Assembly: GCA_002709525.1 (NCBI GenBank)
Contig: PARE01000027.1
Location: 9,403 to 73,402, forward strand
Length of the DNA stretch: 64,000 nucleotides
Direction of reading: 5' to 3'
Source of the DNA: Magnetovibrio sp.
Lineage (GTDB): Bacteria; Pseudomonadota; Alphaproteobacteria; Rhodospirillales; Casp-alpha2
Both the position numbers and the translations under genes were made by a program. How positions within the stretch are numbered: position 1 is the stretch's first letter; every line of letters starts with the position of its first letter. This document shows positions 1 to 64,000 of the stretch, one piece after another. The notes beneath the pieces are model-generated. The model was not told the DNA's origin. It made no database searches and was given only the letters and a program-made list of their open reading frames with translations.

Positions 1-1
1 T

Positions 2-1498
2 CAATCTTTTGACCCCGATATCGACTGGACATCCAAGTTGCTCTTCGCGGAACACCACCAAAGCCATGCCGCGTCAGCATTTTACCCCTCGCCCTTTGAT
101 GAGGCGGTCGTCCTTACCATGGACGGAGTCGGGGAATGGGCGACAACCTCAGTGGCCATTGGCAAGGGAAATAGATTGGACGTTATCAAGGAGCTGCATT
201 TTCCACATTCCTTGGGGCTTCTGTATTCGGCATTCACCTACTATTTGGGCTTCAAAGTGAACTCAGGCGAATACAAGGTCATGGGTCTTGCCCCATATGG
301 AGAGCCTCGGTTCAAGGATACCATTCTAAAAAATCTGATCGATTTGAAGGCGGATGGCACGTTTCGCTTAGATCAGCAGTATTTCGACTATTGTACCGGC
401 CTGTGCATGACAAACAAAAAGTTCGATGCCCTGTTTGAGGGCCCAGCCCGTACTCCCGATAATTTGCTGACCCAGAAGCATATGGACCTTGCAGCATCCA
501 TCCAAACAGTGACTGAAGAAATTGTACTCCGCTTAACCCGATCGCTGGCCAAAGAGATACAGATTGAAAACCTGTGCCTTGCCGGCGGCGTCGCTCTCAA
601 TTGCGTGGCCAACGGCAAAGTCCTCCGCGACGGCGCCTTCAAACGTATATGGATCCAGCCGGCGGCCGGCGATGCCGGCGGCGCCCTTGGTGCCGCGCTG
701 TCCGCGTATCACCTTTTTGGAGGTGCGCACCGAACTAAGGCAACCGGCACAGACCGCATGGGGGGCTCCTACCTGGGGCCGGCCTACACGGATGAGGATG
801 TTGCCACACGTCTCACGGCGGCGGGAGCTAATTTTACCCTCATGAACGACGACCAAGTCATGGAGAATACCGTTTGCGCCCTCACCGACGGCAAAGCGGT
901 GGGCTGGTTTCAAGGCCGTATGGAGTTTGGGCCGCGGGCGCTTGGTGGCCGCTCGATTCTCGGCGACCCGCGCTCACCGTCGATGCAGAAAACACTCAAC
1001 CTGCGGGTCAAGTACAGGGAGTCTTTTCGTCCCTTTGCTCCGTCGGTCCTTCGTGAGGACGTCGACCAGTGGTTTGAGTTGGACAATGACAGTCCTTACA
1101 TGCTGATCGTCGCAGACGTTGTGGGCAGCCGCCGCATCGCCATGACCAGCGATGAAAAGGCCCTATTTGGAATCAAAAAACTAAATCTTACCCGCTCTGA
1201 AATTCCGGCCGTAACACACGTTGATTATTCAGCCCGAGTTCAAACCGTGCATCGTGAGACTAATCCCCGCTATCACCGATTACTCAACATGTTCAAAGCC
1301 GCGACCGGATGTCCGGTCTTGGTCAACACAAGCTTCAATGTCCGGGGTGAACCCATAGTCTGCACACCCGAAGACGCGTTCCGTTGCTTTATGGGCAGCG
1401 ATATTGAAGTTTTGGTAATTGGCAACTGCTTCCTGAAAAAGGAAGATCAGAACTCGGACTTGAAACTCGACTACAAGAACGCTTTTGAACTCGATTAA
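2..1498 (+). CDS. carbamoyltransferase (NodU/CmcH family), 5'-truncated by the window edge
   Basis: The frame is open from nt 2 (QSFDPDIDWTSKL precedes the TTG at 38), so the gene starts upstream of the window. Family hallmarks: HHQSHAASAFYPSPF, VVLTMDGVGEW, YKVMGLAPYG, and C-terminal NTSFNVRGEPIVCTPEDA. A full-length paralogue sits at 57000-58805. Confidence 0.85.
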   Translation, partial: QSFDPDIDWTSKLLFAEHHQSHAASAFYPSPFDEAVVLTMDGVGEWATTSVAIGKGNRLDVIKELHFPHSLGLLYSAFTYYLGFKVNSGEYKVMGLAPYGEPRFKDTILKNLIDLKADGTFRLDQQYFDYCTGLCMTNKKFDALFEGPARTPDNLLTQKHMDLAASIQTVTEEIVLRLTRSLAKEIQIENLCLAGGVALNCVANGKVLRDGAFKRIWIQPAAGDAGGALGAALSAYHLFGGAHRTKATGTDRMGGSYLGPAYTDEDVATRLTAAGANFTLMNDDQVMENTVCALTDGKAVGWFQGRMEFGPRALGGRSILGDPRSPSMQKTLNLRVKYRESFRPFAPSVLREDVDQWFELDNDSPYMLIVADVVGSRRIAMTSDEKALFGIKKLNLTRSEIPAVTHVDYSARVQTVHRETNPRYHRLLNMFKAATGCPVLVNTSFNVRGEPIVCTPEDAFRCFMGSDIEVLVIGNCFLKKEDQNSDLKLDYKNAFELD

Positions 1499-1528
1499 TG
1501 GGGACGACCATCGGTAGTGCGATTCAAT

Positions 1529-2809
1529 CTAAAGCCGCCAAATACGGCGGCCCTCGGTCGGCGATAGGTCCGGCCATATCCTCTTTAGATCTACCAATAA
1601 ACCGTTCGGCTTAACCAAATCATCGACAGCCGAGGCTGCCATGGCGCAAAAAGAGTCGTGCGCGACGGCACCGATAATCGCATCATAGGGCTCTGTATTG
1701 TCTATTGTTGGCTTCAAGACTAAGCCATAGAAAGCCTGGACATCTTCCGACGAGGCAATGGGGTCGTAGATTTCGACGATATGGCCCTTCGTCGCCAAAG
1801 CCCGGATCATATCGACGATTTGGGAATTTCGAAGATCGGAAACATTCTCCTTAAATGTCAAGCCAAGTACCAGAACACGGCTTGGCACTTGCAGGAGTCG
1901 ATCTATTTCATCAGCCACATAGCCAGCCATACCGTCGTTGATTCGTCGTCCTGCAAGAATCATTTCGGGATCAAAATTAGCTTCTTCAGCAGCGTGCGCA
2001 AGATAATAGGGGTCAACCCCAATACAATGCCCGCCAACTAACCCTGGGCGGAAATCCAAAAAATTCCATTTTGTGCGTGCTGCAGCCAATACATTGTCCG
2101 TGTCGATCCCCAAACGGTTAAAAATCATGGCAACTTCGTTTATAAAAGCGATGTTGATATCGCGCTGTGCATTCTCAATGACCTTCGCCGCCTCCGCGGT
2201 GCGAATATCAGGCGCCCTGTAAACACCTGCTGGAATGACCGAGCCATAAATCGACGCCAATAACTCCGTGATGTCCGGGGTTTGACCGGCAACCAGCTTA
2301 GTAACCTTGTCGATAGCATGTTCCCGATCGCCGGGATTTATTCGCTCTGGCGAATATCCCAAGAAAAACTCTTCGCCACACACAAGGCCGGACGCAGTTT
2401 CCAATATGGGGCCACAGATATCCTCCGTGACCCCTGGGAAAACCGTACTTTCGTAAACGACGACATTGCCTGGCTTTAAATATTGCCCGACCTCTTGGCT
2501 GGCGGAAGCCAACGCCGACAAATCAGGCTTGTTCTCGTGGTCGATAGGTGTAGGGACGGCAATTACGTAAACATCGGATGGAGTACCTACATCAAGATCG
2601 CCGATAAACTTGATACTTGAATTTACCAGCTCCTTCGAAGATATCTCGCCCGTGCGATCATTGCCCGATGTGAGCTCGTTTATGCGCGCTTGATTAGCGT
2701 CAAACCCGGTGACAGAAAATTTTCGGGCCAAAGCTATCGCCAAAGGCAGCCCCACATATCCAAGTCCAACGACCATAATTTTTGGGTCATTTTGCCGAAT
2801 ATTATTCAT
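1529..2809 (-). CDS. nucleotide-sugar 6-dehydrogenase (WbpO/TviB-like UDP-HexNAc dehydrogenase branch)
   Basis: 426 aa. N-terminal Rossmann motif MVVGLGYVGLPLAIALA and catalytic-Cys region GLVGGHCIGVDPYYL. Length and layout fit the UDP-glucose/GDP-mannose dehydrogenase family. Confidence 0.8.
   Translation of the reverse strand: MNNIRQNDPKIMVVGLGYVGLPLAIALARKFSVTGFDANQARINELTSGNDRTGEISSKELVNSSIKFIGDLDVGTPSDVYVIAVPTPIDHENKPDLSALASASQEVGQYLKPGNVVVYESTVFPGVTEDICGPILETASGLVCGEEFFLGYSPERINPGDREHAIDKVTKLVAGQTPDITELLASIYGSVIPAGVYRAPDIRTAEAAKVIENAQRDINIAFINEVAMIFNRLGIDTDNVLAAARTKWNFLDFRPGLVGGHCIGVDPYYLAHAAEEANFDPEMILAGRRINDGMAGYVADEIDRLLQVPSRVLVLGLTFKENVSDLRNSQIVDMIRALATKGHIVEIYDPIASSEDVQAFYGLVLKPTIDNTEPYDAIIGAVAHDSFCAMAASAVDDLVKPNGLLVDLKRIWPDLSPTEGRRIWRL
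1534..1551 (-). terminator. candidate stem-loop at the convergent gene junction (GCCGCC-N6-GGCGGC)
   Basis: Perfect 6-bp GC stem with a 6-nt loop. On the minus strand it is followed by TTTAGATT and overlaps the dehydrogenase stop codon. It lies 36 nt after the plus-strand carbamoyltransferase stop. The stem is short and there is no long U-tract. Confidence 0.25.
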
Positions 2810-2942
2810 TTCTTGCTTTTCGGTACGGTTGAGATCAGTTTCCTTAGTTCAATACCTTTGAGGTGTGTTAATTGAAAGTCAATCTATGTCGATCACCCTA
2901 AAAAATTGACTGAAGATTTTTTCGTATCTCGTACCTTCATCC

Positions 2943-4226
2943 TTGATTTTTGCACCCATGGATCGGTTACCGACCACAGCACCTTCGTTCGATACCACAA
3001 TGACCTTCGCGGTACTTACGGGACTTGCTATCCCCAATTTGGTATTTGGTCGAGCGGTTTTTGCCATAACCGCCAGCCTTGCCCTCCTAGCTTTGCTCAT
3101 TTCCCCGTTGCGGACCAACAGTTGGAGTGCACTCGTTTGTCAAGCCCGTTCACCTATCGGCCTCTTCATAGGTCTGATCATCCTAAGTTGGAGTGTAAGT
3201 GCTCTGGCGTCAGAGTTTCCAATCCGCGCCCTGGAGGCCAGTCTGCGAACGGGCATCTTTTTAGGTGCCGCCGTTCTATTTTATGCCGCTCTTCTTGAAG
3301 ATCGAGCATTGGCCACGCGGTGCCTGAAGACCCTTGTCGTCCTGACCATTGTAGGCACCTCCTTCGCCCTAATTGCGTCGACGGTCTTACCGGAAATCTA
3401 TTGGGCGCTTCGGTTCAAGGGCTTGCGGACAACGCCGCTGCAGACTGAGTTTAAAAGCTACAGCGCGTTGATCGTTCTTGTCACCCCACTACTTCTTATA
3501 GGTCTTTGGCGATTTAACAATTTGTGGAGGATTGGATCAGCCGTTGGTATCATTCAATTCGCGGCAATTACTTGGATGTCTTCGAACCGGTCCGCCATTG
3601 CGGGTTTACTTGTCATGGCAATGACCTTATCCGTGGCCCAAATTTTCCGGCCAGCTTATCGTAGAAGGGCCGCCGGCATAGCCTGCGGATTTATGTTTAT
3701 ATTAGTGGGCGTCATCGTGTGGCTATACACCTCTCGTTTACAGATTGCGACAAGTCGCGCGCCGGAGGGAGATTGGCTTTTCCCCGTATGGCTCATCGAT
3801 TTTCAACGTCAAACCGTCTGGTCATTCACCTTAAATATTTGGGAGCGCGCGCCCTGGTTGGGCGTCGGACCCAATACAATTAACTTCTCTCCGGGTGCGA
3901 ACGCACCTATGCCTGGGGATGAGAAACTTCACATTATTCCCGGCCATCCACATAATTGGGTTGTCGAACTATTAGCAGAAACTGGCTCCATCGGCTTTCT
4001 CATATTGGTTGCCGCCATTGGGTGTATTTCTTATCTTTGGATACGCTGGTACGCGAGGAGCGGAGATATCGCTGTAATGAGCGCATTGCTCATCTTTGCT
4101 GGATACTGGGGCTCGGGATTATTTAATTTCTCCTATTGGGCCGCTTGGTGGCAATTTAGTCTCTTCATGGCCTGTGCAATCGCACTGTCACATGTTCAAG
4201 AAACTAAAAGTCAGTCGGTCGTATGA
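2943..4226 (+). CDS. O-antigen ligase / Wzy_C-family polytopic membrane protein
   Basis: 427 aa with many hydrophobic segments. The loop ...IIPGHPHNWVVELLAETGSIGFLIL... resembles the Wzy_C (O-antigen ligase/polymerase) signature region. Confidence 0.6.
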   Translation: MIFAPMDRLPTTAPSFDTTMTFAVLTGLAIPNLVFGRAVFAITASLALLALLISPLRTNSWSALVCQARSPIGLFIGLIILSWSVSALASEFPIRALEASLRTGIFLGAAVLFYAALLEDRALATRCLKTLVVLTIVGTSFALIASTVLPEIYWALRFKGLRTTPLQTEFKSYSALIVLVTPLLLIGLWRFNNLWRIGSAVGIIQFAAITWMSSNRSAIAGLLVMAMTLSVAQIFRPAYRRRAAGIACGFMFILVGVIVWLYTSRLQIATSRAPEGDWLFPVWLIDFQRQTVWSFTLNIWERAPWLGVGPNTINFSPGANAPMPGDEKLHIIPGHPHNWVVELLAETGSIGFLILVAAIGCISYLWIRWYARSGDIAVMSALLIFAGYWGSGLFNFSYWAAWWQFSLFMACAIALSHVQETKSQSVV

Positions 4227-4285
4227 CTGCGTCTTGGATTTGCCGGATATCACTTAATTTGACACGCTAGCACCTCGCTTTAACG

Positions 4286-5434
4286 TTGGCGCTCTGTTTG
4301 ATGCATACATTCTCCCCCTCTCCTGATTGGTCGGATCTGTTTTTTGGCACTCTCTCCGCCATGCAACGACCAACCGCCACCAAAATGCCATGGTGTTCCA
4401 GCAACGACGATGCAATTTGGTTTTCAAGCGGCTCCGCCATTCTCACTAATATCGCTCGTATCTTCGACAATGATCTTGGAACGAGCCCGCCAATCATCTG
4501 GCTTCCCGATTATTTTTGCGATTCGGCAACCCGTGGTCTTCGAGACATCGGCACTAAAGTTCGGCACTATCCCATTACCTCAGCTCTGGAGCCGGACTGG
4601 CAGGCTATGCATCAGATGTTAGAGGATCAACGCGCCCCTGATATATTTCTTCTGGTCCATTACTTTGGCAAAGGGGCGGACGCCATTCGTGCCAAAGCAT
4701 TTTGCCGAGAGGTAGGCGCGCTTCTTGTAGAAGATGCGGCGCATGCGCTCATGGCCCATGGTGATATAGGTCGCTACGGAGATGCTGTTTTCTATTGTCC
4801 CCATAAAGTTCTGGCCGCACCGAACGGCGCAATTTTGGTGCAGCGCCATAGGCCGTTAGCCATCGATTCGCTTAACAACCAGCTACGAATTGACGTTCCT
4901 TCGATCTGGATTACAAGACGGATCGTCCAAAAACTTCTCCCCGCTACCATGCTGCGCTTCCGAGTTCGTAACCTTTCCACTTTTTCAACAGACCTCCCTG
5001 GGAAACCGTTCGATCCAAACGAGCGACCGACTTCCGTCGGGCAATCTATGATCGATCGATATGCGGACCGTCTGAGAGAAATCGCAGCCAAACGAAAACG
5101 CGCAGCAGAGTCTTGGCGTTCGGCGTTTTGGGCACACGGCGGACACTATTCTGCCTTTCTTTCCCAGATCGAAGAAGGCCCAATGCCGTATCGCTTTATC
5201 GTCAAATGCCCGGACATGGCCTTGGCTGTCAGACTTTTTGACGCATTCCGCACCTCAGGTGTCGCCGTCGAGAGTTGGCCAGATCTCGCGCCCGAGGTTC
5301 GAACAAACGCGGCGGCTCATCAGGTGGCACTCGAGCTTCGGGAGACCCTGCTGTTACTTCCTTTGTTCCAAGTGAAGCCGTCGACAGTAGAGCCAATCGT
5401 TAAAAGATGCCTCCATATTGCACAGCGCATCTGA
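4286..5434 (+). CDS. DegT/DnrJ/EryC1-like (fold-type I PLP) protein, divergent
   Basis: GALLVEDAAHAL followed by GDAVFYCPHKVLAAPNGAIL resembles the DegT 'xEDxAxAxG ... SFxxxK' layout. The true start is uncertain (TTG at 4286, or later ATGs). Confidence 0.45.
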   Translation: MALCLMHTFSPSPDWSDLFFGTLSAMQRPTATKMPWCSSNDDAIWFSSGSAILTNIARIFDNDLGTSPPIIWLPDYFCDSATRGLRDIGTKVRHYPITSALEPDWQAMHQMLEDQRAPDIFLLVHYFGKGADAIRAKAFCREVGALLVEDAAHALMAHGDIGRYGDAVFYCPHKVLAAPNGAILVQRHRPLAIDSLNNQLRIDVPSIWITRRIVQKLLPATMLRFRVRNLSTFSTDLPGKPFDPNERPTSVGQSMIDRYADRLREIAAKRKRAAESWRSAFWAHGGHYSAFLSQIEEGPMPYRFIVKCPDMALAVRLFDAFRTSGVAVESWPDLAPEVRTNAAAHQVALELRETLLLLPLFQVKPSTVEPIVKRCLHIAQRI

Positions 5435-5638
5435 AGCGTCATCTAAGCGGACTGGTAGCCCACAGATTGCGATGCGACCAGGGTCTGGTGAAGCAAGCGC
5501 GTCCGACCCCCGTTGTCTCCGTGTTGAGCGTAAATTTTCTTTGCAAGGCTGAACCCGACCTGCTATGTCCCGCAGACTTTTGTTATTCATTTTGTGGTGT
5601 TGGGATTTCAACAAGGGTTCTTCTAGATTAGTACGCCC

Positions 5639-6643
5639 ATGAAAAAGGCATTGATTTCCGGTATTTCTGGTCAAGATGGGTCGTATCTAGCTGAGCTTCT
5701 CATTTCCAAGGGATATGAAGTTCACGGTATCGTCCGGCGTTCATCTATTCTAAACATCAACCGAATCGACCATCTTCTTCAACCAGGCGAGATGCACGGC
5801 GAGTCACTAAAGTTGTACTTCGGTGACGTGACGGATAGCAGCCGTCTAGCTGATCTCATCGATAGAATTGAACCCGAGGAAGTCTACAACCTTGCGGCTC
5901 AAAGCCACGTAAACATTTCATTTCACGAACCAATTCACACCTCAGAAGTTGTTGCGCTTGGGGCACTAAAAATGCTCGAAGCAGTCCGCAAATCCGGCGC
6001 GAGTCATATCCGATTCTATCAGGCAACGACGTCCGAGGTTTTTGGAAATGCAGGCGTCTCACCACAAGATGAGCACACGCCATTCCATCCCGACAACCCC
6101 TATGCCTGCGGCAAGGTGTTCGCCTTCCACCAAGTACGCTTATACAGGGAGGCCTATGGGCTTCACGCCTCAAATGGTATCCTTTTCAATCATGAAAGTC
6201 CGCGGCGCGGAGATAATTTTGTCACGCGCAAGATTACACGCGGATTGGCGCGAATTGTCGCGGGCAGGCAAAACAAACTTGCCCTCGGGAACTTGGACGC
6301 CCGCCGCGACTGGGGTCACGCGAAAGATTACGTCGAAGCTATGTGGATGATGATGCAACAGGCATCTAGCGATGATTACGTCATCGCCACTGGCAAGAGC
6401 CACAGCGTTCGGGACTTTCTAGATGCTTCATTTGGATTATTGGGCCTAGACTGGTCGACTCATGTGGTCTCCGACCCCGAACTTCTTAGGCCCGTCGATG
6501 TTAACGAGTTTATCGGTGATTCCAGCAAGGCCCGCCAAGCATTTGGTTGGGAGCCAAGAATCTCACTTCGAGAGATGGCTCGTGAAATGGTGATCACCGA
6601 TCTATTACACGAAGGTATCGATGTGGCACAGTTTGGTTTGTAA
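5639..6643 (+). CDS. gmd: GDP-mannose 4,6-dehydratase
   Basis: MKKALISGISGQDGSYLAELLISKGYEVHGIVRRSS, ATTSEVFG (Thr/Glu catalytic pair), YACGK (YxxxK), NHESPRRG, RDWGHAKDY. This is a textbook Gmd. Confidence 0.92.
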   Translation: MKKALISGISGQDGSYLAELLISKGYEVHGIVRRSSILNINRIDHLLQPGEMHGESLKLYFGDVTDSSRLADLIDRIEPEEVYNLAAQSHVNISFHEPIHTSEVVALGALKMLEAVRKSGASHIRFYQATTSEVFGNAGVSPQDEHTPFHPDNPYACGKVFAFHQVRLYREAYGLHASNGILFNHESPRRGDNFVTRKITRGLARIVAGRQNKLALGNLDARRDWGHAKDYVEAMWMMMQQASSDDYVIATGKSHSVRDFLDASFGLLGLDWSTHVVSDPELLRPVDVNEFIGDSSKARQAFGWEPRISLREMAREMVITDLLHEGIDVAQFGL

Positions 6644-6745
6644 AACGAACGACAAATGAAATTTAAATCGGCCTGAAACAATGACTAAGAGCTTGGCCAA
6701 TAAACAAACGATGCGACTATCCGCGGCCATAAGTGACGGTCGCCT

Positions 6746-7711
6746 ATGAGTGAGCGCGCCTTCATCACAGGCATACTGGGACAAGACGGATCCTACTTGA
6801 ATGAAGCGCTTTTGGGTGGTGGCGTTGAAACTATGGGCAGCGATAGAACCTCTGTGCTCGACGGAAGAAGTGGCGCGTACCAACGACCCTTCGACATTTG
6901 TAACCCGCAACAAGTCCGCGCCTGGATTGCAGATTGGAAACCGACCCAGATATATCACTTGGCCGCGATCCACGGATCTTCTGAGGCTCCCACGGAAGAC
7001 TCTGCAGATTTGTTTGTCCAATCGTTAAAGGTTCATGCTATTGGACTTGCCAATCTTTTGGAAGGAATTCGAGCCGAGGCGCCAGAAGCCCGATTGGTAT
7101 TCGCTGCGTCTTCACGCGTCTTTGGCATGCCTGTCGAAAGCCCGCAAGACGAAAACACATCGATGATTCCTATCAGCCCCTATGGCATCTCCAAGGCGGC
7201 CGGCATTGGTATCTGCACGCATTACCGAAGTCAGTATGGCATTCATGCATCGTCGGCTATTCTTTATAATCACGAGTCACCCCGGCGGTCCGTAGGTTAT
7301 GTCACGCAAAAGATTGTTCGAGCGGGCGTTGCCATCAAACGCAGACAGCAGAACCGCCTGGTTCTTGGCAACTTAGGCGCACGGGTGGATTGGGCGCACG
7401 TCATTGATCACATGCGCGCGCTTCGCCTTATTATCGATGCGTCCTCACCGGGAAACTTTGTTGTAGCAAGTGGCGAACTAAATTCAGTTCGCGATTTTGG
7501 CACTCAAGTATTTGATTGCCTTGGTCTTGATTTCGACGCTTATGTGGATGAGGACCGCACTCTAATAAGATCCATCGAACCAGAGGCAGAGCTTGTTGGA
7601 AATTCAGAGAAACTAAAACGAATGACTGGTTGGGAACCAAAGTTTAGTTTGAAGGAGTTGGTCCAAGACATGGTGGACGCAGAATTGGCCCGATCATCTC
7701 TGGACAGCTGA
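6746..7711 (+). CDS. Gmd-like extended SDR lacking the dehydratase Glu (possible GDP-4-keto-6-deoxymannose reductase/epimerase)
   Basis: ITGILGQDGSYL, YGISK, NHESPRR and GNLGARVDWAHV align along the whole length with the upstream gmd. The TSE motif reads SSR (AASSRVFG). Confidence 0.7.
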   Translation: MSERAFITGILGQDGSYLNEALLGGGVETMGSDRTSVLDGRSGAYQRPFDICNPQQVRAWIADWKPTQIYHLAAIHGSSEAPTEDSADLFVQSLKVHAIGLANLLEGIRAEAPEARLVFAASSRVFGMPVESPQDENTSMIPISPYGISKAAGIGICTHYRSQYGIHASSAILYNHESPRRSVGYVTQKIVRAGVAIKRRQQNRLVLGNLGARVDWAHVIDHMRALRLIIDASSPGNFVVASGELNSVRDFGTQVFDCLGLDFDAYVDEDRTLIRSIEPEAELVGNSEKLKRMTGWEPKFSLKELVQDMVDAELARSSLDS

Positions 7712-7969
7712 TGACACGCGCTCGCAAGCTAATATCTCTCGTAACGCCACAGCTGTCACATCTGGTATACCCTTGTTCCAAGTTCAAGATCGACCATCCG
7801 GAGACTCAACTTCTCTCACTTGGAAATTCAGTGCAAGGTCATAGATATCTGGCATATCGTCCTCAGGGATTTCCCAAAAATCACCATGGAAGGCTGACCC
7901 AATACCAGCCGGTCATTAGTGGAACCGACGAAGCCGCATCTCACCGCTCTTTGAACAATCGAATCTTCC

Positions 7970-9289
7970 GTGATTTTCGCGGCTATCCGCTATGTGCCAA
8001 ATATGACCGACACGGGCCGTTGGTTCCTGCCTATGGCTGAGAACGATCGCGGCCTTGCGGCCTGGTGCTTATACGACTGGGCTAACTCTGCCTTCCCGAC
8101 GGTTCTTACCACCTTCGTATTCGCCGCATACTTCACAAAGAACGTAGCTGCAGATGAGGTGAGTGGAACCAGTCAATGGGGCGTCGCCATGACCCTGTCG
8201 GCACTCGCCGTCGCGGTGATGGGGCCGATTTTAGGCGCCGTCGCGGACAATACCGGTCGTCGCAAGCCATGGTTAGCGCTATTCACGCTGATCGCCGCCT
8301 TGAGTGCCATTATGCTGTGGACGGTAAAACCGGACCCTGCCTTCATATTCCATGCCTTGTTTTGGATCGCGCTGGCCAATTTCGCTTTCGAGATGAGCAT
8401 GGTGTTTTACAATGCAATGCTGCCCGATCTGGCCCCTGCAGAAAAACTCGGCCGCTGGTCTGGCTGGGGATGGGGGCTAGGCTACATCGGCGGCTTGGTT
8501 TGCTTGGGGGTCATTCTCATCGCTTTCGTACAGGCCGATATTCCCCTATTCGGATTGAATAAATCGGCGGCAGAAGAATTGCGGATCACAGGCCCGTTCG
8601 TGGCGGTTTGGATGGTGACATTCGCCTTACCGCTTTTTTTATTGACCCCGGATAAAACCGCAACAGGAAAGACCATCAGCGAAGCAATCCGCGACGGTCT
8701 GAGCGCCCTCTCCCAAACCTTCCAACAACTCAATAACTACAAGGAAGCGGGATGGTTCTTGCTTGCCCGCATGATATACACGGACGGTCTCAATACGTTG
8801 TTTGCCTTCGGCGGGATATATGCCGTAGGCACATTTAATCTGACCTTTGAAGAGTTGATCATCTTTGGAATCGCTATGAACCTAACTGCGGGCCTAGGCG
8901 CCGTCGCTTTCGCCTGGTTAGATGACTGGATTGGGCCAAAGGTTGTGATCTTGATCTCTTTAGCCAGCCTATCGGTTTTGGGCGGCGCCTTGCTTGTGGT
9001 ACAAAGCCAGAGCTTATTCTGGGCCTTCGGCTTACCGCTGGGATTATTCGTAGGTCCAGCCCAGTCGGCAAGTCGCTCCATGATGGCGCACATCGCGCCC
9101 AAGAGCATGCGCACAGAATTCTTTGGGCTTTACGCTCTTTCGGGCAAAGCCACCGCGTTTCTTGGGCCCGCCTTCTTGGCCTGGGCAACTTCCACCTTTG
9201 AGAGCCAACGCGCAGGCATGACGACAATAATAGTTTTTTTTCTTGTTGGCATGGTTTTGATAATGAGAGTGCCGGCCGTAAATCGTTGA
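7970..9289 (+). CDS. MFS transporter, UMF1 (Atg22-like) family
   Basis: AWCLYDWANSAFPTVLTTFVFAAYF is the typical UMF1 N-terminal signature, and the protein has about 12 hydrophobic segments. The more likely start is the ATG at 8033 (MAENDRGLAAW...). Confidence 0.7.
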   Translation: MIFAAIRYVPNMTDTGRWFLPMAENDRGLAAWCLYDWANSAFPTVLTTFVFAAYFTKNVAADEVSGTSQWGVAMTLSALAVAVMGPILGAVADNTGRRKPWLALFTLIAALSAIMLWTVKPDPAFIFHALFWIALANFAFEMSMVFYNAMLPDLAPAEKLGRWSGWGWGLGYIGGLVCLGVILIAFVQADIPLFGLNKSAAEELRITGPFVAVWMVTFALPLFLLTPDKTATGKTISEAIRDGLSALSQTFQQLNNYKEAGWFLLARMIYTDGLNTLFAFGGIYAVGTFNLTFEELIIFGIAMNLTAGLGAVAFAWLDDWIGPKVVILISLASLSVLGGALLVVQSQSLFWAFGLPLGLFVGPAQSASRSMMAHIAPKSMRTEFFGLYALSGKATAFLGPAFLAWATSTFESQRAGMTTIIVFFLVGMVLIMRVPAVNR

Positions 9290-9293
9290 TTGC

Positions 9294-9941
9294 ATGTTGT
9301 TCGCGAGGCATAGTCGCGCTATGACCTTTCCAGATCAAAACTTTGACAATATTGCTGCCTTCTCTCGGGCATACTTTGACCAATTGAACCGCGCAGTTGC
9401 CACCGTTGATAATACAAAGTTGCAAGAAGCCGCGCTAACCTTGGGTTCGGCCTTTGATCAGCGCGCGTCGATCTATGTCTGCGGTAACGGAGGTTCGGCG
9501 GCGATATCAAATCACTTCATTTGTGACCACCTTAAAGGCGTTCAGACAGACACTAAAGTCCTACCGCGCATCGTTTCATTGGTATCCAATACGGAAACCA
9601 TCACCGCGGTAGCCAACGATATTTCTTACGATGATGTTTTCGTCTATCAGCTAGCTACTTTAGCTGCGTCTGGAGACGTATTGGTCACCATCTCGTCATC
9701 GGGCGATTCTGAGAACGTCGTCCGGGCTGTGCAATGGGCCAAAGGAAATGGTTGTAAAACAATTTGTATGACCGGCTTCGGTGGCGGCCGAACAGCTGCT
9801 TTAGCAGATATCAATCTGCACGTGGAGGGCGACAATTACGGCATAGTTGAGGATATTCATCAGAGCCTGATGCACATCCTAGCCCAGTTTCTGCGCCTGC
9901 AATGGATCGACTCGGATCTCATTGCGGAAAAGAAGTTTTAA
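9294..9941 (+). CDS. gmhA: SIS-domain sugar-phosphate isomerase, GmhA-like (sedoheptulose-7-P isomerase)
   Basis: VCGNGGSAAISNHFICDH, VLVTISSSGDSENVVRAV, TICMTGFGGG and EDIHQSLMHIL follow the GmhA/DiaA SIS pattern. The likely start is the ATG at 9321. Confidence 0.65.
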   Translation: MLFARHSRAMTFPDQNFDNIAAFSRAYFDQLNRAVATVDNTKLQEAALTLGSAFDQRASIYVCGNGGSAAISNHFICDHLKGVQTDTKVLPRIVSLVSNTETITAVANDISYDDVFVYQLATLAASGDVLVTISSSGDSENVVRAVQWAKGNGCKTICMTGFGGGRTAALADINLHVEGDNYGIVEDIHQSLMHILAQFLRLQWIDSDLIAEKKF

Positions 9942-10015
9942 GGGCGCACATAATCATCGCGAGGGAACGCCGCCAAGTTTAAAAAGCACCGAATGGTCGG
10001 TCCTTTGCGAAGCAG

Positions 10016-10330
10016 ATGAGCAAGCTAGAGAAGCACATGAAGCGCCTCATCGAAATATCACCCTTCCTCGTTCTGCCGAAACCCGGCCTTGATGGCCTTG
10101 GATATACAACGTCACGCGGCGAAGAACCGGGATTTGTGCACATTCTCGGTGACAACACCATTGCCGTTTCGCATCAGCCAGGAATAATTGGCTCAATACG
10201 CTCACCAGCATACTAGCCTATCGCTAGGTAGTACTGATCTTAATTTATTCCTGGCGACAACGGAACTCTTCGCATTAACGGCAAAGTAAGTTCTATCCCG
10301 ACTTCTTTCTTCTCGCCCTCTTTAAGTTGA
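10016..10330 (+). pseudogene. decayed pyridoxamine-5'-phosphate-oxidase-family (FMN-binding split-barrel) gene remnant
   Basis: LIEISPFLVL...TSRGEEPGFVHILGDNTIAV..QPG, then four in-frame stops (TAG, TAG, TGA, TAA at 10214-10246), then in the same frame FIPGDNGTLRINGK. From memory this matches the conserved SPRGDxPGFVxVLD...PGN...L(F/L)xPGxxETLRVNG layout of that family. Confidence 0.4.
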
Positions 10331-10366
10331 AAGGGCATTGATAGCTGAAACTCGGCTAATCACTTC

Positions 10367-10389
10367 GCTTGCCGACTTGGCGGACAAGC
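10367..10389 (-). terminator. imperfect stem-loop 4 nt after the purH stop (weak terminator candidate)
   Basis: GCTTGCCG-ACTTGG-CGG(A)CAAGC gives 8 bp with one bulge. No U-tract follows on the minus strand, so support is weak. Confidence 0.2.
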
Positions 10390-10392
10390 TAA

Positions 10393-11967
10393 TTAGTGGC
10401 GGAAGTGACGCATCCCTGTCATTACCATGGCCAGATCCTTCTCATTGGCCGCAGCAATAACTTCATCGTCACGGACCGAGCCGCCCGGCTGGATCACAGC
10501 TGTAACCCCCGCTTCGGCCGCCGCCAACAAACCATCCGAAAAAGGAAAGAAAGCGTCGGAAGCTACGACCGAACCTTTTGCCAAGCTATGCCGGTTACCC
10601 GCGACCCGCGCCGCATCCTGAGCTTTCCATGCGGCAATTCGTGCCGAATTGACTCGGCTCATCTGACCGGCGCCAATACCTACGGTCATGCCATCCTTAC
10701 AATAGACGATAGCATTTGATTTGACGTGCTTTGCAACTGTGAAAGCGAACTTCAGATCCGCCATTTCTTGATCTGATGGCATGCGTTGCGTCACCACTTT
10801 AGAGTCCTCGAGGACCCGATGATCCCGCCCCTGAAGTAGGTAGCCTCCGGCCATTGACCGCACGGTCATTCCTTCAGCCGCCGCGTTCGGTATGGCACCG
10901 GTGGCCAGCACACGAAGATTTTTCTTCCCGCCCAGCACAGTTGCGGCCGCGTCATCGACTTTGGGAGCAATGACTACCTCAGCGAACAATTCGGCCACCT
11001 CTTTGGCAGTTGCTTCATCCAGTGGCTGATTGAACGCAATAATGCCGCCAAAAGCGCTCTCTGTATCGCAACTCAAAGCCCGTTTGTAGGCGGTCAACAG
11101 ATCATCGGCGATAGCGACCCCGCAAGGGTTGGCGTGCTTGACGATGACGCAGGCTGCTTTGTTGGTGAACTCGGCCACTAATTCGAAAGCAGCATCTGTG
11201 TCGTTTAGATTGTTGAAGCTAAGTTCCTTACCTTGTAGTTGTTTGGCCGTAGCGATACCTGGCCGGCTCCCTCCGCCTGAATAGAATGCGGCTTCCTGGT
11301 GTGGGTTTTCGCCGTAGCGGAGGGTCTGCTTCAGTTCGCCAGTAAACACGACGCGGGCAGGAAAGGTCTCACCGCGTTGATTAGCGAACCACGTGGAGAT
11401 GGCCCCATCGTAAGCGCCCGTTCGGGCAAAAGCCTTAGCGGCTAGACGGTTCCTGAAGTCATCGGTAGTGGCGCCACCGTTAGCCTCCATCTCGCTTTGC
11501 ACCTGCGCGTAGTCGTCGGGATCGACAACAACGGTGACACAGGCGTGATTCTTAGCAGCTGCGCGGATCAAGGCCGGGCCACCGATATCAATATTCTCAA
11601 TACAGGTCGAGAAATCAGCGCCGCCAGCGACCGTCGCTTCAAACGGATAGAGGTTTACCGCAAGAAGGTCTATGGGCTGAATTCCGTGTTCTTCCATAGC
11701 CGCTTCATGATCCATATTGCCGCGTACAGCAAGGAGGCCGCCATGAATAGTCGGTTGTAAGGTCTTCACCCGTCCATCCATGATCTCCGGAAAACCCGTA
11801 AAGTCAGAGACTTCCGTAACGGCCACACCGGCATCGCGGAGGACCTTGGCCGAGCCTCCCGTCGAGAGAATCTCCACATTAGTCGAGGCAAGCGCCTGGC
11901 CAAATTCGACGAGACCGGTTTTGTCGGATACGGAAATTAGCGCGCGTTTAATAGGTGATGGCATCAT
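10393..11967 (-). CDS. purH: bifunctional AICAR transformylase / IMP cyclohydrolase
   Basis: 524 aa. [50 protein letters not shown] and C-terminal GMRHFRH. This is a canonical PurH. Confidence 0.97.
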
Positions 11968-12010
11968 CTAGTCTCATATAAGGTCAGAAGGGCGAGAGAG
12001 GAGAGGGCAC

Positions 12011-13939
12011 CTAGGCTGAGGCGGCGGTACGAGCCTCGTTCCGGCTCCCAGAAAATTCTGGCACCAGTTCCTGGATGGTTGTCAACGAGCCGTCTATATC
12101 GAATGCAGAGCATTGCGCCTTTATTTGAGCAATGGCTTTAGTCAAGTCGTTTATATCAGCGGTCCTCGGAGCCGCAAGGAGAATTCCCGCGCAATCCGTC
12201 GAAACTAGCGGCTCACTTCCATGGAATACCTCTTCATGGAGCTTTTCGCCTGGACGGATGCCAACAATTTTTATCGCCACGTCTTTTCCGGGTACATGGC
12301 CAGCCAAACGTATCATTTGCTCCGCCAGATCATAGATTCTTACCGGCTCACCCATATCAAGGACGCAAATATTACCCTTCGGCACTTCGCCATCGCCTTC
12401 TGTGGTCCCGGCAGCCAACGCCGAAGCCTGCAAGACCAGCTCTACAGCCTCCCGCACTGTCATGAAAAATCGCGTCATGTCCCGGTGGGTAACCGTCAAC
12501 GGCCCTCCATTCGCAAGCTGACGCTGGAACAGAGGAACAACGGACCCAGTCGACCCCAATACATTACCGAACCGAACCGTGACAAAGCGTGTCCCGCTTC
12601 CATTAACGGTCATATCGAGGCTTTGGCAATACGACTCAGCAATCCGCTTGGTAGCCCCCATCACACTGGTTGGATTGACCGCCTTGTCCGTGGAAATTAG
12701 CACCATCACGCCCACACCCTGCTCCACACATGCATCGGCAACATTGATCGTGCCTTGCACATTAGTCTCGATTCCATCGAGGATATTGTCCTCAACAATG
12801 GGCACGTGCTTTAAGGCGGCCGCATGAAACACTAGGTCGGGCCGATGCGTTTCCATTACGCGGATAACCCGTTTTGCATCTCGGACATCCAGGTATTGTG
12901 CATAACGCGGAACTCCCGGGGTAATTTCCGACATCTCCAAGTCAACGTTGTAAAGCGCGAACTCCGAGTTATCCGACAGCACAACTTTAGACGGCGAAAA
13001 GGCGCAGACCTGACGAACTAATTCACTTCCGATACTGCCGCCGGCGCCCGTAACCATTACGCACTTACCCTTAACCAGCCGCTCCATAGAATTGCGATCT
13101 AGCGGCACCTGAGGGCGGCCCAGTAAATCTGTGACGTTGATTGGCTTAGTTTCCATTGTCTCCGAATTGTCGGGGCGGAAGTCTGTAATTTTTGGAGTGC
13201 GGGCCATTGTCATGCCTAGTTTATTGGACGTATCCAACAGACCTCGAACCGCCGCCCCATCCATATCATCTTTAGTCAGAATCAAGCGCTGCGGCGCACG
13301 CCCAAGAGACCGCAAAGAGGCGGCAATCTCAATAATCTGCTCCGTCGTTCCAAGAACTTTAACTCCATGAATCTCACGGCCGACCCGGCGGGTATTCTCA
13401 GCGATGATACCCACGACTTCATATCCGGATTCGGGTGTACTGCGCAGGCTTCGAATAAACAGTTCCGCACCATCGCCAGCACCCACCAACATTACGAGAA
13501 CGCGGCCTTTCGTTCTGTTTCCTCGGGCAAAATCAATTCGGCGATCTTTCAGCAATCGGTAGAAGAACCGCGGACCACCCAAAAGAGCCATCAACACAAA
13601 CCAGTTTATTAACAGAACCGATCGCGGTAGGGGTTCGAGCCGGATCCAGATGAACATCACAAAGGCAAAGATCAGGATGGCCACTGTCACCGCTTTGGTG
13701 ATCGCCCACAAGTCGTTTAAAGAGGCATAGCGCCAGACCCCTCTATACATACCGGAAGGCCAGAATACGACAGCGCAGATTGCCGTGAACAATAGGCAGG
13801 CTGCCGCCCATCGCTCAGGGTAAATTTCAAAGCCCCACAATCCAAGGCGGAGGTACACTGATAACAAAAAAGAGGCTGCAGCCATAAAAATATCATGGCC
13901 ATAAACAATTAATCCACGGGAATGTAATCGGTGGAACAT
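12011..13939 (-). CDS. membrane-anchored UDP-HexNAc 4,6-dehydratase (CapD/WbpM/PglF family)
   Basis: 642 aa. N-terminal TM helices, then VMVTGAGGSIGSEL and LISTDKAVNPTSVMGATKRIAE, the Polysacc_synt_2 signature. Confidence 0.9.
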   Translation of the reverse strand: MFHRLHSRGLIVYGHDIFMAAASFLLSVYLRLGLWGFEIYPERWAAACLLFTAICAVVFWPSGMYRGVWRYASLNDLWAITKAVTVAILIFAFVMFIWIRLEPLPRSVLLINWFVLMALLGGPRFFYRLLKDRRIDFARGNRTKGRVLVMLVGAGDGAELFIRSLRSTPESGYEVVGIIAENTRRVGREIHGVKVLGTTEQIIEIAASLRSLGRAPQRLILTKDDMDGAAVRGLLDTSNKLGMTMARTPKITDFRPDNSETMETKPINVTDLLGRPQVPLDRNSMERLVKGKCVMVTGAGGSIGSELVRQVCAFSPSKVVLSDNSEFALYNVDLEMSEITPGVPRYAQYLDVRDAKRVIRVMETHRPDLVFHAAALKHVPIVEDNILDGIETNVQGTINVADACVEQGVGVMVLISTDKAVNPTSVMGATKRIAESYCQSLDMTVNGSGTRFVTVRFGNVLGSTGSVVPLFQRQLANGGPLTVTHRDMTRFFMTVREAVELVLQASALAAGTTEGDGEVPKGNICVLDMGEPVRIYDLAEQMIRLAGHVPGKDVAIKIVGIRPGEKLHEEVFHGSEPLVSTDCAGILLAAPRTADINDLTKAIAQIKAQCSAFDIDGSLTTIQELVPEFSGSRNEARTAASA

Positions 13940-13971
13940 AAAGAATATTCTGCCCGGTCGGTCTTGCCAGC

Positions 13972-14937
13972 CTAGTCTGTTGACCCTCGGCTCTTATACC
14001 ATGCTGCGGTCTTAGCCAACCCTTCTTTCATGGTGTAAGGCGGTTTCCAATTCACGCTTCGGCAAAAGGTATCACCATCAATTTGCAGCGACCCAGTGAG
14101 GCGTTTGACCGTTTCCGTTTTCCCGCTGATCACACCCGCCAGTCGCAAGAGGGCTACCGGCGCCGGCAGCAATCGCACCGGACGGTTAAGTGCGTTTGCA
14201 ATGCGACGAGTCAGCTCGGCGACTGAAATAGCCTCGCCATCACAAACATAGTAAGATCCGCATTGGTGCGACTGTATACCCATGGCATGGATTATTGCGG
14301 CAACTAAATTCTCAATGAAGAGGAAGTCCCGACGGTTGTTCACCGAACGCAGGGGTAGAGGAACGCCCTTGTAGACAGCATCAAATAAGGACAAAAGATT
14401 TCCCTTAATACCCGGGCCGTAGATCAATGGCGAGCGCAGGATAATTGTCTCCATGCCAGAATTTTCACCCAACTCCGTTAGAATCTTCTCAGCCACCAGC
14501 TTGGTTCGTCCATATGCATCTTCGGGTTGAGGCTTCATATCAATTCGAAGTGGTATAAGGCCACAGGATTGCTCCGCACCAGCCTTTACCGAGCTAAGAA
14601 AGATAAATCGCCTTGCCCCTCTGGCCGCAGCTTGGGTAGCCAAGGCCGCTGTCGCCTCCACATTAACTCGTTGATAGGCGGCCTCTGGATCGACGGCCGT
14701 GTCGCGCATCACGTGGGCACGGGCGGCCAAATGTATAACTACATCTACGTCATCCAGAGCCTTCGACCAGTTGCTATCGGTTCCAATGCCGCCCATGGCG
14801 ACCTCGCGGACACCTGGGTGCGACCTGATAATTCCTGGCCGGCGGACAGTTGCCGTCACTTGATGTCCGGCCTCAAGAAGCGCAGCGCAAAGATGGGTGC
14901 CAACGAATCCCGTCGCGCCGGTCACCAAAACGCGCAT
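13972..14937 (-). CDS. NAD-dependent nucleotide-sugar epimerase/reductase (extended SDR)
   Basis: MRVLVTGATGFVGTHL and YGRTKLVAEK (YxxxK). Positioned between the WbpM-like gene and the GT4 gene, as WbpK/WbpV-type genes are. Confidence 0.75.
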   Translation of the reverse strand: MRVLVTGATGFVGTHLCAALLEAGHQVTATVRRPGIIRSHPGVREVAMGGIGTDSNWSKALDDVDVVIHLAARAHVMRDTAVDPEAAYQRVNVEATAALATQAAARGARRFIFLSSVKAGAEQSCGLIPLRIDMKPQPEDAYGRTKLVAEKILTELGENSGMETIILRSPLIYGPGIKGNLLSLFDAVYKGVPLPLRSVNNRRDFLFIENLVAAIIHAMGIQSHQCGSYYVCDGEAISVAELTRRIANALNRPVRLLPAPVALLRLAGVISGKTETVKRLTGSLQIDGDTFCRSVNWKPPYTMKEGLAKTAAWYKSRGSTD

Positions 14938-16202
14938 TATTGCACGCTCGGCACCGGGATTTCAGCGACGCGGTCGCCTTTACCTATGACTACCGCCTTC
15001 AGTGCCGTGATCATATGCTTAGCCTGTATCTCGCGACTATGACTGGGCGCTGCGGCCAAGCTTTGTGCGCGAAGGCTATGGTAGAGGTCGGGTTGGTCAG
15101 CGATACGCGTTACGGCTGCCGCCAATGCGGTCGGATCTTTTGGCGGGACATGAATACCCGCGCTATCAGCATCCAGGATATCACTAGCTTCGCCGGAAGG
15201 GAGCGCTAGGATAATTGGCAGACCCATTCCCATGGCTTCGAACATTTTTGAAGGGATGACATCCTTAAACGCGGGAGAGTCACGAAGATGGACAAGCGCA
15301 ACCTGACACAAACTCCACACAGCCGGCATCATGTCCTTGGGTTGCGGCTCCATGAAAATGACATTTTCCAGTCCACGAGTTTCAGCCTCAAGCATAAGGG
15401 CTTCACGTTCCGCCCCAGCTCCAGCCAATAGGAACGCAATGTCCGTCCGCTCACGTAATAACGCCGCCGTATTTAAGACGTTCATCAGTCCATGCGCCAT
15501 GCCGTGGGTGCCAACATAGCCGACGATGAAACGATCCTTGATACCCAAAGCCTTCGACAACTTTGTGTCAGGCGAGCGAGCCCCATACCGCCAAAGATCG
15601 ACGCCATTCATGACCACCGCAATTTTCTCAGCAGGAATCCCTCGGGCTACCAAATTTGTCTTGAACGCATGGGTGAGAGCAATAACAGCCTCTGAGCGGC
15701 GATACAGGAGCAACTCAACCTTCTCTAACATCCGAATGACTAGGTTCTCTCGCATAGCGCCCACAGCGACAATGGACGCGGGCCACAAATCCCCCAACTC
15801 AAAAACAAAGGGCACACGCCGGAGCATACCCAGAATCCACCCGCTAACTGCCGCGAAGAATTGCGGCGACGTGGACACGATCACATCAGGCCGTTTCTCG
15901 AACAGACCAGCACCTGCGGACATGATCATGAAGCTTGCAAAATCGAGGGTCCGACGAAGCGTTCCACGGTTTACGGCAATATAGGTTTTAACTCTTACTA
16001 CGCGCAAACCATGTATGTCTTCTGTCTGATGCCAACGATTTTTATAGCCGTCAAATAGCTGACCATGCGGGAAGTTTGGCGCACAGGTTAGAATTGTCAC
16101 GTCGTGACCCCACTTCACCCAATAACACGCACGCTCATAGACACGTGTGGCAGCTGCATTGGTTTCAGGCGGAAAGTTTTCGGTTAGGAACAGGATACGC
16201 AT
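14937..16202 (-). CDS. GT4 glycosyltransferase, WbuB-like
   Basis: MRILFLTENFPPETNAAATRVYERACYWVKWGHDVTILTCAPNFPHG is the characteristic WbuB-type N-terminus. I chose the ATG at 16202 rather than the ORF-track 16274 so that it does not overlap the upstream gene, whose stop is at 16210. Confidence 0.85.
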   Translation of the reverse strand: MRILFLTENFPPETNAAATRVYERACYWVKWGHDVTILTCAPNFPHGQLFDGYKNRWHQTEDIHGLRVVRVKTYIAVNRGTLRRTLDFASFMIMSAGAGLFEKRPDVIVSTSPQFFAAVSGWILGMLRRVPFVFELGDLWPASIVAVGAMRENLVIRMLEKVELLLYRRSEAVIALTHAFKTNLVARGIPAEKIAVVMNGVDLWRYGARSPDTKLSKALGIKDRFIVGYVGTHGMAHGLMNVLNTAALLRERTDIAFLLAGAGAEREALMLEAETRGLENVIFMEPQPKDMMPAVWSLCQVALVHLRDSPAFKDVIPSKMFEAMGMGLPIILALPSGEASDILDADSAGIHVPPKDPTALAAAVTRIADQPDLYHSLRAQSLAAAPSHSREIQAKHMITALKAVVIGKGDRVAEIPVPSVQ

Positions 16203-16209
16203 GGCGAAG

Positions 16210-17211
16210 CTAGTCGGTCGGTCCACCCTTGACGAGAAGGAACAAAAGCATGCCGACGGCGCCACAGGCGCCAAGTATAGCGGCTTCGGGTAGCCCCCTT
16301 GCTGCCACGATTGACAACATAATTAAAAAGAGATTGGCGACACCAACGATCCAAGCCACCTGATCGTGGCGCAGCCCAGTGTCGACAGCCCGTTGATAAA
16401 AATGCTCACGATGAGCTTCCCATAACCGTTCGGCTTTGAGAATGCGCCTCAAAAGGGTCAACGTCGCATCAGCAAAAAAATACAGCGGCAGGATCAGCGC
16501 CGGTCCCCACGCTCCATTTGCCGCTAAAACCAGTAACATCCAACCTAACACAAATCCCAGAGGAATACTGCCTACATCACCAAGAAAGATCTTCGCGGGG
16601 TGCCAATTCCAACGTAGAAACCCAAGCGCCACGGCTCCAACGGAGAGGCTCAGCAACATGGACATTTCACCAAGCCCGAGCTTTCGTGCAATTACAAATA
16701 AGCCAATTGAGATCGCTAAGGTTTCAACCCCAACAATTCCATCAATCCCATCCATAAAGTTGAACAGATTGATAAACCATACCCACAAAACGCCGGCCAT
16801 AATAAGGTCGACTAGGGGCGGGAAAAGGCCGCCAAAGATAGGCCCTGGGAGAGGCACAAGGACCAACGCGATCGCCACTGCGATAGTGTGAACGGTGAGG
16901 CGCACAGCAGGGCCAAGGCCTTGGAGGTCATCCAACAATGACACACCGGCCAAAATCATTCCAATCGCAGAAATGGTTACAACCGGAACACCGAGCGGCC
17001 CCTCAATAACGCCAATCACAATCCAAACGGCAAAAAGCGCACCCACTACAGCAATCCCAGCACCCCTGGGGGTAGGTGCTTCGTGGCTTGAACGCGCATT
17101 CGGATGATCGAGGACCTGCTGAGCCATCAAATATCCGATGAGCAAACGTGTGCCAATCATCGAAACGAAAAACGCGACCAACGGCAAAATCAATGTGATC
17201 GGCCATTTCAT
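16210..17211 (-). CDS. polyprenyl-phosphate HexNAc-1-phosphate transferase (WecA/WbpL, MraY-like family)
   Basis: PNARSSHEAPTPRGAGI and FNFMDGIDGIVG motifs; polytopic. The ATG at 17211 (MKWPITLILPL) avoids overlap with manC. The ORF track extends to 17304. Confidence 0.85.
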   Translation of the reverse strand: MKWPITLILPLVAFFVSMIGTRLLIGYLMAQQVLDHPNARSSHEAPTPRGAGIAVVGALFAVWIVIGVIEGPLGVPVVTISAIGMILAGVSLLDDLQGLGPAVRLTVHTIAVAIALVLVPLPGPIFGGLFPPLVDLIMAGVLWVWFINLFNFMDGIDGIVGVETLAISIGLFVIARKLGLGEMSMLLSLSVGAVALGFLRWNWHPAKIFLGDVGSIPLGFVLGWMLLVLAANGAWGPALILPLYFFADATLTLLRRILKAERLWEAHREHFYQRAVDTGLRHDQVAWIVGVANLFLIMLSIVAARGLPEAAILGACGAVGMLLFLLVKGGPTD

Positions 17212-17269
17212 TGTGTAAAAATACCTTTGCTGATCAATAAAAGTTTGTGTTGCTCCAGATCTATCCAGA

Positions 17270-18688
17270 TCAATCGCGGCCGTACGTATCCTCGAGGCGG
17301 ACAATATCGTCCTCGGATATCATATTCCCAGTTTGAACTTCAACGATGCGCAACGGCTCATCCGATGGGTTTTCCAACCGATGCTTCGTGCCGATGGGAA
17401 TATAAGTGGATTGGTTGGCACTCATGTCGAACGTCTCTTCACCGTTCGTGACACGTGCGATACCTTCGACGACTACCCAATGCTCAGCCCGGTGATTATG
17501 GTACTGCATGCTGAGCTTACCGCCCGGCTTCACAAAAATCTGTTTGACCAAAAACCCGGCACCCGAGTCAACGTTCTGATAATATCCCCACGGGCGATAG
17601 ACCCTGGTATGCGAAATGATCTCCTCGCGGCTATGAGCCTCCAGTTCGGCAACAATCGATTTGACCTCCTGCGTGCGGGATCTAGGCATGGCCAGAACAG
17701 CATCATCTGTGGCGATCAAGGCCATGTCATCAATGCCCAAGACCGCCACCAGCGGCTTCTCCGAGCGAATGTAATTGTTTTTAGAATCAATGACCACGGT
17801 CCCACCGATACAGACATTCCCTTCATCATCCGTAGTACCTTGTTTAGCCAGGCTTTCCCAAGACCCAACATCACTCCAGCCCCCGTCCAACGGAACGACC
17901 GCGGATTGAGATGTCTTCTCCATAACCGCGTAATCGACAGAAATTGATGGCGCCATCTCGAACGCTTGTTTGTTTAGGCGGAGGAAATCCGCGTCCGAGG
18001 CAGCTTGGGCAATAGCCTGCTCTGCCGCGAACAATACATCAGGCGAGTGCTGACGGAGCTGATTTATAAAAGTTCGCGCGCGAAACAAAAAAATACCAGC
18101 GTTCCAATAGTACTCTCTGCTGGCTACATATGCCTCGGCTGTTGCCTGGTCAGGCTTTTCCACAAATTTAGCAACGCGTTGGCCTTCGCCATGGACTCTC
18201 CCCCGGCGAATATACCCATATCCGGTCTCCGGGTATTCGGGTTCAATGCCAAAAATTACGAGCAGCTCCTCCATTGCCAAACGCGCGGCAATCCGGGTCG
18301 CAGACCTAAACGCCGCGAAATCGGAAATCATATGATCTGATGGCAGGACGAAAATTAGACCGTCCGGGTCATCGGCGAGGACATGGAGCGCGGCTGTAGC
18401 AATCGCCGGAGCGGTATTCCGTGCCACTGGCTCAATGATGATCCCTCGGGCGCTCACCCCGGCCTCGTTCAACTCTTCAGCGACAAGAAATCGATGGTTG
18501 TGGTTGCACATAACAATTGGCGCCAGAAAATCATCAGCTTTGACACGTTCAAGCGTCGCACGAAACAGGCTGGATCCATCCTCCATTAACGGCAAAAATT
18601 GCTTAGGGCGAAGTCGGCGTGACATGGGCCACAACCGGGTTCCAGCGCCACCAGAAAGGATCACTGGCACAACCGAAGTTAGCATCAA
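17270..18688 (-). CDS. manC: mannose-1-phosphate guanylyltransferase / mannose-6-phosphate isomerase (type II PMI)
   Basis: PVILSGGAGTRLWPMSR at the N-terminus, and a C-terminal cupin with SMQYHNHRAEHWVVVEGIARV ... ENPSDEPLRIVEVQ. Confidence 0.92.
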   Translation of the reverse strand: MMLTSVVPVILSGGAGTRLWPMSRRLRPKQFLPLMEDGSSLFRATLERVKADDFLAPIVMCNHNHRFLVAEELNEAGVSARGIIIEPVARNTAPAIATAALHVLADDPDGLIFVLPSDHMISDFAAFRSATRIAARLAMEELLVIFGIEPEYPETGYGYIRRGRVHGEGQRVAKFVEKPDQATAEAYVASREYYWNAGIFLFRARTFINQLRQHSPDVLFAAEQAIAQAASDADFLRLNKQAFEMAPSISVDYAVMEKTSQSAVVPLDGGWSDVGSWESLAKQGTTDDEGNVCIGGTVVIDSKNNYIRSEKPLVAVLGIDDMALIATDDAVLAMPRSRTQEVKSIVAELEAHSREEIISHTRVYRPWGYYQNVDSGAGFLVKQIFVKPGGKLSMQYHNHRAEHWVVVEGIARVTNGEETFDMSANQSTYIPIGTKHRLENPSDEPLRIVEVQTGNMISEDDIVRLEDTYGRD

Positions 18689-18764
18689 ATTTCGCCCGTC
18701 ACATTGTCACTCCGCGGCACCCTGGAGAAGTTTGGATGTACGGTGCACTGTATTAATAGCCTCG

Positions 18765-19889
18765 TCAATTTGTGGCTGCCACGCCACCCTCGTGGCCATT
18801 CCGAGACCGCTCGCGTCGCACACGCCAACGAACCACCTTGTTGATTAGGCCCGGCGCATCTCCCTCCATTTCGCTCGCCAGACGGTAGGGCTTGCCGCCC
18901 ATCCTGTTCTTGAAACGGAAGATTCCGGCCGGGGTCAAATATTCATCCATACCGCCAAGATCTAAACGTATCACGCCATCAGACTTCAATTGGCGCAACG
19001 CCGACCACAAGACAATTTGGCCTGAGTTTTCCTTTCTTCCCACCTCCGTGTTATGCCCAGCCAGATATTCACCGGTCTTGCCGTAACGCACGAAAGCGGC
19101 ACCACCCAAGTAGCAACCATCTTTCGTAGCCGTCACGCTTAGGAGCTTTCTCTCCGGCGGCAAAAATTCCTGGAGGGATCTTAGAAACGCGGTGTCCACG
19201 CCGGCTCCTAGACCACGCAACGATAAATGGGCGGCATGCCCGCGAAGGAAAGTCTCAAATGTCTCAGGGTCACTGCCAACGCGGACATTGAGTTCGGCGC
19301 GCTCGGCACGCACCAATGCATTGCGCCATTTGCTGTGGAAGTTGACACGAATTGCGTCCTCGGAATTGTTAAGATCGATGGTGGAGGAAGCCCAACCGGC
19401 AATGTCGGTGCCCCTCAAGCCACTCTCTCGGCGAATGACCGCCGAAGCCTCCGTTTCCATGAAGGGCGGCGCGATACGAAGATAAAGGCCGCGCGAAACA
19501 CTAAAATGACGCCTGAGGGCGTCAAAAGCGGCGCCGACATTTTCAAACGAACCGACCGGTCCACGATTCAACCAAGCAAAACCAGCACGAGTGAACGGCA
19601 TGGCGCGGACAATAGTCTGTGCCGCACCCGCGACATAGCCGTTCACAATGATCAGCCCACGTTCTACTTGCCATGGGCTATTTTGAGTTCTCGCGGCGCC
19701 AAATTCCCATGTTTGAATTAGCCCAGCACCCGGGTAGCGCAGGACCAAGGCGTTCCATTCTTCCGCTTCGCCTTCAAATTTTTGATATGTGTAGTGGCTT
19801 TCTTCCATCGAGGATTCAACCGAGGGTAAGCCCATCGCTGCTATGTCTTTTCCAGTGACGAGGCCTTCCGGGATTACGCATAACTTCAC
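18765..19889 (-). CDS. FemAB-like (Acetyltransf_6/GNAT-fold) acyl- or aminoacyl-transferase
   Basis: W..LV...PGAGLIQTWEFG, KWRNALVRAERAELNV and LDLGGMD...GIFRFKNRMGGKP follow the FemAB / PEP-CTERM-associated FemAB-like pattern. Confidence 0.6.
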   Translation of the reverse strand: MKLCVIPEGLVTGKDIAAMGLPSVESSMEESHYTYQKFEGEAEEWNALVLRYPGAGLIQTWEFGAARTQNSPWQVERGLIIVNGYVAGAAQTIVRAMPFTRAGFAWLNRGPVGSFENVGAAFDALRRHFSVSRGLYLRIAPPFMETEASAVIRRESGLRGTDIAGWASSTIDLNNSEDAIRVNFHSKWRNALVRAERAELNVRVGSDPETFETFLRGHAAHLSLRGLGAGVDTAFLRSLQEFLPPERKLLSVTATKDGCYLGGAAFVRYGKTGEYLAGHNTEVGRKENSGQIVLWSALRQLKSDGVIRLDLGGMDEYLTPAGIFRFKNRMGGKPYRLASEMEGDAPGLINKVVRWRVRRERSRNGHEGGVAATN

Positions 19890-19911
19890 ACCTCAGATAT
19901 ATATCAGGAAG

Positions 19912-20616
19912 TTAGCGCCACAAACGAAGGAAGCGATGGACAAAGATGGTCCAAAATACGGGGATCACATGGTACGGTCTGATCTTCTTTCCTTCTTCGA
20001 AGGTACGACCGTGATAGCTGATAGGTATCTCATAGATATTGCGGGCCTTTTGCTTCGCGATGGACAGGATTTCTGCCTGCTGGCTCCATCCCTGTCGCCT
20101 TAGTTTATTCGCCGGCACTAGATCCCTGCGGAAAAGTACATAGCAGCTGTAGATGTCCGTGAAGGTCGTATTATTCAGAATATTAAAGAACAAGGTAATA
20201 AGATGGTTACCAATTTTGTTCCAAAAATAGGCAACTCGGGTGTAGGCCGGGGCGGCAAAACGGCTACTCATCACAAGGTCCGCATCGAAGCGCAGTACAG
20301 GCATGAGAAGTGCTTGGTATTCATTGGGACTATATTCAAGATCCGCGTCCTGGAAGAGAACGTAATCACCGCTAGCGACTGAAAGACCGGCCTTTACGGC
20401 GGCGCCCTTACCTCTGTTCTTCTCCATTTTTATCAACTTAGAGTAAAGTTTGGGATTATCCTCCAACAGCTTAACAGTCGCATCTTTCGAACCGTCATCG
20501 ATCACGATCACCTCAAATACGACCTTATCTATCCGTTGTGCCTGGACCTCGCGGAGGACCTCCAAAATCGTAAATTCCTCATTGAAGGCGGGAACGATAA
20601 TGGAAAGTTTGAGCAT
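19912..20616 (-). CDS. GT2 glycosyltransferase, DPM1/ArnC-like (polyprenyl-phosphate sugar synthase type)
   Basis: LSIIVPAFNEE, VIVIDDGSKD, NRGKGAAVKAG and FQDADLEYSP in a short (234 aa) soluble-type GT-A. Confidence 0.8.
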   Translation of the reverse strand: MLKLSIIVPAFNEEFTILEVLREVQAQRIDKVVFEVIVIDDGSKDATVKLLEDNPKLYSKLIKMEKNRGKGAAVKAGLSVASGDYVLFQDADLEYSPNEYQALLMPVLRFDADLVMSSRFAAPAYTRVAYFWNKIGNHLITLFFNILNNTTFTDIYSCYVLFRRDLVPANKLRRQGWSQQAEILSIAKQKARNIYEIPISYHGRTFEEGKKIRPYHVIPVFWTIFVHRFLRLWR

Positions 20617-20624
20617 CGCGGAAG

Positions 20625-21686
20625 CTATTGCTTACCCGTGTAAGTCTTGTCTGCCCAATCGAGAAATCGGGACAATCCGTCATTTAACGACACCTCAGGT
20701 GCGTAATCGAGCTGAAGGCGGGCTTTGCGAATATCTGGCGAGCGCCGATTGGGTTCGTCTGCCGGATAACTGTCGGGATACTCAACGATGTCGTATTGAA
20801 TACCTTGTGAAGATAGCTGCTCAATCTCTTGAACCAGCTCCAACATGGAAATTTCAGGTTCCGGATTACCAATATTATAGGCCTCACCGGCAACACCTTT
20901 TAAAATAACCAGAAAAAACCCGATGATCGCGTCCGTAATGTAACAGAAGGTACGCGTCTGATTTCCCGAGCCATAGACATGAAGTGGGATCCCGCCCTTG
21001 ATGCGGCTGGCAAAATTAGGCAAGACCCGATAGTCAGTCTCCTGCATGCCAGGACCAAACACGTTGAACGGGCGTATCGCGTTCGTGTGCGTTCCATGTT
21101 TATTGTGAAAGATGTAGCACAGAGTTTCTCCAACACGCTTGCTTTCATCGTAGCAGGCGCGCGGGCCCTGGCACGAGACGTTCCCGCGGTAGCTCTCCGC
21201 CATGGGAACATGTTTGGGATCCGGGTCTCCATAAATCTCACTGGATGAAAAAAAGGTGAACCGGGCATCATGGGCCTCAGCTAGTTCCAACATCCGTCGG
21301 GTTCCCGAAATAGCCACCTCGAGCGTTTCCAACGGATAAGCTCGATAGTAATAAGGACTAGCAATCCCAGCCGCATGAATCACGTAATCCAATGGTCGGT
21401 TCCATTCAAACGGCTGCACCACGTCATGTTGCACGAACTCGACATTCGGCAATTCTGGTATTTGGGCACCCTCCTGACCAGCCGTGATCATGTTATCCAT
21501 CGCAACCAACGTCACCGGCGCTTCAAGAATATCACGGTTCAAGGCGCCGAACACTTCCATAAAGTAGCGGCCAAGAAATCCGCGCCCACCTGTTAACAAG
21601 ATCGTCTTACCCGAAAACGCCTGAGATTCATCGCCCAGGCGTGCAACAATTTCAGCAATGTCGGAGTTTAGAAAGTGTCTTTTCAT
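20625..21686 (-). CDS. UDP-glucuronate decarboxylase-like SDR (UXS / ArnA C-domain type)
   Basis: LLTGGRGFLGRYF, YDESKRVGETLC and VYGSGNQTRTFCYITD parallel the UXS motifs YDEGKR...GDGSQTRSFCYV. Confidence 0.8.
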   Translation of the reverse strand: MKRHFLNSDIAEIVARLGDESQAFSGKTILLTGGRGFLGRYFMEVFGALNRDILEAPVTLVAMDNMITAGQEGAQIPELPNVEFVQHDVVQPFEWNRPLDYVIHAAGIASPYYYRAYPLETLEVAISGTRRMLELAEAHDARFTFFSSSEIYGDPDPKHVPMAESYRGNVSCQGPRACYDESKRVGETLCYIFHNKHGTHTNAIRPFNVFGPGMQETDYRVLPNFASRIKGGIPLHVYGSGNQTRTFCYITDAIIGFFLVILKGVAGEAYNIGNPEPEISMLELVQEIEQLSSQGIQYDIVEYPDSYPADEPNRRSPDIRKARLQLDYAPEVSLNDGLSRFLDWADKTYTGKQ

Positions 21687-21728
21687 TCGGTTGTTTACTC
21701 TCTGTGCTATTGACAGAATTGGAGCAAT

Positions 21729-22448
21729 TTATTGAAAAGCACCATAACGAATAATGCAGTAAATTGCTCTAAGTCCATCTCGCCAAGTGATCTTTTTTCC
21801 TTCGGCATAGGTCCAGCCATAATAGCTCACACCAACCTCAAAGAACCGCGGACGAGGCTGCAGCCGACTGATCTTTGCTGTAATTTCGGGCTCAAAACCA
21901 AAACGATCCTCTTTTATCTCGATCTGATCGATGCGATCCCGACGAAATACCTTGTAGCAAGTTTCCATGTCGGTGAGGTTTAAGTTCGTCACCATATTCG
22001 AAAGTAAGGTCAGTGCCTTGTTTCCCAAGCTATGCCAAAAATAGAGAACCCGATGACTCTGCCCGCCAACGAAACGGGAACCATAAACGACATCGGCCCG
22101 ATCATCAGCGATAGGCTTGAATAGTTTTGGATAATCTGAAGGATCATATTCTAAGTCAGCGTCCTAAAAAAGGAATACATCCCCTGAAGCCTGCGCAAAT
22201 CCAGTTATTAAGGCCGCTCCCTTGCCTTGGTTAGTTTCATGAGCATGGTGTATCAGAGAGGGATACTTGACTGCACATTCTAGAATTCGGTCCGACGATC
22301 CATCAGTCGAGGCGTCATCAACAATCACAATTCCCAACTCAAGACCGAGAGTGTCCGCATCCGTTACCCTCTCAATCACAGAGGCGATAGTTTTTTCTTC
22401 GTTGAAGCAAGGAATAATGACCGACAAGGTTGACAAAGTTTTCGTCAA
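21729..22448 (-). pseudogene. GT2 (DPM1/ArnC-like) gene interrupted by one in-frame TAG
   Basis: ORFs 22164-22448 and 21729-22028 are in the same frame (start coordinates differ by 420 nt). The 45 codons between them have no stop and read [45 protein letters not shown]. The stop (22164-22166 per the ORF track) replaces the Gln of the conserved FQDADLEY motif seen in the intact paralogue at 19912-20616. Confidence 0.75.
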
Positions 22449-22503
22449 GGCCGTGCCCTTTTCCCAATTTCTGTAAAATAATAATTTGAGGTAAGTTTTA
22501 TCA

Positions 22504-23757
22504 CTATCCGACTATCCGGACGTTTGGCAACGGCACGATGAACTGCCCCCCCTGCTCCACGAAAGCAGCATTCTTTTTGATTATTGCCTCAGCAAAATTC
22601 CAAGCCAGAACCACCACAGCATCAGGCCTTTTGCTGTATAAGGCCTCCGAGGGCAAGACCGGAATATGCATACCCGGCGAAAAGAGGTCCTGTTTGAGTG
22701 GACTATCGTCGACAATGAAGTCGATCATATCAGGTCCCATATCGAACTGATACATCAACGTGGTGGCCTTAGCTGGCGCGCCAAAACCCGCAATACGTTT
22801 TCCCGACGCCTTCATTGACTTCAACAATGCCATCAACTCCGTTCCGACGCGAAAAATCTTGAGCCCAAGCTGTTGGAGAGTTGCCGCTTCGTACAACCCA
22901 ATCTCCGCCTCATGCTCGACACGTGCCGAAACGGAGCCATCAACCGCATGGGGACCGTCCTTGTGCTGAACGACACCACGCAAACTTCCCCCATGTGACG
23001 CTACTCGTTCGGCCTTGATCAATTCCAAACCATGCCGATCGAAGAATCGCTGCAACGGCCGTACCGTATGATAGGCTAGGTGTTCGTGATAAATCGTATC
23101 AAACAGCGTATCCTCGAAGACATCAACCAAATAGGAAACCTCAAACACAAACACCCCATCTAGCGATAGAAGTTCACAGACACCCAAAGTGATGTCGCTA
23201 AGATCATCTGCGTGCGCAAAGACATTGTTGGCGGTTACAACCTTTGCCGGACCATGTTTCGCACGTATCTCGCCCGCCAACTCGCGCGAAAAGAATGTCG
23301 CCATGGTTTCAATACCGGCATTGGTCGCGGCGGCAGCAATATCGCGTGCCGGATCGACGCCCAGCACAGTCATGCCTAAATCCTGGAACTGCTTCAGCAG
23401 GGTGCCATCGTTTGAGCCTATATCCAGCACCAACTCACCGTGAGGTGCAGGTGCGTATGCGCTCGCAATTGCCTCGGCATAGGATTTAAAATGCTGAATA
23501 AACACCGGTGAGGTTCCTGAAACATACACGTAATTTCCAAACAACAACGCGGGGTCAACGACATCAAGGAGCTGCACATGTGCGCAATCCTCGCAAAAAT
23601 ATACATCAAGTGGATAGACATCTTGCGCCTTGCCAAGCTCTCTCTCGGTAATAAATGCATTGGCCGGCGGCGTCGGCCTCAGAGACAACACTTCCGTCAA
23701 GCGGTGCCCGCCACACAACCGGCACGTGCCACGGCGATAATGGCCGACGCTGCTCAA
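22504..23757 (-). CDS. SAM-dependent sugar C-methyltransferase (TylCIII-like; Zn-ribbon + class I MT + C-terminal domain)
   Basis: CRLCGGHRL...FCEDCAHVQL (Cys4 zinc ribbon), VLDIGSNDGTLL (SAM motif I), and a roughly 120-aa C-terminal domain typical of NDP-hexose C-methyltransferases. TTG start overlaps the upstream stop (TTGA). Confidence 0.65.
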   Translation of the reverse strand: MSSVGHYRRGTCRLCGGHRLTEVLSLRPTPPANAFITERELGKAQDVYPLDVYFCEDCAHVQLLDVVDPALLFGNYVYVSGTSPVFIQHFKSYAEAIASAYAPAPHGELVLDIGSNDGTLLKQFQDLGMTVLGVDPARDIAAAATNAGIETMATFFSRELAGEIRAKHGPAKVVTANNVFAHADDLSDITLGVCELLSLDGVFVFEVSYLVDVFEDTLFDTIYHEHLAYHTVRPLQRFFDRHGLELIKAERVASHGGSLRGVVQHKDGPHAVDGSVSARVEHEAEIGLYEAATLQQLGLKIFRVGTELMALLKSMKASGKRIAGFGAPAKATTLMYQFDMGPDMIDFIVDDSPLKQDLFSPGMHIPVLPSEALYSKRPDAVVVLAWNFAEAIIKKNAAFVEQGGQFIVPLPNVRIVG

Positions 23758-24269
23758 TCGTCACCACCCTTCTCGTCATCGCCGCGCGATTGCGCCTCAC
23801 CAGGCGACCAAGAGGTCCACCCCTCGGTAGGAACAAATTCGACCCTAACAACATCCGATTCGTATGTGGCTTGATCGCGAGGGTTGCGCCCTAGAGTTAA
23901 GAACACTGTATCGACAGGAAATCGCATACCGTGGTCGACCATCGGCGGGGTGAACACCATCTCACCTTCGTTAACTACGATAACCGCAGGCTCGTCATTG
24001 GATCCCGTTGGCCGATGAAAATACTCGACTTGACCGGCGATCACGTAACAATAGTGCCAGTCGGTCTTGTGATAGTGATTGGCGCGAATGGAACCTGCCT
24101 TGGATTTAATCATGACCGCCGATCGCATCATCTCATCGACGAGGGGCTGGATCATGCCGCGCGCGTCAATGAATGGCTTCTCCAGCTTAACAACGCCATG
24201 GGCGGGCCATCGGGATCTTTCTTCATCAGTCACAGGGGGAATATCATGAGCACTCATTGTTTCTCTCAA
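23754..24269 (-). CDS. cupin-fold protein (probable NDP-sugar epimerase/ketoisomerase)
   Basis: GSIRANHYHKTDWHYCYVIAGQVEYF fits cupin motif 1, G-x5-H-x-H. 171 aa, translationally coupled to the C-methyltransferase. Confidence 0.5.
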   Translation of the reverse strand: MRETMSAHDIPPVTDEERSRWPAHGVVKLEKPFIDARGMIQPLVDEMMRSAVMIKSKAGSIRANHYHKTDWHYCYVIAGQVEYFHRPTGSNDEPAVIVVNEGEMVFTPPMVDHGMRFPVDTVFLTLGRNPRDQATYESDVVRVEFVPTEGWTSWSPGEAQSRGDDEKGGDD

Positions 24270-24333
24270 ATCTAATGAATCAAACTATTCTAAAAGTGTT
24301 CGCCTGTGAAACCGATGCCTCGGGTACATCATG

Positions 24334-26310
24334 TCACCGGCTATCGGCATACGGGCACGTTGCTGGCGTCAGCCTAGCCAACGAAAACTCCGTAATGCTC
24401 GATCTCAGCGCTGGCAAAGTCCGCGACGCCACTTTTACCGCAGAGGCCTTTTCAACGACCACTAGGCACTTCAGTTCCAACAACCTTATTGCCATTCGAA
24501 AATAGCTATCGCTTTTTAAAAAAATTCTATATGACCAATTGATCTTTTTTCTTTCCACATATGATGGTTCAAATGAAAAAGGCAAAAGTGCGTGGGTTAT
24601 GTTCTGGGTCTGAAGTTGTTCCCAAAGTTTCCGCGGGTTCGTTGCCTTTGGATGAATGGCCACAACAGCCTGTTGCATCGAATTGGCATAGAAAACAGGT
24701 GCGTCAAAATGATACACGAGTTGCCGGTTGGAGACCAAGACACGGTCATTGACGCCAAGATGGGGCCGCGCGGCAATCACAGCGTTATATTCCGAGACGT
24801 TACGAAGAAGGAAAGCCTCGTCGTCTTGGCCCAAGATGTGATATTCTAAGTAATTGATCATAAATACTGACGCACCGACCAGCTGAATGCCAATTACTGC
24901 CGCGCAGGCTACTTTCAATGGCCAATCAATCACGGGCAGCCGGGAGGCTGCCCGAACGGCTGCGACAGCGAAGCAGATCAGCAATAAGGGGTAGAGCGGC
25001 AACAAATGGCGCAATCTTTGCGACGGGCCGGTCAAAAACCAGATCATATAGGCAATCAGGCATGCACCTGCAAATACGATCAAAGGATGCTTCCATAGGC
25101 CCCTGCGATAAAGCCAAAATCCCATACAACTGAACGGGAGGAGGACCAATGCCATGGGACCGAATCCAACCCGCAATGATTCAAAGACCGGATGAGCGTC
25201 CAGCGTCGCCTTTAGCGGATAACCGAAAAGCCAAAACAAGTTTACCGCAAGCGGTTTCTCGGTGATACCGCTCCTGTAGAATGCGTGAATATCCGCGTCC
25301 CAAATTGCCTGTGGTCGATAGTCGGCGAGGCTGTAAAGAAGCGGGAAAATGGGATCTCCCGTGATAAGGTAATTCCACACGTACCATTGTGCGCCCACGG
25401 CCAACAACGCCACACTATAAATACCCCCGTGGATTACCCAGCGCCTCTGCAGAAGAACCATGCAACCGCACGCAAACGCGAAGATTAGGCCCGTGTACTT
25501 GCTGGCCATAAAAAAGCCCGCAGCCACACCCGCAATGATCGTGTATCGGAAAGCGGCGGTTCGCCGAGCCTCGGCCACAAGAATCAAGGCTGCGAGCACA
25601 AACATTGCGTTCCGTACTTCAATCTGACCGCTGCCCGCTCCGTAAACGATCGCCGGGGTGGACAGGAATACAAGCGTGATCGCCAAGGACCAATCGAGGC
25701 TCAGATAGCGTCGCGCCGTGACATAAACCATCGCTGCGCATCCCCACCCCGTTGCCATTGTCCATAGGGTCATCGTGGTCTCGCCCCCTGTGCCCAAGGC
25801 GACCATATAGGTCATTTGCAGGAGTAGAGGGATCGTGCCCTCAATGGCCTGATAAATGGGAACAAGGCGGCCTTCAGCAAGGATAGCCTTGGGTAGCGCA
25901 AAATGATACGCGAGCGAGTCCCCATCCGCCGGAGGCGCCAGCCCTTCAAGTAAGTCACCACCTAAAACCAGCACAATACCAATCCCGAGCGCCACTCGGA
26001 CGATCGGCGAAATTGATACGAAGGGCTCGGGTTCGCAGTTGCGCCGCTGGTTTCGGCTCTGGAAGACGCTCACCAGAAACACTAGACCAGGCGCCATGAG
26101 ACCAAGCGCCATCGTCAAGGACAAAGTGTTAACGTACCCGTCCACGGCGAGGAAGAACGTGACCCAGCCGATGGCACCAACGCCAAGAGCAAAAGCTAAC
26201 GCACAAAACTCAGAAAGTGAGAACCGATCCGTCAGGCCTACGGCTCGAAGGATCAGAGTGCCGGCGCCAAGAGCGCCGGCCAGCATCAAAAACAGATAAG
26301 CTATGAACAC
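24334..26310 (-). CDS. large polytopic membrane protein, GT-C-fold (ArnT/PMT-like) glycosyltransferase candidate
   Basis: 658 aa with more than 10 hydrophobic segments. An early loop carries an acidic motif (APPADGDSLAYHF), and there is a C-terminal soluble domain of about 150 aa. Context: polyprenyl-P GT2 genes nearby. Confidence 0.5.
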   Translation of the reverse strand: MFIAYLFLMLAGALGAGTLILRAVGLTDRFSLSEFCALAFALGVGAIGWVTFFLAVDGYVNTLSLTMALGLMAPGLVFLVSVFQSRNQRRNCEPEPFVSISPIVRVALGIGIVLVLGGDLLEGLAPPADGDSLAYHFALPKAILAEGRLVPIYQAIEGTIPLLLQMTYMVALGTGGETTMTLWTMATGWGCAAMVYVTARRYLSLDWSLAITLVFLSTPAIVYGAGSGQIEVRNAMFVLAALILVAEARRTAAFRYTIIAGVAAGFFMASKYTGLIFAFACGCMVLLQRRWVIHGGIYSVALLAVGAQWYVWNYLITGDPIFPLLYSLADYRPQAIWDADIHAFYRSGITEKPLAVNLFWLFGYPLKATLDAHPVFESLRVGFGPMALVLLPFSCMGFWLYRRGLWKHPLIVFAGACLIAYMIWFLTGPSQRLRHLLPLYPLLLICFAVAAVRAASRLPVIDWPLKVACAAVIGIQLVGASVFMINYLEYHILGQDDEAFLLRNVSEYNAVIAARPHLGVNDRVLVSNRQLVYHFDAPVFYANSMQQAVVAIHPKATNPRKLWEQLQTQNITHALLPFSFEPSYVERKKINWSYRIFLKSDSYFRMAIRLLELKCLVVVEKASAVKVASRTLPALRSSITEFSLARLTPATCPYADSR

Positions 26311-26323
26311 CGTATAAGCGCCC

Positions 26324-27214
26324 TCAGGTTATGGCGGCCTTGACTGCAAACGCCTCGAGAGCACGCCGCCGCCGCACGTACAGTACATCAACGGCACCCT
26401 CGATTAGCAGTTTCTGGTAGCTCAATGGCGCACCGGGCGACAATGAATCTGCGCAGAACGCCATTCGGTTTGTTTGGCGCCCATTGGCGCCGCGAACGCC
26501 GCTGCGACAATACCGAAAGCGACGCGAGATCGCCTCCATTGCCAAGCGATCGATGCTTCCAATGTCACCGAACGCGTAGGCATACCAATCTGTCTTCTGT
26601 GCAAGACGCGTATCTAATAGATCTCCGGCCGCCTCAACCTCCTCGACCAATTCTTCTTTGGTGATTTCCGTCAGCCGTTGATGTCGCATGCCATGACAAC
26701 CGATCACATGGCCCTGAGACTTGAGGTTGCAAAGCTCATCCCAATTCATCAGACGCATGCCCGACGGCAAGTCTTCGGCGTCGATCCGACCTTGGAACAA
26801 CTGCCGAGCAACCGCTTGGCGCTGCATATCGCCCTCGAGATCGGTCAGTCCCGGACACACGAAGAATAGGGCTTTGACGCCATAGCGATCGAGGATCGAT
26901 GCCGCAACTTCGAAGTTGGACCCAAATCCGTCGTCGAATGTAAACAGGCATGGCAAACACCAAGACGGTCTCACGACGTCTTGATCCGCCGACTCTGCAA
27001 CGGCTTCCGTCGGAGAAATAACGCCGTGCTCCCTCGCAATATAAGCAACTAATCGATCGAACGCGTCATGCTCATGATCCTCAATTCCATGAAATAGCAG
27101 CATTCGAAACGCCGACGTCCGTGTTAGCCCGAACGTACCTAAGCGATGCAAGAACCGTATTGGCGGAGCCGCAAGATAACGCAAGATGCTCATCGTTTCA
27201 CGGTTAGTTACCAA
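26324..27214 (-). CDS. polysaccharide deacetylase (CE4 / NodB homology domain)
   Basis: CLFTFDDGFGSNFEVAASILDRYGVKALFFV and VIGCHGMRHQRL. An alternative ATG start lies at 27193. Confidence 0.8.
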   Translation of the reverse strand: MVTNRETMSILRYLAAPPIRFLHRLGTFGLTRTSAFRMLLFHGIEDHEHDAFDRLVAYIAREHGVISPTEAVAESADQDVVRPSWCLPCLFTFDDGFGSNFEVAASILDRYGVKALFFVCPGLTDLEGDMQRQAVARQLFQGRIDAEDLPSGMRLMNWDELCNLKSQGHVIGCHGMRHQRLTEITKEELVEEVEAAGDLLDTRLAQKTDWYAYAFGDIGSIDRLAMEAISRRFRYCRSGVRGANGRQTNRMAFCADSLSPGAPLSYQKLLIEGAVDVLYVRRRRALEAFAVKAAIT

Positions 27215-27335
27215 GAATCTTGTTGATCAGCGGCATCACGAACCCTTGAAATTGTCTCAAATAAAGCACGAGCACGCCGATAACCCAAATCCAGGCAAGA
27301 ACTGCCCAAAAATTGCTTTTTGGCTCTTGGATCAC
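27204..27335 (-). CDS. hypothetical 43-aa single-pass membrane peptide (not in the ORF track as such)
   Basis: GTG at 27335-27333 overlaps the TGA stop (27334-27332) of the upstream membrane protein (GTGA). It reads (M)IQEPKSNFWAVLAWIWVIGVLVLYLRQFQGFVMPLINKILGN and stops at 27204, 8 nt before the alternative ATG (27193) of the CE4 gene. It fills an otherwise unexplained 117-nt gap. Confidence 0.3.
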   Translation of the reverse strand: MIQEPKSNFWAVLAWIWVIGVLVLYLRQFQGFVMPLINKILGN

Positions 27336-28969
27336 GAGCGGATAAATCCACGAAACCAGCCCAACATGGGCGGAACCGCAAAAAAGAAAATCCAGAAGCA
27401 CACGAGCTGCGGCAAAAAACTGCCGGTCATGACCGTGAAATTCGACTCATGATAAAACAATGGGAACAGTAAACCACCACTAATCGCAACGCCCGTAATT
27501 TTGCTGCGCGGCGCATTTATTATACAATCCAGAAAACCGAGGAAGAGGCCGGCCAGGAACATACCAATTAAAATCCCGACCTTTCCGAAATTAGCATACA
27601 TCTCGGTAATCCACGGCATGTTCACCGACATTGAAGTCTGGTGGGGCAGCAAAATGCCATATCGCCGCCCAAACTCATTCCCCCAACGCTCCTCCGGTTT
27701 TTCCAACCACACGAGCCTGGGCACCCAACCGATGAACAAGGTGCGATAGGTTTCGCCTTGCCAGAAAGGAATATTTTTCGGCGTCTGCTCAACCACGTGA
27801 CTAAGGGTTAAAATTGCAGAAATCCGACGGACCAAGCGCACATGATCGAGGTCGATGTTCATTGGGTCACGAAACATATTGCTCACCCGATTGCCTAGAA
27901 TCCCAACAAAGCCCAATAGCTTTTCCGATGTCGAGGCTCCTCCATGGAGTTCGTTCAAGATCCAGAACTTCTGGCGCTCCAATTCAATGCTCTCCGGGTC
28001 ATTTTCGCCAAGGATATCCTGTTTGACGCGAATCTCTTCAAGTCTAATCTTCAGCGCCGCGCGATCTAAATCGGCGGGAAGAAATGTCGCCGGTTCGGTA
28101 TTTGCAGATCGCCAGTAGTGGGTTCGATAAGTGCTGAGGGATGGATAGATGATGGTCATCGCGACAACTCCCAGGATTGCTATCCTCCACGGTATCTTTC
28201 CGAGATAATGAAACCTCAGCACCAACCAGACCAAAACAATGAAAATGACAGGTGTCATCAAGCCGATTGAGATCAGGGTCGCCATCCACAGAGGCAAAGA
28301 CCCAAGAAAATAGAACGCCGCAATCCAGGTGGACAGCCGCCCCTTTATCCAGAGAATATAAAACAGCGCAAAAGCAACAACGCCTGCCGGCTGCAAAAAC
28401 TGTCCGATCGACGGCAATGAACGAACCGCGGGGGACAGCCAATAAAAATTGACGCACAGCGCCAAAAGCAAAACCGCGAGGATCAAATCCAAATCACTTC
28501 CCGGCGCTTGCTCGGGGAAAGAAATTTTCAATCGTTTCCCCAGTTTCCGCACCGCCAGCCAAGCCATGAGCATCAGCGCAAGGCCCACCAAAACCAGCAT
28601 TTGTGCTTCGATATTGACCGTTTCAACATAGGTGTTTCTGTAGAACTCGATTCTTTGAACATCGGCGCTTGGGCCACTAGCCCCCCTCAGGCTAAAGGCA
28701 AAAAACGCTGGCACACCAAAAAACACCGCATAGAATAACCCGGTCATTGGCATCAACGGGATTGCCGGTCGCAAAGCTCTAGGCCGCATAACATAGAGGA
28801 TCCCCGGCGCCAAACCCAGCCAAACAATTGCAAGGGCTAGAAGCGCGCGATCAAGCGTGAGCATTTCGGAACGGAAAATCACGCAAAGGCAACTCGCGAC
28901 GATGCAGACGACAAAACCAACCTGCACGGGAACCGACAGTTTCGCCGTATTGAGTACTTGCATGTTCAT
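27332..28969 (-). CDS. polytopic membrane protein, O-antigen polymerase (Wzy)-like candidate
   Basis: 545 aa with about 12 or more hydrophobic segments and a large loop (residues around 290-400). No named motif recognised. The call rests on topology and context. Confidence 0.4.
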   Translation of the reverse strand: MNMQVLNTAKLSVPVQVGFVVCIVASCLCVIFRSEMLTLDRALLALAIVWLGLAPGILYVMRPRALRPAIPLMPMTGLFYAVFFGVPAFFAFSLRGASGPSADVQRIEFYRNTYVETVNIEAQMLVLVGLALMLMAWLAVRKLGKRLKISFPEQAPGSDLDLILAVLLLALCVNFYWLSPAVRSLPSIGQFLQPAGVVAFALFYILWIKGRLSTWIAAFYFLGSLPLWMATLISIGLMTPVIFIVLVWLVLRFHYLGKIPWRIAILGVVAMTIIYPSLSTYRTHYWRSANTEPATFLPADLDRAALKIRLEEIRVKQDILGENDPESIELERQKFWILNELHGGASTSEKLLGFVGILGNRVSNMFRDPMNIDLDHVRLVRRISAILTLSHVVEQTPKNIPFWQGETYRTLFIGWVPRLVWLEKPEERWGNEFGRRYGILLPHQTSMSVNMPWITEMYANFGKVGILIGMFLAGLFLGFLDCIINAPRSKITGVAISGGLLFPLFYHESNFTVMTGSFLPQLVCFWIFFFAVPPMLGWFRGFIRS

Positions 28970-28971
28970 TC

Positions 28972-29931
28972 TTAGACCGCAGGCATACTGTTTCGGCTGA
29001 GCAAAGAGAGGGCTCCAAAAACCAACGCACGTGGATTCAGAGGGAAGACGAGCAAACTGTTGCCGAAATAGCGTCGCGCCTTGGAATGATCATGCGCCTG
29101 GGAGAATTGCCGCGCGGCACCATAAATGACCATCGAACGCCTTAGGCGATAGCGAACGCCATCAAACAGGTGTCGGGCCTTAAGGGATTGGTAATGCCTG
29201 TCAACAGCGTTCAACCCCGCCTGCATATGACGCACCGTGGCAGCACTGGCATTCGTCCCGTGTAGTCTGTAAATGGACAGATCCGCGTTGATGGACCGCA
29301 CACGCACCTTTGCGGCCATCAAACGCAGCCACAGATCGTAATCCTCGCACGTCACCAACTCGGGATCCTCGTTGAAGCCGTCCATTTCGATAAGCCGATC
29401 ACGGCGGACCATGACCGCCGTGGTCGAAAAACAATTACCTGAAAATAAGAGCCGCCGATAGGTCGTATCGGCAACGTCCAAGTGTGGCGATACGCGCAAT
29501 GTCACACCGTCACGAACCGTGCTTTCTCGATGACACAGCATGTCTGCGCCATCAGCAACAGCCAAACATTTCTCAAGCTTCTGAGGTGCCCAAAGGTCAT
29601 CGGAGTCCAGAAACGCCACCCATTCTCCACGACTTTCCTTAATCCCTTTGTTCCGCGACGCACCAATCACACCATAATTTCGAAAATCAATGAGCCGGAA
29701 TCGTGGGTCGTCATAGGCCTGCACTACTTCGCGCGTGTGATCTTCCGAAAAGTTATTGACGATGATAGCCTCCCAATCTGGTTCTGTTTGCGCCCGAACA
29801 CTCTCAAGTGCCAGCTGAAGAAGGTCCGCCTGATTATAGGTCGGGATCACAATGCTGACGTTAGGCACGGCCAAACTCGTCCCTGCAAAATACGAGCATG
29901 TTGTCGATCTCATCGCCAAGATCTGTGGCAA
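28972..29931 (-). CDS. GT2 glycosyltransferase
   Basis: VSIVIPTYNQADLL, EAIIVNNFSEDHT and FLDSDDLW (DxD). The likely true start is the GTG at 29868, which overlaps the upstream TAA (GTGCCTAA) and gives M-PNVSIVIPTYN. Confidence 0.8.
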   Translation of the reverse strand: MPQILAMRSTTCSYFAGTSLAVPNVSIVIPTYNQADLLQLALESVRAQTEPDWEAIIVNNFSEDHTREVVQAYDDPRFRLIDFRNYGVIGASRNKGIKESRGEWVAFLDSDDLWAPQKLEKCLAVADGADMLCHRESTVRDGVTLRVSPHLDVADTTYRRLLFSGNCFSTTAVMVRRDRLIEMDGFNEDPELVTCEDYDLWLRLMAAKVRVRSINADLSIYRLHGTNASAATVRHMQAGLNAVDRHYQSLKARHLFDGVRYRLRRSMVIYGAARQFSQAHDHSKARRYFGNSLLVFPLNPRALVFGALSLLSRNSMPAV

Positions 29932-30802
29932 TCTCGAAGCCGATGCGTCTCAGCCTCTCGGTATCAACACGAGGCCCTGGAGGCCTCTCTCCGTCATCTG
30001 GAGCATGGTCGATATCTGGGAGGACGCTGAAAAGGGCCTCCGCGCGTTCAGCAATCAGGCGTGCTAAATCCAATGTGCTCATTGAAAAGCCGGCAGCCAG
30101 GTTAAACCGTTTCGACTTAACAATCGAGGCCTCCCTGGTCATCATCATGTTGACGGCACGGACGACCTCCGAAACAGGGACGAAGTCGCGCCGATCATGA
30201 CCAGTACCCCGGAGTTTTAAAGCGCCCGTCTCTGCAAACTGCCGGCAAAGATCGTTAGCTATCAGCATCCAGCAATTCGCATTCCTATCCAGAGGTGCAC
30301 CCAAACCATTTGACAAGCGAAGCACCACGCCTTCTATGTCTTTTGCCCCGCAGACGAAATCTTCTGCGAGGTGATGCGTTTCTGCGTAAGGATGGCAATT
30401 GATTGTCGGCGAATCCTCTTGGTAAGCACCCTGTAAAGGCGCGTCGTAAACATGGACCGTTGACATGTAAAGAAGCCGACGCGCGCCCACGGATCGGGCG
30501 GCCTCCACAGTATTCCGGGTACCTCCAACATTCACACGCTCCGCGGCTGTGGGATCAGCGGCGCTTTCCTGTGCATTCATCGAAGCCAGGTGCACCACGG
30601 CGTCACTGCCCCGCAATCCGTCAATTAATGTTTGCCTGTCCTGAATATCGACAGCCCGAACATCCATTGCCACCGCCCAAGGCGGCATGTTCTCGGAATC
30701 CCGCGTCAACAGCCTGATCGAATGGCCCGCGCTAGCCAACCCCATCGCGAGCCGACCACCAAGCAACCCGCGCGCACCAGTGATCGAAACGTTCAACATC
30801 AT
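29861..30802 (-). CDS. extended SDR (NDP-sugar reductase/epimerase-like) with an atypical YxxxH catalytic motif
   Basis: ITGARGLLGGRL Rossmann motif. PYAETHHLAED sits where YxxxK (e.g. YGRTKLVAEK in 13972-14937) is expected. The ATG at 30802 forms an ATGA overlap with the upstream stop. Confidence 0.65.
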   Translation of the reverse strand: MMLNVSITGARGLLGGRLAMGLASAGHSIRLLTRDSENMPPWAVAMDVRAVDIQDRQTLIDGLRGSDAVVHLASMNAQESAADPTAAERVNVGGTRNTVEAARSVGARRLLYMSTVHVYDAPLQGAYQEDSPTINCHPYAETHHLAEDFVCGAKDIEGVVLRLSNGLGAPLDRNANCWMLIANDLCRQFAETGALKLRGTGHDRRDFVPVSEVVRAVNMMMTREASIVKSKRFNLAAGFSMSTLDLARLIAERAEALFSVLPDIDHAPDDGERPPGPRVDTERLRRIGFEIATDLGDEIDNMLVFCRDEFGRA

Positions 30803-31248
30803 CCGTGTTGGACTCTCCAATCATACCCGAAGGCCGGGTCGAGAGGGTCGCGGCGATCCACTTCATCCGAGTCATGAGGAATCGTGGCGCAGTTGGCAAC
30901 AATCGCCGTGAAGTCGCCAACACCCTTGAAGCCATTCCAAATACCAGGCGGTACAGTCACCAGAACATAGTTGTCGGGTCCAAGATAGATTTCCTGCAAC
31001 TGGCCCTTAGATGGGCTGTCTTTCCGGTCATCGAAGAGGACAAATTTAATTTTGCCGTGGGGAACAGCGTAGTTCAGTGTCATTTGGGTGTGAATATGCC
31101 AAGCTTTCACGACACCAGGGTGCACAGTCGCGAAGTAAATCTCTCCAAATTCCCGAAAGACGGGAGAGTCCCGGCGCAGCATATGCATTACCGATCCACG
31201 TTCATCGACAATCTGGCGCAGCGGCGTGATGACAACTCCCTCGATCAC
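30799..31248 (-). CDS. RmlC-like cupin, NDP-4-keto-6-deoxyhexose 3,5- (or 3- or 5-) epimerase
   Basis: 149 aa. ERGSVMHMLR, VKAWHIHTQMT and GKIKFVLFDDR resemble RmlC-type epimerase strands. Confidence 0.65.
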   Translation of the reverse strand: MIEGVVITPLRQIVDERGSVMHMLRRDSPVFREFGEIYFATVHPGVVKAWHIHTQMTLNYAVPHGKIKFVLFDDRKDSPSKGQLQEIYLGPDNYVLVTVPPGIWNGFKGVGDFTAIVANCATIPHDSDEVDRRDPLDPAFGYDWRVQHG

Positions 31249-32325
31249 CTATTCCTCCATAAATGCAGAGATTTGCATTTTACTGGTTTCTTTAGCGGTT
31301 GCGCCCCCAGCAAGCCGCTTATACCAGTCTACGGTCTCTGCGATGGCACGCTCGGACGACCACTTCGGCCGCCATCCCAATTCTAACTTGGCCTTATCTA
31401 TATTCACCTGGAGCAGTCGATGCTCAAACGGAGCATCCTCGTCGCGCTCATGAACGATCATGCCATTGCCCCAAATCTCGATCGCCCGCTCGGCGACTTG
31501 ATGCACAGTCAAGCCTTTATCTATTTCAGGGCCAAAATTCCAAGGCCCACTGTAGCGGTTTGGATCGCTCCACAATGTCGCACCTAATTGGAGATAGCCA
31601 TGAAGCGGATCCAAGACGTGTTGCCAGGGACGGGTCGCTTCGGGGTTACGCAAACGGATCGGTGTCCCATCACGGAGAGCCCGCATGCAATCGGGAATGA
31701 TGCGGTCACTGGCCCAATCGCCGCCGCCGATAACGTTTCCAGCTCGAGTGCTGGCGACACCCAAATTCGCGCGTTGTGCGAAATAGGAGTGCTGAAACGC
31801 CATAAATGCCAATTCCGCCGCTGCTTTCGAAGCACTGTAGGGGTCATGCCCGCCCAACTCGTCATTCTCCCGATAACCCCAAAGCCATTCCTTATTGCGG
31901 TAGGCCTTGTCGGAAGTGATGTAAACCAGGGCACGAACCGTATCACAACCTCGAACGGCTTCGAGAAGATTGACCGATCCACCAACATTGGTGTCAAAGG
32001 TTGTCTTCGGGTCGCCATAGGACCGTCGGACCAAAGCTTGCGCCGCCAGATGAAACACGAATTCGGGTTGGGTTTCCTGGATCACATCTTCAAGGTGACC
32101 GCGGTCGCGAATATCACCAATGCGATGATCAATGTCATTGGCCAAACCCAAGAGGTCATAGTGCGAATTGTGATATTCCGGAACCAACGCATACCCAGTA
32201 ACCTCCGCAGCCAGCTCCCGAAGCCACAAAGCAAGCCACGACCCCTTGAAACCCGTATGGCCGGTAAGCAGAACACGTTTACCCGCATAGATTTCCAACG
32301 TCTCGCTGCTCACCAGTTCCTCCAA
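31249..32325 (-). CDS. rfbG: CDP-glucose 4,6-dehydratase
   Basis: YAGKRVLLTGHTGFKGSWLALWL, ITSDKAY and YSASKAAAEL. Directly downstream of rfbF. Confidence 0.9.
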   Translation of the reverse strand: MEELVSSETLEIYAGKRVLLTGHTGFKGSWLALWLRELAAEVTGYALVPEYHNSHYDLLGLANDIDHRIGDIRDRGHLEDVIQETQPEFVFHLAAQALVRRSYGDPKTTFDTNVGGSVNLLEAVRGCDTVRALVYITSDKAYRNKEWLWGYRENDELGGHDPYSASKAAAELAFMAFQHSYFAQRANLGVASTRAGNVIGGGDWASDRIIPDCMRALRDGTPIRLRNPEATRPWQHVLDPLHGYLQLGATLWSDPNRYSGPWNFGPEIDKGLTVHQVAERAIEIWGNGMIVHERDEDAPFEHRLLQVNIDKAKLELGWRPKWSSERAIAETVDWYKRLAGGATAKETSKMQISAFMEE

Positions 32326-33092
32326 GGCGCTTCATTGCGATCCCACAAATCGTTCAACAACTTGTAATCACGATAAGTATCCATGCATTGCCAGAAACCG
32401 TCGTGCCGATAGAGCGCAAGTTGATTGTTGGCAACGATGGCTCGCATGGGCTCTTGTTCAAAAATCAGCTCCTCGTCATCGCTCAGATATTCAAAAAGCT
32501 GACGCCGACATACAAAGAACCCTCCAGAGATACGCCCGCCCGTGGCTTGCGGCTTCTCGTTAAATTCCGTCACTGCACCTGTGTAGTCAGCCTCAATCTC
32601 ACCAAATCGACCCGGTGGACGAACACCGGACACCGTCAATATTTTATCATGCGACCGATGAAAACTGATCAATGCCGAGATATCAATGTCACTAACTCCG
32701 TCGCCATAAGTCAGCATAAAATCCTCATCATTTCCGATATAATCACGCACCCGGCTGATGCGGCCACCGGTCATCGTCGGCTGGCCTGTATTTGCTAACG
32801 TAATTCGCCATCCTGACTCGTCATGATTACAGTGGTGCTCAATTTCTCGTTGGGGACCGAGCGTCACCGTTACGTCGTTCGCAGAGGTCTCGTAATTCAA
32901 AAAAAAATCTTTGATCAGGTGACCGAGATATCCGAGACAAAGAACAAAGTCCGTATGCCCGTGAGCGGCGTAACCCCTCATTATGTGCCACAGGATGGGA
33001 CGGTCGCCGATCGGGAGCATCGGCTTCGGCAGGTTCTCTGAAACGTCGCGAATACGGGTTCCTTGTCCGCCACAAAGAATTACGGTTTTCAT
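32310..33092 (-). CDS. rfbF: glucose-1-phosphate cytidylyltransferase
   Basis: MKTVILCGGQGTRIRDVSENLPKPMLPIGDRPILWHIM, with C-terminal GFWQCMDTYRD..LN.LW. Confidence 0.92.
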   Translation of the reverse strand: MKTVILCGGQGTRIRDVSENLPKPMLPIGDRPILWHIMRGYAAHGHTDFVLCLGYLGHLIKDFFLNYETSANDVTVTLGPQREIEHHCNHDESGWRITLANTGQPTMTGGRISRVRDYIGNDEDFMLTYGDGVSDIDISALISFHRSHDKILTVSGVRPPGRFGEIEADYTGAVTEFNEKPQATGGRISGGFFVCRRQLFEYLSDDEELIFEQEPMRAIVANNQLALYRHDGFWQCMDTYRDYKLLNDLWDRNEAPWRNW

Positions 33093-33140
33093 CTCATGTT
33101 CCTACCCTGGTTTTCATAGCCTACACAGACGCCGCAATCT

Positions 33141-34109
33141 CTAACGCACCCCCAATTCCGGTACCGCGGCATCCTCAAGTCCATCAATAGCCGCAAGCCC
33201 CATAGCCACAATGGCTTCTTCAGCACTGCCGCCGATGTGCGGTAACGCGAGCATCCTCGGATGCCTGGCCAAGGCCAAATTCGATGGCGGTTCTTCGGCA
33301 AACACATCTAACGCCGCTCCAGCTAACCGACCATCATCCAAAGCGGCTTTCAATGCTTCCTCATCAACCAAGCCACCTCGGGCCATATTGAGAAGAAGAG
33401 CGTCTGGCTTCATCAGCGCAAGCATGTCCCCATCAAGGATATTTCGTGTGCTTTTATCAAGCGGCAAATGCAGCGAGACGATATCCGCCTCACGCATCAA
33501 GTTAGCCAAACCCACCGCTTCCACGCCCGACTGTGCGCAGAAATCGGCAAAATCCTCAATATCGTGGGCAAGGATATGACAATCAAAAGCACCTAACAAT
33601 CCGGACAGGTCCCTGCCCACATGACCGCACCCAACAATACCAACGGTCTTGCCCGTTAGTTGACGGCCCGTGATCTGTTGCCAATTGCCGCTTTGGACCT
33701 GCGCGTTCGCCGTTGGAACATGTCGCAGAAGCGCGATCATGCAAGCTATCGCCAATTCCGAGACAGCGCGCTTATTCACGCCCTTACGCCATCCTAAACG
33801 GATGTGGCGGGCATTCATGGCCGCTATATCGATCATGTCTATTCCAACGCCGAATTTGGACACAACCTCCAATTCAGGAAGAGCATCAAACACAGCCGCA
33901 TCCAACCGCTCTAGAGCCGTGATTGCGTGATCGTGACCTTTCAAAAATGCGATCAGCGCCGCTCCGAATAAGGTATGGCCGTCATCGTTAAAGGTAATTT
34001 TCGAATCGCTAAACCGGACCTGCAGCGCGGCGCGCAATTCAGAATTCCGGGAAAACGAGCGCGACGTGACCGCAATTCGTCGCGGCCGATCGTGATCAGC
34101 ATGGTTCAT
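33141..34109 (-). CDS. D-isomer-specific 2-hydroxyacid dehydrogenase (PGDH/GhrB-like)
   Basis: GKTVGIVGCGHVGRDL, LLNMARGGLVDEEAL and HIGGSAEEA. Confidence 0.8.
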   Translation of the reverse strand: MNHADHDRPRRIAVTSRSFSRNSELRAALQVRFSDSKITFNDDGHTLFGAALIAFLKGHDHAITALERLDAAVFDALPELEVVSKFGVGIDMIDIAAMNARHIRLGWRKGVNKRAVSELAIACMIALLRHVPTANAQVQSGNWQQITGRQLTGKTVGIVGCGHVGRDLSGLLGAFDCHILAHDIEDFADFCAQSGVEAVGLANLMREADIVSLHLPLDKSTRNILDGDMLALMKPDALLLNMARGGLVDEEALKAALDDGRLAGAALDVFAEEPPSNLALARHPRMLALPHIGGSAEEAIVAMGLAAIDGLEDAAVPELGVR

Positions 34110-34777
34110 AGCGCAATATTCTCCAACGCAGAAGGCACGTCAGTGAACTGACCAAGTATCCGATCAGCGCCCAAAGCCTCCATCGGAAGATGGCAGTATC
34201 CATAAGACATTAAGATCGTCCACACGCCGGCATCCTTTCCCGCCAGAACATCTGTTTCGCTGTCTCCAACAAAGGCAGCCTCGTCACACGATATATTCAT
34301 GCGCGCAAGCGTTTCGGTGACATGACGGCCGTCAGGTTTGCGGTGGCCTGTGTCGTCGGCCGTGACCACAACGGGAAACAAATCTGACAACCCCACAGCC
34401 TCCAAGGCTGGTAAGGTCGTTGCCCGCGGTTTATTCGTGCAAATGCCAAGCACGACACCTTGGTCATGCAATGCGCACAACGTCTCCTCCACGCCAGGGT
34501 AGGATTGTGTCTGATCTAAGGTCTCAGCCAGATAGGTTGGGATATACCGCTCAAGACACTGAGAAATTGATTGTTGATCGCCGTCAACGATTTGAAGGGC
34601 GCGCTCAAACATAACTTGTGCGCCTTCGCCGACACAACGCGTTATTTCGGGCGAACTCAGAGTCCGATACCCCAACGCCCCAAGAACCAGATTGACGGCC
34701 TTAGCAACGCTTGGGATGCTATCGATTAGCGTACCATCCAGATCGCAAACCAAAGCCCTCACGTTTGGGTTTGCCAA
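34106..34777 (-). CDS. HAD-IA hydrolase (phosphoglycolate-phosphatase-like sugar/acid phosphatase)
   Basis: LVCDLDGTLIDS (DxDxT), GICTNKP and VGDSETDVLAGKDAG. Confidence 0.8.
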   Translation of the reverse strand: MANPNVRALVCDLDGTLIDSIPSVAKAVNLVLGALGYRTLSSPEITRCVGEGAQVMFERALQIVDGDQQSISQCLERYIPTYLAETLDQTQSYPGVEETLCALHDQGVVLGICTNKPRATTLPALEAVGLSDLFPVVVTADDTGHRKPDGRHVTETLARMNISCDEAAFVGDSETDVLAGKDAGVWTILMSYGYCHLPMEALGADRILGQFTDVPSALENIAL

Positions 34778-35812
34778 TTAGAACGTACCTATCTTTTCGC
34801 GCCATTCGGGATCGGCATCATAAATCCGATAGACCAGCTCCATGGTCCGCAGGGCATCCTCGGATGAGCCGTTGCGGACGCTTTCATCGCTTACGATGCA
34901 ATCTGCAAACTCCGCGATCTCGTCGGCCCAAGACGGATCCTCGTGGTATTGCGTGGTATTTTCACGCGGCACACCCTGGGGGCCATCTTCCAGCCTCACG
35001 ACGGTTAGCGTCTCATTGCCGTAGCTCTTCGATCCGGACAGGATCCCACTCAGGATCAGCGCTCCTTTCTCCAGCGTCATTTCCATTCGAAACCGGTGCT
35101 GCCACTGCGTTGCCGAAGAATGTAGCATAGCGACCACTCGATTTTCCGATCGCATCAACGCATAGGCATTATCTTCGACATCAAAGTTCCAGAACTCATT
35201 CGACACGAAGCTGTGGACCGTGTGAAACTCGCCAGCGAATAGACGCATCAGGTCAGCCATATGGATCCCTTGATCCAACAATACTCCGCCGCCGGCAATC
35301 TCGCGTTTTGTTCGCCAATCGGATTGATCAAATGTGATCAGCTTCGATTTCCCATAGACGCCACGAAGATTGATCATTCGGCCCATCGCCCCAGCTTCCA
35401 CGAGTTCTAATGCATCACGAACCGACTCATGATAGCGGTGATTGAAGCCGTATTTCAGTTTCTGCCCCGGATGGTTTTTCTCGCACGCAATGACCCGACG
35501 AATATCGGAAACAGTCCGGCCAGGCGGTTTCTCACAGAATACGTGTAAGCCCCGCTCAAGACCAGCAATTGTGACTTCCGCTGCAACGTCGTTGGTTAGG
35601 CAAACAAATAATACGTCGATGTCGGTTTGCAAAAGATCTTTGTAGCTATGGAAATAACGCACACCGTCGTCAAAAACACCATCACCATCAACCGTTCTGT
35701 CGCAAACGGCGACGGTCTGAAGATTCGCAAAAGAGTCAATATGTTCGCGCCGGCGTTTGCCAACAACGCCATAGCCCGCGATGGCGACGCGGAGGGGGAC
35801 CTGCTTAGTCAT
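34778..35812 (-). CDS. Gfo/Idh/MocA-family NAD(P) oxidoreductase
   Basis: RVAIAGYGVVGKRR and the FCEKPPG (EKP) motif. Confidence 0.8.
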   Translation of the reverse strand: MTKQVPLRVAIAGYGVVGKRRREHIDSFANLQTVAVCDRTVDGDGVFDDGVRYFHSYKDLLQTDIDVLFVCLTNDVAAEVTIAGLERGLHVFCEKPPGRTVSDIRRVIACEKNHPGQKLKYGFNHRYHESVRDALELVEAGAMGRMINLRGVYGKSKLITFDQSDWRTKREIAGGGVLLDQGIHMADLMRLFAGEFHTVHSFVSNEFWNFDVEDNAYALMRSENRVVAMLHSSATQWQHRFRMEMTLEKGALILSGILSGSKSYGNETLTVVRLEDGPQGVPRENTTQYHEDPSWADEIAEFADCIVSDESVRNGSSEDALRTMELVYRIYDADPEWREKIGTF

Positions 35813-36573
35813 GGCCTCAAGTATTCGTTCGTGAGCGGGTCGGACCGCAGGATCACTTCCGCCGCCTGCAATTCCTCCGGGGTATCGACGCCGATAGTTG
35901 GACGCCCCGAGGTGACAATTTTTATAGCGTATCCGTGCTCCAGCGTCCGCAGCATATCAATTCCTTCAATGATCTCCAGTGGCGTCCGTTCAAGTTTCAA
36001 GAATATTGAAAGGAAGGTTTTTGAGAAACCGATAACACCGGTCTGCTGAAGCATATCCGAGATTGGTGTTCGCGCGCGCGATGGTATCGGCGCGCGGGAA
36101 AAGAATAAGGCTCGATCATCCAAAGCCCGGGCGACCTTAACGACGTTAGTGTCGTCTTGCATCGTCGGGTCCAAAATGGGTGAAGCAAGATTGACCACGG
36201 GTGCATCAGTATTAGAAAAGGCCGCCACTACGGGGTCTATCATGTCAGGCGCCACCAAGACCTCATCCCCTTGCACCATCAAAACCAAACCGTCGTCGGC
36301 CAAATCATCGCCAACCAATGTCACAGCTTCGGCTGTACGGTCAACAGCGCCAGGATGATCATCGCGGGTCATGACGACATTTGCGCCATGATTTTCACAG
36401 GCATCTCGGATTTCCGCATCGCAAGTAGCGATGACCGTATGGTCAAGGCTCGCTGTTGATACACAACGCATGTAAACATGAAGAACAAGTTCAAGGCCCA
36501 GAAGTTTCTCCAGCGGCTTGCCGGGAAAACGACTAGATCCCATCCGTGCCGGAATGACACATAGGTTCCTCAT
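35809..36573 (-). CDS. KdsB/KpsU-like CMP-3-deoxy-ulosonic acid cytidylyltransferase
   Basis: CVIPARMGSSRFPGKPL, VMTRDDHPGAVDRTAEA, MVQGDEVLV and NVVKVARALDDRALFFSRAPIP line up with E. coli KdsB motifs as I recall them (IIPARxxSTRLPGKPL, MTRADHQSGTERLAEV, VQGDEPMI, NAVKVV..YFSRATIP). Confidence 0.8.
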   Translation of the reverse strand: MRNLCVIPARMGSSRFPGKPLEKLLGLELVLHVYMRCVSTASLDHTVIATCDAEIRDACENHGANVVMTRDDHPGAVDRTAEAVTLVGDDLADDGLVLMVQGDEVLVAPDMIDPVVAAFSNTDAPVVNLASPILDPTMQDDTNVVKVARALDDRALFFSRAPIPSRARTPISDMLQQTGVIGFSKTFLSIFLKLERTPLEIIEGIDMLRTLEHGYAIKIVTSGRPTIGVDTPEELQAAEVILRSDPLTNEYLRP

Positions 36574-37361
36574 TACAAGCCCTCCAGTCCTGAGAGCGCT
36601 CGGCGCATGGCGATGATATCGGTCCCATAAGCGAGAAACCGATATCCTTCGCTGAGACGTTCGCGTAGCTCATCTATAACGGGAGCCACCTGATGAATGC
36701 CCGGCGCCTTTTCAGCAGCACGGCAGGCGTCCATTGTTGTGCTAAGTGCATTCTTGTAGGCTTCCATTGAAAAATCTCCCGGAGCACCCAGATCCGCTGA
36801 AAGATCGTAGGGCCCAATGAATAACGCATCTACCGCGTCGTGGGCGGCTATGGCGCCGGCCATGGCAACGCCACGGCATGTCTCGATCATAGGAACAATC
36901 AACGGTTGAAATGTTGTGCAATGGCTTTCAAAGGTGTCGCCCCATAGATTGCCCCGACCTAATCCTGTACCCCGGCAACCGCGCGGAGGGTAGAAACAGT
37001 GGCGCAGAAAGTCATCAAGCGCCGCGACATTCTCAACACACGGAATAATCAACCCCTGTACCCCACCGTCAAGCAACCGGCGCGCCAGATAGGGGTCGGC
37101 GCTCGGCATCCGTACCAACGGCGGACACCCGCGCCGTTCGGCAGCGGCAAAAATTGTCAGCGCGCTGACCTCATCGATAGGACCGTGCTCCATATCAATA
37201 ATCAGAGCGTTAAATCCGCAAGATGCCATTGCCTCGGCGATCAGAGGGGATGCGGAGGTCAGCCAAGCGGCAATAATCGGATTGCCGCGCTTCAATTCAG
37301 ATCTCAATTCGGATGACACTGTAAAACTCCCTGGATAATTTCTTGGCGCCATTGATCCCAC
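36573..37361 (-). CDS. HpcH/HpaI-family class II (pyruvate) aldolase
   Basis: IIAAWLTSASPLIAEAMASCGFNALIIDMEHGP and PLVRMPS. The likely start is the TTG at 37307, which overlaps the upstream TGA (TTGA). TAATG junction with the downstream cytidylyltransferase. Confidence 0.8.
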   Translation of the reverse strand: MGSMAPRNYPGSFTVSSELRSELKRGNPIIAAWLTSASPLIAEAMASCGFNALIIDMEHGPIDEVSALTIFAAAERRGCPPLVRMPSADPYLARRLLDGGVQGLIIPCVENVAALDDFLRHCFYPPRGCRGTGLGRGNLWGDTFESHCTTFQPLIVPMIETCRGVAMAGAIAAHDAVDALFIGPYDLSADLGAPGDFSMEAYKNALSTTMDACRAAEKAPGIHQVAPVIDELRERLSEGYRFLAYGTDIIAMRRALSGLEGL

Positions 37362-38950
37362 ATCGGCTCGGAGAAAATAAGCTCACGGTCAATGCGTACG
37401 GGTTTGGACGGTGACGCAAGGATAGCACTGAGACCATCCGACCCCGTGGTCGGGACGTCAATATTTTCGGGAGTGATGTCGATGGCAAATTGATGCGCCG
37501 GCACATAACGAAGAGCCGGGATGCCAAACACCAGCGCCTCCAATCCCACAGTACTTGCAGAGAACAGAACACGCGAAATTTTCTCATGGTCTTCAAACGC
37601 AATCTCCGTCTTTACTATACCCGGCGTTTCCGCAAACGAAGTCCGGTATATAGGATGGTCCTTGACCACGAACAGAAAACCGGCCCGCGCGGCAACTCGA
37701 ATAGCCGCAATCATCTCCCTCGCGATGGCGCGATCAAATGGCAAGGCAACAAAAACCGGCCCCGCCGGATTCCATCGAACCTTGGCGTCCCCACGCAGCC
37801 GCAAGGCACCGCCAATCGCCGAGCGCGACTCCGGCAACCCCCAAGACGTCAGTTCCCGTCGAGTCGTGGCGCCCGTAGTGAGCACTCGGTCCGGCAAACT
37901 CTTCATCCCGTCATGATTACTATCAGCAGCATAATTATACATATGCCTCCCGACGACAGAGTGCTGGTAACCAAGTGTAGAAACGTGATAACGGCGAGCA
38001 ATACGCACCAACTGACGCTCCCAGGCGTGATTTTCCCATGGCCAGATGACTTGAGATGGCCGACATGTTTGGAACCATCGGGCCAAACAGAGCTCGGTCC
38101 ACCGGGCCATGGCCCCATGTCCCGTTCCGCCCTCCAAAGCAACGGAACGTTTAACCAGCCAGGATTGTCTGCTGGTCTTAGCGATATGAGATGGACGCCA
38201 TTTGGCACCCACGAGTTTCGTCAATGCCTCCCAAGGATTGCCCCAAGCATGAAGGCTGGCATTACGCCCAGACGCCGTCAGCCGTCGTGCCTGTCGAATG
38301 CCGCCATCCACGCTGATCACCCTGAACAGAGACGAGAATCTCGACATGATGGGACCGAAATAAGCATCAACCCCGTTGACATGACTGCGGGGATGGCCGT
38401 AAACGAGAAGGCATGGTTTATCGTTGGGAAACCGCCGCCGCTGGTCTCTGAAGGCCAGTGCCGCAACAAAGGCAGATAAGGCAAACCGGGTACGGGCCAT
38501 TAGCCCGCGCAAGCGCAACTTCATCTCTACAACTGCCAAGGCCGGCGGCGTGCCAGCGGCCACGCCGCGCTTTTCGGACAGATGGCGAAACATCCAAGGA
38601 TCATCGCAAAGCACTCCAATAGAGCGGTTCTCTGCGATCCAGTGGTCCACCAGGCGCGACCATGCCATCATGCATCCCATATCGGAGACATTCGGCGCAC
38701 ATGCGGGTGCGTGGGCCAATGTCGCTCCCGAAGTAAAACTCAAGTCATGAGCCAAGGATACCCAATCTTCGCGTATGGCTTCGAACGCAGCTTCCATTTC
38801 ATCCCCTATCGGCGGGCTACTCTCCAAATAATCTAAATGCCTCCTCTCAGAACCGATAGCTACCCAATTTTGCGGTTGAGGCTTCTGGTTGACCTCGCGG
38901 GAGGTCCGAAGATGAACCAATGCCATGAGGTCAAGCCTTGCTTCGCGCAA
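37304..38950 (-). CDS. orphan 548-aa protein, GT-B-like C-terminal half (putative glycosyl/ulosonic-acid transferase)
   Basis: Long ORF with normal amino-acid composition. The C-terminal pattern VFVALPFD...FLFVVKDHPIY...LFSASTVGLEALVFGIPAL resembles the nucleotide-sugar-binding half of GT-B enzymes. I could not name a family. Confidence 0.45.
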   Translation of the reverse strand: MREARLDLMALVHLRTSREVNQKPQPQNWVAIGSERRHLDYLESSPPIGDEMEAAFEAIREDWVSLAHDLSFTSGATLAHAPACAPNVSDMGCMMAWSRLVDHWIAENRSIGVLCDDPWMFRHLSEKRGVAAGTPPALAVVEMKLRLRGLMARTRFALSAFVAALAFRDQRRRFPNDKPCLLVYGHPRSHVNGVDAYFGPIMSRFSSLFRVISVDGGIRQARRLTASGRNASLHAWGNPWEALTKLVGAKWRPSHIAKTSRQSWLVKRSVALEGGTGHGAMARWTELCLARWFQTCRPSQVIWPWENHAWERQLVRIARRYHVSTLGYQHSVVGRHMYNYAADSNHDGMKSLPDRVLTTGATTRRELTSWGLPESRSAIGGALRLRGDAKVRWNPAGPVFVALPFDRAIAREMIAAIRVAARAGFLFVVKDHPIYRTSFAETPGIVKTEIAFEDHEKISRVLFSASTVGLEALVFGIPALRYVPAHQFAIDITPENIDVPTTGSDGLSAILASPSKPVRIDRELIFSEPMWDQWRQEIIQGVLQCHPN

Positions 38951-39932
38951 ATAGCCACATGTGTGATGAAAGGCCGTTATCTGCCAGGAACTCTTGAAAC
39001 GCGGCCTTTATGGGTTCGTCACCATTCAGCAGATGTCGCACAAACGGGTCCGATGGCGGCGGCGCACCATCCTTAATGCTATTGCAAACGATATCCACAT
39101 CAAGTTTTCCAGGCGTCAGGAAGGTCGTGTCTATCAGTCCACATGCCCCCATCAAAACCTTTGCGCCATCACGACTGAGAAAGTTCAGGTGGTGCGGCGG
39201 AGAAACCGCGTTTGAACGTGCGCCAAGCACAAGGATATCGAACCCTGTGCCGCAAAGGCCGGTCACTAGAATCCGCCCCCCGGGGCGGCAAAGTGCCGCG
39301 AGACTGCGAAGAAGATCTGCCGGCGAGAATACATGCTCGATTACTTCGAAACAGGTTACCAGACTAGCCGTGCCGGCGATCGCAGGATCGTCAACCACCT
39401 CTTCGACCATACCCTCGACGGTCTGCAATCCTCTCCGTCGGCACATTGCCGCAAGATCAACGCTTGGCTCCACAGCCACATGACGCTTGCCAAGCCCTGC
39501 GCTACGGCACTCTTCGAGAAAAATCCCCGCCCCGGCACCCACGTCGATTACGATCTCACACGTTGATTGGTCTTCCGCTATCAAAGCCTGCAGGCGGTGC
39601 ACCCGATCGCGGAAAATATTCTCGCGCCTCGCTTCGGCGACGGCGGGGAAGAACTCTTCTGCCCAAAATTGCTGCGAGGGGCTATCGCGATAGAACTTGG
39701 CCAGCGCTTCAGTTGTGGGAACTGGATCGACGAACAAACTTCCACACTCAGCACAGGCGACCAGGTCAAACCCGTTCTTATCAAACGCAAAAGATTTGTT
39801 ATCGGCGCCACACCCCGGGCAATCACGTGTGATAAATTGCGCCGGATCAGGAAAGAAGATCTTTGCGTCCTCGGCACTTAACCGAAGATAGGTCGCAAGA
39901 AGCCCCGCCGGCCGAATATCAGCTTCCCGCAT
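38931..39932 (-). CDS. class I SAM-dependent methyltransferase with N-terminal Cys4 zinc ribbon
   Basis: CPGCGAD...CAECGSLFVDP, then VIDVGAGAGIFLE (motif I). Confidence 0.75.
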   Translation of the reverse strand: MREADIRPAGLLATYLRLSAEDAKIFFPDPAQFITRDCPGCGADNKSFAFDKNGFDLVACAECGSLFVDPVPTTEALAKFYRDSPSQQFWAEEFFPAVAEARRENIFRDRVHRLQALIAEDQSTCEIVIDVGAGAGIFLEECRSAGLGKRHVAVEPSVDLAAMCRRRGLQTVEGMVEEVVDDPAIAGTASLVTCFEVIEHVFSPADLLRSLAALCRPGGRILVTGLCGTGFDILVLGARSNAVSPPHHLNFLSRDGAKVLMGACGLIDTTFLTPGKLDVDIVCNSIKDGAPPPSDPFVRHLLNGDEPIKAAFQEFLADNGLSSHMWLFARSKA

Positions 39933-39991
39933 GCTGTCCGTATTCTGTAATGGCGCCTAACACAGCACTAAGCATTCGCTTAAGAATCGGA

Positions 39992-41854
39992 TCAAATCTC
40001 CGATTGGAGCGCCACATAACGACGATAGGTTTCATTGGTCAGCAACAATTCCGCATGGGTCCCCTGATTGGCGACCGTTCCAGCTTCGACGACAATAATC
40101 TTATCAGCGCTGACTATGGTCGACAGACGGTGGGCAACCACGAACAGCATCTTTTCTTTAGATATGTCCTCGAGCGCGCGTTGAATGGCGGCTTCGGACT
40201 CACTGTCGAGGGCACTGGTCGCTTCGTCGAGGATCAAAATCGACGGGTCGCGGACGATGGCTCGCGCCAATGCCACACGCTGGCGTTGCCCTGCCGAAAT
40301 CTGAGCCCCACGGCTGCCGAGAGCCGTGTCATAGCCTTCCGGCATAGCGGTGATGAAATCATGGGCATGCGCGGTACGGGCCGCTGCAATCACCTCATCG
40401 TCCGACGCCGTGAGCTTCCCGTAACGGATATTGGCGGCGACAGATCCTTCGAATACATGCGGATCCTGGGGAACAACCGCAATTTGACGACGCCACGCTG
40501 GCCCTGGAATTTCCGCAAGGTCCCTACCATCCACCATTATCCGACCACGAACCGGCACATGGTGGCCGATGAGCAGATCGATAATTGTCGACTTTCCGGC
40601 GCCCGATTCACCAACCAAGGCAAACGTCCCCGTGCCGCGAAACATGAGATTGATATCCGTTAGCGCCGGTTTTCCCACCACGTAGTCGAAGCCAACCTCC
40701 TCAAAGGAGATTTTCAAAATCTTACGCTTCTCCGCATCAGTCCTGACGCTGGATTGTTGATCTTCAGAATCGGAAAGATCAAACAGTTCCTGCAATTTGC
40801 CGACGTGCGGCAGCATGCTAAGAATCTGCAGCCAGCTGCTGCTCGCCGTCTTTGCGCGCGGAACCATGCGCACCAGGACGACGAAGAACGCCATCAAAAA
40901 CGACAGTGGAATGTCCACCCAGGCGATCGAGTAGGCGATCAAGCCGATTGCCAAAAGGGTGACCAGCGGCTCAACATAGAAGTCTGCGACAAGTCTGTTG
41001 ACCTGGATCTGAACAGCGATTCGCCGAAACGCGTCGGTCAAGCCACGGAACTCCCGGAGGTGCAAATCGGCATTGTCGAATTCACGAACAGTCTTGAACC
41101 CTGTCAGCTTGTCAACGACGTACGAATAAATGCGGTCGATCGCTGCCTTCTCATCCGCGCCTTGGCGATATCCGATCCTAAACCGAGAGGCCAATAAGAT
41201 CCCGCTGATCGCAATCATCCCACCAGCTGCCAACGATAAGTCAAAGGAGATTGCCAAGGCCATAAATAGATACAAGAAGCAAAAAACAATAGATATCAGG
41301 AAAATCGAAAGCTGCTCATAAATGGCGCCGGCCCCCTCTGCCGACGTGAACACTGTTGCCGTCAAATCACCAACCCGGGTGCGGTGAAACTGAGATAGGG
41401 GAACATGCATGGATGCTGAAAACGCCTGGTTCCGGAAATCGCGCGAGGCCGTCGCACCCAATTGCCGTCCAACGTATCCCTGCAAAGCCTGGGCGACGTA
41501 CTTTATCAGCATCAGGGTCGCCAGTGCCGCCAATAAATAATAGATGCTAAACGGTATCCCAACTAAGGCGAACAGATGGGTCAAGACCTCGGAAATTGCG
41601 CTTGGCGCCGCATTGTCTTGGAGCTGTTCGAAAACAGGAATGATGAGACCTATGCCGATCCCCTCTGTGATCCCGCCAATCAGAATGAGACCAAAATTGG
41701 CGGCGAAAAGCGCCTTGTAACGCCCCAGGTAACGGACAGAAATCCGCGCGTCACGCAAGTAGCCTTTCCCAAAACGCCGCTGATGCTTGCCATTCTGCCC
41801 TTTCACGGATGGATCTAAGGGCAAGATGAAATCAGTTTTCGTAAGCGCAATCAA
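39992..41854 (-). CDS. fused TMD-NBD ABC exporter (MsbA/PglK/Wzk-like)
   Basis: 620 aa. Six N-terminal TM segments, Walker A GESGAGKST, signature LSAGQRQRVALARA and Walker B ILILDEATSALD. TTG start overlaps the rSAM stop (TTGA). Confidence 0.9.
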   Translation of the reverse strand: MIALTKTDFILPLDPSVKGQNGKHQRRFGKGYLRDARISVRYLGRYKALFAANFGLILIGGITEGIGIGLIIPVFEQLQDNAAPSAISEVLTHLFALVGIPFSIYYLLAALATLMLIKYVAQALQGYVGRQLGATASRDFRNQAFSASMHVPLSQFHRTRVGDLTATVFTSAEGAGAIYEQLSIFLISIVFCFLYLFMALAISFDLSLAAGGMIAISGILLASRFRIGYRQGADEKAAIDRIYSYVVDKLTGFKTVREFDNADLHLREFRGLTDAFRRIAVQIQVNRLVADFYVEPLVTLLAIGLIAYSIAWVDIPLSFLMAFFVVLVRMVPRAKTASSSWLQILSMLPHVGKLQELFDLSDSEDQQSSVRTDAEKRKILKISFEEVGFDYVVGKPALTDINLMFRGTGTFALVGESGAGKSTIIDLLIGHHVPVRGRIMVDGRDLAEIPGPAWRRQIAVVPQDPHVFEGSVAANIRYGKLTASDDEVIAAARTAHAHDFITAMPEGYDTALGSRGAQISAGQRQRVALARAIVRDPSILILDEATSALDSESEAAIQRALEDISKEKMLFVVAHRLSTIVSADKIIVVEAGTVANQGTHAELLLTNETYRRYVALQSEI

Positions 41855-43359
41855 TTGGTCCCAGAGACAATCGAAAACTCATTTTCCACTGTGGACCGTA
41901 CATTGGTCTTGCTCAAGTCCATGGCAGGGAACCTATAGGATGCCAAATCCTCTGGACTTAACTTTCCTCTATTCTCAGCCAGGAACTGTTTTTGCTGCTT
42001 AAGGAAATACAAGCGCTGGTCGTCGGGGTCGTAAAGATCGTGCGCCATTTGATAGAAACGCTCAGAATACACGATGCCGGCTGCGTCGATATGGTAATAG
42101 TCATTCGTCCGCAGAAGCGTTTCATAGTCCTCGCTTTTGGGAAGCCCCAGATAGGCAAATCGATCGCAGGCCGTCGGCTTGATTTCATCGATGAAAGCGT
42201 TGGTGAACGCGATTTCCTCATCGGTTTCGCCCGGCGTGCCCATGCAGAACGTCGTATAGGTTGGCAGCTTAATATCGTGGGCGTGCTTGAAAAAGGTCCG
42301 TATCGTGTCCAAATCGAGGTCTTTCTTCTTCCGCGACAACGCGCTATCCGACCCCGCCTCAACGCCAAGATACAATCCTGTGCAACCGGATTTGCGCATT
42401 TTTTCCAGGAGGTTCCGATCTGTAATGTCAGCGCGCGCTTCACAAGCCCACGCGATATTATAATTGCGACGGATCAGAAGATCGCATACCTCTTCCAAGC
42501 GCTTATGGTTCGCGGTAAACAGGTCCTCGCGGAAATAGATACCCTTGCAGCCATATTTCTCGATGAGGCGGCCAATCTCATCGACGATACCTTCCGCTGA
42601 AAATTTGGTATATCGGCGCGACCAAATAGAGGCAACTCCACAGAACGTGCAACGGTAAGGACAAGACCGACTAGTATGCATTGTAAACACGGGATAGGCA
42701 TCCACGTCGTAAAGATCCAGCTTCCAGTTGTAGTCCTTGCCCCAAAACTTATCGTAATCAGGGAACGGTAATTCATCCAGATTTTTGATCCGACCGGTGA
42801 CAGCGTTGTCGATCTGACGCGGAAGCTTCGTGCCTCGGCACAGTTCAGCCATCACGTATTCGCCTTCGCCCTGAACCACAAAATCGACCTTTTCGGGGAT
42901 GGTCTCCGGCATCAAGGACGCTTGGGGGCCACCAGCCGCCAACGGAGCGCCAGTCAGGTTCTTTATTTCGTCGATCAAGGACAAGGCCTCATAATAACCC
43001 GGCGAATGAATATACATCCCGACGAAATCTGGCTTGAAGTCATCGATTTCCTTCGCCATGTCCTGGGGATCGAGATAGTTGTCAACAATTGTGGTCTCAA
43101 CTCCATTCTGTTCCAGAAATGTTGATATATACCCAAGCCCCAACGGCGGGCGAAGGTCACCATAGTGCAACGCCGTGGTTCCCGGCCCAGGGCGTTTGGC
43201 GGTTGTGAGCATGACGCGCCGATATTTAAGATCCCCAGTCTTCGTGTTCAGCATCGGGCCTTGCGAATGCAGTTTCGCAATTGCTTTTTCCGTTCGTTGA
43301 GCAGATGTGCTTTTCATCGTCGCGTTCCTAAATTCATAAATCGCCGTTCCCAACGGCAC
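41851..43359 (-). CDS. B12-binding-domain radical SAM enzyme (class B rSAM)
   Basis: An N-terminal B12-binding-like domain (PPLGLGYISTFLEQNGVETTIVD) followed by SRSCPYRCTFCG (CxxxCxxC). The likely start is the ATG at 43317 (MKSTSAQ). Confidence 0.85.
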   Translation of the reverse strand: MPLGTAIYEFRNATMKSTSAQRTEKAIAKLHSQGPMLNTKTGDLKYRRVMLTTAKRPGPGTTALHYGDLRPPLGLGYISTFLEQNGVETTIVDNYLDPQDMAKEIDDFKPDFVGMYIHSPGYYEALSLIDEIKNLTGAPLAAGGPQASLMPETIPEKVDFVVQGEGEYVMAELCRGTKLPRQIDNAVTGRIKNLDELPFPDYDKFWGKDYNWKLDLYDVDAYPVFTMHTSRSCPYRCTFCGVASIWSRRYTKFSAEGIVDEIGRLIEKYGCKGIYFREDLFTANHKRLEEVCDLLIRRNYNIAWACEARADITDRNLLEKMRKSGCTGLYLGVEAGSDSALSRKKKDLDLDTIRTFFKHAHDIKLPTYTTFCMGTPGETDEEIAFTNAFIDEIKPTACDRFAYLGLPKSEDYETLLRTNDYYHIDAAGIVYSERFYQMAHDLYDPDDQRLYFLKQQKQFLAENRGKLSPEDLASYRFPAMDLSKTNVRSTVENEFSIVSGTN

Positions 43360-43468
43360 TCTTATATTGGAATGGCCTCAGCCTGAGTTGATATCCCAAC
43401 GAGCACCAACTTTCACCTCCCCCTAGGTTGAAATGCATGCGGCAAGTTTCCACGATCTAGTTATTATT

Positions 43469-44608
43469 TTAGTCATTAACGGGTTCTGCGGAAAGCATTT
43501 CGACGCTTATCGCCTGATCCGGCTCAATATCGGCAATGGCGAACTTTCCAACAACTGAGCTCATCATGGATCCAGGTAGGCCATCGGCGGGCCGTTTCAT
43601 ACCAAGCATGACGCTCTCGATACGTTCGCCCTTAGCAATCGCCTGATCAGCAACGATGCTACGTCGGGCACTATCGCGAGCCGCCTGTTCTGCTTCAATC
43701 ACTTCGATCCGAGCATCGCCCAGAACAACCTCGGCAATGCGGATGTTTTCAATCATATCCGTCAAATTCTGGGGGTTCACCGAAAAGAAGTGGCCCGATC
43801 CCGTCATCGTGCGGTCGAGCGTGTAGTGCTTCTCAATAAGGTGGGCACCAAGTGCGACTGCGAGAGCCGGGATCACCATGTGATCGTCAGGCTCCGTATG
43901 ATCAGAGAGCCCGATCACCATCCAGGGATAGCGCTCCTTCAGAGCTGAGACGCGCCGCAGATTGGCCGCGGGATTTGGCGTTGGATAACTGAGCGTGCAA
44001 GCTAGCAGGATGATATCAAAGTTTCCTGCGTCATAAAGAACGTCAATCGCAGCGTCGATCTCTTCGGTCGTAGAGCCGCCCGTAGACAGGACAATCGGCT
44101 TACCCTTCTCGGCCACATGCTTCAGCAAACGGTGATCGGGCAGATCGCACGATGCAATCTTAAACAATGGCATACCAAGATCGTTGAGCATGTCAGCGTT
44201 GTCGGTATCAAACGGGGTGGAAAACGGCAAGATACCTTTCGCGTTCGCGTCGGCGAAGATAGTCCGATATTCATCGGCACCCAGGCGATCAAGGCGCGAG
44301 TAATACTCGAGTTGGGATGTTTCCTTGCCATTCCAATAAAGGGTTGCGTTAGCTCTAACCAACTTTTCGGCCTTGTAGGTCTGAAACTTGATCGCTGATG
44401 CGCCAGCCTTAACAGCGTGATCCGTCATCTTGATCGCCGTTTCTACATCGCACATGTGATTACACGCAGCTTCCGCGACGACGTACGTATTCTCACCGTC
44501 GCCAACCATCGTTCCGTTCACATTGACTAAGCGCTTACCATCATGGCGCGCCAACATCTTGTTGATTTGTGTTTCAAATTTGTCGAAGAGTGTGTCCGCC
44601 ATTTTCAA
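43469..44608 (-). CDS. NeuB-family nonulosonic acid synthase (NeuB/PseI/LegI-like, with SAF domain)
   Basis: YVVAEAACNHMCDVETAIKMTDHAVKAGASAIKFQTY, IGLSDHT and the C-terminal SAF-like segment IAKGERIESVMLGMKRP. Confidence 0.8.
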   Translation of the reverse strand: MKMADTLFDKFETQINKMLARHDGKRLVNVNGTMVGDGENTYVVAEAACNHMCDVETAIKMTDHAVKAGASAIKFQTYKAEKLVRANATLYWNGKETSQLEYYSRLDRLGADEYRTIFADANAKGILPFSTPFDTDNADMLNDLGMPLFKIASCDLPDHRLLKHVAEKGKPIVLSTGGSTTEEIDAAIDVLYDAGNFDIILLACTLSYPTPNPAANLRRVSALKERYPWMVIGLSDHTEPDDHMVIPALAVALGAHLIEKHYTLDRTMTGSGHFFSVNPQNLTDMIENIRIAEVVLGDARIEVIEAEQAARDSARRSIVADQAIAKGERIESVMLGMKRPADGLPGSMMSSVVGKFAIADIEPDQAISVEMLSAEPVND

Positions 44609-44653
44609 TCTCCATGCGAATAGTCATATTGGGCCGAGGGGGCTCGGCGAAAG

Positions 44654-45574
44654 TTAAACGGTCCAAGGGAAAGCCGTTCCCATAAAACCAACCATTGTTC
44701 GTCTTAAATGAAATAAGTCACTTTGCTCGTCATTCCTCCCATCCTCGGCACTTGGGCAGCACACGATTCCCCAATGTTTTAAATGAGAGATCACCTGCTC
44801 ATTGTAATCGGTATGTCGGCCTTCAGGATAAGAGAAATGGGTGATGGTCCGGCCCAAATTCTTCTCGAGCAACGACATGCAGCGATCCACATCCTTATGC
44901 ATCCCTTCGACGGAAAGGCGCGACAAGATGTTATGGTCGTGAGAGTGGCCCCCAATTTCGAAAAGTGGATGGCTATCAAGCTCTTGTGTTTGAGCCCAGG
45001 AAATCTTTCGGTAATTTGCCGCAGCATCGACAGACGGCGTGACGGCCGTTTCTAGTTTTAATGCAGCAAGAATGCGCTCCTTGTCAGCAGCGATGGCTTC
45101 TTTGCAGACGCCTTTGATCTTGATAGTAGCGTGAATTCTGTCGTCATCCGATTGGAGGGGAAAAGAGTTCGGAAGCCTGGAGTCGGCCGAAGACAAATCA
45201 ATCTCATTTATTTCCGATCGGTTGATACAGTCTTCTATCTCGTCGACCCAGAACATCCGATCGGATTCAACGAACCCGGTAGAGAAATAAAACATTGCCG
45301 GCACATCAAAATCATCGAGAACCGGCGCGGCAACGGCGTGGTTGTTTTCAAAACCGTCGTCGAAAGTGACCGCGAAAGCTCTCGGCGGGAAGGGTCTCCT
45401 CTCGCAAACGTGGTATCGCACCTCTTCCATCGAGAGCGGAATACCTATGCGTTTAGCTGTTGAGATCTGATCGCGGAATGTATCTATATGAATATGCTTT
45501 CCGGAAAAGTTCTCGATCCCGGGGCTCTCGGCATCGCTGACGCCGTGATAAAGAAAGATTGTCAAATCACTCAT
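44654..45574 (-). CDS. polysaccharide deacetylase (CE4)
   Basis: FAVTFDDGFENNHAVAAPVLDDFDVPAMFYF and EIGGHSHDH. I chose the ATG at 45574, which is preceded by GGAGGCAGG 8 nt upstream. The ORF track extends to 45727, overlapping the formyltransferase. Confidence 0.75.
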   Translation of the reverse strand: MSDLTIFLYHGVSDAESPGIENFSGKHIHIDTFRDQISTAKRIGIPLSMEEVRYHVCERRPFPPRAFAVTFDDGFENNHAVAAPVLDDFDVPAMFYFSTGFVESDRMFWVDEIEDCINRSEINEIDLSSADSRLPNSFPLQSDDDRIHATIKIKGVCKEAIAADKERILAALKLETAVTPSVDAAANYRKISWAQTQELDSHPLFEIGGHSHDHNILSRLSVEGMHKDVDRCMSLLEKNLGRTITHFSYPEGRHTDYNEQVISHLKHWGIVCCPSAEDGRNDEQSDLFHLRRTMVGFMGTAFPWTV

Positions 45575-45602
45575 GAAACAACCTGCCTCCTGATTGTTCC
45601 CC

Positions 45603-46403
45603 CTAGGCCGCACCCAAATGCTGGGTATAAGCATGGAACTGCTGAATCGCGCGGCGGCGCTTGAAATACGGGATGAATGAATAGTACCCAGCGGCGGCAC
45701 GGTCCCAAGGTCTCTCAATAACTTCAACCCCGGTGCTTATTTTTCTTATTAGATCCACAATCACATTCGTGGCGAAAACTGTCGTGTGATAACGAATGTG
45801 ATGCGCTTTCATCCCTGCGGTAACATCGACACGGCCCTGATAGATTATTGGGCCCGTATCAAGCTCTGGCTCAAGCCTATGCACTGTACAGCCAATATTA
45901 TCAAAGTCCTGGAAATACATGGCCCACAAATCAGAGTCCAATCCGCGATAAGGCGGCAAGAGGCCTCGGTGTATATTCACCATCATGGCGTTGGTTGCCA
46001 ACACGTTCTCGGCGATCTTTCCAGTACCGAACGAGACCACAAGGTCCGGTTTGAAGGCCTGGAGGGCAGCCAGACAATCCGCATTATTGACGCTTGGAAA
46101 CCTAACATAGGATGCATCACCCGTAAATTCTCGCGCCACGGTACCTTCAAAAAAACGTGCCTCATACGCCTCTTGATTACGGCCAAACGTTGGGTAACTC
46201 TTGACTAGGTAGGGATTATCCCAAAAAGACGCCAGGGATTTTCGCGCCTTAATCCATTTCCAATAAAGCGCCTGAAAATCCAATCCAGCCGTTTCGAGAA
46301 CCACGAAGAGCTCAGTGTGTGGTGCTAAACAATTGACAAAATAGCGGTGGTGTGTGGTGTCCGTCGTCAATACCGCGCATTTCAGCTTACTCATGAGGAC
46401 CAC
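45603..46403 (-). CDS. formyltransferase-domain protein (Fmt/ArnA-N/PurN-like)
   Basis: PDLVVSFGTGKI...MVNIHRGLLPPYRGLDSDLWAMY matches the N-x-H...LP-x-YRG formyltransferase motif. Confidence 0.75.
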   Translation of the reverse strand: MVLMSKLKCAVLTTDTTHHRYFVNCLAPHTELFVVLETAGLDFQALYWKWIKARKSLASFWDNPYLVKSYPTFGRNQEAYEARFFEGTVAREFTGDASYVRFPSVNNADCLAALQAFKPDLVVSFGTGKIAENVLATNAMMVNIHRGLLPPYRGLDSDLWAMYFQDFDNIGCTVHRLEPELDTGPIIYQGRVDVTAGMKAHHIRYHTTVFATNVIVDLIRKISTGVEVIERPWDRAAAGYYSFIPYFKRRRAIQQFHAYTQHLGAA

Positions 46404-47765
46404 TTACCGCCCAAGAAAGTCTTCAAGCAAATTCTCAGCGAGCCAGAATTCAAACTCTGAATTTATCTTTACACTCTCTTCCGGCAGCATGGTGAGATGG
46501 CCAACTGTCTCACCGATCAAGCTGCCGCCGCGCACAACGTTCGTTCGGGCGAGGTGGACGGCACTATTGTCCTTATAGATTGCTTCTTTCTCTAAACGAA
46601 CACCGGTTGCGAAATCGATTGGTCGCAGTCCATTTCGGTCGTGCTGATAACACGGCGATAGTTCCTCAGAGACAGAAATTACGGAATCGACATCAAAAAT
46701 CTGCATGACGTTGACCGCCCGGTCGATATGTTGGGCACGTCGCAGCGGTGAATTGATGTTAAGAACGCAAATAGCATCAGGAATATAGTTTTGTTCGTGC
46801 TCCATAGTGTCCAGGACATGCCCAATTGAGTCGCAAATATTCACAATTTCAATTTCAGGCGGCCGCTCAATGACCTCGATGTTTTCGTGCTTTTCTGCCT
46901 GCGCAATGGCATCAGGGTGACTAGTCGACATGACAATCCTATCTAGCAGGTCTGATCGGAGCGCTTCGTTCAGCGTGTAAGAGATCAGTGCCTGTCCTGC
47001 CAAGACAGCGTTGGGTTCATTCTTTGGATAGGGAGAGTTTCGCGCAACCGGAATGATCCCCAAAACCTGTGGCGTATGGCCAGTAAGCTCGCGTTCCGAA
47101 AAATTCTTTTGTATCTCGTAACGCGTCTCCAGCAATCGCTTGGCGTTGGTGGTGATACTGCCGTGGTGCTGACGATAATAAAAGAGCGGCACATTGACGT
47201 TGTACGGCCGAAAATTTTGAATAAAGCGGATCCACAAATCATAACCGTCCTGACAATTATACTCCTCGCTATAGCCATCCAATTGTATCAGGACTTCACG
47301 TCGGAACATCGTGCAGGCACCATGAGCCGGTAAGTCAAGAAGCTCAACTTCATCCCCGATCTTCTTGCGCCGGATCAATTCGAGAATATTCGCGTTGTCG
47401 TCGATGAGAAAGTAATCAGGATATACTAAGCCAACATCGTTCCGGGTATCGAGAATATTGGAGAGGACAAGCAAAGCGTTCTCATCAAGATAGTCATCGG
47501 CGTCGAGACGCATAACATATTTTCCGCCGGCTAAGCGTAACGCAATGTTGTTGGATGCATTTAGCCCCTTGTTTTCTTGGCGTACGATTTTAATTTTAGA
47601 GTGAGAGGCATACTTCTCAAGAACATCACCTGTGTGGTCGGTAGAGCCATCATCGATCACGATCAGTTCCCAGTCATTCATGGTCTGACTGATGACGCTT
47701 TCAATCGCACGATCAAGATAGTTGCCGTAGTTATAGCACGGTGAATACACAGTCACTTTTGTCAT
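46404..47765 (-). CDS. fusion protein: N-terminal GT2 glycosyltransferase + C-terminal CMP-ulosonic-acid (NeuA-like) cytidylyltransferase domain
   Basis: N-terminus: VTVYSPCYNYGNYLDRAIESV, ELIVIDDGSTDHT and RLDADDYL. From about residue 235: LGIIPVARNSPYPKNEP..AGQALISYTLNEA, which resembles IIPARxxSKxxPxKN of CTP_transf_3 but is divergent. Confidence 0.6.
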   Translation of the reverse strand: MTKVTVYSPCYNYGNYLDRAIESVISQTMNDWELIVIDDGSTDHTGDVLEKYASHSKIKIVRQENKGLNASNNIALRLAGGKYVMRLDADDYLDENALLVLSNILDTRNDVGLVYPDYFLIDDNANILELIRRKKIGDEVELLDLPAHGACTMFRREVLIQLDGYSEEYNCQDGYDLWIRFIQNFRPYNVNVPLFYYRQHHGSITTNAKRLLETRYEIQKNFSERELTGHTPQVLGIIPVARNSPYPKNEPNAVLAGQALISYTLNEALRSDLLDRIVMSTSHPDAIAQAEKHENIEVIERPPEIEIVNICDSIGHVLDTMEHEQNYIPDAICVLNINSPLRRAQHIDRAVNVMQIFDVDSVISVSEELSPCYQHDRNGLRPIDFATGVRLEKEAIYKDNSAVHLARTNVVRGGSLIGETVGHLTMLPEESVKINSEFEFWLAENLLEDFLGR

Positions 47766-47788
47766 GTTGATGAGCGTTTCAATTGATC

Positions 47789-48841
47789 TTAGTTCACAAA
47801 TTTCTTGATTAGTTGCGATAGCCGGTCAGTTGAGCCATTAAAAATATTCAATGATGGGTGCCTTGAAGACTCTGATTGATCCTCCTCTATTACCTGCTCG
47901 ATTTCAGTGCGCAGTTCAGGTGCTGCCATCAGAACCGGCCCATAGGGAAACGGTATATTTGAGTCAGATTGGTTTTGTGACGAGGGCCAGCCAACAATTG
48001 CAACTCGTCTGCCCGATAACGCAGCTTCAATTAAAGCCATCGAGTCAAAGCCCAGAATAAAGTCATATTTGTACAAAGCGTCTGACCAGTCTCCATTACC
48101 ATCAATCGAAACGTCGATTGGCAATTCGGGCACCCCTGCATCCTTGGGATGCGGCCGAAAGAACAACTCAGTCCTCCGGCCACCAACTGTGCTCGGGACA
48201 TTGGCGGCAATATCCTGAACAAGGTTTCGACCGCTGATTGATTGCGCGAAAACGCTACGGAATGACCCATCACGGGCTTCAGGTTGTGAAACAATGACTA
48301 TCTTGCAGGTATCACCGACCCCCAGTGGCCGCCAGACACAACGCTCAAGGTGCGGGTGACCTACTACATACAACTTCGCTTTTGAATACAAATCACTCAC
48401 CCGACCCACGCAGGTATCATCGATGCAGGCCAAATGCTCGGGCATGTATGACGGCGCATTATGTTCATCCAAGAATCGCGTATATCCCTTCCAGTGATCG
48501 AGAACGCCAAGCGAAGGCACGCCCACGTTGCGTGCCGCCTCAATTAGCCGTGCATTTGTCAAATCATGTTCGCGAGCGCTGGTGGTGCAAACAAGATGCG
48601 AGATTCTCTCGCCGCCTAAATAATTTTGAAGTGATTGTCGGTCCGCTGGCAGGGTATCAAATACCGCAGCCGCTTTTTCAAATGGAATACCGCCGTCCAA
48701 AAAGAGCTGTTCGCTGATTGGATGCACAATTAACCGCCATCGTGCTTTTTGTGACGCCATGATGAAAGCCATGACGCTTGGAAGAAGAAATCGGCTTCCG
48801 CCCAAATCTTGAAAATAAAATATGATGGAATTCCGGGGCAC
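47789..48841 (-). CDS. orphan 350-aa protein, GT-B-like (PseG-like hydrolase or transferase candidate)
   Basis: ELFFRPHPKD ... YDFILGFDSMALIEAALSGRRVAIVG resembles the C-terminal half of GT-B / HP-motif enzymes. No named family recognised. Confidence 0.4.
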   Translation of the reverse strand: MPRNSIIFYFQDLGGSRFLLPSVMAFIMASQKARWRLIVHPISEQLFLDGGIPFEKAAAVFDTLPADRQSLQNYLGGERISHLVCTTSAREHDLTNARLIEAARNVGVPSLGVLDHWKGYTRFLDEHNAPSYMPEHLACIDDTCVGRVSDLYSKAKLYVVGHPHLERCVWRPLGVGDTCKIVIVSQPEARDGSFRSVFAQSISGRNLVQDIAANVPSTVGGRRTELFFRPHPKDAGVPELPIDVSIDGNGDWSDALYKYDFILGFDSMALIEAALSGRRVAIVGWPSSQNQSDSNIPFPYGPVLMAAPELRTEIEQVIEEDQSESSRHPSLNIFNGSTDRLSQLIKKFVN

Positions 48842-48846
48842 CGATT

Positions 48847-50178
48847 TCAGGCTTCCTTTGAAAGACGTTCCTGATTATCTGCAACCTTATGCACGGCCTC
48901 CACAAATTCCTTAACTTCTCTCGCGCCGTTTGGAAACTTACATATGTCGGTAGTAACCAGTTCAAGATCGTACAGCCGCTCTGCGGTCGGACAGAGTCCG
49001 GCGGCATAGTCGGGCTCTCCCGTGTAATGGGGGCAGCGAAACGGACAACCCGTATCACCGTAGGCGATCTGGTTCTGATACATGGGATACCTGTAGATAG
49101 GTATCTCGTAGCCGGGGGAAATGGCCACGCCTTCGGCCTGCATGGCACGCACGAAAACATCCCGGTGGTATCCGGCCTCTTCTGGGAGGAACCGCATAGT
49201 AAAGAAGTAGTATGAATGGCTACAGTTCTGGCGTACGAACGGTGGTATCAAAAATTTGTAAGGTTGAAGCGCGGCCGTAAGGCTGTTTGCCAGATCTCTT
49301 CGAACCTCGAGCAACTTGTCTAGTTTTTCAATCTGGCTCATGCCGATAGCAGCTTCAATCTCGGTCATCCGGTAGTTCCAGCCCACGATGTTCTCGAGAT
49401 CGGGCAGATCATCATCAGTCCATTTTGCGAGGACCACCTCACCGTGATTCCGGATCAACTGCATCCGCTGTGCATATTTATCATTATTGGTGACGGCAAC
49501 CCCCCCCTCCCCGGTTTGGATGGCTTTGTGATAGTTCAGGCTCAAGACCCCAATGTCGCCGATCGTCCCAGCAAATTTGCCATTGATAGCGGCCCCCGGG
49601 GATTGTGCATTATCCTCAATCAGCGCCAGCTCATGCTCGCTGGAAATCTCTTTCAACGCTTCCAGCCGAGCCGGGTGACCAAACAGATTGACGACAATAA
49701 TAGCCTTGGTGCGCGGCGTGATCTTCTTCTCAACCTCGTTCGGGTCAAGGCAGAACGTCTCGTCCTCGATATCGGCAAACACGGGAACAGCATTAGCCAT
49801 GACCACGCAAGTAGCGCTGGCCGACATGGACGTCGGCGGAACGATCACTTCATCGCCTGGCCCCACGCCAACAGCTGCGACAGCACTGTGAAGGGCTGAG
49901 GTGGCGGAATTGAATGAAACGGCATGCGTCGTGCCAAAGTACGTCCGGAACCCGTCCTCCAGCCTTCGTACATTAGGGCCACCCAAAAATCGATCGCCTG
50001 GCCGGCCGGAAAATCCGGAAAGCTCCTTTCGGCGCAATGTGGCAATGACCGCCTCTTCCTCTTCCCGCCCAATCATGGTGTCATGAGTGGGGTAGGGAAT
50101 ATCCCTAACACGCGGTCCCCCATACATCGCAAGCTCCGTCATTATCGACCCTTTCTTGTCAGTTCCGAAACCGACCAC
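48847..50178 (-). CDS. DegT/DnrJ/EryC1/StrS-family PLP sugar aminotransferase
   Basis: GDEVIVPPTSMSASA, LIEDNAQSPGA and SLNYHKAIQTGEGGVAV (PLP lysine). An alternative ATG start lies at 50142. Confidence 0.85.
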   Translation of the reverse strand: MVGFGTDKKGSIMTELAMYGGPRVRDIPYPTHDTMIGREEEEAVIATLRRKELSGFSGRPGDRFLGGPNVRRLEDGFRTYFGTTHAVSFNSATSALHSAVAAVGVGPGDEVIVPPTSMSASATCVVMANAVPVFADIEDETFCLDPNEVEKKITPRTKAIIVVNLFGHPARLEALKEISSEHELALIEDNAQSPGAAINGKFAGTIGDIGVLSLNYHKAIQTGEGGVAVTNNDKYAQRMQLIRNHGEVVLAKWTDDDLPDLENIVGWNYRMTEIEAAIGMSQIEKLDKLLEVRRDLANSLTAALQPYKFLIPPFVRQNCSHSYYFFTMRFLPEEAGYHRDVFVRAMQAEGVAISPGYEIPIYRYPMYQNQIAYGDTGCPFRCPHYTGEPDYAAGLCPTAERLYDLELVTTDICKFPNGAREVKEFVEAVHKVADNQERLSKEA

Positions 50179-50239
50179 GCAACGGTCCTCGGAGATCTGT
50201 TGGAGATTTTAGTTGTTCTCATCGGGAAACCGGCGCGCA

Positions 50240-51376
50240 CTACTTAAAGCTGGCCGCAGGTCCTTTGCGCTGCGACTTCAATATTTCCTCAAACTCGTCT
50301 TCGCTAAACCCCGTGATCTCAAGATAATAGTCCAGCATATCAGGTCGCTTTGGATCATATTCCTTGATCAGCTCAAACGCCTCCTCCCGGGTCAGTAGCC
50401 CCGCACGGACATCTTGGCTGGCGTGATCCGTGGCGCGTCCAAACCCTCGCTTCAAGTACTTGGCGTAATCGTGGACACCCGGCATACGGCACTCAACACT
50501 TTTGTATCTCTTGTATGTACCTTCGACGTTGTCTTCTTCCCACCCGTACTCTTCCTTGAGAAACTCGGTTTGACGTTCACCATCCCAGAAAATGTATTCG
50601 CCAAGGAAAATTCCATGAAAGCCCATTGCATCCAATTGTTCCTGGAGAGGAACTCGAAACGGATACATATCGCGACGCTCGATGTTGTCGCATAGAAGAT
50701 CGTCGATCCGCGCCTTTGTCGAAACCCGATCGAAGTAGGAGCGGTCGAACTTGACCTCATCGCTGTAGGAATTCTTGTTCCCGGCTTCAGCCGACGACTC
50801 ACCCCAGACCATTAACGGAATGCCGTACATGACGGCCACCTGCAAAGGAAAGGCGTTCACTCCTGCGTGACAATGCCAGCACGAGTCGCCAATGGCATGG
50901 AGCGATTGTCGCGCAACCTTATTCACCAAACCACGGGCCGGTGTAAACATCAAATGGTCAACGCTCAGCTTATCAAGAATATTCCACAAGTTTCGCTTGC
51001 CGGTTGGGCTGTACCAGTTATGACTGAAGGTAACGGCAAGCGGCTTCATACCGTATTTCTTGACCAAGACGTGGAGCTGGAACGCGCTGTCTTTGCCGCC
51101 ACTGATAGGGACAATGCAATCATAGTTGTCGCCCGCCTTGGCCCTATAGTGTTCGAGCGTTTCGTGCAACAAGCGTTCACGCGCAGCCCAATCGATATGC
51201 ATCTTTTGCTCAGAACTTTGACAGGCCCGGCAAACGCCGAGTTCATCGTAGACCGTGCCCTCTGAGGTCTCCGGCATGCAGCAGCGGACGCAATATCTCA
51301 CATTTTCATGCGGGGGCTTCCCCCAATCCGATGATCTTTGCAGTGCTTCTTTCTTCGTCATGGTGAATCCATTCAT
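50240..51376 (-). CDS. N-acetyl sugar amidotransferase (WbpG/PseA/LfnA-like PP-loop enzyme)
   Basis: CVRCCMPETSEGTVYDELGVCRACQ (Zn ribbon) and YDCIVPISGGKDSAFQ (PP-loop SGGKDS). Confidence 0.8.
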   Translation of the reverse strand: MNGFTMTKKEALQRSSDWGKPPHENVRYCVRCCMPETSEGTVYDELGVCRACQSSEQKMHIDWAARERLLHETLEHYRAKAGDNYDCIVPISGGKDSAFQLHVLVKKYGMKPLAVTFSHNWYSPTGKRNLWNILDKLSVDHLMFTPARGLVNKVARQSLHAIGDSCWHCHAGVNAFPLQVAVMYGIPLMVWGESSAEAGNKNSYSDEVKFDRSYFDRVSTKARIDDLLCDNIERRDMYPFRVPLQEQLDAMGFHGIFLGEYIFWDGERQTEFLKEEYGWEEDNVEGTYKRYKSVECRMPGVHDYAKYLKRGFGRATDHASQDVRAGLLTREEAFELIKEYDPKRPDMLDYYLEITGFSEDEFEEILKSQRKGPAASFK

Positions 51377-51389
51377 CGCAGAGGTTCAT

Positions 51390-52751
51390 TCAGTCAAAGA
51401 TAGGTTCAACAACAGCGGCCGGCGCCACGGCGCCCTCATCTTCAAATTCGGCCAACAGATCTAGCAAATCCAGGTCGTGATACTTCGGTGCTATAATTTG
51501 AACGCCAAGAGGAAGTTTTTCAGGCCCAAAGCCAATTGGCAGATTAACACTCGGAACGCCACAGAAGGTCCATATAAGGCAATTGTCAGGACGATCCGGC
51601 GCATCGCGACCTTCCGGGGCTTCCCCAGCCGCAGCCAACGTGATCACAGCGTCATATTTAGAAAGCCAGGAATCCATTTCTTGGCTCAAGCGTGTTTGCG
51701 CCGCTAAACATTCGCGAAACTCATCCGCTGTTATACTCCGGCCCGCGTTTGTCATTTCGCGGAATGATCGACTAATTTTGTCGGGTTGCTCAATTTCGTG
51801 GGCAAAGTAATATGACAGAGATTTAGTGTAGATGATCTGGTGTATGTCAAAAATTTCACTAAACGCCGCCGGCAAATCATATTCGATACAGTCAATATTT
51901 GGCAATCCGCCAAGGACGTTGGCAAACGTATGCAGACTTTCTTGGGCATAGCTCTCCGCATCCGACCATTTGGGCCCCTTGACCATGGCAATCCGCTTTG
52001 CCGCATCGCGAGATTTCCGAGGCCGTTTGTCGACGCACTTGTGGATGAACGGATGATTAGCTCCGCTTACACGCGTGGCGTTGAGGGTGAGCTTTAGATC
52101 ACATACGGTTCGGGCGAAAAAGCTAACGTGATCGAGCGTATCAGCGGTCTTTAATACTCCGGTCCTGGGAACTAATCCAAAAGAGGGTTTCATGCCGTAG
52201 ACACCGAGATAACTTGCCGGTCGGATAGTTGATCCCGCGGTTTGAGTTCCCAGGCTGACTGGAACCATACCGGTCGCAACGGCGACGGCTGATGCCCCTG
52301 ATGATGTGCCCGCGGACAGGGTCTCACCGTAGGGATTTAGAGTTTCACCAGGATGATGAACGGCGAACTCGGCAGTGACGGTCTTGCCGGCTAAGCAGGC
52401 CCCCGCATACCGCATCATAAAAACAGCGCGTGCATCGTTGCCCGGAGAAAATCCTGACCAGAGCTCACTCCCCATTTCCGTGTTAAGCGTTTCAGTGTTA
52501 AAAATATCCTTTACGCCGAACAGGGCCCCTGCAAGCTGCGGGAACTCCCCCGTTTCACGGCGACGGGCCTCCAGATGATCAAACTGCTCTAACAAGAGAT
52601 CTGGTTCAAACGCCGCCCATGCCTTGAGTCTTGGCTCAATAACCTTGATCCGTTCGATACAGGACTCCGCGATTTCACGTGGGCTTGCCTTCCCAGAACG
52701 CACCGCCCGAATGGCATCCGTTGCACTGAGGTCATAGAGTTCAGGTTTCAA
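51390..52751 (-). CDS. amidase-signature (GatA-like) amidohydrolase
   Basis: FGVKDIF (catalytic Lys) and AGTSSGASAVAVATGMVPVSLGTQTAGSTIRPASYLGVYGMKPSFG, which is the AS signature with cis-Ser and the nucleophile Ser retained. Confidence 0.85.
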   Translation of the reverse strand: MKPELYDLSATDAIRAVRSGKASPREIAESCIERIKVIEPRLKAWAAFEPDLLLEQFDHLEARRRETGEFPQLAGALFGVKDIFNTETLNTEMGSELWSGFSPGNDARAVFMMRYAGACLAGKTVTAEFAVHHPGETLNPYGETLSAGTSSGASAVAVATGMVPVSLGTQTAGSTIRPASYLGVYGMKPSFGLVPRTGVLKTADTLDHVSFFARTVCDLKLTLNATRVSGANHPFIHKCVDKRPRKSRDAAKRIAMVKGPKWSDAESYAQESLHTFANVLGGLPNIDCIEYDLPAAFSEIFDIHQIIYTKSLSYYFAHEIEQPDKISRSFREMTNAGRSITADEFRECLAAQTRLSQEMDSWLSKYDAVITLAAAGEAPEGRDAPDRPDNCLIWTFCGVPSVNLPIGFGPEKLPLGVQIIAPKYHDLDLLDLLAEFEDEGAVAPAAVVEPIFD

Positions 52752-52811
52752 ATTATCTGTATTCCAACTATTAATTGTCTAGCAGAAGCCTTGCCAGTGC
52801 CTTTGGTTCAA

Positions 52812-53801
52812 TCAGCCTGCGATTTGGTCGCAGATTTCGACAACACGACAGCCATCTTCAAGCGTGCAAGCCGGCGGCTCACCGGCATCCCGTTGCGCCA
52901 CAAGCTCACGGACGGCGGTCGGCAAACAGAATTGCCACGACGTTTCTTTCGTTTGCGACCCACCAAGAATGTGAAAGCTGCCAAATTTCGGCTCCGGGAC
53001 CCCTATTTCAGTCTGAACAATTTGACCGCGCTGGCGCAACGAAACCCGGCCATTCCGAAAGAAAATCTCAACGTCGAGAAACACGTAGGAAGCATCGGGC
53101 AAATGGTGAAAGTCAACAGCTAGGCCATTAGCAAACGTCAGGGCAAAGTCGTAACCGGGGTCGTCTGTATCTGCGCGCCCATGGCGGCGGAACGTTCGGA
53201 CTGATTGAGGTTCGCCGAAGAACCACCGGAACAAATCAATGAAATGCGATCCATTGACCCAAAGGCCCTTAGTATAACGGACACAGGCTGCAATCGGATG
53301 TCCCCATCGGCCGCTATCGATGTCTTCGCGTAGGTTTCGAATGCTATTATTCCAACGTCGATAATAATTAACGGCAACTTGCCGGCCCTCGGCTTGCGCA
53401 ACCATGCGCCTCGCTTCATCCCGGTTTTGGGAAATCGGCTTCTCTACAAAGATTGTCTCAATGCCAACATCCAACGCCGCCGCCAAAACTTGGCTGTGGG
53501 TGTTCGTCGGCGTACAAATGCTGGCAATGTCGATCGACTCTGCGCCAAACATCTCTTGGTAGTCGCGATATGTTGATGGGACCCCCCACTTTTGCTTGAA
53601 GTCCTCAAGATTTTGCACGTTCACGTCGGCAACCGCCGCCAGTACCGTTTCAGGGTGCAGCAGATAGGCGCCGGCATGGGTCATCGATCCCTGCGCGTCT
53701 TCGTTCCGCGCTGGCGGCACTCGATCATATCCACCACCAATGTTTCCACAGCCGACAATCGCCGCTCGCAAAGATGTCTCCCCTAACATGATGGGCGTCA
53801 C
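52812..53801 (-). CDS. Gfo/Idh/MocA-family oxidoreductase
   Basis: RAAIVGCGNIGGGY and FVEKPIS (EKP motif). GTG at 53801 overlaps the upstream stop (GTGA). An alternative ATG lies at 53789. Confidence 0.8.
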   Translation of the reverse strand: MTPIMLGETSLRAAIVGCGNIGGGYDRVPPARNEDAQGSMTHAGAYLLHPETVLAAVADVNVQNLEDFKQKWGVPSTYRDYQEMFGAESIDIASICTPTNTHSQVLAAALDVGIETIFVEKPISQNRDEARRMVAQAEGRQVAVNYYRRWNNSIRNLREDIDSGRWGHPIAACVRYTKGLWVNGSHFIDLFRWFFGEPQSVRTFRRHGRADTDDPGYDFALTFANGLAVDFHHLPDASYVFLDVEIFFRNGRVSLRQRGQIVQTEIGVPEPKFGSFHILGGSQTKETSWQFCLPTAVRELVAQRDAGEPPACTLEDGCRVVEICDQIAG

Positions 53802-54550
53802 TCCGCCCCCAGCAGGCTCAGAAGATTGGGTTTCTGTTCAAGGTACGCCATCAATTCCGGCAGGCTGAAGTCAGGCTTATCCGGATAAAGACCGGAAATT
53901 ATTTGCTCCAGGAACTGAAAATTCTTCAGGTAATTGACCGCGAAATTAATCTCGGGCCTGTGCAGTTTCTGCCAATGGCCCGTCGCCTCTATGAACCCTG
54001 TTTTGAAGCCGTTCTCTGGGACAAATAGAAACTCAGCTTCCGGAATATCGTCGCGAATATAGTCCGGAAAATCTATATAGCGTTCTGCTGCCTCAAGCTT
54101 GAATGCCTGAACCCGCACCCCCAGGGCAAACAGAGCTAGGTCCTCACGCTTCACATTATATTCGTCGGTAATCGACACAGCGCAGTCGAAATCATTTCTC
54201 GTCTGTAGTTCGACGACCTCATCAATCATTTCTGGATCCACGAGGGGATTGTCCCCAAGGATTTCCACGACCGTATCACAATCATAGGCCCGAGCTGCAC
54301 CACATAAGCGTGCCATGATATCTTGCAAAGGCCCGCGGTAACATCCGACGTCGGCGTTGGCCGCCCACTCGGCCAAGGGGTCATCGCTTCTCTCATCACT
54401 GGTCGTTACGACAATCTCATCGATACTTCTCGCGCGCCGAATGCGTTCCACCAGGTAATCAATCATTGGTCGGCCATTAATCGGCATGATGTTTTTGGCC
54501 GGCAATCGAGAAGAACTCAATCGAGCAATGATGAACGCGCCGGTGGTCAT
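53798..54550 (-). CDS. cytidylyltransferase, SpsF/COG1861-like (CMP-nonulosonic acid synthetase candidate)
   Basis: AFIIARLSSSRLPAKNIMPINGRPMIDYLVERI, IVVTTSDERSDDPL and CYRGPLQDIMAR. Confidence 0.7.
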   Translation of the reverse strand: MTTGAFIIARLSSSRLPAKNIMPINGRPMIDYLVERIRRARSIDEIVVTTSDERSDDPLAEWAANADVGCYRGPLQDIMARLCGAARAYDCDTVVEILGDNPLVDPEMIDEVVELQTRNDFDCAVSITDEYNVKREDLALFALGVRVQAFKLEAAERYIDFPDYIRDDIPEAEFLFVPENGFKTGFIEATGHWQKLHRPEINFAVNYLKNFQFLEQIISGLYPDKPDFSLPELMAYLEQKPNLLSLLGAE

Positions 54551-55108
54551 TTAGGCCTGCCCCCTGAATGTTGCCATGTAAACCAAATCAACCTCCTTTC
54601 CCTCCCACATGTATTCGCGCCGGCGCACACCGTCGCTGATCATTCCGGAATTCTTCATGATCTTTAACATGCCGGCATTCGTCGCCATGGTGCCTGCCCA
54701 TACTTTCCTCAGACCGACCTCATCCAAAAGAAATGTCATCCCCCCGTTCCAGGCTTCCAGCCCATATCCATGCCCCCAAAGATCCTCCTCGCCAAGCATG
54801 ATAGTGAGATTAGCGGTGGAATTCGGACGGTCTACATAGGCCACCATGTTTCCGAAATGCCGATAGCTGTCATCTTGCAACTCTAACGCCCAGAAAAAGC
54901 TATCCGATCCTACGAAAGTCTTGAGAAATGCTTCGCAGCTCGCGCGATCATGACTGCGGCTCCGGTGCTTGCTAAAGCGAGTGACGCTGGGGTCATTTAG
55001 CCAACCGATATAGGTGTCCGTGATGTGGTTCGCGGTAAACGGAACTAACTGAAGTCGCGACGTTAAAATATGCCGTTGCGACAAACGTTCGATATCTGGT
55101 TCTGCCAT
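54551..55108 (-). CDS. GNAT N-acetyltransferase (RimJ/RimL / PseH-like)
   Basis: RLQLVPFTANHITDTYIGWLNDPSVTRFS and WGHGYGLEAWNG..FLLDEVGLRKVWAGT. Confidence 0.75.
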   Translation of the reverse strand: MAEPDIERLSQRHILTSRLQLVPFTANHITDTYIGWLNDPSVTRFSKHRSRSHDRASCEAFLKTFVGSDSFFWALELQDDSYRHFGNMVAYVDRPNSTANLTIMLGEEDLWGHGYGLEAWNGGMTFLLDEVGLRKVWAGTMATNAGMLKIMKNSGMISDGVRRREYMWEGKEVDLVYMATFRGQA

Positions 55109-57025
55109 TCAGCGATTTTTTTCGGCGCCAGCCACGGAAACATTCATTGCCAACGAATTTTTCTCCTTGCTGCCGGTGCGCTCTCCGTTGACTATATTTT
55201 TGATAATCGCGTTTCGGTTCGCATCATAGGGATAGGACATTTCAGCCCAGACCTTTTTAAAGTCGACGTCAACGGGCTGTCCGTTGACGAACCGGTTAGT
55301 AAAATCCGCGAGCTTAGCCCCATCGTCAAACCGCATCTCTGAACCAAATTTATCGTATATATTTTTGTCTACTCCGAGAAGGTCCATAAATACGACCGGC
55401 GTTTCGATAACCGCACAGTCCGCAGCGATCCCCGATCCGTCCAGTGTTATTACTAAGTCGGCCGAGAGCAAGTATTCGACCGTTGTAATATTTGGGTCGA
55501 TCAAGAAATCTAGCTCACGGCTTGGCACTCTGGCCGAGAACGCAGCAGCATCAATGTAATTTTTTGGCCGGATCGCTAACCGCGTCTTTAGCGTGTCGAC
55601 TTGGTTTAAAAAATCAAACAGCATTTCCCCGTTCGTAAACACCGAGTCAAAACCAGCAAGATCTGTGAAGCCAGGAAGCGTTATGATAACGGTTTTTCTG
55701 CCTTTCTGGGACGGCTTATCAAGGCCACGCGCACGCAGGGTACTATCGATACGATTGTAACCGTAGGGAACAACAGACAGATGTCCCCAATACGGTCTAT
55801 AAAGATCATGAATAAAGCGGCTCCAAACTAGGACAGCATCAGCACAAATGAAAGCGAGGCTCGGCAAGGCGTATACACCATTCCCAGCCGAATGGTGAAC
55901 AATCAGGCTTTTCCGCCCACGCGCACGCAGTAACCATGTCCTCACAAAATGACGTTCCGAGTAATCGTCAAGTGAGAGAAACGCATCGCAATCGATGTTC
56001 TCGCTATAAACAAATTCACGGCAATCCGCCGTAATCAGCCGCCAATAAATTGAAATATCAAGCCAGGTTTTTAAACGGGACGCACACGCAATATAAATCT
56101 TCAACGCCCGCAGCAGCATGCCTATAAAAAGCATTGGCGACATGGTAAAGGCACGGAAGTCCTCGCACCCAATTCCCGCCGCGTCGAGGTCGGAAATATA
56201 AGTTGCCGCAATCTTATCACCTGGATCCCATTGGTCCGTCAAAAAGGCCGCGTTGGTCTCATTGTCAAAAAAATAATCGTCGACTGTGAAACTTTTAAGT
56301 AATTCGCCCGCGTAACCAAACCCCGTATTGTGAACCAACAAGCTGCGGCGGCGCGGCTGAGGGCAACGCGTTTTCCATCTAAAACTGGTCGCTGTCTTGA
56401 TAACCGATACCAAAGTCATTAAAGCCGTCAGGAACGGGCTGGCGATCAAGGCCCCAAACCGGGAGCGCCAAAACTTTGCGAGATCAGACCCCGCATAAAT
56501 TCCGAACGGATCGGAGTCGGTAATTACGCAAACCTTGTCACGTCGGTTCTTCATATCGCGCACTATAAATGATTGGATGCAGGCCTTTTCCAAGCCACAT
56601 TTCTTCACAAACAACCCTGCGTCTTCTTGACGCACGCCGGAACTTGCTGCGATGGCTTCAACTAACGGTGCCTGATCGTTGAGTTTATGACCAAATACCT
56701 TTGGAACGGTGCATGGATTATCAAACATGTAATCGTATAGATCTAGACGGCGACGGGTGAGGGACTTACGGCAGAGAAGATACGCCAGACGCCGGCAAAA
56801 CGGATAAAAAATCTCGCCGTTATGGCAGTTGTCGCTGGTCACAAAGACGGATTTGGATGCCCGGCGGATTTTACTAGCATGAACCAAAACCGTCCAAGGC
56901 AACAAATGGTCAAACACAATTGTAAGCCCGCCCGATCCAACACACCTTGAAGAGGACTTTGACAACGTCACAGTCTTAGCGGTGCTCACCATCTGCGTGT
57001 TACTCACGCACCATCGCAGTTTCAT
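55109..57025 (-). CDS. orphan protein of about 630 aa, GT-B-like C-terminal half
   Basis: KTVIITLPGF...RLAIRPKNY...VEYLLSADLVITLDGSGIAADCAVIETPVVFMD has the same architecture as 37304-38950. The likely start is the ATG at 56992. Confidence 0.45.
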   Translation of the reverse strand: MKLRWCVSNTQMVSTAKTVTLSKSSSRCVGSGGLTIVFDHLLPWTVLVHASKIRRASKSVFVTSDNCHNGEIFYPFCRRLAYLLCRKSLTRRRLDLYDYMFDNPCTVPKVFGHKLNDQAPLVEAIAASSGVRQEDAGLFVKKCGLEKACIQSFIVRDMKNRRDKVCVITDSDPFGIYAGSDLAKFWRSRFGALIASPFLTALMTLVSVIKTATSFRWKTRCPQPRRRSLLVHNTGFGYAGELLKSFTVDDYFFDNETNAAFLTDQWDPGDKIAATYISDLDAAGIGCEDFRAFTMSPMLFIGMLLRALKIYIACASRLKTWLDISIYWRLITADCREFVYSENIDCDAFLSLDDYSERHFVRTWLLRARGRKSLIVHHSAGNGVYALPSLAFICADAVLVWSRFIHDLYRPYWGHLSVVPYGYNRIDSTLRARGLDKPSQKGRKTVIITLPGFTDLAGFDSVFTNGEMLFDFLNQVDTLKTRLAIRPKNYIDAAAFSARVPSRELDFLIDPNITTVEYLLSADLVITLDGSGIAADCAVIETPVVFMDLLGVDKNIYDKFGSEMRFDDGAKLADFTNRFVNGQPVDVDFKKVWAEMSYPYDANRNAIIKNIVNGERTGSKEKNSLAMNVSVAGAEKNR

Positions 57026-58805
57026 TCATCAGCAAGACATCTAGGTCGCTTCTCTCGAACGTGCTGATGGCGTCTTCAGGCGTACAAACAATAGGCTCCC
57101 CATGTAGATTGAACGACGTGTTTAGCAATGCGCCTGTGCCAGTCTCACCCTCAAAGGCCTTAATGATATCATAATAGCCCGGGTTGCGATCACGGGCCAA
57201 AACCTGTGGTCGCGCCGTCATATCGGAACCGTGAATTGCTCCCCCCAGTTCCTCTTTTCCAGCATCGGTAGTTTTGGCGGAGATCATCATATATGCATAA
57301 GAATCCAAGTCCACAAGATCTGCCAGGTAATCGTTTGCACGCTCAGCTATGACCACGGGCGCGAACGGCATCCAGAAATCTCGGTATTTGATTTGGCGAT
57401 TGATTTTATCAACAGTGCTCGGATCACGTGGGCTCGCAAGGATGGAGCGATTGCCAAGAGCGCGGGCACCGAACTCCATCCGGCCAGAACACCGGGATAT
57501 GACCTTGCCTTCCGCTAAGAACTTGGCCACCTTTGTCACGCTTACGTCATCCATGACCGTGAATTTCTGATTGGCGCCAGTCTGCAAAATAGCATTTTGG
57601 ATATCGCCATTGGCGAATTCGGGACCAACATAGGCGTTCCGGATTGGCCGCAGATGTCGATAGGCATCCTGTCCAGATGCAGCCTCGCCCATGTAGCAAG
57701 CGCCGACGCACAACGTATCGTCCGTCGGGCTTGGGGCAACATAAAACTCCTCCAGATCTGGGTTCTCCGCCAGCAGCATGTTGAGCTTTACGTTCATTGC
57801 GACCCCTCCGGCAAATACGGCATGGCGCGATCGGTACTTCGCCTGCATTTCCCGAAACCATAGCTGGACCGAATCTTCGACCATCCTCTGGGCCGCTGCT
57901 GCGATCCCATCAAACCGATGGCCCTCGAACGCCGTGGTAAGGTGAAAGTAATTATCCTTAGGTCGGCGATCCGGTGCGTAAAGCAGCATGTCACCATCAA
58001 CCTCAAACATACCGTCGAAGACCTGGTAACTCTTTCGGGCTTCGCGGTCTGTCGCGTATGGAGCAAGTCCCATGACCTTAAATTCATGCTCTCCGGTTTT
58101 CATTCCAAGTAGCAAAGTGACTTCGCGATATATACGTCCGATATCGACGCTGTTCGACCGGGCCAATTCTTCAACACGCCCACCCATGTATCGAAACAGA
58201 GTGCTTGTCGTGCTGTCGCCACCGCCGTCGAGGGTGTAGATCAAGGTGTTATCGTTACGGATGGGACTAGCAAACAAAGCATAATAAGCATGGCATGCGT
58301 GATGATCATAAAAGACGATTCTATCGGCTGCCTCTGTGCCCAAGTGCCGACGGGCACCGTCCAATCGGATAGACCTGGATACTTCCATATCTCGAATGAA
58401 ATCGTAGTCAGCGTCGATCTCAGAGAAATCGTAATAGTGATCCTGATTGCTTAGGCGTGTATCTTTGGCCAACTCGTGGAATATAGTTCGATCCTCAATG
58501 CCGTCATATAACCTCGGTTTCCAGTAGCGATGATGCACTGCCAGCCATTGGTCGCTGGTGAACGAAGCAATGGATTTTAGCTTCGTGTGAAAGGCGTTCA
58601 GGTTCATTGTCGCAAAAGCAACCTGATCGATATCATCGGCAGACAAGCTTGCGCTCGACAGACAGTATTCGATGGCTTGCTTTGGATACCCATAATCATT
58701 CTTTAGGCGGGTGAACCGCTCCTCCGCCGCAAGTGCGACGAGTTCGCCATCCACCATTAAACAAGCGGATGCACAGTGGCCGTCATGAATACCCAAGATA
58801 ATCAT
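57000..58805 (-). CDS. carbamoyltransferase (NodU/CmcH family), full length
   Basis: MIILGIHDGHCASACL, YDHHACHAYYA, FKVMGLAPY and C-terminal NTSFNLHGEPIVCTPEDA. Confidence 0.9.
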   Translation of the reverse strand: MIILGIHDGHCASACLMVDGELVALAAEERFTRLKNDYGYPKQAIEYCLSSASLSADDIDQVAFATMNLNAFHTKLKSIASFTSDQWLAVHHRYWKPRLYDGIEDRTIFHELAKDTRLSNQDHYYDFSEIDADYDFIRDMEVSRSIRLDGARRHLGTEAADRIVFYDHHACHAYYALFASPIRNDNTLIYTLDGGGDSTTSTLFRYMGGRVEELARSNSVDIGRIYREVTLLLGMKTGEHEFKVMGLAPYATDREARKSYQVFDGMFEVDGDMLLYAPDRRPKDNYFHLTTAFEGHRFDGIAAAAQRMVEDSVQLWFREMQAKYRSRHAVFAGGVAMNVKLNMLLAENPDLEEFYVAPSPTDDTLCVGACYMGEAASGQDAYRHLRPIRNAYVGPEFANGDIQNAILQTGANQKFTVMDDVSVTKVAKFLAEGKVISRCSGRMEFGARALGNRSILASPRDPSTVDKINRQIKYRDFWMPFAPVVIAERANDYLADLVDLDSYAYMMISAKTTDAGKEELGGAIHGSDMTARPQVLARDRNPGYYDIIKAFEGETGTGALLNTSFNLHGEPIVCTPEDAISTFERSDLDVLLMNETAMVRE

Positions 58806-58854
58806 TCAAATTCCAAGGTTATAAGCTCTTATAATATTGGACCGGAAGACGCCA

Positions 58855-60606
58855 CTAGAGCCGCCAAAGCGCTTTAAGCCAATGGATGGGCCAGAGCCGC
58901 GAGGTGCGCGCAAATTGATTGCAAAACGCCATCCGGGCACCCTGAACTTCATCTCGACGCCACCAATCATCAATGTCGTCCCACACCTCAGCAACCTTCG
59001 CCGCGGCGGCATCCGGTGAAGGCTGGATGATTCCCATGTCCTCAAAGCGTGAAAACACGGGTACCGCTTGTTTCGAAACCGGCCAGATTTTCGGATCCGC
59101 GAAGCTAATAATTGGCATATTTGCGACCATCGCAGACACAAACACGGATCCGTACTGATCGACTACGAGGAGACGGGCGCGCATCAATGCGTCGTGAAAC
59201 TCCTTACCAGGACCATCAAAAATCCGAAGCCAGGGAAACCTATCTTTAAAATAGCCTACCTCATCCAGACCACTAATCTCATCTGGATAGGGGCGCAGGT
59301 ACAATTGACCACGCAGCGAGTCCGGCAAGCAAGCGAGAAACCGCGCCTTATCTTGACGGTATCCAATCGTTTGTGTCGACTGATGCGTCGTTTCCAATCT
59401 ATGGGCAAACACGCGCATGGATTGGCCAACCAAGTACATCGTGGGTTCCGTCTCGCTATGGCGATCCCGCCAGTGAGTGAGCGCCGGCGCTGGCAGTGAG
59501 ATGATTCGTCCTTCATCATCCTCTTGCGCCGTCCAGCCCCAAGATAGATATGCATCCCGTTTGTTTTCAACGATTGCCGAACAACCGTTGATCTTCTGTA
59601 TTCCTGATCCACCGTGTTGCGTGCACACAATCAATTCACCGTTTTCTGAGGCAAGTGCACAGCGAAATTTCTCAGCCTCGTTAAAAACCAGACAGGGGCC
59701 AACCAAATTAATCTTGCCAGGCTTGATCGGATACTGACTCGCTGTTGCGAGATGTGTGTCGAACTCGGCGCTTAAAGATTGGGGAACTAACTTCCAAAGC
59801 ATATCAAGCACCAGTTCGACATATGCCTCGGAAAAATTTTTTCTGACAATCGAAAAATCTTCAGGAGGATTAAACCGCCAAGGCACCTTCGCTGGAAACA
59901 AACTTAAAGCCAGGCTGATCGGAAAGGACATTGAACGAATTCCTACGACACGTCGGCATCTGCCCCCGAAAAAGACATCTGCCAAAAGCCGCTTGATCCG
60001 CGAGCGGCTGCTCTGCACTGGATCCAGATGGCGGGGCACTGAAATCGGCTCACTGTCGATTTCCAAACGCCAATGTGCGGGTGCAACCCTACGCACGATC
60101 TGAGACGTGAGCCAGTAATTAAATGAAACGGTGTTTACGATCCTAGTGTGCATATCAAGCACATCGCCAAATCGCCATTTGGGGTCGGATCCACTTATCA
60201 TCACGACATAGGGCGTGTGACCACGATTTTCGATAAACGCTAAAACTTCCTTGAAACGTTTCCAAACCATCTCCGAAATCTTGTAGACCCAAGGCAACAA
60301 AATTATCTGCCAAAAGTCTGGTGAGAACCTCTTGCCATGCCGCGCGTTAAAAGTCGCCGTTAAATGTACAGCGAGGGATTCCGCAAACTCGCGAATCTCT
60401 CGCGCGTCGCGATAAAGAATATCGGTATCTGTATAAGCGGTCTCAAAAAGCAACTCTTCCCAGCCTTCGACAACGTCCTCAGCATTGAAAAAACACCACG
60501 GCCCAATGGCGTCAGTGGTGCGACTGTCGAAAGATTGATCAACGCCACCAACAATGAGCCGCTTTTCAACAGCCGTTTGACTGGAATGTCCGCTAGCAGT
60601 CTGCAC
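58855..60606 (-). CDS. orphan 583-aa protein, paralogue A of a tandem pair (putative transferase)
   Basis: Collinear with 60736-62532 over the full length: RLIVGG..IGPWCFFNAEDV / RLIVGD..IGAWCFANCEDV; LRPYPDE / YRPYPQQ; FCNQFARTSRLWPIHWLKALW / FCQEFARTDRHWWWQWMKALV. Confidence 0.5.
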   Translation of the reverse strand: MQTASGHSSQTAVEKRLIVGGVDQSFDSRTTDAIGPWCFFNAEDVVEGWEELLFETAYTDTDILYRDAREIREFAESLAVHLTATFNARHGKRFSPDFWQIILLPWVYKISEMVWKRFKEVLAFIENRGHTPYVVMISGSDPKWRFGDVLDMHTRIVNTVSFNYWLTSQIVRRVAPAHWRLEIDSEPISVPRHLDPVQSSRSRIKRLLADVFFGGRCRRVVGIRSMSFPISLALSLFPAKVPWRFNPPEDFSIVRKNFSEAYVELVLDMLWKLVPQSLSAEFDTHLATASQYPIKPGKINLVGPCLVFNEAEKFRCALASENGELIVCTQHGGSGIQKINGCSAIVENKRDAYLSWGWTAQEDDEGRIISLPAPALTHWRDRHSETEPTMYLVGQSMRVFAHRLETTHQSTQTIGYRQDKARFLACLPDSLRGQLYLRPYPDEISGLDEVGYFKDRFPWLRIFDGPGKEFHDALMRARLLVVDQYGSVFVSAMVANMPIISFADPKIWPVSKQAVPVFSRFEDMGIIQPSPDAAAAKVAEVWDDIDDWWRRDEVQGARMAFCNQFARTSRLWPIHWLKALWRL

Positions 60607-60735
60607 AGCTTCCCATTGCGTGAATTCGGTTTAGCCTCGGTAGTATGAACAAATGGCGCTGATCATGGAGCCCGCAGTCTGCCTTGACCATAATTTCGCT
60701 TGGTCGTCTAAAAAATGCTGGCGCGAGGCTCATAA

Positions 60736-62532
60736 TTAGACCTGCACAAGTGCCTTCATCCATTGCCACCACCAATGGCGATCCGTACGCGCAAACTCCT
60801 GGCAGAATAAATCCCGCGATTCCTGTATATCTGGATCGCACCACCAATCTTCTATGTGATCCCATACCGCATTGACCTTTGACGCCGCGGCCTCGCCACT
60901 ATCATGGATAATACCCAAGGATCTAAATCGATCGAAATGGCTTCTGGCATGCATAGAAAAAGCCCAACTTTCCGTATTCCAAAAACCAATTGTTGGAATC
61001 TTAGCCGTCATCGCAGCAAGGAATGTCAATCCTGGGTGATCAAGAACAACCAGACGGCATCGCGCCAGTGAGTCGTGAAAGCCATCTTCAACAATATTTA
61101 ATCGCTCGTGCCGTTTCGAAAAGTACGCCCAATCCGAAAGGCTGCCCTTTTGTTGAGGATAGGGACGATAATCTATCATTGAGAACGCGGGCTCAACCAA
61201 CTTTTTGAAGAATGTGTCCTTCTCACGCCGAAGCCATCCAACGTTGAACAAGGCACCAATCGACATGATCCGGACAAACATCAGATAAATTTCGCCGCTA
61301 GTAAAAAGCAGGCGGCCATTGTTCTCTCTGTATCGATTCCGCCAATTTATCAATTGGGGTGCAGGCAGTGGCACAAATCGCCCATGGTAATCATCATGCC
61401 GCGACCAACCCCACGTGAAAAATGCATGGTGTCGATACTCAATTTCAGCGCCAAGAGAATAGGCGTGTGCCATCCCGTAATTTGCGCCATGTTGAACAAA
61501 TACAAGGCCCTCTCCCGCTTCGATGGCACGAGCGAGTTTAAATAGCCGTGGTTCAGAAAAGAAAAAAGCAGGAACCTGTAAATTGACCCGACCTGGCTTG
61601 ACCCTTCGCTGTAAAGCTTGTGCATGATGCATGGGAAAATGATCAGTGAACGACTTAGGAATTGAGGCCCGAACCACGGTTTGGGCCATTTGTATGAATT
61701 CTCGGTCAAGCCGTCGAGCCGCCGATGTATCTAAACTCTCCGGGTTTGGTCTCTCTATATGGGCCTTTTTAGGAATAACATTCAGCCAGACGTTCATACC
61801 AGCATGCGCAACAACGCTTCTGACTCGATCTGAGATCGATATTTCGAAAATATCACCGGAAAAGTGTGCCCGCCCAGATTTTATCATGTGAAAGCACCGC
61901 TTGATCATCGGCGGCGAATTATGCAATGCACCCAGCTCTACTCTTTGTAGTTTTGAGGCCGGGACCGGTATCTCATGAATTGAGACATGGTCACAGGCCA
62001 GTTCTCGCAGGGCAAGTCCGGTTAACCAGTTATTGTAAGCCTCATCTCGAAGTCCATTCTGATACAAATCCAGTACTTTTGAAAATTCCCACAAATGATC
62101 ATGCTCATAGATGTCCGCATTAAGACTTTGTTCTATGTTCCGCAAAACAGCCCGTTTGGCCTCCAAATATCGGTAATAGGATTGTCCCAACAACTCCAGA
62201 AGCCATCGCATCAAGAGCACATGCCAATAAGAAGAACTGTACGCCACGCTATGGCGGGTGTTCATTTCTTCTGCAAGACCAATCAGCATCTCATTTGCTA
62301 GAGCTGCCAGGCAATCATCAGCATCCTTCGCAGAGGCCACGTCCGTAACCGGGTCACCGACATCAAATCGCTGTTCCCAGTCTGGATAAACGTCTTCACA
62401 ATTCGCAAAACACCACGCCCCAATCGGGACATCGATGTGTGGGTTGAAATCAGCGGGAAGGTCGCCGACGATCAATCGGGATTTACCTGACATTTGACTC
62501 TCTTGAGACAAATGGTGTTGCACCCGTGTCAT
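60736..62532 (-). CDS. orphan 598-aa protein, paralogue B of the tandem pair (putative transferase)
   Basis: See paralogue A. The ATG forms an ATGA overlap with the stop of the upstream FemAB-like gene (62529-62532). Confidence 0.5.
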   Translation of the reverse strand: MTRVQHHLSQESQMSGKSRLIVGDLPADFNPHIDVPIGAWCFANCEDVYPDWEQRFDVGDPVTDVASAKDADDCLAALANEMLIGLAEEMNTRHSVAYSSSYWHVLLMRWLLELLGQSYYRYLEAKRAVLRNIEQSLNADIYEHDHLWEFSKVLDLYQNGLRDEAYNNWLTGLALRELACDHVSIHEIPVPASKLQRVELGALHNSPPMIKRCFHMIKSGRAHFSGDIFEISISDRVRSVVAHAGMNVWLNVIPKKAHIERPNPESLDTSAARRLDREFIQMAQTVVRASIPKSFTDHFPMHHAQALQRRVKPGRVNLQVPAFFFSEPRLFKLARAIEAGEGLVFVQHGANYGMAHAYSLGAEIEYRHHAFFTWGWSRHDDYHGRFVPLPAPQLINWRNRYRENNGRLLFTSGEIYLMFVRIMSIGALFNVGWLRREKDTFFKKLVEPAFSMIDYRPYPQQKGSLSDWAYFSKRHERLNIVEDGFHDSLARCRLVVLDHPGLTFLAAMTAKIPTIGFWNTESWAFSMHARSHFDRFRSLGIIHDSGEAAASKVNAVWDHIEDWWCDPDIQESRDLFCQEFARTDRHWWWQWMKALVQV

Positions 62533-63920
62533 CGGATTTCGCCTTGGCGATCACGACGCAGGCGGGGGACTCCCGTTGGTTCGGATGAGAGCGAAACACT
62601 ATAATACGGCGTCAAAGAACCGCCAAAGCTGAGCTTGAAGTATCCACGCGCGGGGCTATTGACACCTTCAAGATTAATCCTTCTGAAGCCCTCCCGGGCA
62701 AGTTCCCGAAATGAGTCCCAAAGAACCAATGTCCCCATATGGGAGGCTCGATATTGGGGATCATTGGCACCGAACAGATAAGTCGCACCTTTATTATCAA
62801 CACCAAAAACAGCAATGCTACCAGGCTCGCCGGCTTGAGTACGGGAAACAAACATCCGTAAACGCCCCATCTCATATAACCGTTTTAAAAAAAATATCAG
62901 GTCATGAATTTGATAGTCTGGCGCTTTTCCTTGTCGAGCAAAGGTTTTTGCATAAAACCGGCCAAACATGCCGAAATCTTCAGAGTGTTCCGTATAGACC
63001 CCTTTGGAAATGCCATACCGGATCTCCTGCCGGCGTGATTTATTTAATTTTTTGTACATAGGGCAGTCAGCGGGATCTAGACTTGAGTCCATCGCTTCAA
63101 GTTCCAATAAACTCGTGTATAGAACATCAATTTCATAATTCGGTAGATTGGTTGAGTAGTTGTGCCAAACAAACGGTCGGATATCTGGAAAAGTCCAATG
63201 CAACGCCATATGAACGCTCTCATACCTCGCTGACAGCTCTTTAACAAAAAAACAGATTGTCCTGAAATCTTCCGACAGGGCTTGCGCTTGGTTCTGCATA
63301 GGATTTCGCGGAGCAAGCATAATGCCATTGTGAATAACGAGTTGATGCTCAACCACGCTGCCCCCATCATTGGAAAGGATTAGGGCTGCGGCGCCACGCA
63401 GATGATTATTCTTGTAGCAAAACCATTGTTCAGTTTTGACATCCAGCGATTGAAGAAATTCACTACAAGAGAAAATAGTCCCTTGTTCTGATGAGTTAAT
63501 AAAAGCGTTCCAATCGTCATCTGACTTCGCTTTTTCCAGCCGATAAGATGACAAGTCCATCAAACCATCACTGTAAAAATCCGACGGTGTATTTTTCGAT
63601 TTACTTAACGCGGAGAGGGCCTCTAGGAAATGATGGGCGCTGTCGTCATTTAGAACTCCATTAAAGTCCGCCGCAACCTGCCCAGCATGATCGAGAAAAG
63701 CAGAGACGGTTTCTGTGGTTTCGGGAAACTCGTAGCGGAATGATTGCAAGGTCTCGTCCTCGCCTTCCCAACACCATGAACCCTCCCCATCTTCGTCTCT
63801 GATGGTTGCCCGTATAGACAGGCCACCGTCCGATTGATAATCTATAAGCCCTGAGAGAAACGTATAAGCTTGCCCATCGTGGGGCGTCGACTCCAAAAAG
63901 AAAAACGGGTCCTCCCGCAA
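62529..63920 (-). CDS. FemAB-like (Acetyltransf_6) acyl/aminoacyl-transferase with an acidic N-terminal extension; possibly longer than shown
   Basis: DDWNAFINSSEQGTIFSCSEFLQSL, RRQEIRYGISKGV, FYAKTFARQGKAP and GATYLFGANDP...INLEGVNSPARGYFKLSFGG. The reading frame stays open upstream of the TTG at 63920 through nt 64000 (ITSTRFGAGQIAAIRAGACVKVTEEC), so the gene may start outside the window. Confidence 0.55.
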   Translation of the reverse strand: MREDPFFFLESTPHDGQAYTFLSGLIDYQSDGGLSIRATIRDEDGEGSWCWEGEDETLQSFRYEFPETTETVSAFLDHAGQVAADFNGVLNDDSAHHFLEALSALSKSKNTPSDFYSDGLMDLSSYRLEKAKSDDDWNAFINSSEQGTIFSCSEFLQSLDVKTEQWFCYKNNHLRGAAALILSNDGGSVVEHQLVIHNGIMLAPRNPMQNQAQALSEDFRTICFFVKELSARYESVHMALHWTFPDIRPFVWHNYSTNLPNYEIDVLYTSLLELEAMDSSLDPADCPMYKKLNKSRRQEIRYGISKGVYTEHSEDFGMFGRFYAKTFARQGKAPDYQIHDLIFFLKRLYEMGRLRMFVSRTQAGEPGSIAVFGVDNKGATYLFGANDPQYRASHMGTLVLWDSFRELAREGFRRINLEGVNSPARGYFKLSFGGSLTPYYSVSLSSEPTGVPRLRRDRQGEIR

Positions 63921-64000
63921 GCACTCTTCGGTAACCTTGACGCAAGCGCCGGCCCGAATGGCTGCGATTTGCCCCGCGCCAAAGCGAGTGGAGGTGATGT

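Follow-up and report, generated by a model that had tools for sequence, protein, structure and literature searches.

A conserved aldolase-cytidylyltransferase pair in a marine alphaproteobacterium suggests a synthase-independent route to a CMP-activated 2-ulosonic acid

A marine alphaproteobacterium (Tara Oceans) carries a glycan cluster of approximately 50 kb in which five tightly coupled genes on the minus strand (33141-37361) place an HpcH/HpaI-family aldolase directly beside a KdsB-like cytidylyltransferase, and on balance we think it probable that this cassette serves to make a CMP-activated 2-ulosonic acid other than Kdo by a route independent of a synthase. No published description of such a cassette was found. 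All the open reading frames that had been listed are present, and the identities and coupling that the original prediction had given to the five genes were borne out by the reading frames, Pfam and NCBIfam; the sequence also agrees with the junctions it had read (TAATG, ATGA, abutting and ATGA, in order from the aldolase), the abutting one being a TAA directly followed by TTG. Glycan genes flank the cassette on both sides and on the same strand. The relevant genes of the window, that is the whole analysed stretch of 64,000 nucleotides, are the following:

36573-37361, minus strand: HpcH/HpaI-family class II (metal-dependent) 2-keto-acid aldolase (Pfam PF03328, 104 bits)
35809-36573, minus strand: KdsB-like CTP:ulosonate cytidylyltransferase of a distinct aldolase-linked clade, TAATG-coupled to the aldolase (CTP_transf_3, 133 bits)
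34778-35812, minus strand: Gfo/Idh/MocA NAD(P) oxidoreductase, GFO (Pfam GFO_IDH_MocA and its C-terminal domains)
34106-34777, minus strand: HAD-IA phosphatase of the phosphoglycolate-phosphatase type (Pfam HAD_2/Hydrolase; HAD_2 130 bits)
33141-34109, minus strand: PGDH-like D-2-hydroxyacid dehydrogenase (Pfam 2-Hacid_dh_C, 185 bits)
37304-38950, minus strand: predicted GT-B-fold protein with no Pfam match, distant relative of TIGR04326, overlapping the aldolase start
38931-39932, minus strand: SAM-dependent methyltransferase (Pfam Methyltransf_23/11)
39992-41854, minus strand: fused TMD-NBD ABC exporter (Pfam ABC_membrane and ABC_tran)
41851-43359, minus strand: B12-binding radical SAM enzyme, a context gene (Pfam Radical_SAM and B12-binding)
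43469-44608, same strand run: NeuB-family synthase, about 6 kb upstream of the cassette
53798-54550: second CTP_transf_3 gene

The aldolase ORF and the upstream GT-B gene overlap, and a GTG at 37319, preceded by GGAG, appears a likelier start than position 37361. An E. coli KdsA seed, validated on E. coli KDO8P synthase (631 bits), brought up nothing KdsA-like in the whole window, which extends the earlier statement that the module itself lacks such a gene, and domain searches confirmed that 43469-44608 is the only NeuB-family gene of the window, as had been claimed.

The aldolase scores 89-132 bits on the NCBIfam HpaI, GarL and RhmA models, far under their equivalog cut-offs (369-441), and in the PDB it is closest in sequence to HpaI, GarL, YfaU and hydroxyketoacid aldolase (2v5j, 1dxe, 2vws and 6r62; E 1e-32 to 1e-25). 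With these enzymes it shares the fold family and the catalytic His/Arg/Glu/Asp residues: its DxEH, R, E and D motifs coincide with theirs in the alignment and do not vary among 28 members of its family, which also have invariant residues of their own, for example a GIHQV motif. Known HpcH-family members are, however, catabolic or promiscuous biocatalysts, whereas the clade of the cassette is found in glycan biosynthesis operons, and from its sequence and context we propose the aldolase as the enzyme forming the ulosonic acid.

Concerning the cytidylyltransferase, the NCBIfam KdsB subfamily model NF003952 is passed (227 bits, cut-off 193), while TIGR00466 (kdsB) gives 147.7 bits, below its equivalog cut-off of 155.2, and the PseF model only 33 bits. 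The top PDB matches are all KdsB (E ~1e-35), with NeuA at only 1e-4, but identity to the solved KdsBs is modest, so that of the "close KdsB/KpsU-like" enzyme originally described the KdsB type stands and the closeness does not. The KdsB-like family retains R10, R15, K19, R78, QGDE, K143, R157, R213 and D235; at positions of the Kdo domain that do not vary among five solved KdsBs, which we take to include the contacts to Kdo, it has the replacements H181Q, Y185I, E210D, Q211M and W216E in at least 77-97% of its members. Judged from the alignment, the nucleotide and catalytic residues of KdsB are kept and the sugar-domain pocket is systematically altered, which argues against a plain CMP-Kdo synthetase of the KpsU type.

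In loci chosen for holding the closest relatives of the aldolase, so that co-occurrence is not an unbiased genome-wide statistic, the pairing of the HpcH and KdsB-like genes proved recurrent: a CTP_transf_3 gene lies within 3 kb of the aldolase in 68 of the 82 evaluable loci, from many phyla, and directly adjoins it in 49, in 47 of which it is immediately downstream on the same strand. The pair is usually translationally coupled and situated in glycan loci, and with dozens of unrelated genomes sharing it, chance does not account for the two genes lying together. Four contexts reached via close homologues have the same order, aldolase then cytidylyltransferase, together with the GFO and the dehydrogenase. 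Two cytidylyltransferase subfamilies, the KdsB-like one and a PseF-like one (CTPb), take the same place beside the aldolase, and the smallest arrangement, of the Opitutales type (L050 and L058), consists of an aldolase-CTPb operon and a divergent operon of Maf-like (MptE) and GT2 genes. The pair is also present in metagenome-assembled genomes (MAGs) of Micrarchaeota, Woesearchaeota, Patescibacteria, Actinobacteria, Chloroflexi (Dehalococcoidales) and Firmicutes (Acetivibrio), lineages that do not make LPS Kdo, although many loci are MAG contigs and mis-binning could inflate this argument. The same KdsA seed found no KdsA-like sequence in the 84 loci scanned, and a NeuB-like gene occurs in only 15 of the 46 loci with full flanks. 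Four genes make up the conserved core, those of the TIGR04326-like GT-B protein, aldolase, cytidylyltransferase and GFO, and a methyltransferase and an ABC exporter often accompany them; the functional unit is not, as first supposed, the set of five genes, the HAD phosphatase and the dehydrogenase being missing from some loci and the HAD replaced in others.

The GFO is the core partner of the pair in loci of the window type: most related loci encode a homologue of it at 57-70% identity, including loci whose aldolase reaches only 35-39%. Among PDB entries it comes closest to myo-inositol 2-dehydrogenase, 1,5-anhydrofructose reductase, aldose-aldose oxidoreductase and GFOR, and it may serve either in tailoring of the sugar acid or in preparation of the acceptor. 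The HAD phosphatase (best on NCBIfam phosphoglycolate-phosphatase models, 158-166 bits, below cut-offs) and the dehydrogenase (best on NCBIfam PGDH models, 204 bits against a cut-off of 454, its top 15 or so PDB matches all being D-3-phosphoglycerate dehydrogenases, E ~1e-43) are an optional sub-module. Both are absent from L006, L008, L010, L026 and L027; in other loci an SDR and an AroB-like enzyme fill the HAD slot, the dehydrogenase travels with either of these alternatives, and HAD and AroB-like genes stand together only in L023. The AroB-like enzyme of these sister loci (TIGR04425, 483 bits), absent from the window, retains the metal and phosphate ligands of AroB and putative carboxylate ligands, a Lys and an Arg that in AroB presumably bind the carboxylate of DAHP; this retention would fit a phosphorylated ulosonate intermediate. 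Unlike AroB and its shikimate pathway, it is encoded in glycan operons with the SDR and the PGDH-like dehydrogenase.

The upstream GT-B protein scores only 45 bits on TIGR04326 against a cut-off of 250. Its AF2 model (pLDDT 93, pTM 0.92) is assigned by Foldseek to the GT-B fold, with UDP-GlcNAc 2-epimerases including NeuC in the top ranks, the Kdo transferase WaaA and GT1 enzymes also being matched; a fold of this type is shared with the retaining beta-Kdo transferases WbbB (GT99) and KpsC (GT107) and with the HP-motif sialyltransferases. When the protein is aligned with WbbB (PMC9587256), its invariant motifs, a His-Pro after a beta-strand and a GxE further downstream, match His265-Pro and SSVGLE of that enzyme, although the sequence similarity is not significant (E 0.7). 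From the model, the protein is likely the transferase of the CMP-sugar acid; given the 2-epimerases at the top of the Foldseek ranking, it could alternatively be a NeuC-like hydrolase releasing a free aldose. Of the 84 related loci scanned, 29 yielded a homologue, whose gene in most loci of the window type lies directly against that of the aldolase, often with the ABC exporter gene just upstream (order ABC, GT-B protein, aldolase in L005, L007, L010, L012 and L027), and methyltransferase homologues (50-59% identity) adjoin the cassette in L002, L011, L012, L015, L016, L017, L026 and L027. The cluster of the radical SAM enzyme was found in 15 loci.

In the route that we infer, including the direction and substrates of the aldolase, the sequence of reactions, what each accessory enzyme does and the product formed, the class II aldolase would couple an aldose or its phosphate with pyruvate (hydroxypyruvate being another possible donor), giving a 4-hydroxy-2-keto-acid backbone and replacing the PEP-dependent step of KdsA or NeuB. 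One candidate product is a 7-carbon DAHP-like acid from erythrose 4-phosphate. If the acceptor was phosphorylated, the HAD phosphatase would strip the phosphate, a stage at which in other genomes an AroB-like phospholyase and the SDR would do a different job; the specialised KdsB paralogue would then use CTP to turn the free acid into the CMP-sugar, which the GT-B protein encoded directly upstream would move to a glycan handled by the adjacent ABC exporter. The GFO, the methyltransferase and the PGDH-like dehydrogenase would tailor the sugar or prepare its precursors.

With the CMP-Kdo pathway (KdsD, KdsA, KdsC and KdsB) this scheme shares its last step, in which a cytidylyltransferase of the KdsB family activates a 2-ulosonic acid, as well as a HAD-superfamily phosphatase and, in related loci, a SIS-domain sugar-phosphate isomerase. 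It differs in having a non-homologous class II pyruvate aldolase instead of the PEP-dependent KdsA, a phosphatase that is phosphoglycolate-phosphatase-like and not of the KdsC type, a SIS protein that is GmhA-like and not KdsD, and a different sugar pocket in the cytidylyltransferase. The NeuC/NeuB/NeuA, Pse and Leg pathways follow the same logic (aldose, condensation with a C3 keto acid, CMP activation, transfer by an HP-motif GT-B or Maf-type enzyme), and in some related loci the cytidylyltransferase is PseF-like and a Maf-like protein with an MptE domain is present; here, however, condensation would be by a pyruvate aldolase and not by a NeuB-type synthase, and no set of aminotransferase and acetyltransferase is tied to the cassette.

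The 2-ulosonic acid might also be made without an aldol step: the GFO would oxidise an aldose phosphate at C1 to a phospho-aldonate, the PGDH/PdxB-like dehydrogenase would oxidise C2 to give the 2-keto acid, the HAD would dephosphorylate it, or the AroB-like enzyme and SDR process the phosphate, and the KdsB-like enzyme would activate the acid, with the aldolase in a side role (precursor supply or cleavage, or epimerisation by retro-aldol and aldol reactions). Every enzyme would then do chemistry typical of its own family: aldose 1-oxidoreductases are among the GFO relatives, the dehydrogenase is nearest to enzymes for phosphorylated 2-hydroxy acids, GmhA-like SIS isomerases and phosphatases lie beside the GFO and the dehydrogenase in several loci, and the AroB-like enzyme keeps carboxylate and phosphate ligands. 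We nevertheless judge this unlikely, as the invariant neighbour of the cytidylyltransferase is the aldolase and not the GFO or the dehydrogenase; L050, L058 and L064 have aldolase and CTPb with no GFO or dehydrogenase homologue, and the five core window-type loci listed above have the GFO without dehydrogenase or phosphatase.

An extra CMP-Kdo synthetase of the KpsU type, using housekeeping Kdo, with the aldolase and oxidoreductases engaged in unrelated tailoring or metabolism, would agree with the uniformly CMP-Kdo synthetase matches, the one subfamily model passed and a Gram-negative host that presumably makes Kdo. It is decidedly unlikely in view of the family-wide replacements in the Kdo domain, the score under the kdsB cut-off and the pair in lineages without LPS, and it leaves the strict aldolase-then-cytidylyltransferase coupling unexplained. 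That the NeuB of the window supplies the acid which the KdsB-like enzyme activates, or that the cassette merely decorates that nonulosonic acid (for example with a glyceroyl or hydroxy-acid substituent via the dehydrogenase and HAD), is suggested by the NeuB gene in the same strand run, by NeuB-like genes in 20 related loci overall and by the ability of CTPb to adjoin either NeuB or the aldolase; yet 31 of the 46 full loci have no NeuB-like gene, those with NeuB usually carry a second CTP_transf_3 gene (53798-54550 in the window, directly after NeuB in L001) and the PseF score is low, which makes this very unlikely. Characterised members of the HpcH family are catabolic, but an island for degradation of a sugar acid by the aldolase, oxidoreductases and phosphatase, embedded in the glycan cluster by chance, is extremely improbable: transporter, kinase and dehydratase genes of the kinds usual in such catabolism are missing from the locus, same-strand glycan genes lie on both flanks, and the genes are coupled to the cytidylyltransferase and the GT-B protein in dozens of genomes.

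The aldolase-based route to a CMP-ulosonic acid originally put forward is upheld in outline by the conserved pair, the lack of KdsA and the altered pocket, but not with all five genes as its unit. Against it count the catabolic character of aldol equilibria and of the recorded HpcH-family physiology (HpaI, GarL, RhmA), and the optional dehydrogenase-HAD pair, whose place in the route is uncertain. Kept across many phyla, the pairing suggests that activated acidic sugars for cell surfaces are made in a way not yet described.

The cassette at 33141-37361 had been proposed to encode five enzymes, and the Pfam assignments agree with all five of these identities:

36573-37361, minus strand, HpcH_HpaI aldolase
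35809-36573, minus strand, CTP_transf_3 cytidylyltransferase
34778-35812, minus strand, GFO_IDH_MocA oxidoreductase with C-terminal domains (GFO)
34106-34777, minus strand, HAD_2/Hydrolase phosphatase (HAD)
33141-34109, minus strand, 2-Hacid_dh/2-Hacid_dh_C dehydrogenase

The junctions read from the sequence are TAATG, ATGA, TAA followed directly by TTG, and ATGA. The aldolase reading frame overlaps the gene before it, and the GTG at 37319, with GGAG ahead of it, is a likelier start than 37361.

The aldolase scores 104.2 bits against PF03328 (Pfam cut-off 25) over profile positions 4-218 of 221. Structures that match it from end to end, at E 1e-32 to 1e-25, are those of HpaI, GarL, YfaU and a hydroxyketoacid aldolase that uses hydroxypyruvate. 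The DxEH motif and the Arg, Glu and Asp motifs line up with those of the HpaI structures 7v8t and 2v5j, and D42, E44, H45, R70, E146 and D172 do not vary among 28 members of the family; we take these motifs to have the catalytic and metal-binding roles of their HpaI counterparts. Judged from its sequence, the enzyme looks catalytically competent. It remains far below the NCBIfam cut-offs of the catabolic equivalogs (HpaI 131.7 against 368.8, GarL 119.5 against 406.75, RhmA 89.1 against 441).

Concerning the cytidylyltransferase at 35809-36573, profile scores place it in the KdsB type: it obtains 132.9 bits against CTP_transf_3 in Pfam and, among the NCBIfam models, reaches the KdsB subfamily model NF003952 (227 bits, cut-off 193), while TIGR00466 (147.7 against 155.2), NF003948 (163 against 281) and PseF (32.6 against 205.7) are not reached. 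NeuA was matched in the PDB search at E 1e-4 over just 70 residues. We aligned 40 aldolase-linked cytidylyltransferases with five solved KdsBs, counting residues along the 1vh1 sequence fragment as rebuilt from the HMMER alignment. The nucleotide-site residues and those of catalysis are retained (R10, R15, K19, R78, Q98-G-D-E, K143, R157, E204, E207, R213 and D235), whereas C-terminal-domain positions invariant in the five solved KdsBs carry other, conserved residues in the aldolase-linked family: H181 is replaced by Q (95%), Y187 by F (97%), E210 by D (97%), Q211 by M (92%), W216 by E (95%) and Y185 by I. In addition, D50 has become C and T125 has become N. In KdsB, the C-terminal residues H181, Y185, Y187, E210, Q211 and W216 presumably contact Kdo. 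KdsB binds Kdo through its C-terminal domain (PMC3149649), and since neither that paper nor PMC9535733 gives a list of Kdo-contact residues, the pocket was assessed by this contrast in conservation. The replacements are those expected of a paralogue with a different sugar substrate, and on this comparison the enzyme is not an ordinary KdsB.

The HAD protein (34106-34777) resembles phosphoglycolate phosphatases (NCBIfam). The dehydrogenase (33141-34109) is PGDH-like by its matches, the top ones in the PDB being all D-3-phosphoglycerate dehydrogenases; with TIGR01327 it obtains 204 bits (cut-off 454), so that the SerA equivalog score is not reached.

Homologues of the aldolase at 50-60% identity number in the hundreds, with a parallel set for the cytidylyltransferase on contigs of matching length, and close homologues come from Rhodospirillales and Magnetospirillum. 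In four contexts found through close homologues, the aldolase is followed by the cytidylyltransferase together with GFO and the dehydrogenase, and the same contexts also carry either HAD or an SDR with a DHQ-synthase-like gene. A wider scan, limited to one genome per GTDB species and drawn by the aldolase, gave 80 loci. They come from Alphaproteobacteria (including SAR11 and SAR116), SAR86, SAR324, the betaproteobacterium Polynucleobacter, Acidobacteria, Elusimicrobia, Planctomycetes, Verrucomicrobia (including Opitutales), Omnitrophota, Desulfobacterota-type lineages, Patescibacteria, Actinobacteria, Chloroflexi, Acetivibrio and the DPANN archaea Micrarchaeota and Woesearchaeota. Related loci are cited here by L numbers, and the decisive counts were made by tblastn; simple ORF calling erred in high-GC loci, for example L001 and L009.

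The original prediction had called for a search for the HpcH and KdsB-like pair in other genomes, and the pair recurs: of 82 evaluable loci, 68 carry a CTP_transf_3 gene no more than 3 kb from the aldolase. In 49 the two genes are neighbours, and in 47 of these the CTP_transf_3 gene is immediately downstream on the same strand. Two cytidylyltransferase subfamilies fill this position, one KdsB-like and the other PseF-like (CTPb). The absence of a PEP-dependent KdsA from the module, also claimed beforehand, held up. A KdsA seed, whose validity was confirmed by a 631-bit match to E. coli KDO8P synthase (PDB 1d9e), gave no tblastn hit at E <= 1e-3 either in the window or among the 84 scanned loci. 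Of 46 loci whose 10-kb flanks are complete, just 15 have a NeuB-like gene, and the NeuB-bearing loci usually hold a further cytidylyltransferase too. The comparative signal for the cassette is strong.

From the comparison of gene order, the core of the window type consists of the aldolase, the KdsB-like enzyme, GFO and a further protein upstream:

37304-38950, minus strand, 548-aa protein with no Pfam family, directly upstream of the aldolase (GT-B protein)

A methyltransferase and an ABC exporter often precede this core. The dehydrogenase travels with HAD in the window, L002, L011, L014 and L024, and with an SDR and an AroB-related enzyme in L001, L004, L007, L013, L017, L021, L065, L072 and L082; in the clearest cases the position separating GFO from the dehydrogenase holds either HAD or the SDR and AroB-like pair. 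L023 alone has both HAD and the AroB-like gene, and the whole sub-module is absent from L006, L008, L010, L026 and L027. Another arrangement joins the aldolase and KdsB-like enzyme to the dehydrogenase, an epimerase and a second type of HAD, while L084, from the cultured Polynucleobacter bastaniensis, has aldolase, KdsB-like enzyme, methyltransferase, GFO, a GmhA-like SIS isomerase, dehydrogenase and an IMPase-type phosphatase. The minimal unit, seen in Opitutales-type loci, is an aldolase-CTPb pair adjoining a Maf-like MptE-domain protein and a GT2; L050, L058, L076, L080, L063 and L066, from Opitutales/Verrucomicrobia and Acetivibrio MAGs, have this make-activate-transfer composition, with no NeuB or KdsA gene. 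Across phyla, GFO, SDR, AroB-like enzyme and dehydrogenase are 53-70% identical, also where identity of the aldolase and cytidylyltransferase falls to 35-46%; when L065, L072, L079 and L082 are set against the window, the latter two enzymes reach only 35-48%. The accessory sub-module must then be either transferred horizontally by itself or far more tightly constrained.

The GT-B protein gave no significant match in Pfam or the PDB by sequence and profile searches; an identical 540-aa protein is present on Tara Oceans metagenome scaffolds. Its fold comes from structure prediction alone: an AlphaFold2 model from a 40-sequence alignment (pLDDT 93, pTM 0.92) was assigned by Foldseek to the GT-B fold, with UDP-GlcNAc 2-epimerases, including hydrolysing NeuC, as matches, followed by WaaA, a Kdo transferase (rank 20), and by GT1 enzymes. 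H424-P425 and the pair G461/E463 are invariant in the family. In a profile search the beta-Kdo transferase WbbB was aligned at a non-significant E of 0.7, with the invariant '..vkdHPm' against '..vraHPg' and 'tvGlEa' against 'SVGLEA'; His265 of WbbB is the histidine of the HP motif, which is common to sialyltransferases (PMC9587256). The model and these motifs are suggestive of a CMP-ulosonate transferase, the alternative being a NeuC-like hydrolase that would free the aldose for the aldolase. Against TIGR04326 (cut-off 250) the window protein scores 45.2 bits and its Polynucleobacter counterpart in L084 203.7, neither reaching the cut-off, and we treat the family as related to TIGR04326 but separate.

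In the sister loci, the AroB-related enzyme reaches 483 bits with TIGR04425, which passes that model, and 258 bits against aroB:

L004:12226-13290, outside the window, AroB-like enzyme (TIGR04425) with adjacent SDR
L001:12261-13331, outside the window, the same pair, also found in other loci

It keeps the AroB GGK, KN, Glu and His-x3-His/His metal and phosphate ligands, and also the Lys and Arg of ELK...GLR..LN.GHT.GHA; the motifs aligned cleanly with an E. coli AroB reference sequence. In AroB this Lys and Arg are assumed to bind the DAHP carboxylate. The presence of such an enzyme in the slot of HAD is a clue to a phosphorylated intermediate, and with the SDR it is a hint that the sugar acid may have deoxy or carbocyclic variants. 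A pyruvate aldolase acting on erythrose 4-phosphate would give a DAHP-like 3-deoxy-hept-2-ulosonate 7-phosphate, and a phosphatase in the AroB-like slot would then leave the free heptulosonic acid; other acceptors are equally possible. A bicyclic product resembling bradyrhizose, or a carbocyclic one, is speculation. The curated names of TIGR04425 ('AroB-related putative sugar phosphate phospholyase') and TIGR04326 ('surface carbohydrate biosynthesis protein') are both generic, and both are satellite families.

From 12011 to 63920 the window is nearly all glycan biosynthesis on the minus strand, including:

43469-44608, minus strand, NeuB-family synthase of the nonulosonic acid module
32310-33092, minus strand, glucose-1-phosphate cytidylyltransferase, passing its equivalog, just downstream of the cassette
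31249-32325, minus strand, CDP-glucose 4,6-dehydratase-like gene

The NeuB synthase is accompanied by a DegT aminotransferase, a WbuX amidotransferase, an amidase, a formyltransferase, a carbamoyltransferase and a second CTP_transf_3 gene (53798-54550, minus strand). The latter is matched by the family model over its N-terminal half alone (residues 7-129 of 250), is followed by a second Gfo/Idh/MocA gene at 52812-53801, and is presumably the divergent cytidylyltransferase of the NeuB module. Inside this module lies also a 453-aa protein (46404-47765, minus strand) with an N-terminal GT2 fused to a weak C-terminal CTP_transf_3/PseF-like segment (residues ~254-368). A TylC3-type sugar C-methyltransferase (22504-23757), with the two genes at 31249-33092 (minus strand), indicates that a pathway to a branched CDP-deoxysugar directly follows the cassette on its downstream side. 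Also in the cluster are transferases of the GT2, GT4 and WecA types, together with membrane proteins resembling Wzy and ArnT.

Upstream of the aldolase stand the GT-B protein, a methyltransferase, a fused ABC exporter and, directly before the exporter, a B12-binding radical SAM enzyme (41851-43359, minus strand) with homologues in 15 related loci, possibly a C-methylase or other tailoring enzyme of the same glycan. The listed polysaccharide deacetylase (44654-45727) and formyltransferase (45603-46403), both on the minus strand, overlap by ~125 nt, and at least one start is probably misplaced; the equivalent neighbourhood of L004 has a YdjC-formyltransferase fusion. Two carbamoyltransferase genes (38-1498, plus strand, cut at the window start; 57000-58805, minus strand) suggest carbamoylated sugars. 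The housekeeping purH (AICAR transformylase/IMP cyclohydrolase; 10393-11967, minus strand) separates two glycan gene blocks, and O-antigen-ligase-like (2943-4226) and GDP-mannose dehydratase and GDP-fucose-synthase-like genes (5639-7711) are also present.

The best explanation, which we hold to be probable with considerable reserve, is that the aldolase builds an ulosonic acid that is CMP-activated by the KdsB paralogue and transferred by the GT-B protein. The aldolase would make a 2-keto-4-hydroxy acid from pyruvate or hydroxypyruvate and an aldose or aldose phosphate, and the hydroxypyruvate could come from 3-phosphoglycerate through the PGDH-like dehydrogenase and HAD. Where needed, the phosphatase or phospholyase would process the aldol product, after which the KdsB paralogue would make the CMP-sugar, the GT-B protein would transfer it, and GFO and the methyltransferase would tailor the sugar.

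A purely oxidative route through GFO, the dehydrogenase and the phosphatase (in full, SIS, GFO and dehydrogenase, then phosphatase or AroB-like enzyme) seems unlikely; it was not preferred because it leaves the invariant aldolase with no role and because there are core loci without the dehydrogenase. A plain extra CMP-Kdo synthetase at 35809-36573, consistent with the NF003952 score, is more doubtful still in view of the altered pocket. That the cassette serves the NeuB product has slightly less in its favour; the KdsB-like gene was rejected as the cytidylyltransferase of the NeuB module, given the other CTP_transf_3 at 53798-54550 and the lack of NeuB in most related loci. The reading of the cassette as a catabolic island, for which only the kinship of the aldolase to HpaI, GarL and RhmA would speak, was rejected and is extremely improbable.

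Ulosonic acids activated with CMP (Kdo, sialic, pseudaminic and legionaminic acids) have a central part in LPS and capsules, in the glycosylation of flagellin and in recognition by the immune system. HpcH aldolases and CMP-ulosonate pathways are each well known, and to our knowledge the known CMP-ulosonic acid routes all use PEP-dependent KdsA/NeuB-type synthases. In the literature searched we found no description of a cassette with an aldolase where KdsA or NeuB normally stands. The aldolase-based route, if true, would follow a biosynthetic logic that is new; it would account for the thousands of glycan-locus annotations as 'KdsB' or 'HpaI/RhmA/GarL', which are probably mis-assigned, and would lead one to expect unknown acidic sugars on the surfaces of LPS-less lineages and of bacteria abundant in marine and fresh waters. 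The idea is directly testable in the cultured carriers Magnetospirillum aberrantis (L001) and Polynucleobacter bastaniensis (L084), and the aldolases could be biocatalysts for ulosonic acids from pyruvate. More tentatively, and short of calling it probable, we propose a widespread PEP-independent pathway family spanning phyla of bacteria and DPANN archaea, in which HpcH-type aldolases would give non-Kdo, non-sialic ulosonic acids for activation by dedicated cytidylyltransferases, and the swapping of sub-modules (either a phosphatase or a phospholyase of AroB type with an SDR) would lead to hydroxy, deoxy or even carbocyclic variants. If true, an entire class of acidic sugars of cell surfaces would have gone unrecognised.

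Follow-up and report, generated by a model that had tools for sequence, protein, structure and literature searches.

The 64,000 nucleotide stretch of Magnetovibrio sp. DNA analysed here (the window) carries, inside a long run of glycan genes, a radical SAM gene with a predicted B12-binding domain next to a gene for an ABC half-transporter. A sequence-only reading had described the two as translationally coupled. Do they form a functional pair, or does each serve the glycan in its own way? We suggest that the radical SAM protein (rSAM) is probably a tailoring enzyme of a nonulosonic acid (NulO) pathway, and that the half-transporter (ABC) is a separate, accessory HepA/MsbA-type part of the same surface-glycan operon.

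The operon and the conserved neighbours of rSAM

The genes considered here are as follows.

2943..4226, plus strand: membrane protein with an O-antigen ligase domain (Wzy_C)
16210..17304, minus strand: WecA/MraY-family initiating transferase (Glycos_transf_4)
27332..28969, minus strand: Wzy-like membrane protein, 11 predicted TM segments (weak Wzy-family matches)
37304-38950, minus strand: TIGR04326-like surface-carbohydrate protein, downstream of ABC
38931-39932, minus strand: SAM methyltransferase, downstream of ABC
39992..41854 (or 41806), minus strand: ABC, a B-family (type IV) half-transporter, HepA/MsbA-like (Pfam, motifs)
41851..43359, minus strand: rSAM, class-B-type radical SAM gene (PF02310 and PF04055 matches)
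43469..44608, minus strand: NeuB-family nonulosonic acid synthase (PF03102, 242 bits)
44654-45727, minus strand: CE4 deacetylase, conserved with the rSAM module
45603-46403, minus strand: formyltransferase, conserved with the rSAM module
46404..47765, minus strand: GT2-cytidylyltransferase fusion, kept in L002 and L015-L018 (38-53% identity)
47789..48841, minus strand: 350 aa GT-B-fold protein, UDP-GlcNAc 2-epimerase-like (structure search), kept in 6 loci
48847..55108, minus strand: remainder of the NulO module (DegT aminotransferase, WbuX amidotransferase, amidase, GFO/IDH/MocA oxidoreductase, CTP_transf_3 cytidylyltransferase, GNAT)

Both rSAM and ABC lie within a co-directional run of about 40 minus-strand glycan genes, in agreement with the glycan operon first proposed, and the cluster is cut off by the end of contig C27. 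The presence of a WecA/MraY-family transferase implies an undecaprenyl-linked glycan. The operon has uniform GC and GC3, and a recent insertion is rejected on this ground. Promoter and terminator scans gave no signal above background.

The longest rSAM ORF runs from a GTG at 43359 to 41851 and encodes at most 502 aa. The probable start is the ATG at 43317, with AGGAA 8 nt upstream, and gives a product of 488 aa; this form is database protein P0003. In Pfam, residues 70-173 match the B12-binding domain PF02310 (61.8 bits, cut-off 32.1) and residues 229-384 match Radical_SAM, PF04055 (72.9 bits). The CxxxCxxC motif (C219/C223/C226 in P0003 numbering) is invariant in an alignment of 18 orthologs, as is a GG(P) at 129-131, and the AF2 model has a pLDDT of 87. 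By motif and core the protein belongs to the radical SAM superfamily, and the N-terminal B12-binding Rossmann domain gives it the class B architecture that had been claimed for it.

ABC, encoded by the ORF 41854..39992, is a half-transporter as described initially. It combines ABC_membrane (PF00664) with ABC_tran (PF00005), has six hydrophobic segments, and retains intact Walker A, signature, Walker B and H-loop motifs in translation. A six-helix ABC_membrane domain fused to ABC_tran, with these motifs intact, places it among the type IV (B-family) ABC exporters.

In the NulO module, the NeuB-family synthase scores under the NeuB and PseI equivalog cut-offs of NCBIfam. The deacetylase and formyltransferase are encoded by a single 564 aa ORF in L015 and L018. 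The 350 aa protein has no Pfam or NCBIfam match, and an Atlas structure search gave TM 0.74-0.79 to UDP-GlcNAc 2-epimerase-like or Epimerase_2 (PF02350) clusters; from this modelled fold, it is likely to catalyze a LegG/NeuC/PseG-type step.

We compared 11 orthologous rSAM loci (L001, L002 and L011-L019; 47-68% identity), which represent about 8 lineages at <=87% identity. A NeuB-type NulO synthase adjoins rSAM on the same strand in all 11, with other Leg/Pse-like module genes nearby; rSAM is thus co-located with a NulO module made up of a NeuB-family synthase and pathway enzymes. Recurring genes encode the DegT, the 350 aa protein, the GFO, a cytidylyltransferase, the formyltransferase, the deacetylase and the GT2-CTP fusion, and the DegT, GFO and cytidylyltransferase genes are kept beside rSAM in L002, L015, L017 and L018. 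ABC, in contrast, adjoins rSAM in none of the 11 loci. L017 alone contains it, with a GT2-cytidylyltransferase gene between the two and both within 1.5 kb, and it is missing from L002, L015, L016 and L018 (18-21 kb each). The conserved partner of rSAM is the neighbouring NulO synthase, not the exporter. Membrane proteins adjoin rSAM in L012 and L018; when tested, these had no Wzx or Wzy likeness.

In a quick tree, a single branch sets the rSAM orthologs apart, with an SH-aLRT of 87 for all 18 and of 100 for a 17-row core without P0035. The neighbour clade (support 95/99) consists largely of the same rSAM domain fused to 2-4 GT2 plus GT1 domains, in proteins of 812-3088 aa that include a 3088 aa 'glycosyltransferase' of Candidatus Kuenenia; one of them also has a class I methyltransferase domain. 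Standalone relatives (40-43% identity) sit among genes for GDP-mannose dehydratase, DegT, GT1 and GT2. A search of 400 other genomes of the phylum found no rSAM ortholog and three distant matches at about 210-220 bits. The synteny with NeuB, the GT-fused sister clade and the sugar-gene neighbours together place rSAM in a glycan-dedicated clade, which fits the sequence-only reading.

Predicted chemistry of rSAM

All 23 NCBIfam matches of rSAM are under cut-off; it reaches no characterised radical SAM subfamily and no curated methylase family. The B12-rSAM equivalogs compared comprised ApyD, ladderane, HpnJ, PhpK, BchE, HpnR, TIGR04295 and others. The top name is the RiPP enzyme ApyD, at 135.6 bits against a cut-off of 750, and this score is no better than those for HpnJ, PhpK or the ladderane family.

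Among solved structures, AprD4 (PDB 6fd2) is the top match both by sequence (E 1e-28 over the rSAM core in an ortholog profile search) and by fold (TM 0.67/0.72 at full length, with similar size). The next fold matches are the cobalamin-binding TsrM, MgmA, OxsB and CysS, and with the ortholog profile there are also matches to TsrM in its B12 domain (E 6e-9) and to OxsB along both domains. From these domain matches rSAM is predicted to use cobalamin. Because AprD4 is nearest and the cobalamin-binding enzymes follow, methylation is the likeliest reaction, though it stands as a prediction.

Since its conserved partner is the synthase of a sialic-acid-like sugar, rSAM most likely tailors a sugar. 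We infer that it would be a dedicated enzyme of a CMP-nonulosonic acid (legionaminic/pseudaminic-like) pathway, in which its partners would be the divergent NeuB, DegT, the GT-B hydrolase/epimerase-like protein, the cytidylyltransferase, GFO, the formyltransferase and the deacetylase. In brief, its [4Fe-4S] cluster and SAM would generate a 5'-deoxyadenosyl radical, and the radical would take a hydrogen from an unactivated sugar carbon, either of the nine-carbon acid, of a 6-deoxy-hexosamine precursor or of an N-acyl group. A methyl from methylcobalamin in the N-terminal domain would then most likely be transferred, to give a C-methylated (formally C10 or branched) ulosonic acid. The product is thus most likely an undescribed modified sugar. 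That the reaction is C-methylation we regard as nearly an even call, and the main alternative is a non-methylating radical reaction such as dehydration/deoxygenation, epimerisation or rearrangement.

The alternative that survives best, which we nonetheless consider unlikely, is that rSAM is a cobalamin-independent, AprD4-like radical dehydratase/deoxygenase, or another non-methylating radical enzyme, that acts on a sugar, with the GFO/IDH/MocA oxidoreductase reducing the keto intermediate to leave an extra deoxy position on the NulO. The matches to AprD4 by sequence and fold fit such an enzyme, and so do the amino sugar substrate of AprD4 and the conservation of the GFO oxidoreductase in the module. 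A review reports that AprD4 clusters with the B12-rSAMs yet binds no cobalamin and does not methylate, so that the same architecture can go without cobalamin (PMC12931638). The MAG, 82% complete, yielded neither a cobalamin riboswitch nor a MetH activation domain. Against this, rSAM reaches 86.6 bits on the AprD4 family model NF033070, whose cut-off is 500, and aligns to it in the core only. Its N-terminal domain has matches among true B12 domains (PF02310 and TsrM, with OxsB matched along both domains), the ortholog profile search reported none to the N-domain of AprD4, and CobS is encoded in the MAG.

Nonulosonic acids (sialic, legionaminic and pseudaminic) shape how hosts, phages and grazers perceive bacteria. 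To our knowledge, the known routes of NulO biosynthesis all use ordinary two-electron chemistry, and literature searches joining radical SAM with nonulosonic, pseudaminic or legionaminic acid returned nothing relevant. A radical SAM enzyme as fixed neighbour of the synthase would bring a new type of reaction to the pathway, perhaps C-methylation, perhaps radical deoxygenation, of a nine-carbon sugar. The finding further draws attention to a large and uncharacterised clade whose members join this domain to glycosyltransferases.

In Magnetospirillum, CMP-activated C10 ulosonic acids of unknown origin have been reported by mass spectrometry (bioRxiv 10.64898/2026.04.20.719630), and rSAM is a concrete candidate gene for these. 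We speculate that the NeuB-linked clade of B12-type rSAMs adds a carbon to the NulO by C-methylation, at either the backbone or the side chain and either ahead of or following CMP activation. It would then be the missing origin of these 'higher-carbon' (C10-marker) sugars; marine bacteria, the present one among them, would display them at the cell surface, and the GT-fused sister clade would apply this chemistry directly to growing glycans. Taken in full this proposal is rather doubtful. ABC is of lesser weight: at best, it would be another putative MsbA-like pump that replaces Wzx.

The half-transporter and its junction with rSAM

The best of 186 NCBIfam families for ABC is the HepA family NF045513, which aligns end to end at about 361 bits against a cut-off of 725. 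On the MsbA model TIGR02203 it reaches about 309.7 bits against a cut-off of 602 and ranks fifth in the genome, and the gene at C28:43067-44773 reaches 589.6 bits. This far better MsbA rules out that ABC is the housekeeping protein, or the generic MsbA that had been named beforehand as evidence against a glycan role. Membership in the PglK family is likewise ruled out (about 199 bits on NF050066, cut-off 1000), and the likeness to PglK that had been proposed does not extend to the sequence, which is nearest to HepA.

A search of 400 other genomes of the phylum at E<=1e-90 returned no close homolog of ABC. In a search of 5.8 billion proteins, its relatives have 28-35% full-length identity, apart from the L017 ortholog (39% identity). 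The latter occupies the equivalent place, where the NulO module meets an HpcH-aldolase/cytidylyltransferase module; an ABC ortholog in a single locus is too little to make its link with glycan genes a conserved one.

The whole of contig C27 (78.9 kb) has no match to PF01943 or PF01061, and ABC carries the only ABC ATPase domain on it. The earlier statements that there is no Wzx and no Wzm/Wzt pair, and that ABC is the only exporter candidate, therefore extend beyond the window to the entire contig. The absence of a cluster-linked Wzx holds for C27; the cluster continues past the contig end, and the MAG is 81.75% complete. A Wzx just outside the window, which together with a generic MsbA identity of ABC would have spoken against the first reading, does not occur on C27, but two Wzx-like genes are present on other contigs. 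One, on C49, is isolated between tauD and nuo, and the other lies at the end of C57 beside an AsnB-like gene.

We infer that ABC most likely moves the lipid-linked glycan of the cluster, or the finished polymer, across the inner membrane. By analogy it may be a functional counterpart of PglK/Wzk, to which we give a little under an even chance. It is quite unlikely that ABC is unrelated to the glycan, being instead a drug, lipid or peptide efflux pump, with flipping by a Wzx-like protein encoded elsewhere. The generic B-family architecture, the low identity of relatives other than the L017 ortholog, the Wzx-like genes on C49 and C57 and the incompleteness of the MAG would fit such a pump. Its co-directional position within the glycan genes, the matching place of the L017 ortholog between two modules, the nearness to a polysaccharide-export family and the separate MsbA in the genome argue against it.

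The plus-strand letters tcaa at 41851-41854 read TTGA on the minus strand, where the stop of rSAM overlaps the most upstream candidate start of ABC. The overlap noted by the sequence-only reading is therefore present in the DNA; it matters only if ABC starts at the TTG at 41854, and a start at the GTG at 41806 leaves a gap of 44 nt. Both forms are on record, 620 aa (TTG 41854) in one NCBI record of a 78,936-bp contig and 604 aa (GTG 41806) in other assemblies. The L017 ortholog aligns from residue 34 only and so does not settle the choice. In L017, a 4-nt overlap of this kind joins the longest ABC ORF to the stop of another upstream gene, and the tight packing therefore looks like the ordinary style of the operon.

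Given these observations, we consider it improbable that rSAM and ABC are a translationally coupled functional pair in which rSAM modifies a lipid-linked glycan at the membrane and ABC flips that product. The two genes are on the same strand with a 4-nt overlap or a gap of at most 44 nt, no terminator-like signal above background lies between them, they are close together in L017, and the GT-fused relatives suggest that the family can act close to glycan assembly. The coupling hangs on the uncertain TTG start, however, and by the synteny described above the pair is not a conserved unit, which has already weakened this reading. More improbable by far is a cassette of RiPP type placed within the glycan operon and made up of an ApyD-like maturase, a peptide-exporting ABC protein and possibly a 15-codon mini-ORF lying upstream, for which the ApyD name and NHLP bacteriocin exporters among the NCBIfam matches of ABC could be cited, and which is effectively refuted by the low and unspecific ApyD score and the constant NeuB and sugar-gene neighbours of rSAM orthologs, never ABC, along with the lack of a Pfam peptidase domain in ABC and the uniform GC and GC3.

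Comparison with known systems

The cluster resembles the Leg/Pse/Sps pathways in its NeuB-type synthase, DegT, GNAT, hydrolase/epimerase-like GT-B protein and cytidylyltransferase. Its deacetylase and formyltransferase pair is also found in the Leg-type cluster of Kuenenia (bioRxiv 10.64898/2026.04.20.719630), and an acetamidino (WbuX) module is present here as well. It differs in that the NeuB and DegT proteins score under the NCBIfam equivalog cut-offs for NeuB, PseI, PseC and LegC, and in having a radical SAM enzyme, which the described Leg/Pse pathways lack in the literature searched.

HepA, the ABC exporter of the heterocyst envelope polysaccharide, shares with ABC the half-transporter architecture, an end-to-end model alignment and a polysaccharide context, whereas the score is under cut-off and the host here is not a cyanobacterium. 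MsbA has the same architecture, but the low score and the better MsbA elsewhere in the genome set ABC apart. The Und-PP-glycan ABC flippases PglK (C. jejuni) and Wzk (H. pylori) are alike in hypothesised function and not in family: ABC would replace Wzx in a cluster that also encodes a ligase-like protein and an initiating transferase of the WecA type. Systems with PglK or Wzk are not known to use Wzy, while the cluster here has a Wzy-like protein.

AprD4, the radical SAM 1,2-diol dehydratase of apramycin biosynthesis, is like rSAM in length and three-domain layout and acts on an amino sugar. The two share 19% identity, and the N-domain of rSAM matches genuine B12 domains whereas AprD4 binds no cobalamin (PMC12931638). 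TsrM, MgmA, OxsB, CysS and TokK have the same overall fold as rSAM (Foldseek E 1e-13 to 1e-19), and TsrM and OxsB also match the sequence of its B12 domain. They are 15-20% identical to it, most are 100-250 residues longer, and the substrates of the solved class B enzymes differ (tryptophan, protein glutamine, nucleoside and carrier-linked small molecules).

The sugar C-methyltransferases GenK and GenD1 of aminoglycoside pathways, and also Fom3, are cobalamin-dependent class B radical SAM enzymes whose targets are unactivated carbons in amino sugars or in small polar substrates. Like rSAM, they have an N-terminal B12 Rossmann domain and a CxxxCxxC core and are encoded within a sugar pathway. 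They differ from it in that rSAM has no sequence-level subfamily membership in NCBIfam, and in context: theirs is an antibiotic cluster, and that of rSAM is a primary surface-glycan/NulO pathway.

Layout of the radical SAM and transporter genes

On the minus strand, from roughly 64,000 down to 12,011, some 40 glycan genes follow one another in the same direction, with uniform composition throughout. Among them are the genes of a B12-type radical SAM enzyme (rSAM) and, directly downstream, of an ABC half-transporter (ABC):

43359..41851, minus strand: rSAM, with a PF02310 B12-binding domain (residues 70-173, 61.8 bits) and a PF04055 Radical_SAM domain (residues 229-384, 72.9 bits)
41854..39992, minus strand: ABC, with ABC_membrane and ABC_tran domains and six hydrophobic segments

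The translated ABC has intact Walker A, signature, Walker B and H-loop motifs. The sequence-only reading described the rSAM stop and the ABC start as overlapping in TTGA at 41851-41854, and this overlap is present (tcaa on the plus strand, TTGA on the minus strand). Judged from the sequence, translational coupling of the two genes is possible. ABC is recorded as 620 aa, starting at TTG 41854, in the record of contig C27 (PARE01000027.1), versus 604 aa, starting at GTG 41806, in other assemblies; the GTG start leaves a 44-nt gap after rSAM, without overlap. The sole ABC ortholog found, in locus L017, aligns from residue 34 onward only and gives no choice between these starts. The rSAM start is most likely ATG 43317, since AGGAA lies 8 nt upstream and this start yields the recorded 488-aa protein (P0003). 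No terminator-like signal exceeding the shuffled background was found at the rSAM-ABC junction, and the two genes are likely co-transcribed.

NeuB and rSAM in a nonulosonic acid module

A homolog search gave about 30 cluster representatives with 47-70% identity to rSAM, every one from metagenomes or MAGs, beyond which identity falls to 44% or less. The CxxxCxxC and N-domain GG(P) motifs are invariant in an alignment of 18 orthologs. Scans of genomes and metagenome contigs gave 11 orthologous rSAM loci (L001, L002 and L011-L019), which we searched by tblastn with all window proteins as queries. In all 11 loci a NeuB-family synthase adjoins rSAM on the same strand; it is downstream of rSAM in L014 and L016, and upstream in the other nine. 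The longer loci also carry orthologs of the window's DegT aminotransferase, a 350-aa unknown protein, a GFO/IDH/MocA (GFO) oxidoreductase, a CTP_transf_3 cytidylyltransferase, a formyltransferase, a CE4 deacetylase and a GT2-cytidylyltransferase fusion. Pairwise comparison splits the rSAM orthologs into about eight lineages that share no more than 87% identity, so the synteny with NeuB does not reflect repeated sampling of one population. ABC adjoins rSAM in none of the 11 loci, and the pairing of these two as a functional unit, as put forward from the sequence alone, is thus not conserved. The unit that matters is NeuB together with rSAM, within a nonulosonic acid (NulO) module.

The 350-aa protein has a GT-B fold resembling the UDP-GlcNAc 2-epimerase family, and on this likeness it probably fills the LegG/NeuC/PseG-type step. 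With that step filled the canonical NulO pathway would be complete without rSAM, which would make rSAM an added tailoring step. Further genes of the cluster are:

43469..44608, minus strand: NeuB-type synthase (298 and 255 bits against the NeuB/PseI equivalogs, well under cut-offs)
44654-46403, minus strand: formyltransferase and CE4 deacetylase ORFs, overlapping by 125 nt in different frames
48847-50178: DegT aminotransferase (237 and 207 bits against the PseC/LegC equivalogs, well under cut-offs)
58855-60606 and 60736-62532, minus strand: tandem LIC12162-family transferases (TIGR04331, 304 and 306 bits, cut-off 225)

Given the NeuB and DegT scores, the sugar of the module is probably not standard Neu5Ac, Pse or Leg. 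The formyltransferase and deacetylase form one 564-aa ORF in Acidobacteria-type loci (L015:11476-13170; L018:8634-10328), and their overlap in the window may be a natural split, a wrong deacetylase start or an assembly frameshift. The LIC12162 family takes its name from a Leptospira O-antigen gene, and its two members here are candidates for transferring the acidic sugars that the cluster makes.

In an exhaustive search over 1.84 billion representatives the rSAM ortholog group collapses to one representative, at 56% identity, and no fused orthologs were found. The next tier, at 37-42% identity, is made up mostly of giant proteins, 812 to 3088 aa in length (P0230-P0257), the longest being P0242, a Candidatus Kuenenia 'glycosyltransferase' (WP_347272951.1). 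In each of seven of these proteins that were scanned for domains, the B12 and radical SAM unit is joined with two to four GT2 domains, with a GT1-type domain in three and a class I methyltransferase domain in one. One such fusion-type relative is annotated at source as 'O-antigen biosynthesis protein'. Outside the seven scanned for domains, several long members of the tier (e.g. P0233 and P0246) have 5-7 rSAM-like matched stretches. Standalone relatives (40-43% identity) sit amid GDP-mannose dehydratase, epimerase, DegT, GT1 and GT2 genes. In a quick maximum-likelihood tree the NeuB-linked orthologs fall on one side of a branch with SH-aLRT support of 87, or 100 for a 17-row core without the protein P0035. 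The neighbouring clade has 28 rows (support 95), and its own 17-row core (support 99) contains all but one of the 17 GT-fused rows. The whole rSAM family is dedicated to glycans, with the clade of the window's protein as its NulO-specific branch. The sequence-only interpretation holds in part: rSAM is a class-B-type enzyme of a glycan pathway.

The half-transporter and the flippase question

Among transporter families ABC scores best with HepA (361.5 bits, end to end), followed by MsbA-related (321), MsbA (310) and, much lower, PglK (199), all under cut-offs. In the MsbA ranking of its genome ABC stands fifth, and a gene on contig C28 reaches 589.6 versus 310 bits. The role of housekeeping lipid A flippase therefore does not fall to ABC, in agreement with the earlier view that it is no generic MsbA. 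A sample of 400 further genomes of the phylum gave no match at E<=1e-90, and in a large protein search the sole relatives had 28-35% identity over the full length, several coming from cyanobacteria.

Among the products of the cluster are an initiating transferase of WecA type, a Wzy-like protein and a ligase-like protein, so a flippase is needed and ABC is the only local candidate. The lack of Wzx or Wzm/Wzt claimed for the window extends to all of C27 (78,936 bp, of which the window covers 9403-73402), where we found neither a Polysacc_synt (Wzx) or ABC2_membrane (Wzm) match nor a second ABC ATPase domain, but two Wzx-like genes do occur on other contigs of the MAG. The first, at G000:C49:6839-8260 (locus L032; 12 TM, Polysacc_synt 94.9 bits), is an isolated gene flanked by a TauD dioxygenase gene and the nuo operon, outside any glycan cluster; its product might serve the C27 glycan in trans. 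The second lies at the end of contig C57, adjoining an AsnB-like amidotransferase gene. A PglK/Wzk-like role for ABC is plausible, and we hold it with slightly less than even confidence.

By tblastn, ABC has no match in L002, L015, L016 and L018 (18-21 kb each) and is present in L017 only (39% identity), after the GT2-cytidylyltransferase gene and before HpcH aldolase and cytidylyltransferase genes. This is the module junction that it occupies in the window (L017:12759-15934; window 35809-41854), and ABC may belong with the HpcH-aldolase/cytidylyltransferase cassette, not with the NulO module.

Beyond the window the glycan cluster extends to the end of C27 with the following genes:

C27:74053-75564: acyl-CoA-ligase-like gene
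C27:75893-77908 (L030:2894-4909), minus strand: unrelated second B12-type radical SAM enzyme
C27:78012-78806: another cytidylyltransferase, KdsB/PseF-like

The second radical SAM enzyme (671 aa) is 23% identical to the first and scores best with the family of KedN5-type methylcobalamin C-methyltransferases (179.6 bits, under cut-off). The cluster runs off the contig beside it.

Reaction chemistry and known systems

All 23 NCBIfam hits of rSAM are far under cut-offs (ApyD 136, ladderane 135, HpnJ 119, PhpK 116, BchE 100, AprD4 87). Among solved structures compared by sequence, AprD4 is best (E 1e-28, radical SAM core only), OxsB matches across both domains and TsrM across the B12 domain. The AF2 model of rSAM (pLDDT 87) is nearest AprD4 (TM 0.67/0.72), then TsrM, MgmA, OxsB, CysS, MiaB and TokK. 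According to a 2026 review (PMC12931638), AprD4 belongs to the B12-radical SAM similarity network but binds no cobalamin, and the class-B label is thus no proof that an enzyme uses cobalamin or methylates. Two observations speak for cobalamin use by rSAM: its N-domain matches true B12 domains, and CobS is encoded in the genome; in addition, the solved-structure comparison reported no sequence match of this domain to the AprD4 N-domain. Against it, a cobalamin riboswitch and a MetH activation domain were not found in the 82%-complete MAG. That rSAM C-methylates the sugar is a tentative assignment, to which we give somewhat under an even chance. We rate a non-methylating radical reaction, whether AprD4-like or of another kind, as less probable than methylation; in that case the conserved GFO oxidoreductase would be a possible reductase partner.

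The literature searched holds no link between radical SAM enzymes and nonulosonic acid synthesis, and the pairing of NeuB with rSAM is undescribed there. The chief testable question of this unit is its reaction chemistry. A 2026 preprint (bioRxiv 10.64898/2026.04.20.719630) reports that Magnetospirillum gryphiswaldense contains CMP-activated ulosonic acids bearing a C10 backbone marker, for which it suggests neither a radical SAM nor a methyltransferase enzyme; these acids offer the methylation hypothesis a product that is concrete and can be tested for. The same preprint describes tailoring by a deacetylase and a formyltransferase at the CMP-sugar level in Kuenenia, which agrees with the deacetylase/formyltransferase pair of the window.

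What the first reader, a model, noticed from the sequence alone, without database searches (positions are those of the whole stretch)
50240..52751. WbpG-type sugar amidotransferase paired with an amidase-signature (GatA-like) enzyme instead of HisH/HisF paralogues
PP-loop N-acetyl sugar amidotransferases (WbpG/PseA/LfnA type, which form acetamidino groups) are classically encoded next to hisH/hisF-like genes thought to supply ammonia. No HisH/HisF-like gene is present here. Instead, 13 nt upstream (5') of the amidotransferase, lies an amidase-signature protein with an intact Lys / cis-Ser / Ser triad. This is the fold GatA uses as a glutaminase to feed ammonia to GatB. My hypothesis is that this is an alternative ammonia-donor subunit for acetamidino-sugar formation. 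Alternatively, the amidase may hydrolyse or install an amide on the sugar acid.
Basis: inference. Interest (0 to 1): 0.65.

Follow-up and report, generated by a model that had tools for sequence, protein, structure and literature searches.

The report
Sugar amidotransferase with amidase ammonia-donor partner
A sugar-modifying enzyme that normally relies on two histidine-pathway-like helper proteins for ammonia is here paired with an amidase instead, and the same pair is adjacent or fused into one protein in dozens of unrelated bacteria and archaea, which points to an undescribed way of feeding ammonia to this enzyme family.

Summary
Window 50240-51376(-) is a TIGR03573/WbuX N-acetyl sugar amidotransferase. 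Window 51390-52751(-) is an amidase-signature protein with an intact Lys81/cis-Ser150/Ser174 triad. The gap between them is 13 nt. No HisH/HisF-like gene lies in the 64 kb window.

The pairing is not chance:
- In 80 loci from more than 15 phyla of bacteria and archaea that encode this amidase subfamily, all 76 with enough flanking sequence have a WbuX gene of one tight clade directly adjacent.
- In six of those loci the two are one ~870-aa ORF, and about 70 fused protein clusters exist in the database.
- Pairwise distances of the two proteins co-vary (r=0.85).
- HisH/HisF genes appear only in loci that also carry a second, divergent "classical" WbuX, and they sit beside that copy or within a few kb of it.

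This is non-orthologous displacement of the ammonia-donor module. The most likely mechanism is that the amidase hydrolyses a small amide and passes NH3 to the PP-loop enzyme, which converts an acetamido group to an acetamidino group.

It lacks GatA's glutamine-recognition elements, so the amide donor is unknown. No paper in the searched library describes this pairing. It is a new variant of a known kind, supported by comparative genomics only.

The parts
51390..52751 (-). Amidase-signature protein (453 aa), malonamidase-E2-like. Proposed ammonia-generating subunit.
   Evidence: PF01425 at 205 bits; no NCBIfam equivalog reached its cutoff. Triad K81/S150/S174. Closest solved structure is MAE2 (profile 280 bits, TM 0.87), then GatA. 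AF2 model has pLDDT 90.1. Metatranscriptome contigs cover 51312-52250.
50240..51376 (-). WbuX/NASAT-type PP-loop N-acetyl sugar amidotransferase (378 aa) of the amidase-linked clade. Proposed synthetase subunit.
   Evidence: TIGR03573 at 353.9 bits against cutoff 203.2. Homologous to LpNASAT 8WEX at E=2e-46. PP-loop SGGKDS at 92-97 and the Cys4 Zn motif are conserved. 52-71% identical to the WbuX next to the amidase in 76 loci.
54551..55108 (-). GNAT N-acetyltransferase, likely maker of the acetamido group that WbuX converts.
   Evidence: PF13302. A homolog is present in 59 of 80 loci and lies immediately upstream of WbuX in 47. GNAT-WbuX fusion proteins exist.
53798..54550 (-). CMP-sugar type cytidylyltransferase of the conserved cassette.
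   Evidence: PF02348 CTP_transf_3. Homolog present in 33 of 80 loci.
52812..53801 (-). Gfo/Idh/MocA oxidoreductase of the conserved cassette.
   Evidence: PF01408. Homolog present in 55 of 80 loci, usually directly before DegT.
48847..50178 (-). DegT/PseC-like PLP aminotransferase of the conserved cassette.
   Evidence: PF01041 at 303 bits. Homolog present in 61 of 80 loci.
43469..44608 (-). NeuB-family nonulosonate synthase, which places the cassette in a nonulosonic-acid pathway.
   Evidence: PF03102 at 242 bits; TIGR03569 and TIGR03586 below their cutoffs. Homolog present in 43 of 80 loci.

Best explanation
The two genes encode the two halves of an amidotransferase. The amidase-signature protein hydrolyses a small amide donor on its Ser174 nucleophile and releases ammonia. 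The identity of the donor is unknown. The ammonia passes directly to the PP-loop enzyme. That enzyme uses ATP to activate the carbonyl of an N-acetyl group on an amino sugar and replaces the oxygen with NH, giving an acetamidino group.

In this WbuX clade the amidase takes the place of the HisH-like glutaminase plus HisF-like barrel used by classical WbuX, WbpG, PseA and AglX systems.

The sugar is probably a CMP-linked nonulosonic-acid derivative made by the surrounding cassette of NeuB, cytidylyltransferase, Gfo/Idh/MocA oxidoreductase, DegT aminotransferase and GNAT.

Shown: gene identities, intact catalytic motifs, strict co-localisation, natural fusions, co-divergence, and complementary distribution with HisH/HisF.

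Inferred: ammonia donation, channelling, the acetamidino product, and the sugar.
For: 1. 76 of 80 loci that encode this amidase subfamily have a WbuX at 52-71% identity directly adjacent. In the other 4 the amidase starts within 300 nt of a contig end. The gene order is WbuX then amidase in 73 loci and the reverse in 3 loci plus the window.

2. From the WbuX side, 4 of 4 sampled clade members have the amidase immediately downstream, including a GNAT-fused form and a tandem form.

3. Natural fusions exist. Six loci carry single ORFs of 862-889 aa. About 70 fused clusters at 90% identity are in the protein database, including one from cultured Solidesulfovibrio alcoholivorans. That fusion has TIGR03573 at residues 13-352 and an amidase domain at 420-856. 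Its AF2 model has pLDDT 88.6 and pTM 0.84 over 875 residues.

4. Pairwise distances of the two proteins correlate at r=0.85, and 0 of 2000 Mantel permutations reached that value.

5. Displacement pattern. HisH/HisF occur only in loci L022, L024, L025, L069, L073, L088 and L094, which also hold a divergent classical WbuX at 27-40% identity beside HisH/HisF or within a few kb. Classical plasmid loci show WbuX-HisH-HisF.

6. The amidase-linked WbuX proteins form a tight clade with 45-99% pairwise identity, against at most 40% to classical copies.

7. The catalytic triad is invariant in standalone and fused forms.

8. The nearest outgroup amidases, at 33-38% identity, sit in catabolic ABC-transporter contexts without WbuX.

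9. An RNA contig spans the gene junction.

10. From established knowledge: PP-loop synthetases are known to recruit unrelated glutaminase modules, namely class I in GMP synthetase, Ntn in asparagine synthetase B and nitrilase-like in NAD synthetase.
Against: - There is no biochemical or genetic evidence for any member of this pair.
- The amidase lacks GatA's glutamine-recognition elements, so there is no positive evidence that it uses glutamine or any amino-acid amide.
- Some classical WbuX genes have no adjacent partner at all, so a dedicated donor is not obligatory for the family.
- Adjacency and fusion show coupling, not which step the amidase performs.
Confidence: 0.65

Rival explanations
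1. The amidase acts on the sugar or glycan in a step before or after WbuX, not as an ammonia source. For example, it could remove or exchange an N-acyl group, or transfer an acyl group as the amidase ClbL does.
For: Amidase-signature enzymes hydrolyse very diverse amides, and ClbL-type members act as transacylases; ClbL appears among the structural matches. Consecutive pathway enzymes can be fused, as with GNAT-WbuX. No glutamine-binding signature is present.
Against: This reading does not explain why HisH/HisF are missing exactly where the amidase is present, or why they reappear only with a second classical WbuX. The closest relative, MAE2, acts on a small free amide and releases ammonia, not on a bulky glycoside. 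The linkage is stricter than for any other cassette gene: 76 of 76, against 33-61 of 80.
Confidence: 0.17
2. The pair is an ammonia-dependent amidotransferase, but this WbuX clade amidates a different group. For example, it could convert a carboxylate to a carboxamide on the nonulosonate rather than an acetamido to an acetamidino group.
For: This clade is only 27-40% identical to classical WbuX proteins. No member has been characterised. PP-loop enzymes such as asparagine synthetase adenylate carboxylates (established knowledge).
Against: The protein scores 354 bits on TIGR03573, as high as classical members. GNAT acetyltransferases lie immediately upstream in 47 loci and are fused to WbuX in several proteins, which fits an N-acetyl substrate.
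Confidence: 0.12
3. The adjacency is incidental and the two enzymes are functionally unrelated.
For: None beyond the lack of experiments.
Against: 76 of 76 loci across more than 15 phyla show the adjacency, both gene orders occur, fusions arose in several lineages, and the two proteins co-diverge at r=0.85.
Confidence: 0.01

Closest known systems
WbuX/WbuY/WbuZ-type acetamidino systems (also WbpG with HisH2/HisF2, PseA with Cj1315c/Cj1314c, AglX/Y/Z)
   Same: The same PP-loop synthetase family, TIGR03573, with the Cys4 Zn site and the SGGxDS loop. The setting is also the same: surface-glycan clusters, often with nonulosonate genes.
   Different: The HisH-like class I glutaminase and the HisF-like barrel are both replaced by one amidase-signature protein. 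The WbuX belongs to a separate clade, at most 40% identical to classical copies.
Malonamidase E2 of Bradyrhizobium japonicum (PDB 1OCK and others)
   Same: It is the nearest solved relative: 30-31% identity over the full length, TM 0.87, and 280 bits against the family profile. It shares the compact architecture, the GTQTxGS motif and an Arg three residues after the nucleophile (R177 = MAE2 R158). It hydrolyses a small amide to an acid plus ammonia.
   Different: MAE2 is a free-standing enzyme with no synthetase partner. The family here has its own invariant residues, such as H132 and D389, where MAE2 has Arg. It is always coupled to WbuX.
GatA of GatCAB tRNA-dependent amidotransferase
   Same: Same fold and the same Ser-cisSer-Lys triad. 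It is the one established case of an amidase-signature enzyme that channels ammonia to a partner active site.
   Different: The protein scores 158.6 bits against the GatA cutoff of 481. The GatA segments that carry Y309 and D425 are absent and R358 is not conserved. No GatB or GatC partner is present.
Two-module PP-loop amidotransferases (GMP synthetase, NAD synthetase, asparagine synthetase B)
   Same: The logic is the same: an amide-hydrolysing module supplies NH3 to an ATP-pyrophosphatase module that adenylates the acceptor. The modules occur as separate subunits or as fused proteins.
   Different: Those enzymes use class I, nitrilase-like or Ntn glutaminase modules. An amidase-signature module with a PP-loop synthetase did not appear in any paper of the searched library.

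Membership tests
TIGR03573 / NASAT (N-acetyl sugar amidotransferase) | Family HMM score above the curated cutoff | tested here: met
   353.9 bits against 203.2.
TIGR03573 / NASAT (N-acetyl sugar amidotransferase) | PP-loop SGGxDS and tetracysteine CxxC...CxxC zinc motif (PMC10607449) | tested here: met
   S92-G-G-K-D-S97 and C29, C32, C49, C52 are conserved in both WbuX clades. Homology to 8WEX at E=2e-46.
TIGR03573 / NASAT (N-acetyl sugar amidotransferase) | Converts a sugar acetamido group to an acetamidino group | not testable with these tools
   Only context supports it: GNAT is adjacent or fused.
Classical WbuXYZ/AglXYZ three-gene acetamidino system | HisH-like glutaminase and HisF-like (WbuZ/AglZ) partner genes | tested here: not met
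   None in the 64 kb window. They are present only beside or within a few kb of classical WbuX paralogs in other loci.
Amidase signature family (PF01425) | Pfam score above cutoff and a Ser-cisSer-Lys triad | tested here: met
   205 bits against 27. K81/S150/S174 align with the triads of GatA and MAE2.
GatA (TIGR00132) | Equivalog HMM cutoff | tested here: not met
   158.6 bits against 481.1, and only the N-terminal two thirds align.
GatA (TIGR00132) | Glutamine-recognition residues Tyr309, Arg358 and Asp425 (S. aureus numbering; the roles of these residues are recalled from Nakamura et al. 2006, not re-checked here) | tested here: not met
   Y309 and D425 lie in GatA-specific insertions that are absent from this family and from MAE2. 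The R358 column is variable.
Malonamidase E2-like amidases | Compact architecture, GTQTxGS motif, and Arg at nucleophile+3 | tested here: met
   Full-length alignment and TM 0.87. R177 corresponds to MAE2 R158, and Q170 is shared. Substrate identity was not tested.
Two-module amidotransferase (amide hydrolase plus synthetase) | The two modules are physically coupled, as a complex or a fusion | tested here: met
   Natural fusions exist. pTM is 0.84 for the fused model. The two proteins co-diverge.
Two-module amidotransferase (amide hydrolase plus synthetase) | An intramolecular ammonia channel between the two active sites | not testable with these tools

The most novel reading that the evidence does not exclude
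A malonamidase-E2-like amidase-signature module is a fourth, independently recruited ammonia-delivery partner for PP-loop synthetases. It may use an amide donor other than glutamine. It forms part of a cassette of five to seven genes, spread by horizontal transfer across more than 15 phyla of bacteria and archaea, that builds a still undescribed acetamidino-bearing nonulosonic-acid derivative.
Probability: 0.35. Interest if true: 0.75.

Novelty: new variant of a known kind. Interest (0 to 1): 0.62.

Why it matters
Acetamidino groups put a positive charge on surface sugars of flagellins, O-antigens and archaeal N-glycans. They affect motility, serotype and immune recognition. Yet the enzymology of their formation is almost unstudied: the only structure paper says little is known and does not address the ammonia source (PMC10607449).

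A second, widespread donor system would have several uses:
1. It would allow correct annotation of hundreds of genes now labelled only 'amidase', and of fusions labelled only 'N-acetyl sugar amidotransferase'.
2. The natural single-chain fusions are a convenient object for reconstituting the reaction in vitro.
3. It would add a new module type to the catalogue of ammonia-channelling amidotransferases.
4. It flags a conserved cassette that probably makes an unknown nonulosonate derivative.

Tried and rejected
- GatA-likeness was rejected. Alignment with S. aureus GatA (sequence recovered), a GatA found by chance in L045, and MAE2 shows the family is MAE2-like and lacks GatA's substrate-recognition insertions.
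- Literature searches found nothing that links the two proteins: 'N-acetyl sugar amidotransferase'+amidase gave 0 papers, acetamidino+amidase gave 2 irrelevant papers, and all 10 papers that mention the enzyme name were listed. The AglX/Y/Z searches returned nothing, and Jones et al. 2012 is not held. Subscription journals are not covered.
- The plasmid collection holds no member of either the amidase subfamily or the amidase-linked WbuX clade. It holds only classical WbuX and generic amidases, which served as outgroups.
- The search of 50%-identity representatives with the fusion profile gave a continuum of amidase scores and collapsed the fusions into a few representatives, so it added no usable count.
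- The structure models could be used only for fold searches and confidence values. No coordinates were available, so no tunnel or interface was measured.
- An unbiased census of partner types over all TIGR03573 genes was not possible, because the locus tools return the closest relatives first.
Full report
**What is there.** Two minus-strand ORFs fill the reported interval.

- Window 51390-52751 encodes a 453-aa protein that matches Pfam Amidase (PF01425) at 205 bits. It reaches no curated NCBIfam cutoff. The best matches are AtzE at 183 bits and GatA at 159 bits, against cutoffs of 461 and 481.
- Thirteen nucleotides downstream, window 50240-51376 encodes a 378-aa protein that matches TIGR03573 'WbuX, N-acetyl sugar amidotransferase' at 353.9 bits, against a cutoff of 203.2.
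- This WbuX has the PP-loop SGGKDS at residues 92-97 and four cysteines in a CxxC...CxxC arrangement (C29, C32, C49, C52). The crystal-structure paper on the Legionella enzyme describes both as family hallmarks (PMC10607449). It aligns to that structure, 8WEX, at E=2e-46.
- The amidase triad K81/S150/S174 aligns with GatA K79/S154/S178 and with malonamidase E2 K62/S131/S155.
- The window is a Tara Oceans marine metagenome scaffold. Most of it (about 52 of 64 kb) is taken up by one long minus-strand run of surface-glycan biosynthesis genes.
- No HisH- or HisF-like gene was found. tblastn with the E. coli proteins found nothing, and the Pfam results show none.

**Is the pairing real?**

The amidase belongs to a large, well-separated subfamily. 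Its top 120 database relatives score 434-483 bits at 44-52% identity, far above its scores against any named amidase family.

I aligned 31 members (A1) and fetched 80 loci that encode this subfamily from species-representative genomes. These come from Chloroflexota, Omnitrophota, Gemmatimonadota, Planctomycetota, Desulfobacterota, Acidobacteriota, Verrucomicrobiota, Campylobacterota, Cyanobacteria, Bacteroidota/Ignavibacteria, Alpha-, Beta- and Gammaproteobacteria, Actinomycetota, Synergistota, several CPR groups, and the archaeal Nanoarchaeota, Halobacteriales and Methanomicrobiales.

- In 76 of the 80 loci a WbuX homolog at 52-71% identity lies directly beside the amidase. In the other four the amidase starts within 300 nt of the contig end.
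- The usual order is WbuX then amidase (73 loci). The window and three loci have the reverse order.
- From the other side, four WbuX proteins of this clade that I picked for long contigs all have the amidase immediately downstream. They include a GNAT-fused form and a tandem form.
- Pairwise distances of the two proteins across 70 pairs correlate at r=0.85, and 0 of 2000 permutations reached that value.
- The nearest outgroup amidases, at 33-38% identity on plasmids, sit next to ABC transporters in catabolic contexts without WbuX.

**Fusions.**

- In six loci there is no stop codon between the two genes: L034, L035, L044, L058, L061 and L069. Each gives a single ORF of 862-889 aa, with WbuX at the N-terminus and the amidase at the C-terminus.
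- A database search with one fusion found about 70 such clusters. One is from the cultured Solidesulfovibrio alcoholivorans and is annotated only as 'N-acetyl sugar amidotransferase'. That protein has TIGR03573 at residues 13-352 and an amidase domain at 420-856.
- An AlphaFold2 model of this 875-residue fusion, built on 59 fused sequences, has mean pLDDT 88.6 and pTM 0.84. That is high for a two-domain chain and suggests a defined mutual arrangement. No coordinates were available, so I could not look for a tunnel.

**Complementary distribution with HisH/HisF.**

- Among the 80 loci, HisH/HisF homologs occur only in L022, L024, L025, L069 and L073.
- These five are among the six loci that also contain a second WbuX gene; the sixth, L013, has only a partial extra WbuX match and no HisH/HisF. 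The second WbuX is only 27-40% identical to the amidase-linked clade, whereas members of that clade are 45-99% identical to each other.
- HisH lies next to, or within a few kb of, the divergent copy; HisF does too in four of the loci, though in L022 one of the two HisF genes sits about 4 kb away. The HisF-like proteins that I scanned against NCBIfam (from L022, L025, L069 and L073) score highly on the acetamidino-specific models TIGR03572 (WbuZ) and NF038364 (AglZ/HisF2), TIGR03572 being the top hit in two of the four and a close second to the general hisF model in the other two; all these scores fall below the curated cutoffs.
- S. alcoholivorans shows the same layout. A classical WbuX (40% identity), HisH and HisF come first. 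About 6 kb further on, GNAT is followed by the WbuX-amidase fusion. Locus L094 is arranged the same way.
- Classical plasmid loci show WbuX-HisH-HisF. A Sphingomonas transposon screen hit an adjacent WbuX, AglZ/HisF2 and HisH trio (PMC11340318).

Each WbuX clade therefore has its own partner type, even when both systems sit in one gene cluster. This is the classic pattern of non-orthologous displacement of one functional module.

**What kind of amidase is it?**

It is not GatA-like in any specific sense.

- The closest solved structure is malonamidase E2. It scores 280 bits against the family profile over the full length. Foldseek gives TM 0.87 at 30-31% identity.
- GatA aligns well only in the N-terminal two thirds (215 bits, TM 0.77-0.79).
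- I recovered the S. aureus GatA sequence with its numbering and aligned it with a bona fide GatA that happens to lie in L045, with MAE2, and with the family.
- The residues I recall as recognising glutamine in GatA are Tyr309, Arg358 and Asp425 (Nakamura et al. 2006, from memory). Tyr309 and Asp425 lie in GatA-specific insertions that are absent from both MAE2 and this family. The Arg358 column is variable.
- The family shares with MAE2 the GTQTxGS motif and an Arg three residues after the nucleophile (R177 = MAE2 R158). MAE2 R158 was the subject of a mutant structure, 1OBK.

The fold and the nearest relative fit hydrolysis of a small amide with release of ammonia. Which amide is open: glutamine, asparagine, a malonamate-like acid amide, or something else.

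**Context and likely acceptor.**

- The conserved neighbourhood is [NeuB]-[CMP-type cytidylyltransferase]-Gfo/Idh/MocA oxidoreductase-DegT aminotransferase-GNAT-WbuX-amidase.
- GNAT lies directly upstream of WbuX in 47 loci. GNAT-WbuX fusion proteins also exist.
- This matches the chemistry assigned to the family: an amino group is made, then acetylated, and the acetamido group is converted to acetamidino.
- The oxidise, transaminate, acetylate and amidinate order resembles the WbpB, WbpE, WbpD and WbpG steps of Pseudomonas O5 (my knowledge). Here, though, it sits beside nonulosonate synthase and CMP-activation genes. The exact sugar cannot be deduced.

**Expression.** A marine metatranscriptome run holds four contigs on 51312-52250, and one of them crosses the amidase/WbuX junction. 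This is weak support for co-transcription, because DNA carry-over cannot be excluded.

**Mechanism and confidence.**

I consider functional and physical coupling of the two proteins essentially established, at about 0.95.

I put the reading that the amidase is the ammonia-donating module of a two-part amidotransferase at about 0.65. It rests on three things:
1. the displacement pattern;
2. the fusion architecture, which is typical of amidotransferases;
3. the known habit of PP-loop synthetases of recruiting unrelated amide-hydrolase modules.

The main rival, that the amidase works on the sugar itself, is not excluded. It does not explain the complementary distribution with HisH/HisF.

**Novelty.**

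No paper in the searched library connects an amidase with this enzyme family. NCBIfam has no model for the amidase subfamily, and the fusions carry only the generic name.

I classify this as a new variant of a known kind. The synthetase family and the reaction logic are known. The donor module is new, and the system is widespread but unrecognised.

Noticed in passing
L001-L080; window 43469-55108: The conserved cassette is [NeuB]-[CTP_transf_3]-Gfo/Idh/MocA-DegT-GNAT-WbuX-amidase. Its logic (oxidise, transaminate, acetylate, amidinate) resembles WbpB/E/D/G, but it sits next to nonulosonate synthase and CMP-transferase genes. It may add an extra acetamidino-amino group to a CMP-nonulosonate that has not been described.
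   Followed up: partly
P0127, P0326 (600-650 aa); P0275, P0290, P0270, P0278 (1120-1180 aa): Tandem WbuX proteins occur. A degenerate WbuX-like domain that has lost the PP-loop (for example 'VDGSMSN' or 'LDDSWQS') is joined to a canonical WbuX. In the longer forms the order is WbuX, degenerate WbuX, amidase. This may be a built-in pseudo-dimer, since LpNASAT crystallises as a dimer.
   Followed up: partly
P0164, P0165, P0189, P0192, P0202, P0321; P0322; P0157: WbuX of the amidase-linked clade also occurs fused to a GNAT acetyltransferase, to a Formyl_trans_N domain, and to an AAA_33/APS-kinase-like domain. The formyltransferase fusion, together with the formyltransferase-like gene at window 45603-46403, hints at other N-acyl substrates.
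   Followed up: no
L022 (Chthoniobacterales MAG): One cluster carries three WbuX genes: one amidase-linked and two classical, with two hisH and two hisF genes in the locus. This suggests several acetamidino groups in one glycan.
   Followed up: partly
window 58855-60606 and 60736-62532: Two adjacent paralogous genes of about 590 aa carry only PF27859 (LIC12162), and their function is unknown. Next to them are a carbamoyltransferase (57000-58805), a FemAB/Acetyltransf_6-like gene (62529-63920) and a 638-aa ORF with no Pfam hit (55109-57025).
   Followed up: no
window 41851-43359: A B12-binding radical SAM enzyme lies inside the glycan cluster. SPASM-type radical SAM genes also flank the pair in L088 and L092. 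This suggests an unusual C-methylation or another radical modification of the sugar.
   Followed up: no
window 50240-51376: The database copy of this WbuX (P0121, 345 aa) starts 33 codons later than the ORF and would lose the first CxxC of the zinc site. Homologs align from about residue 15-25, so the longer start is the right one.
   Followed up: yes
WbuX residues 263-295 (window protein numbering): A cluster of residues is invariant in the amidase-linked clade but different in classical WbuX: F263, E267, R268, Q269, F272, Y277, W279, E281, K289, K292 and E295. These are candidates for a docking surface or for acceptor specificity.
   Followed up: no
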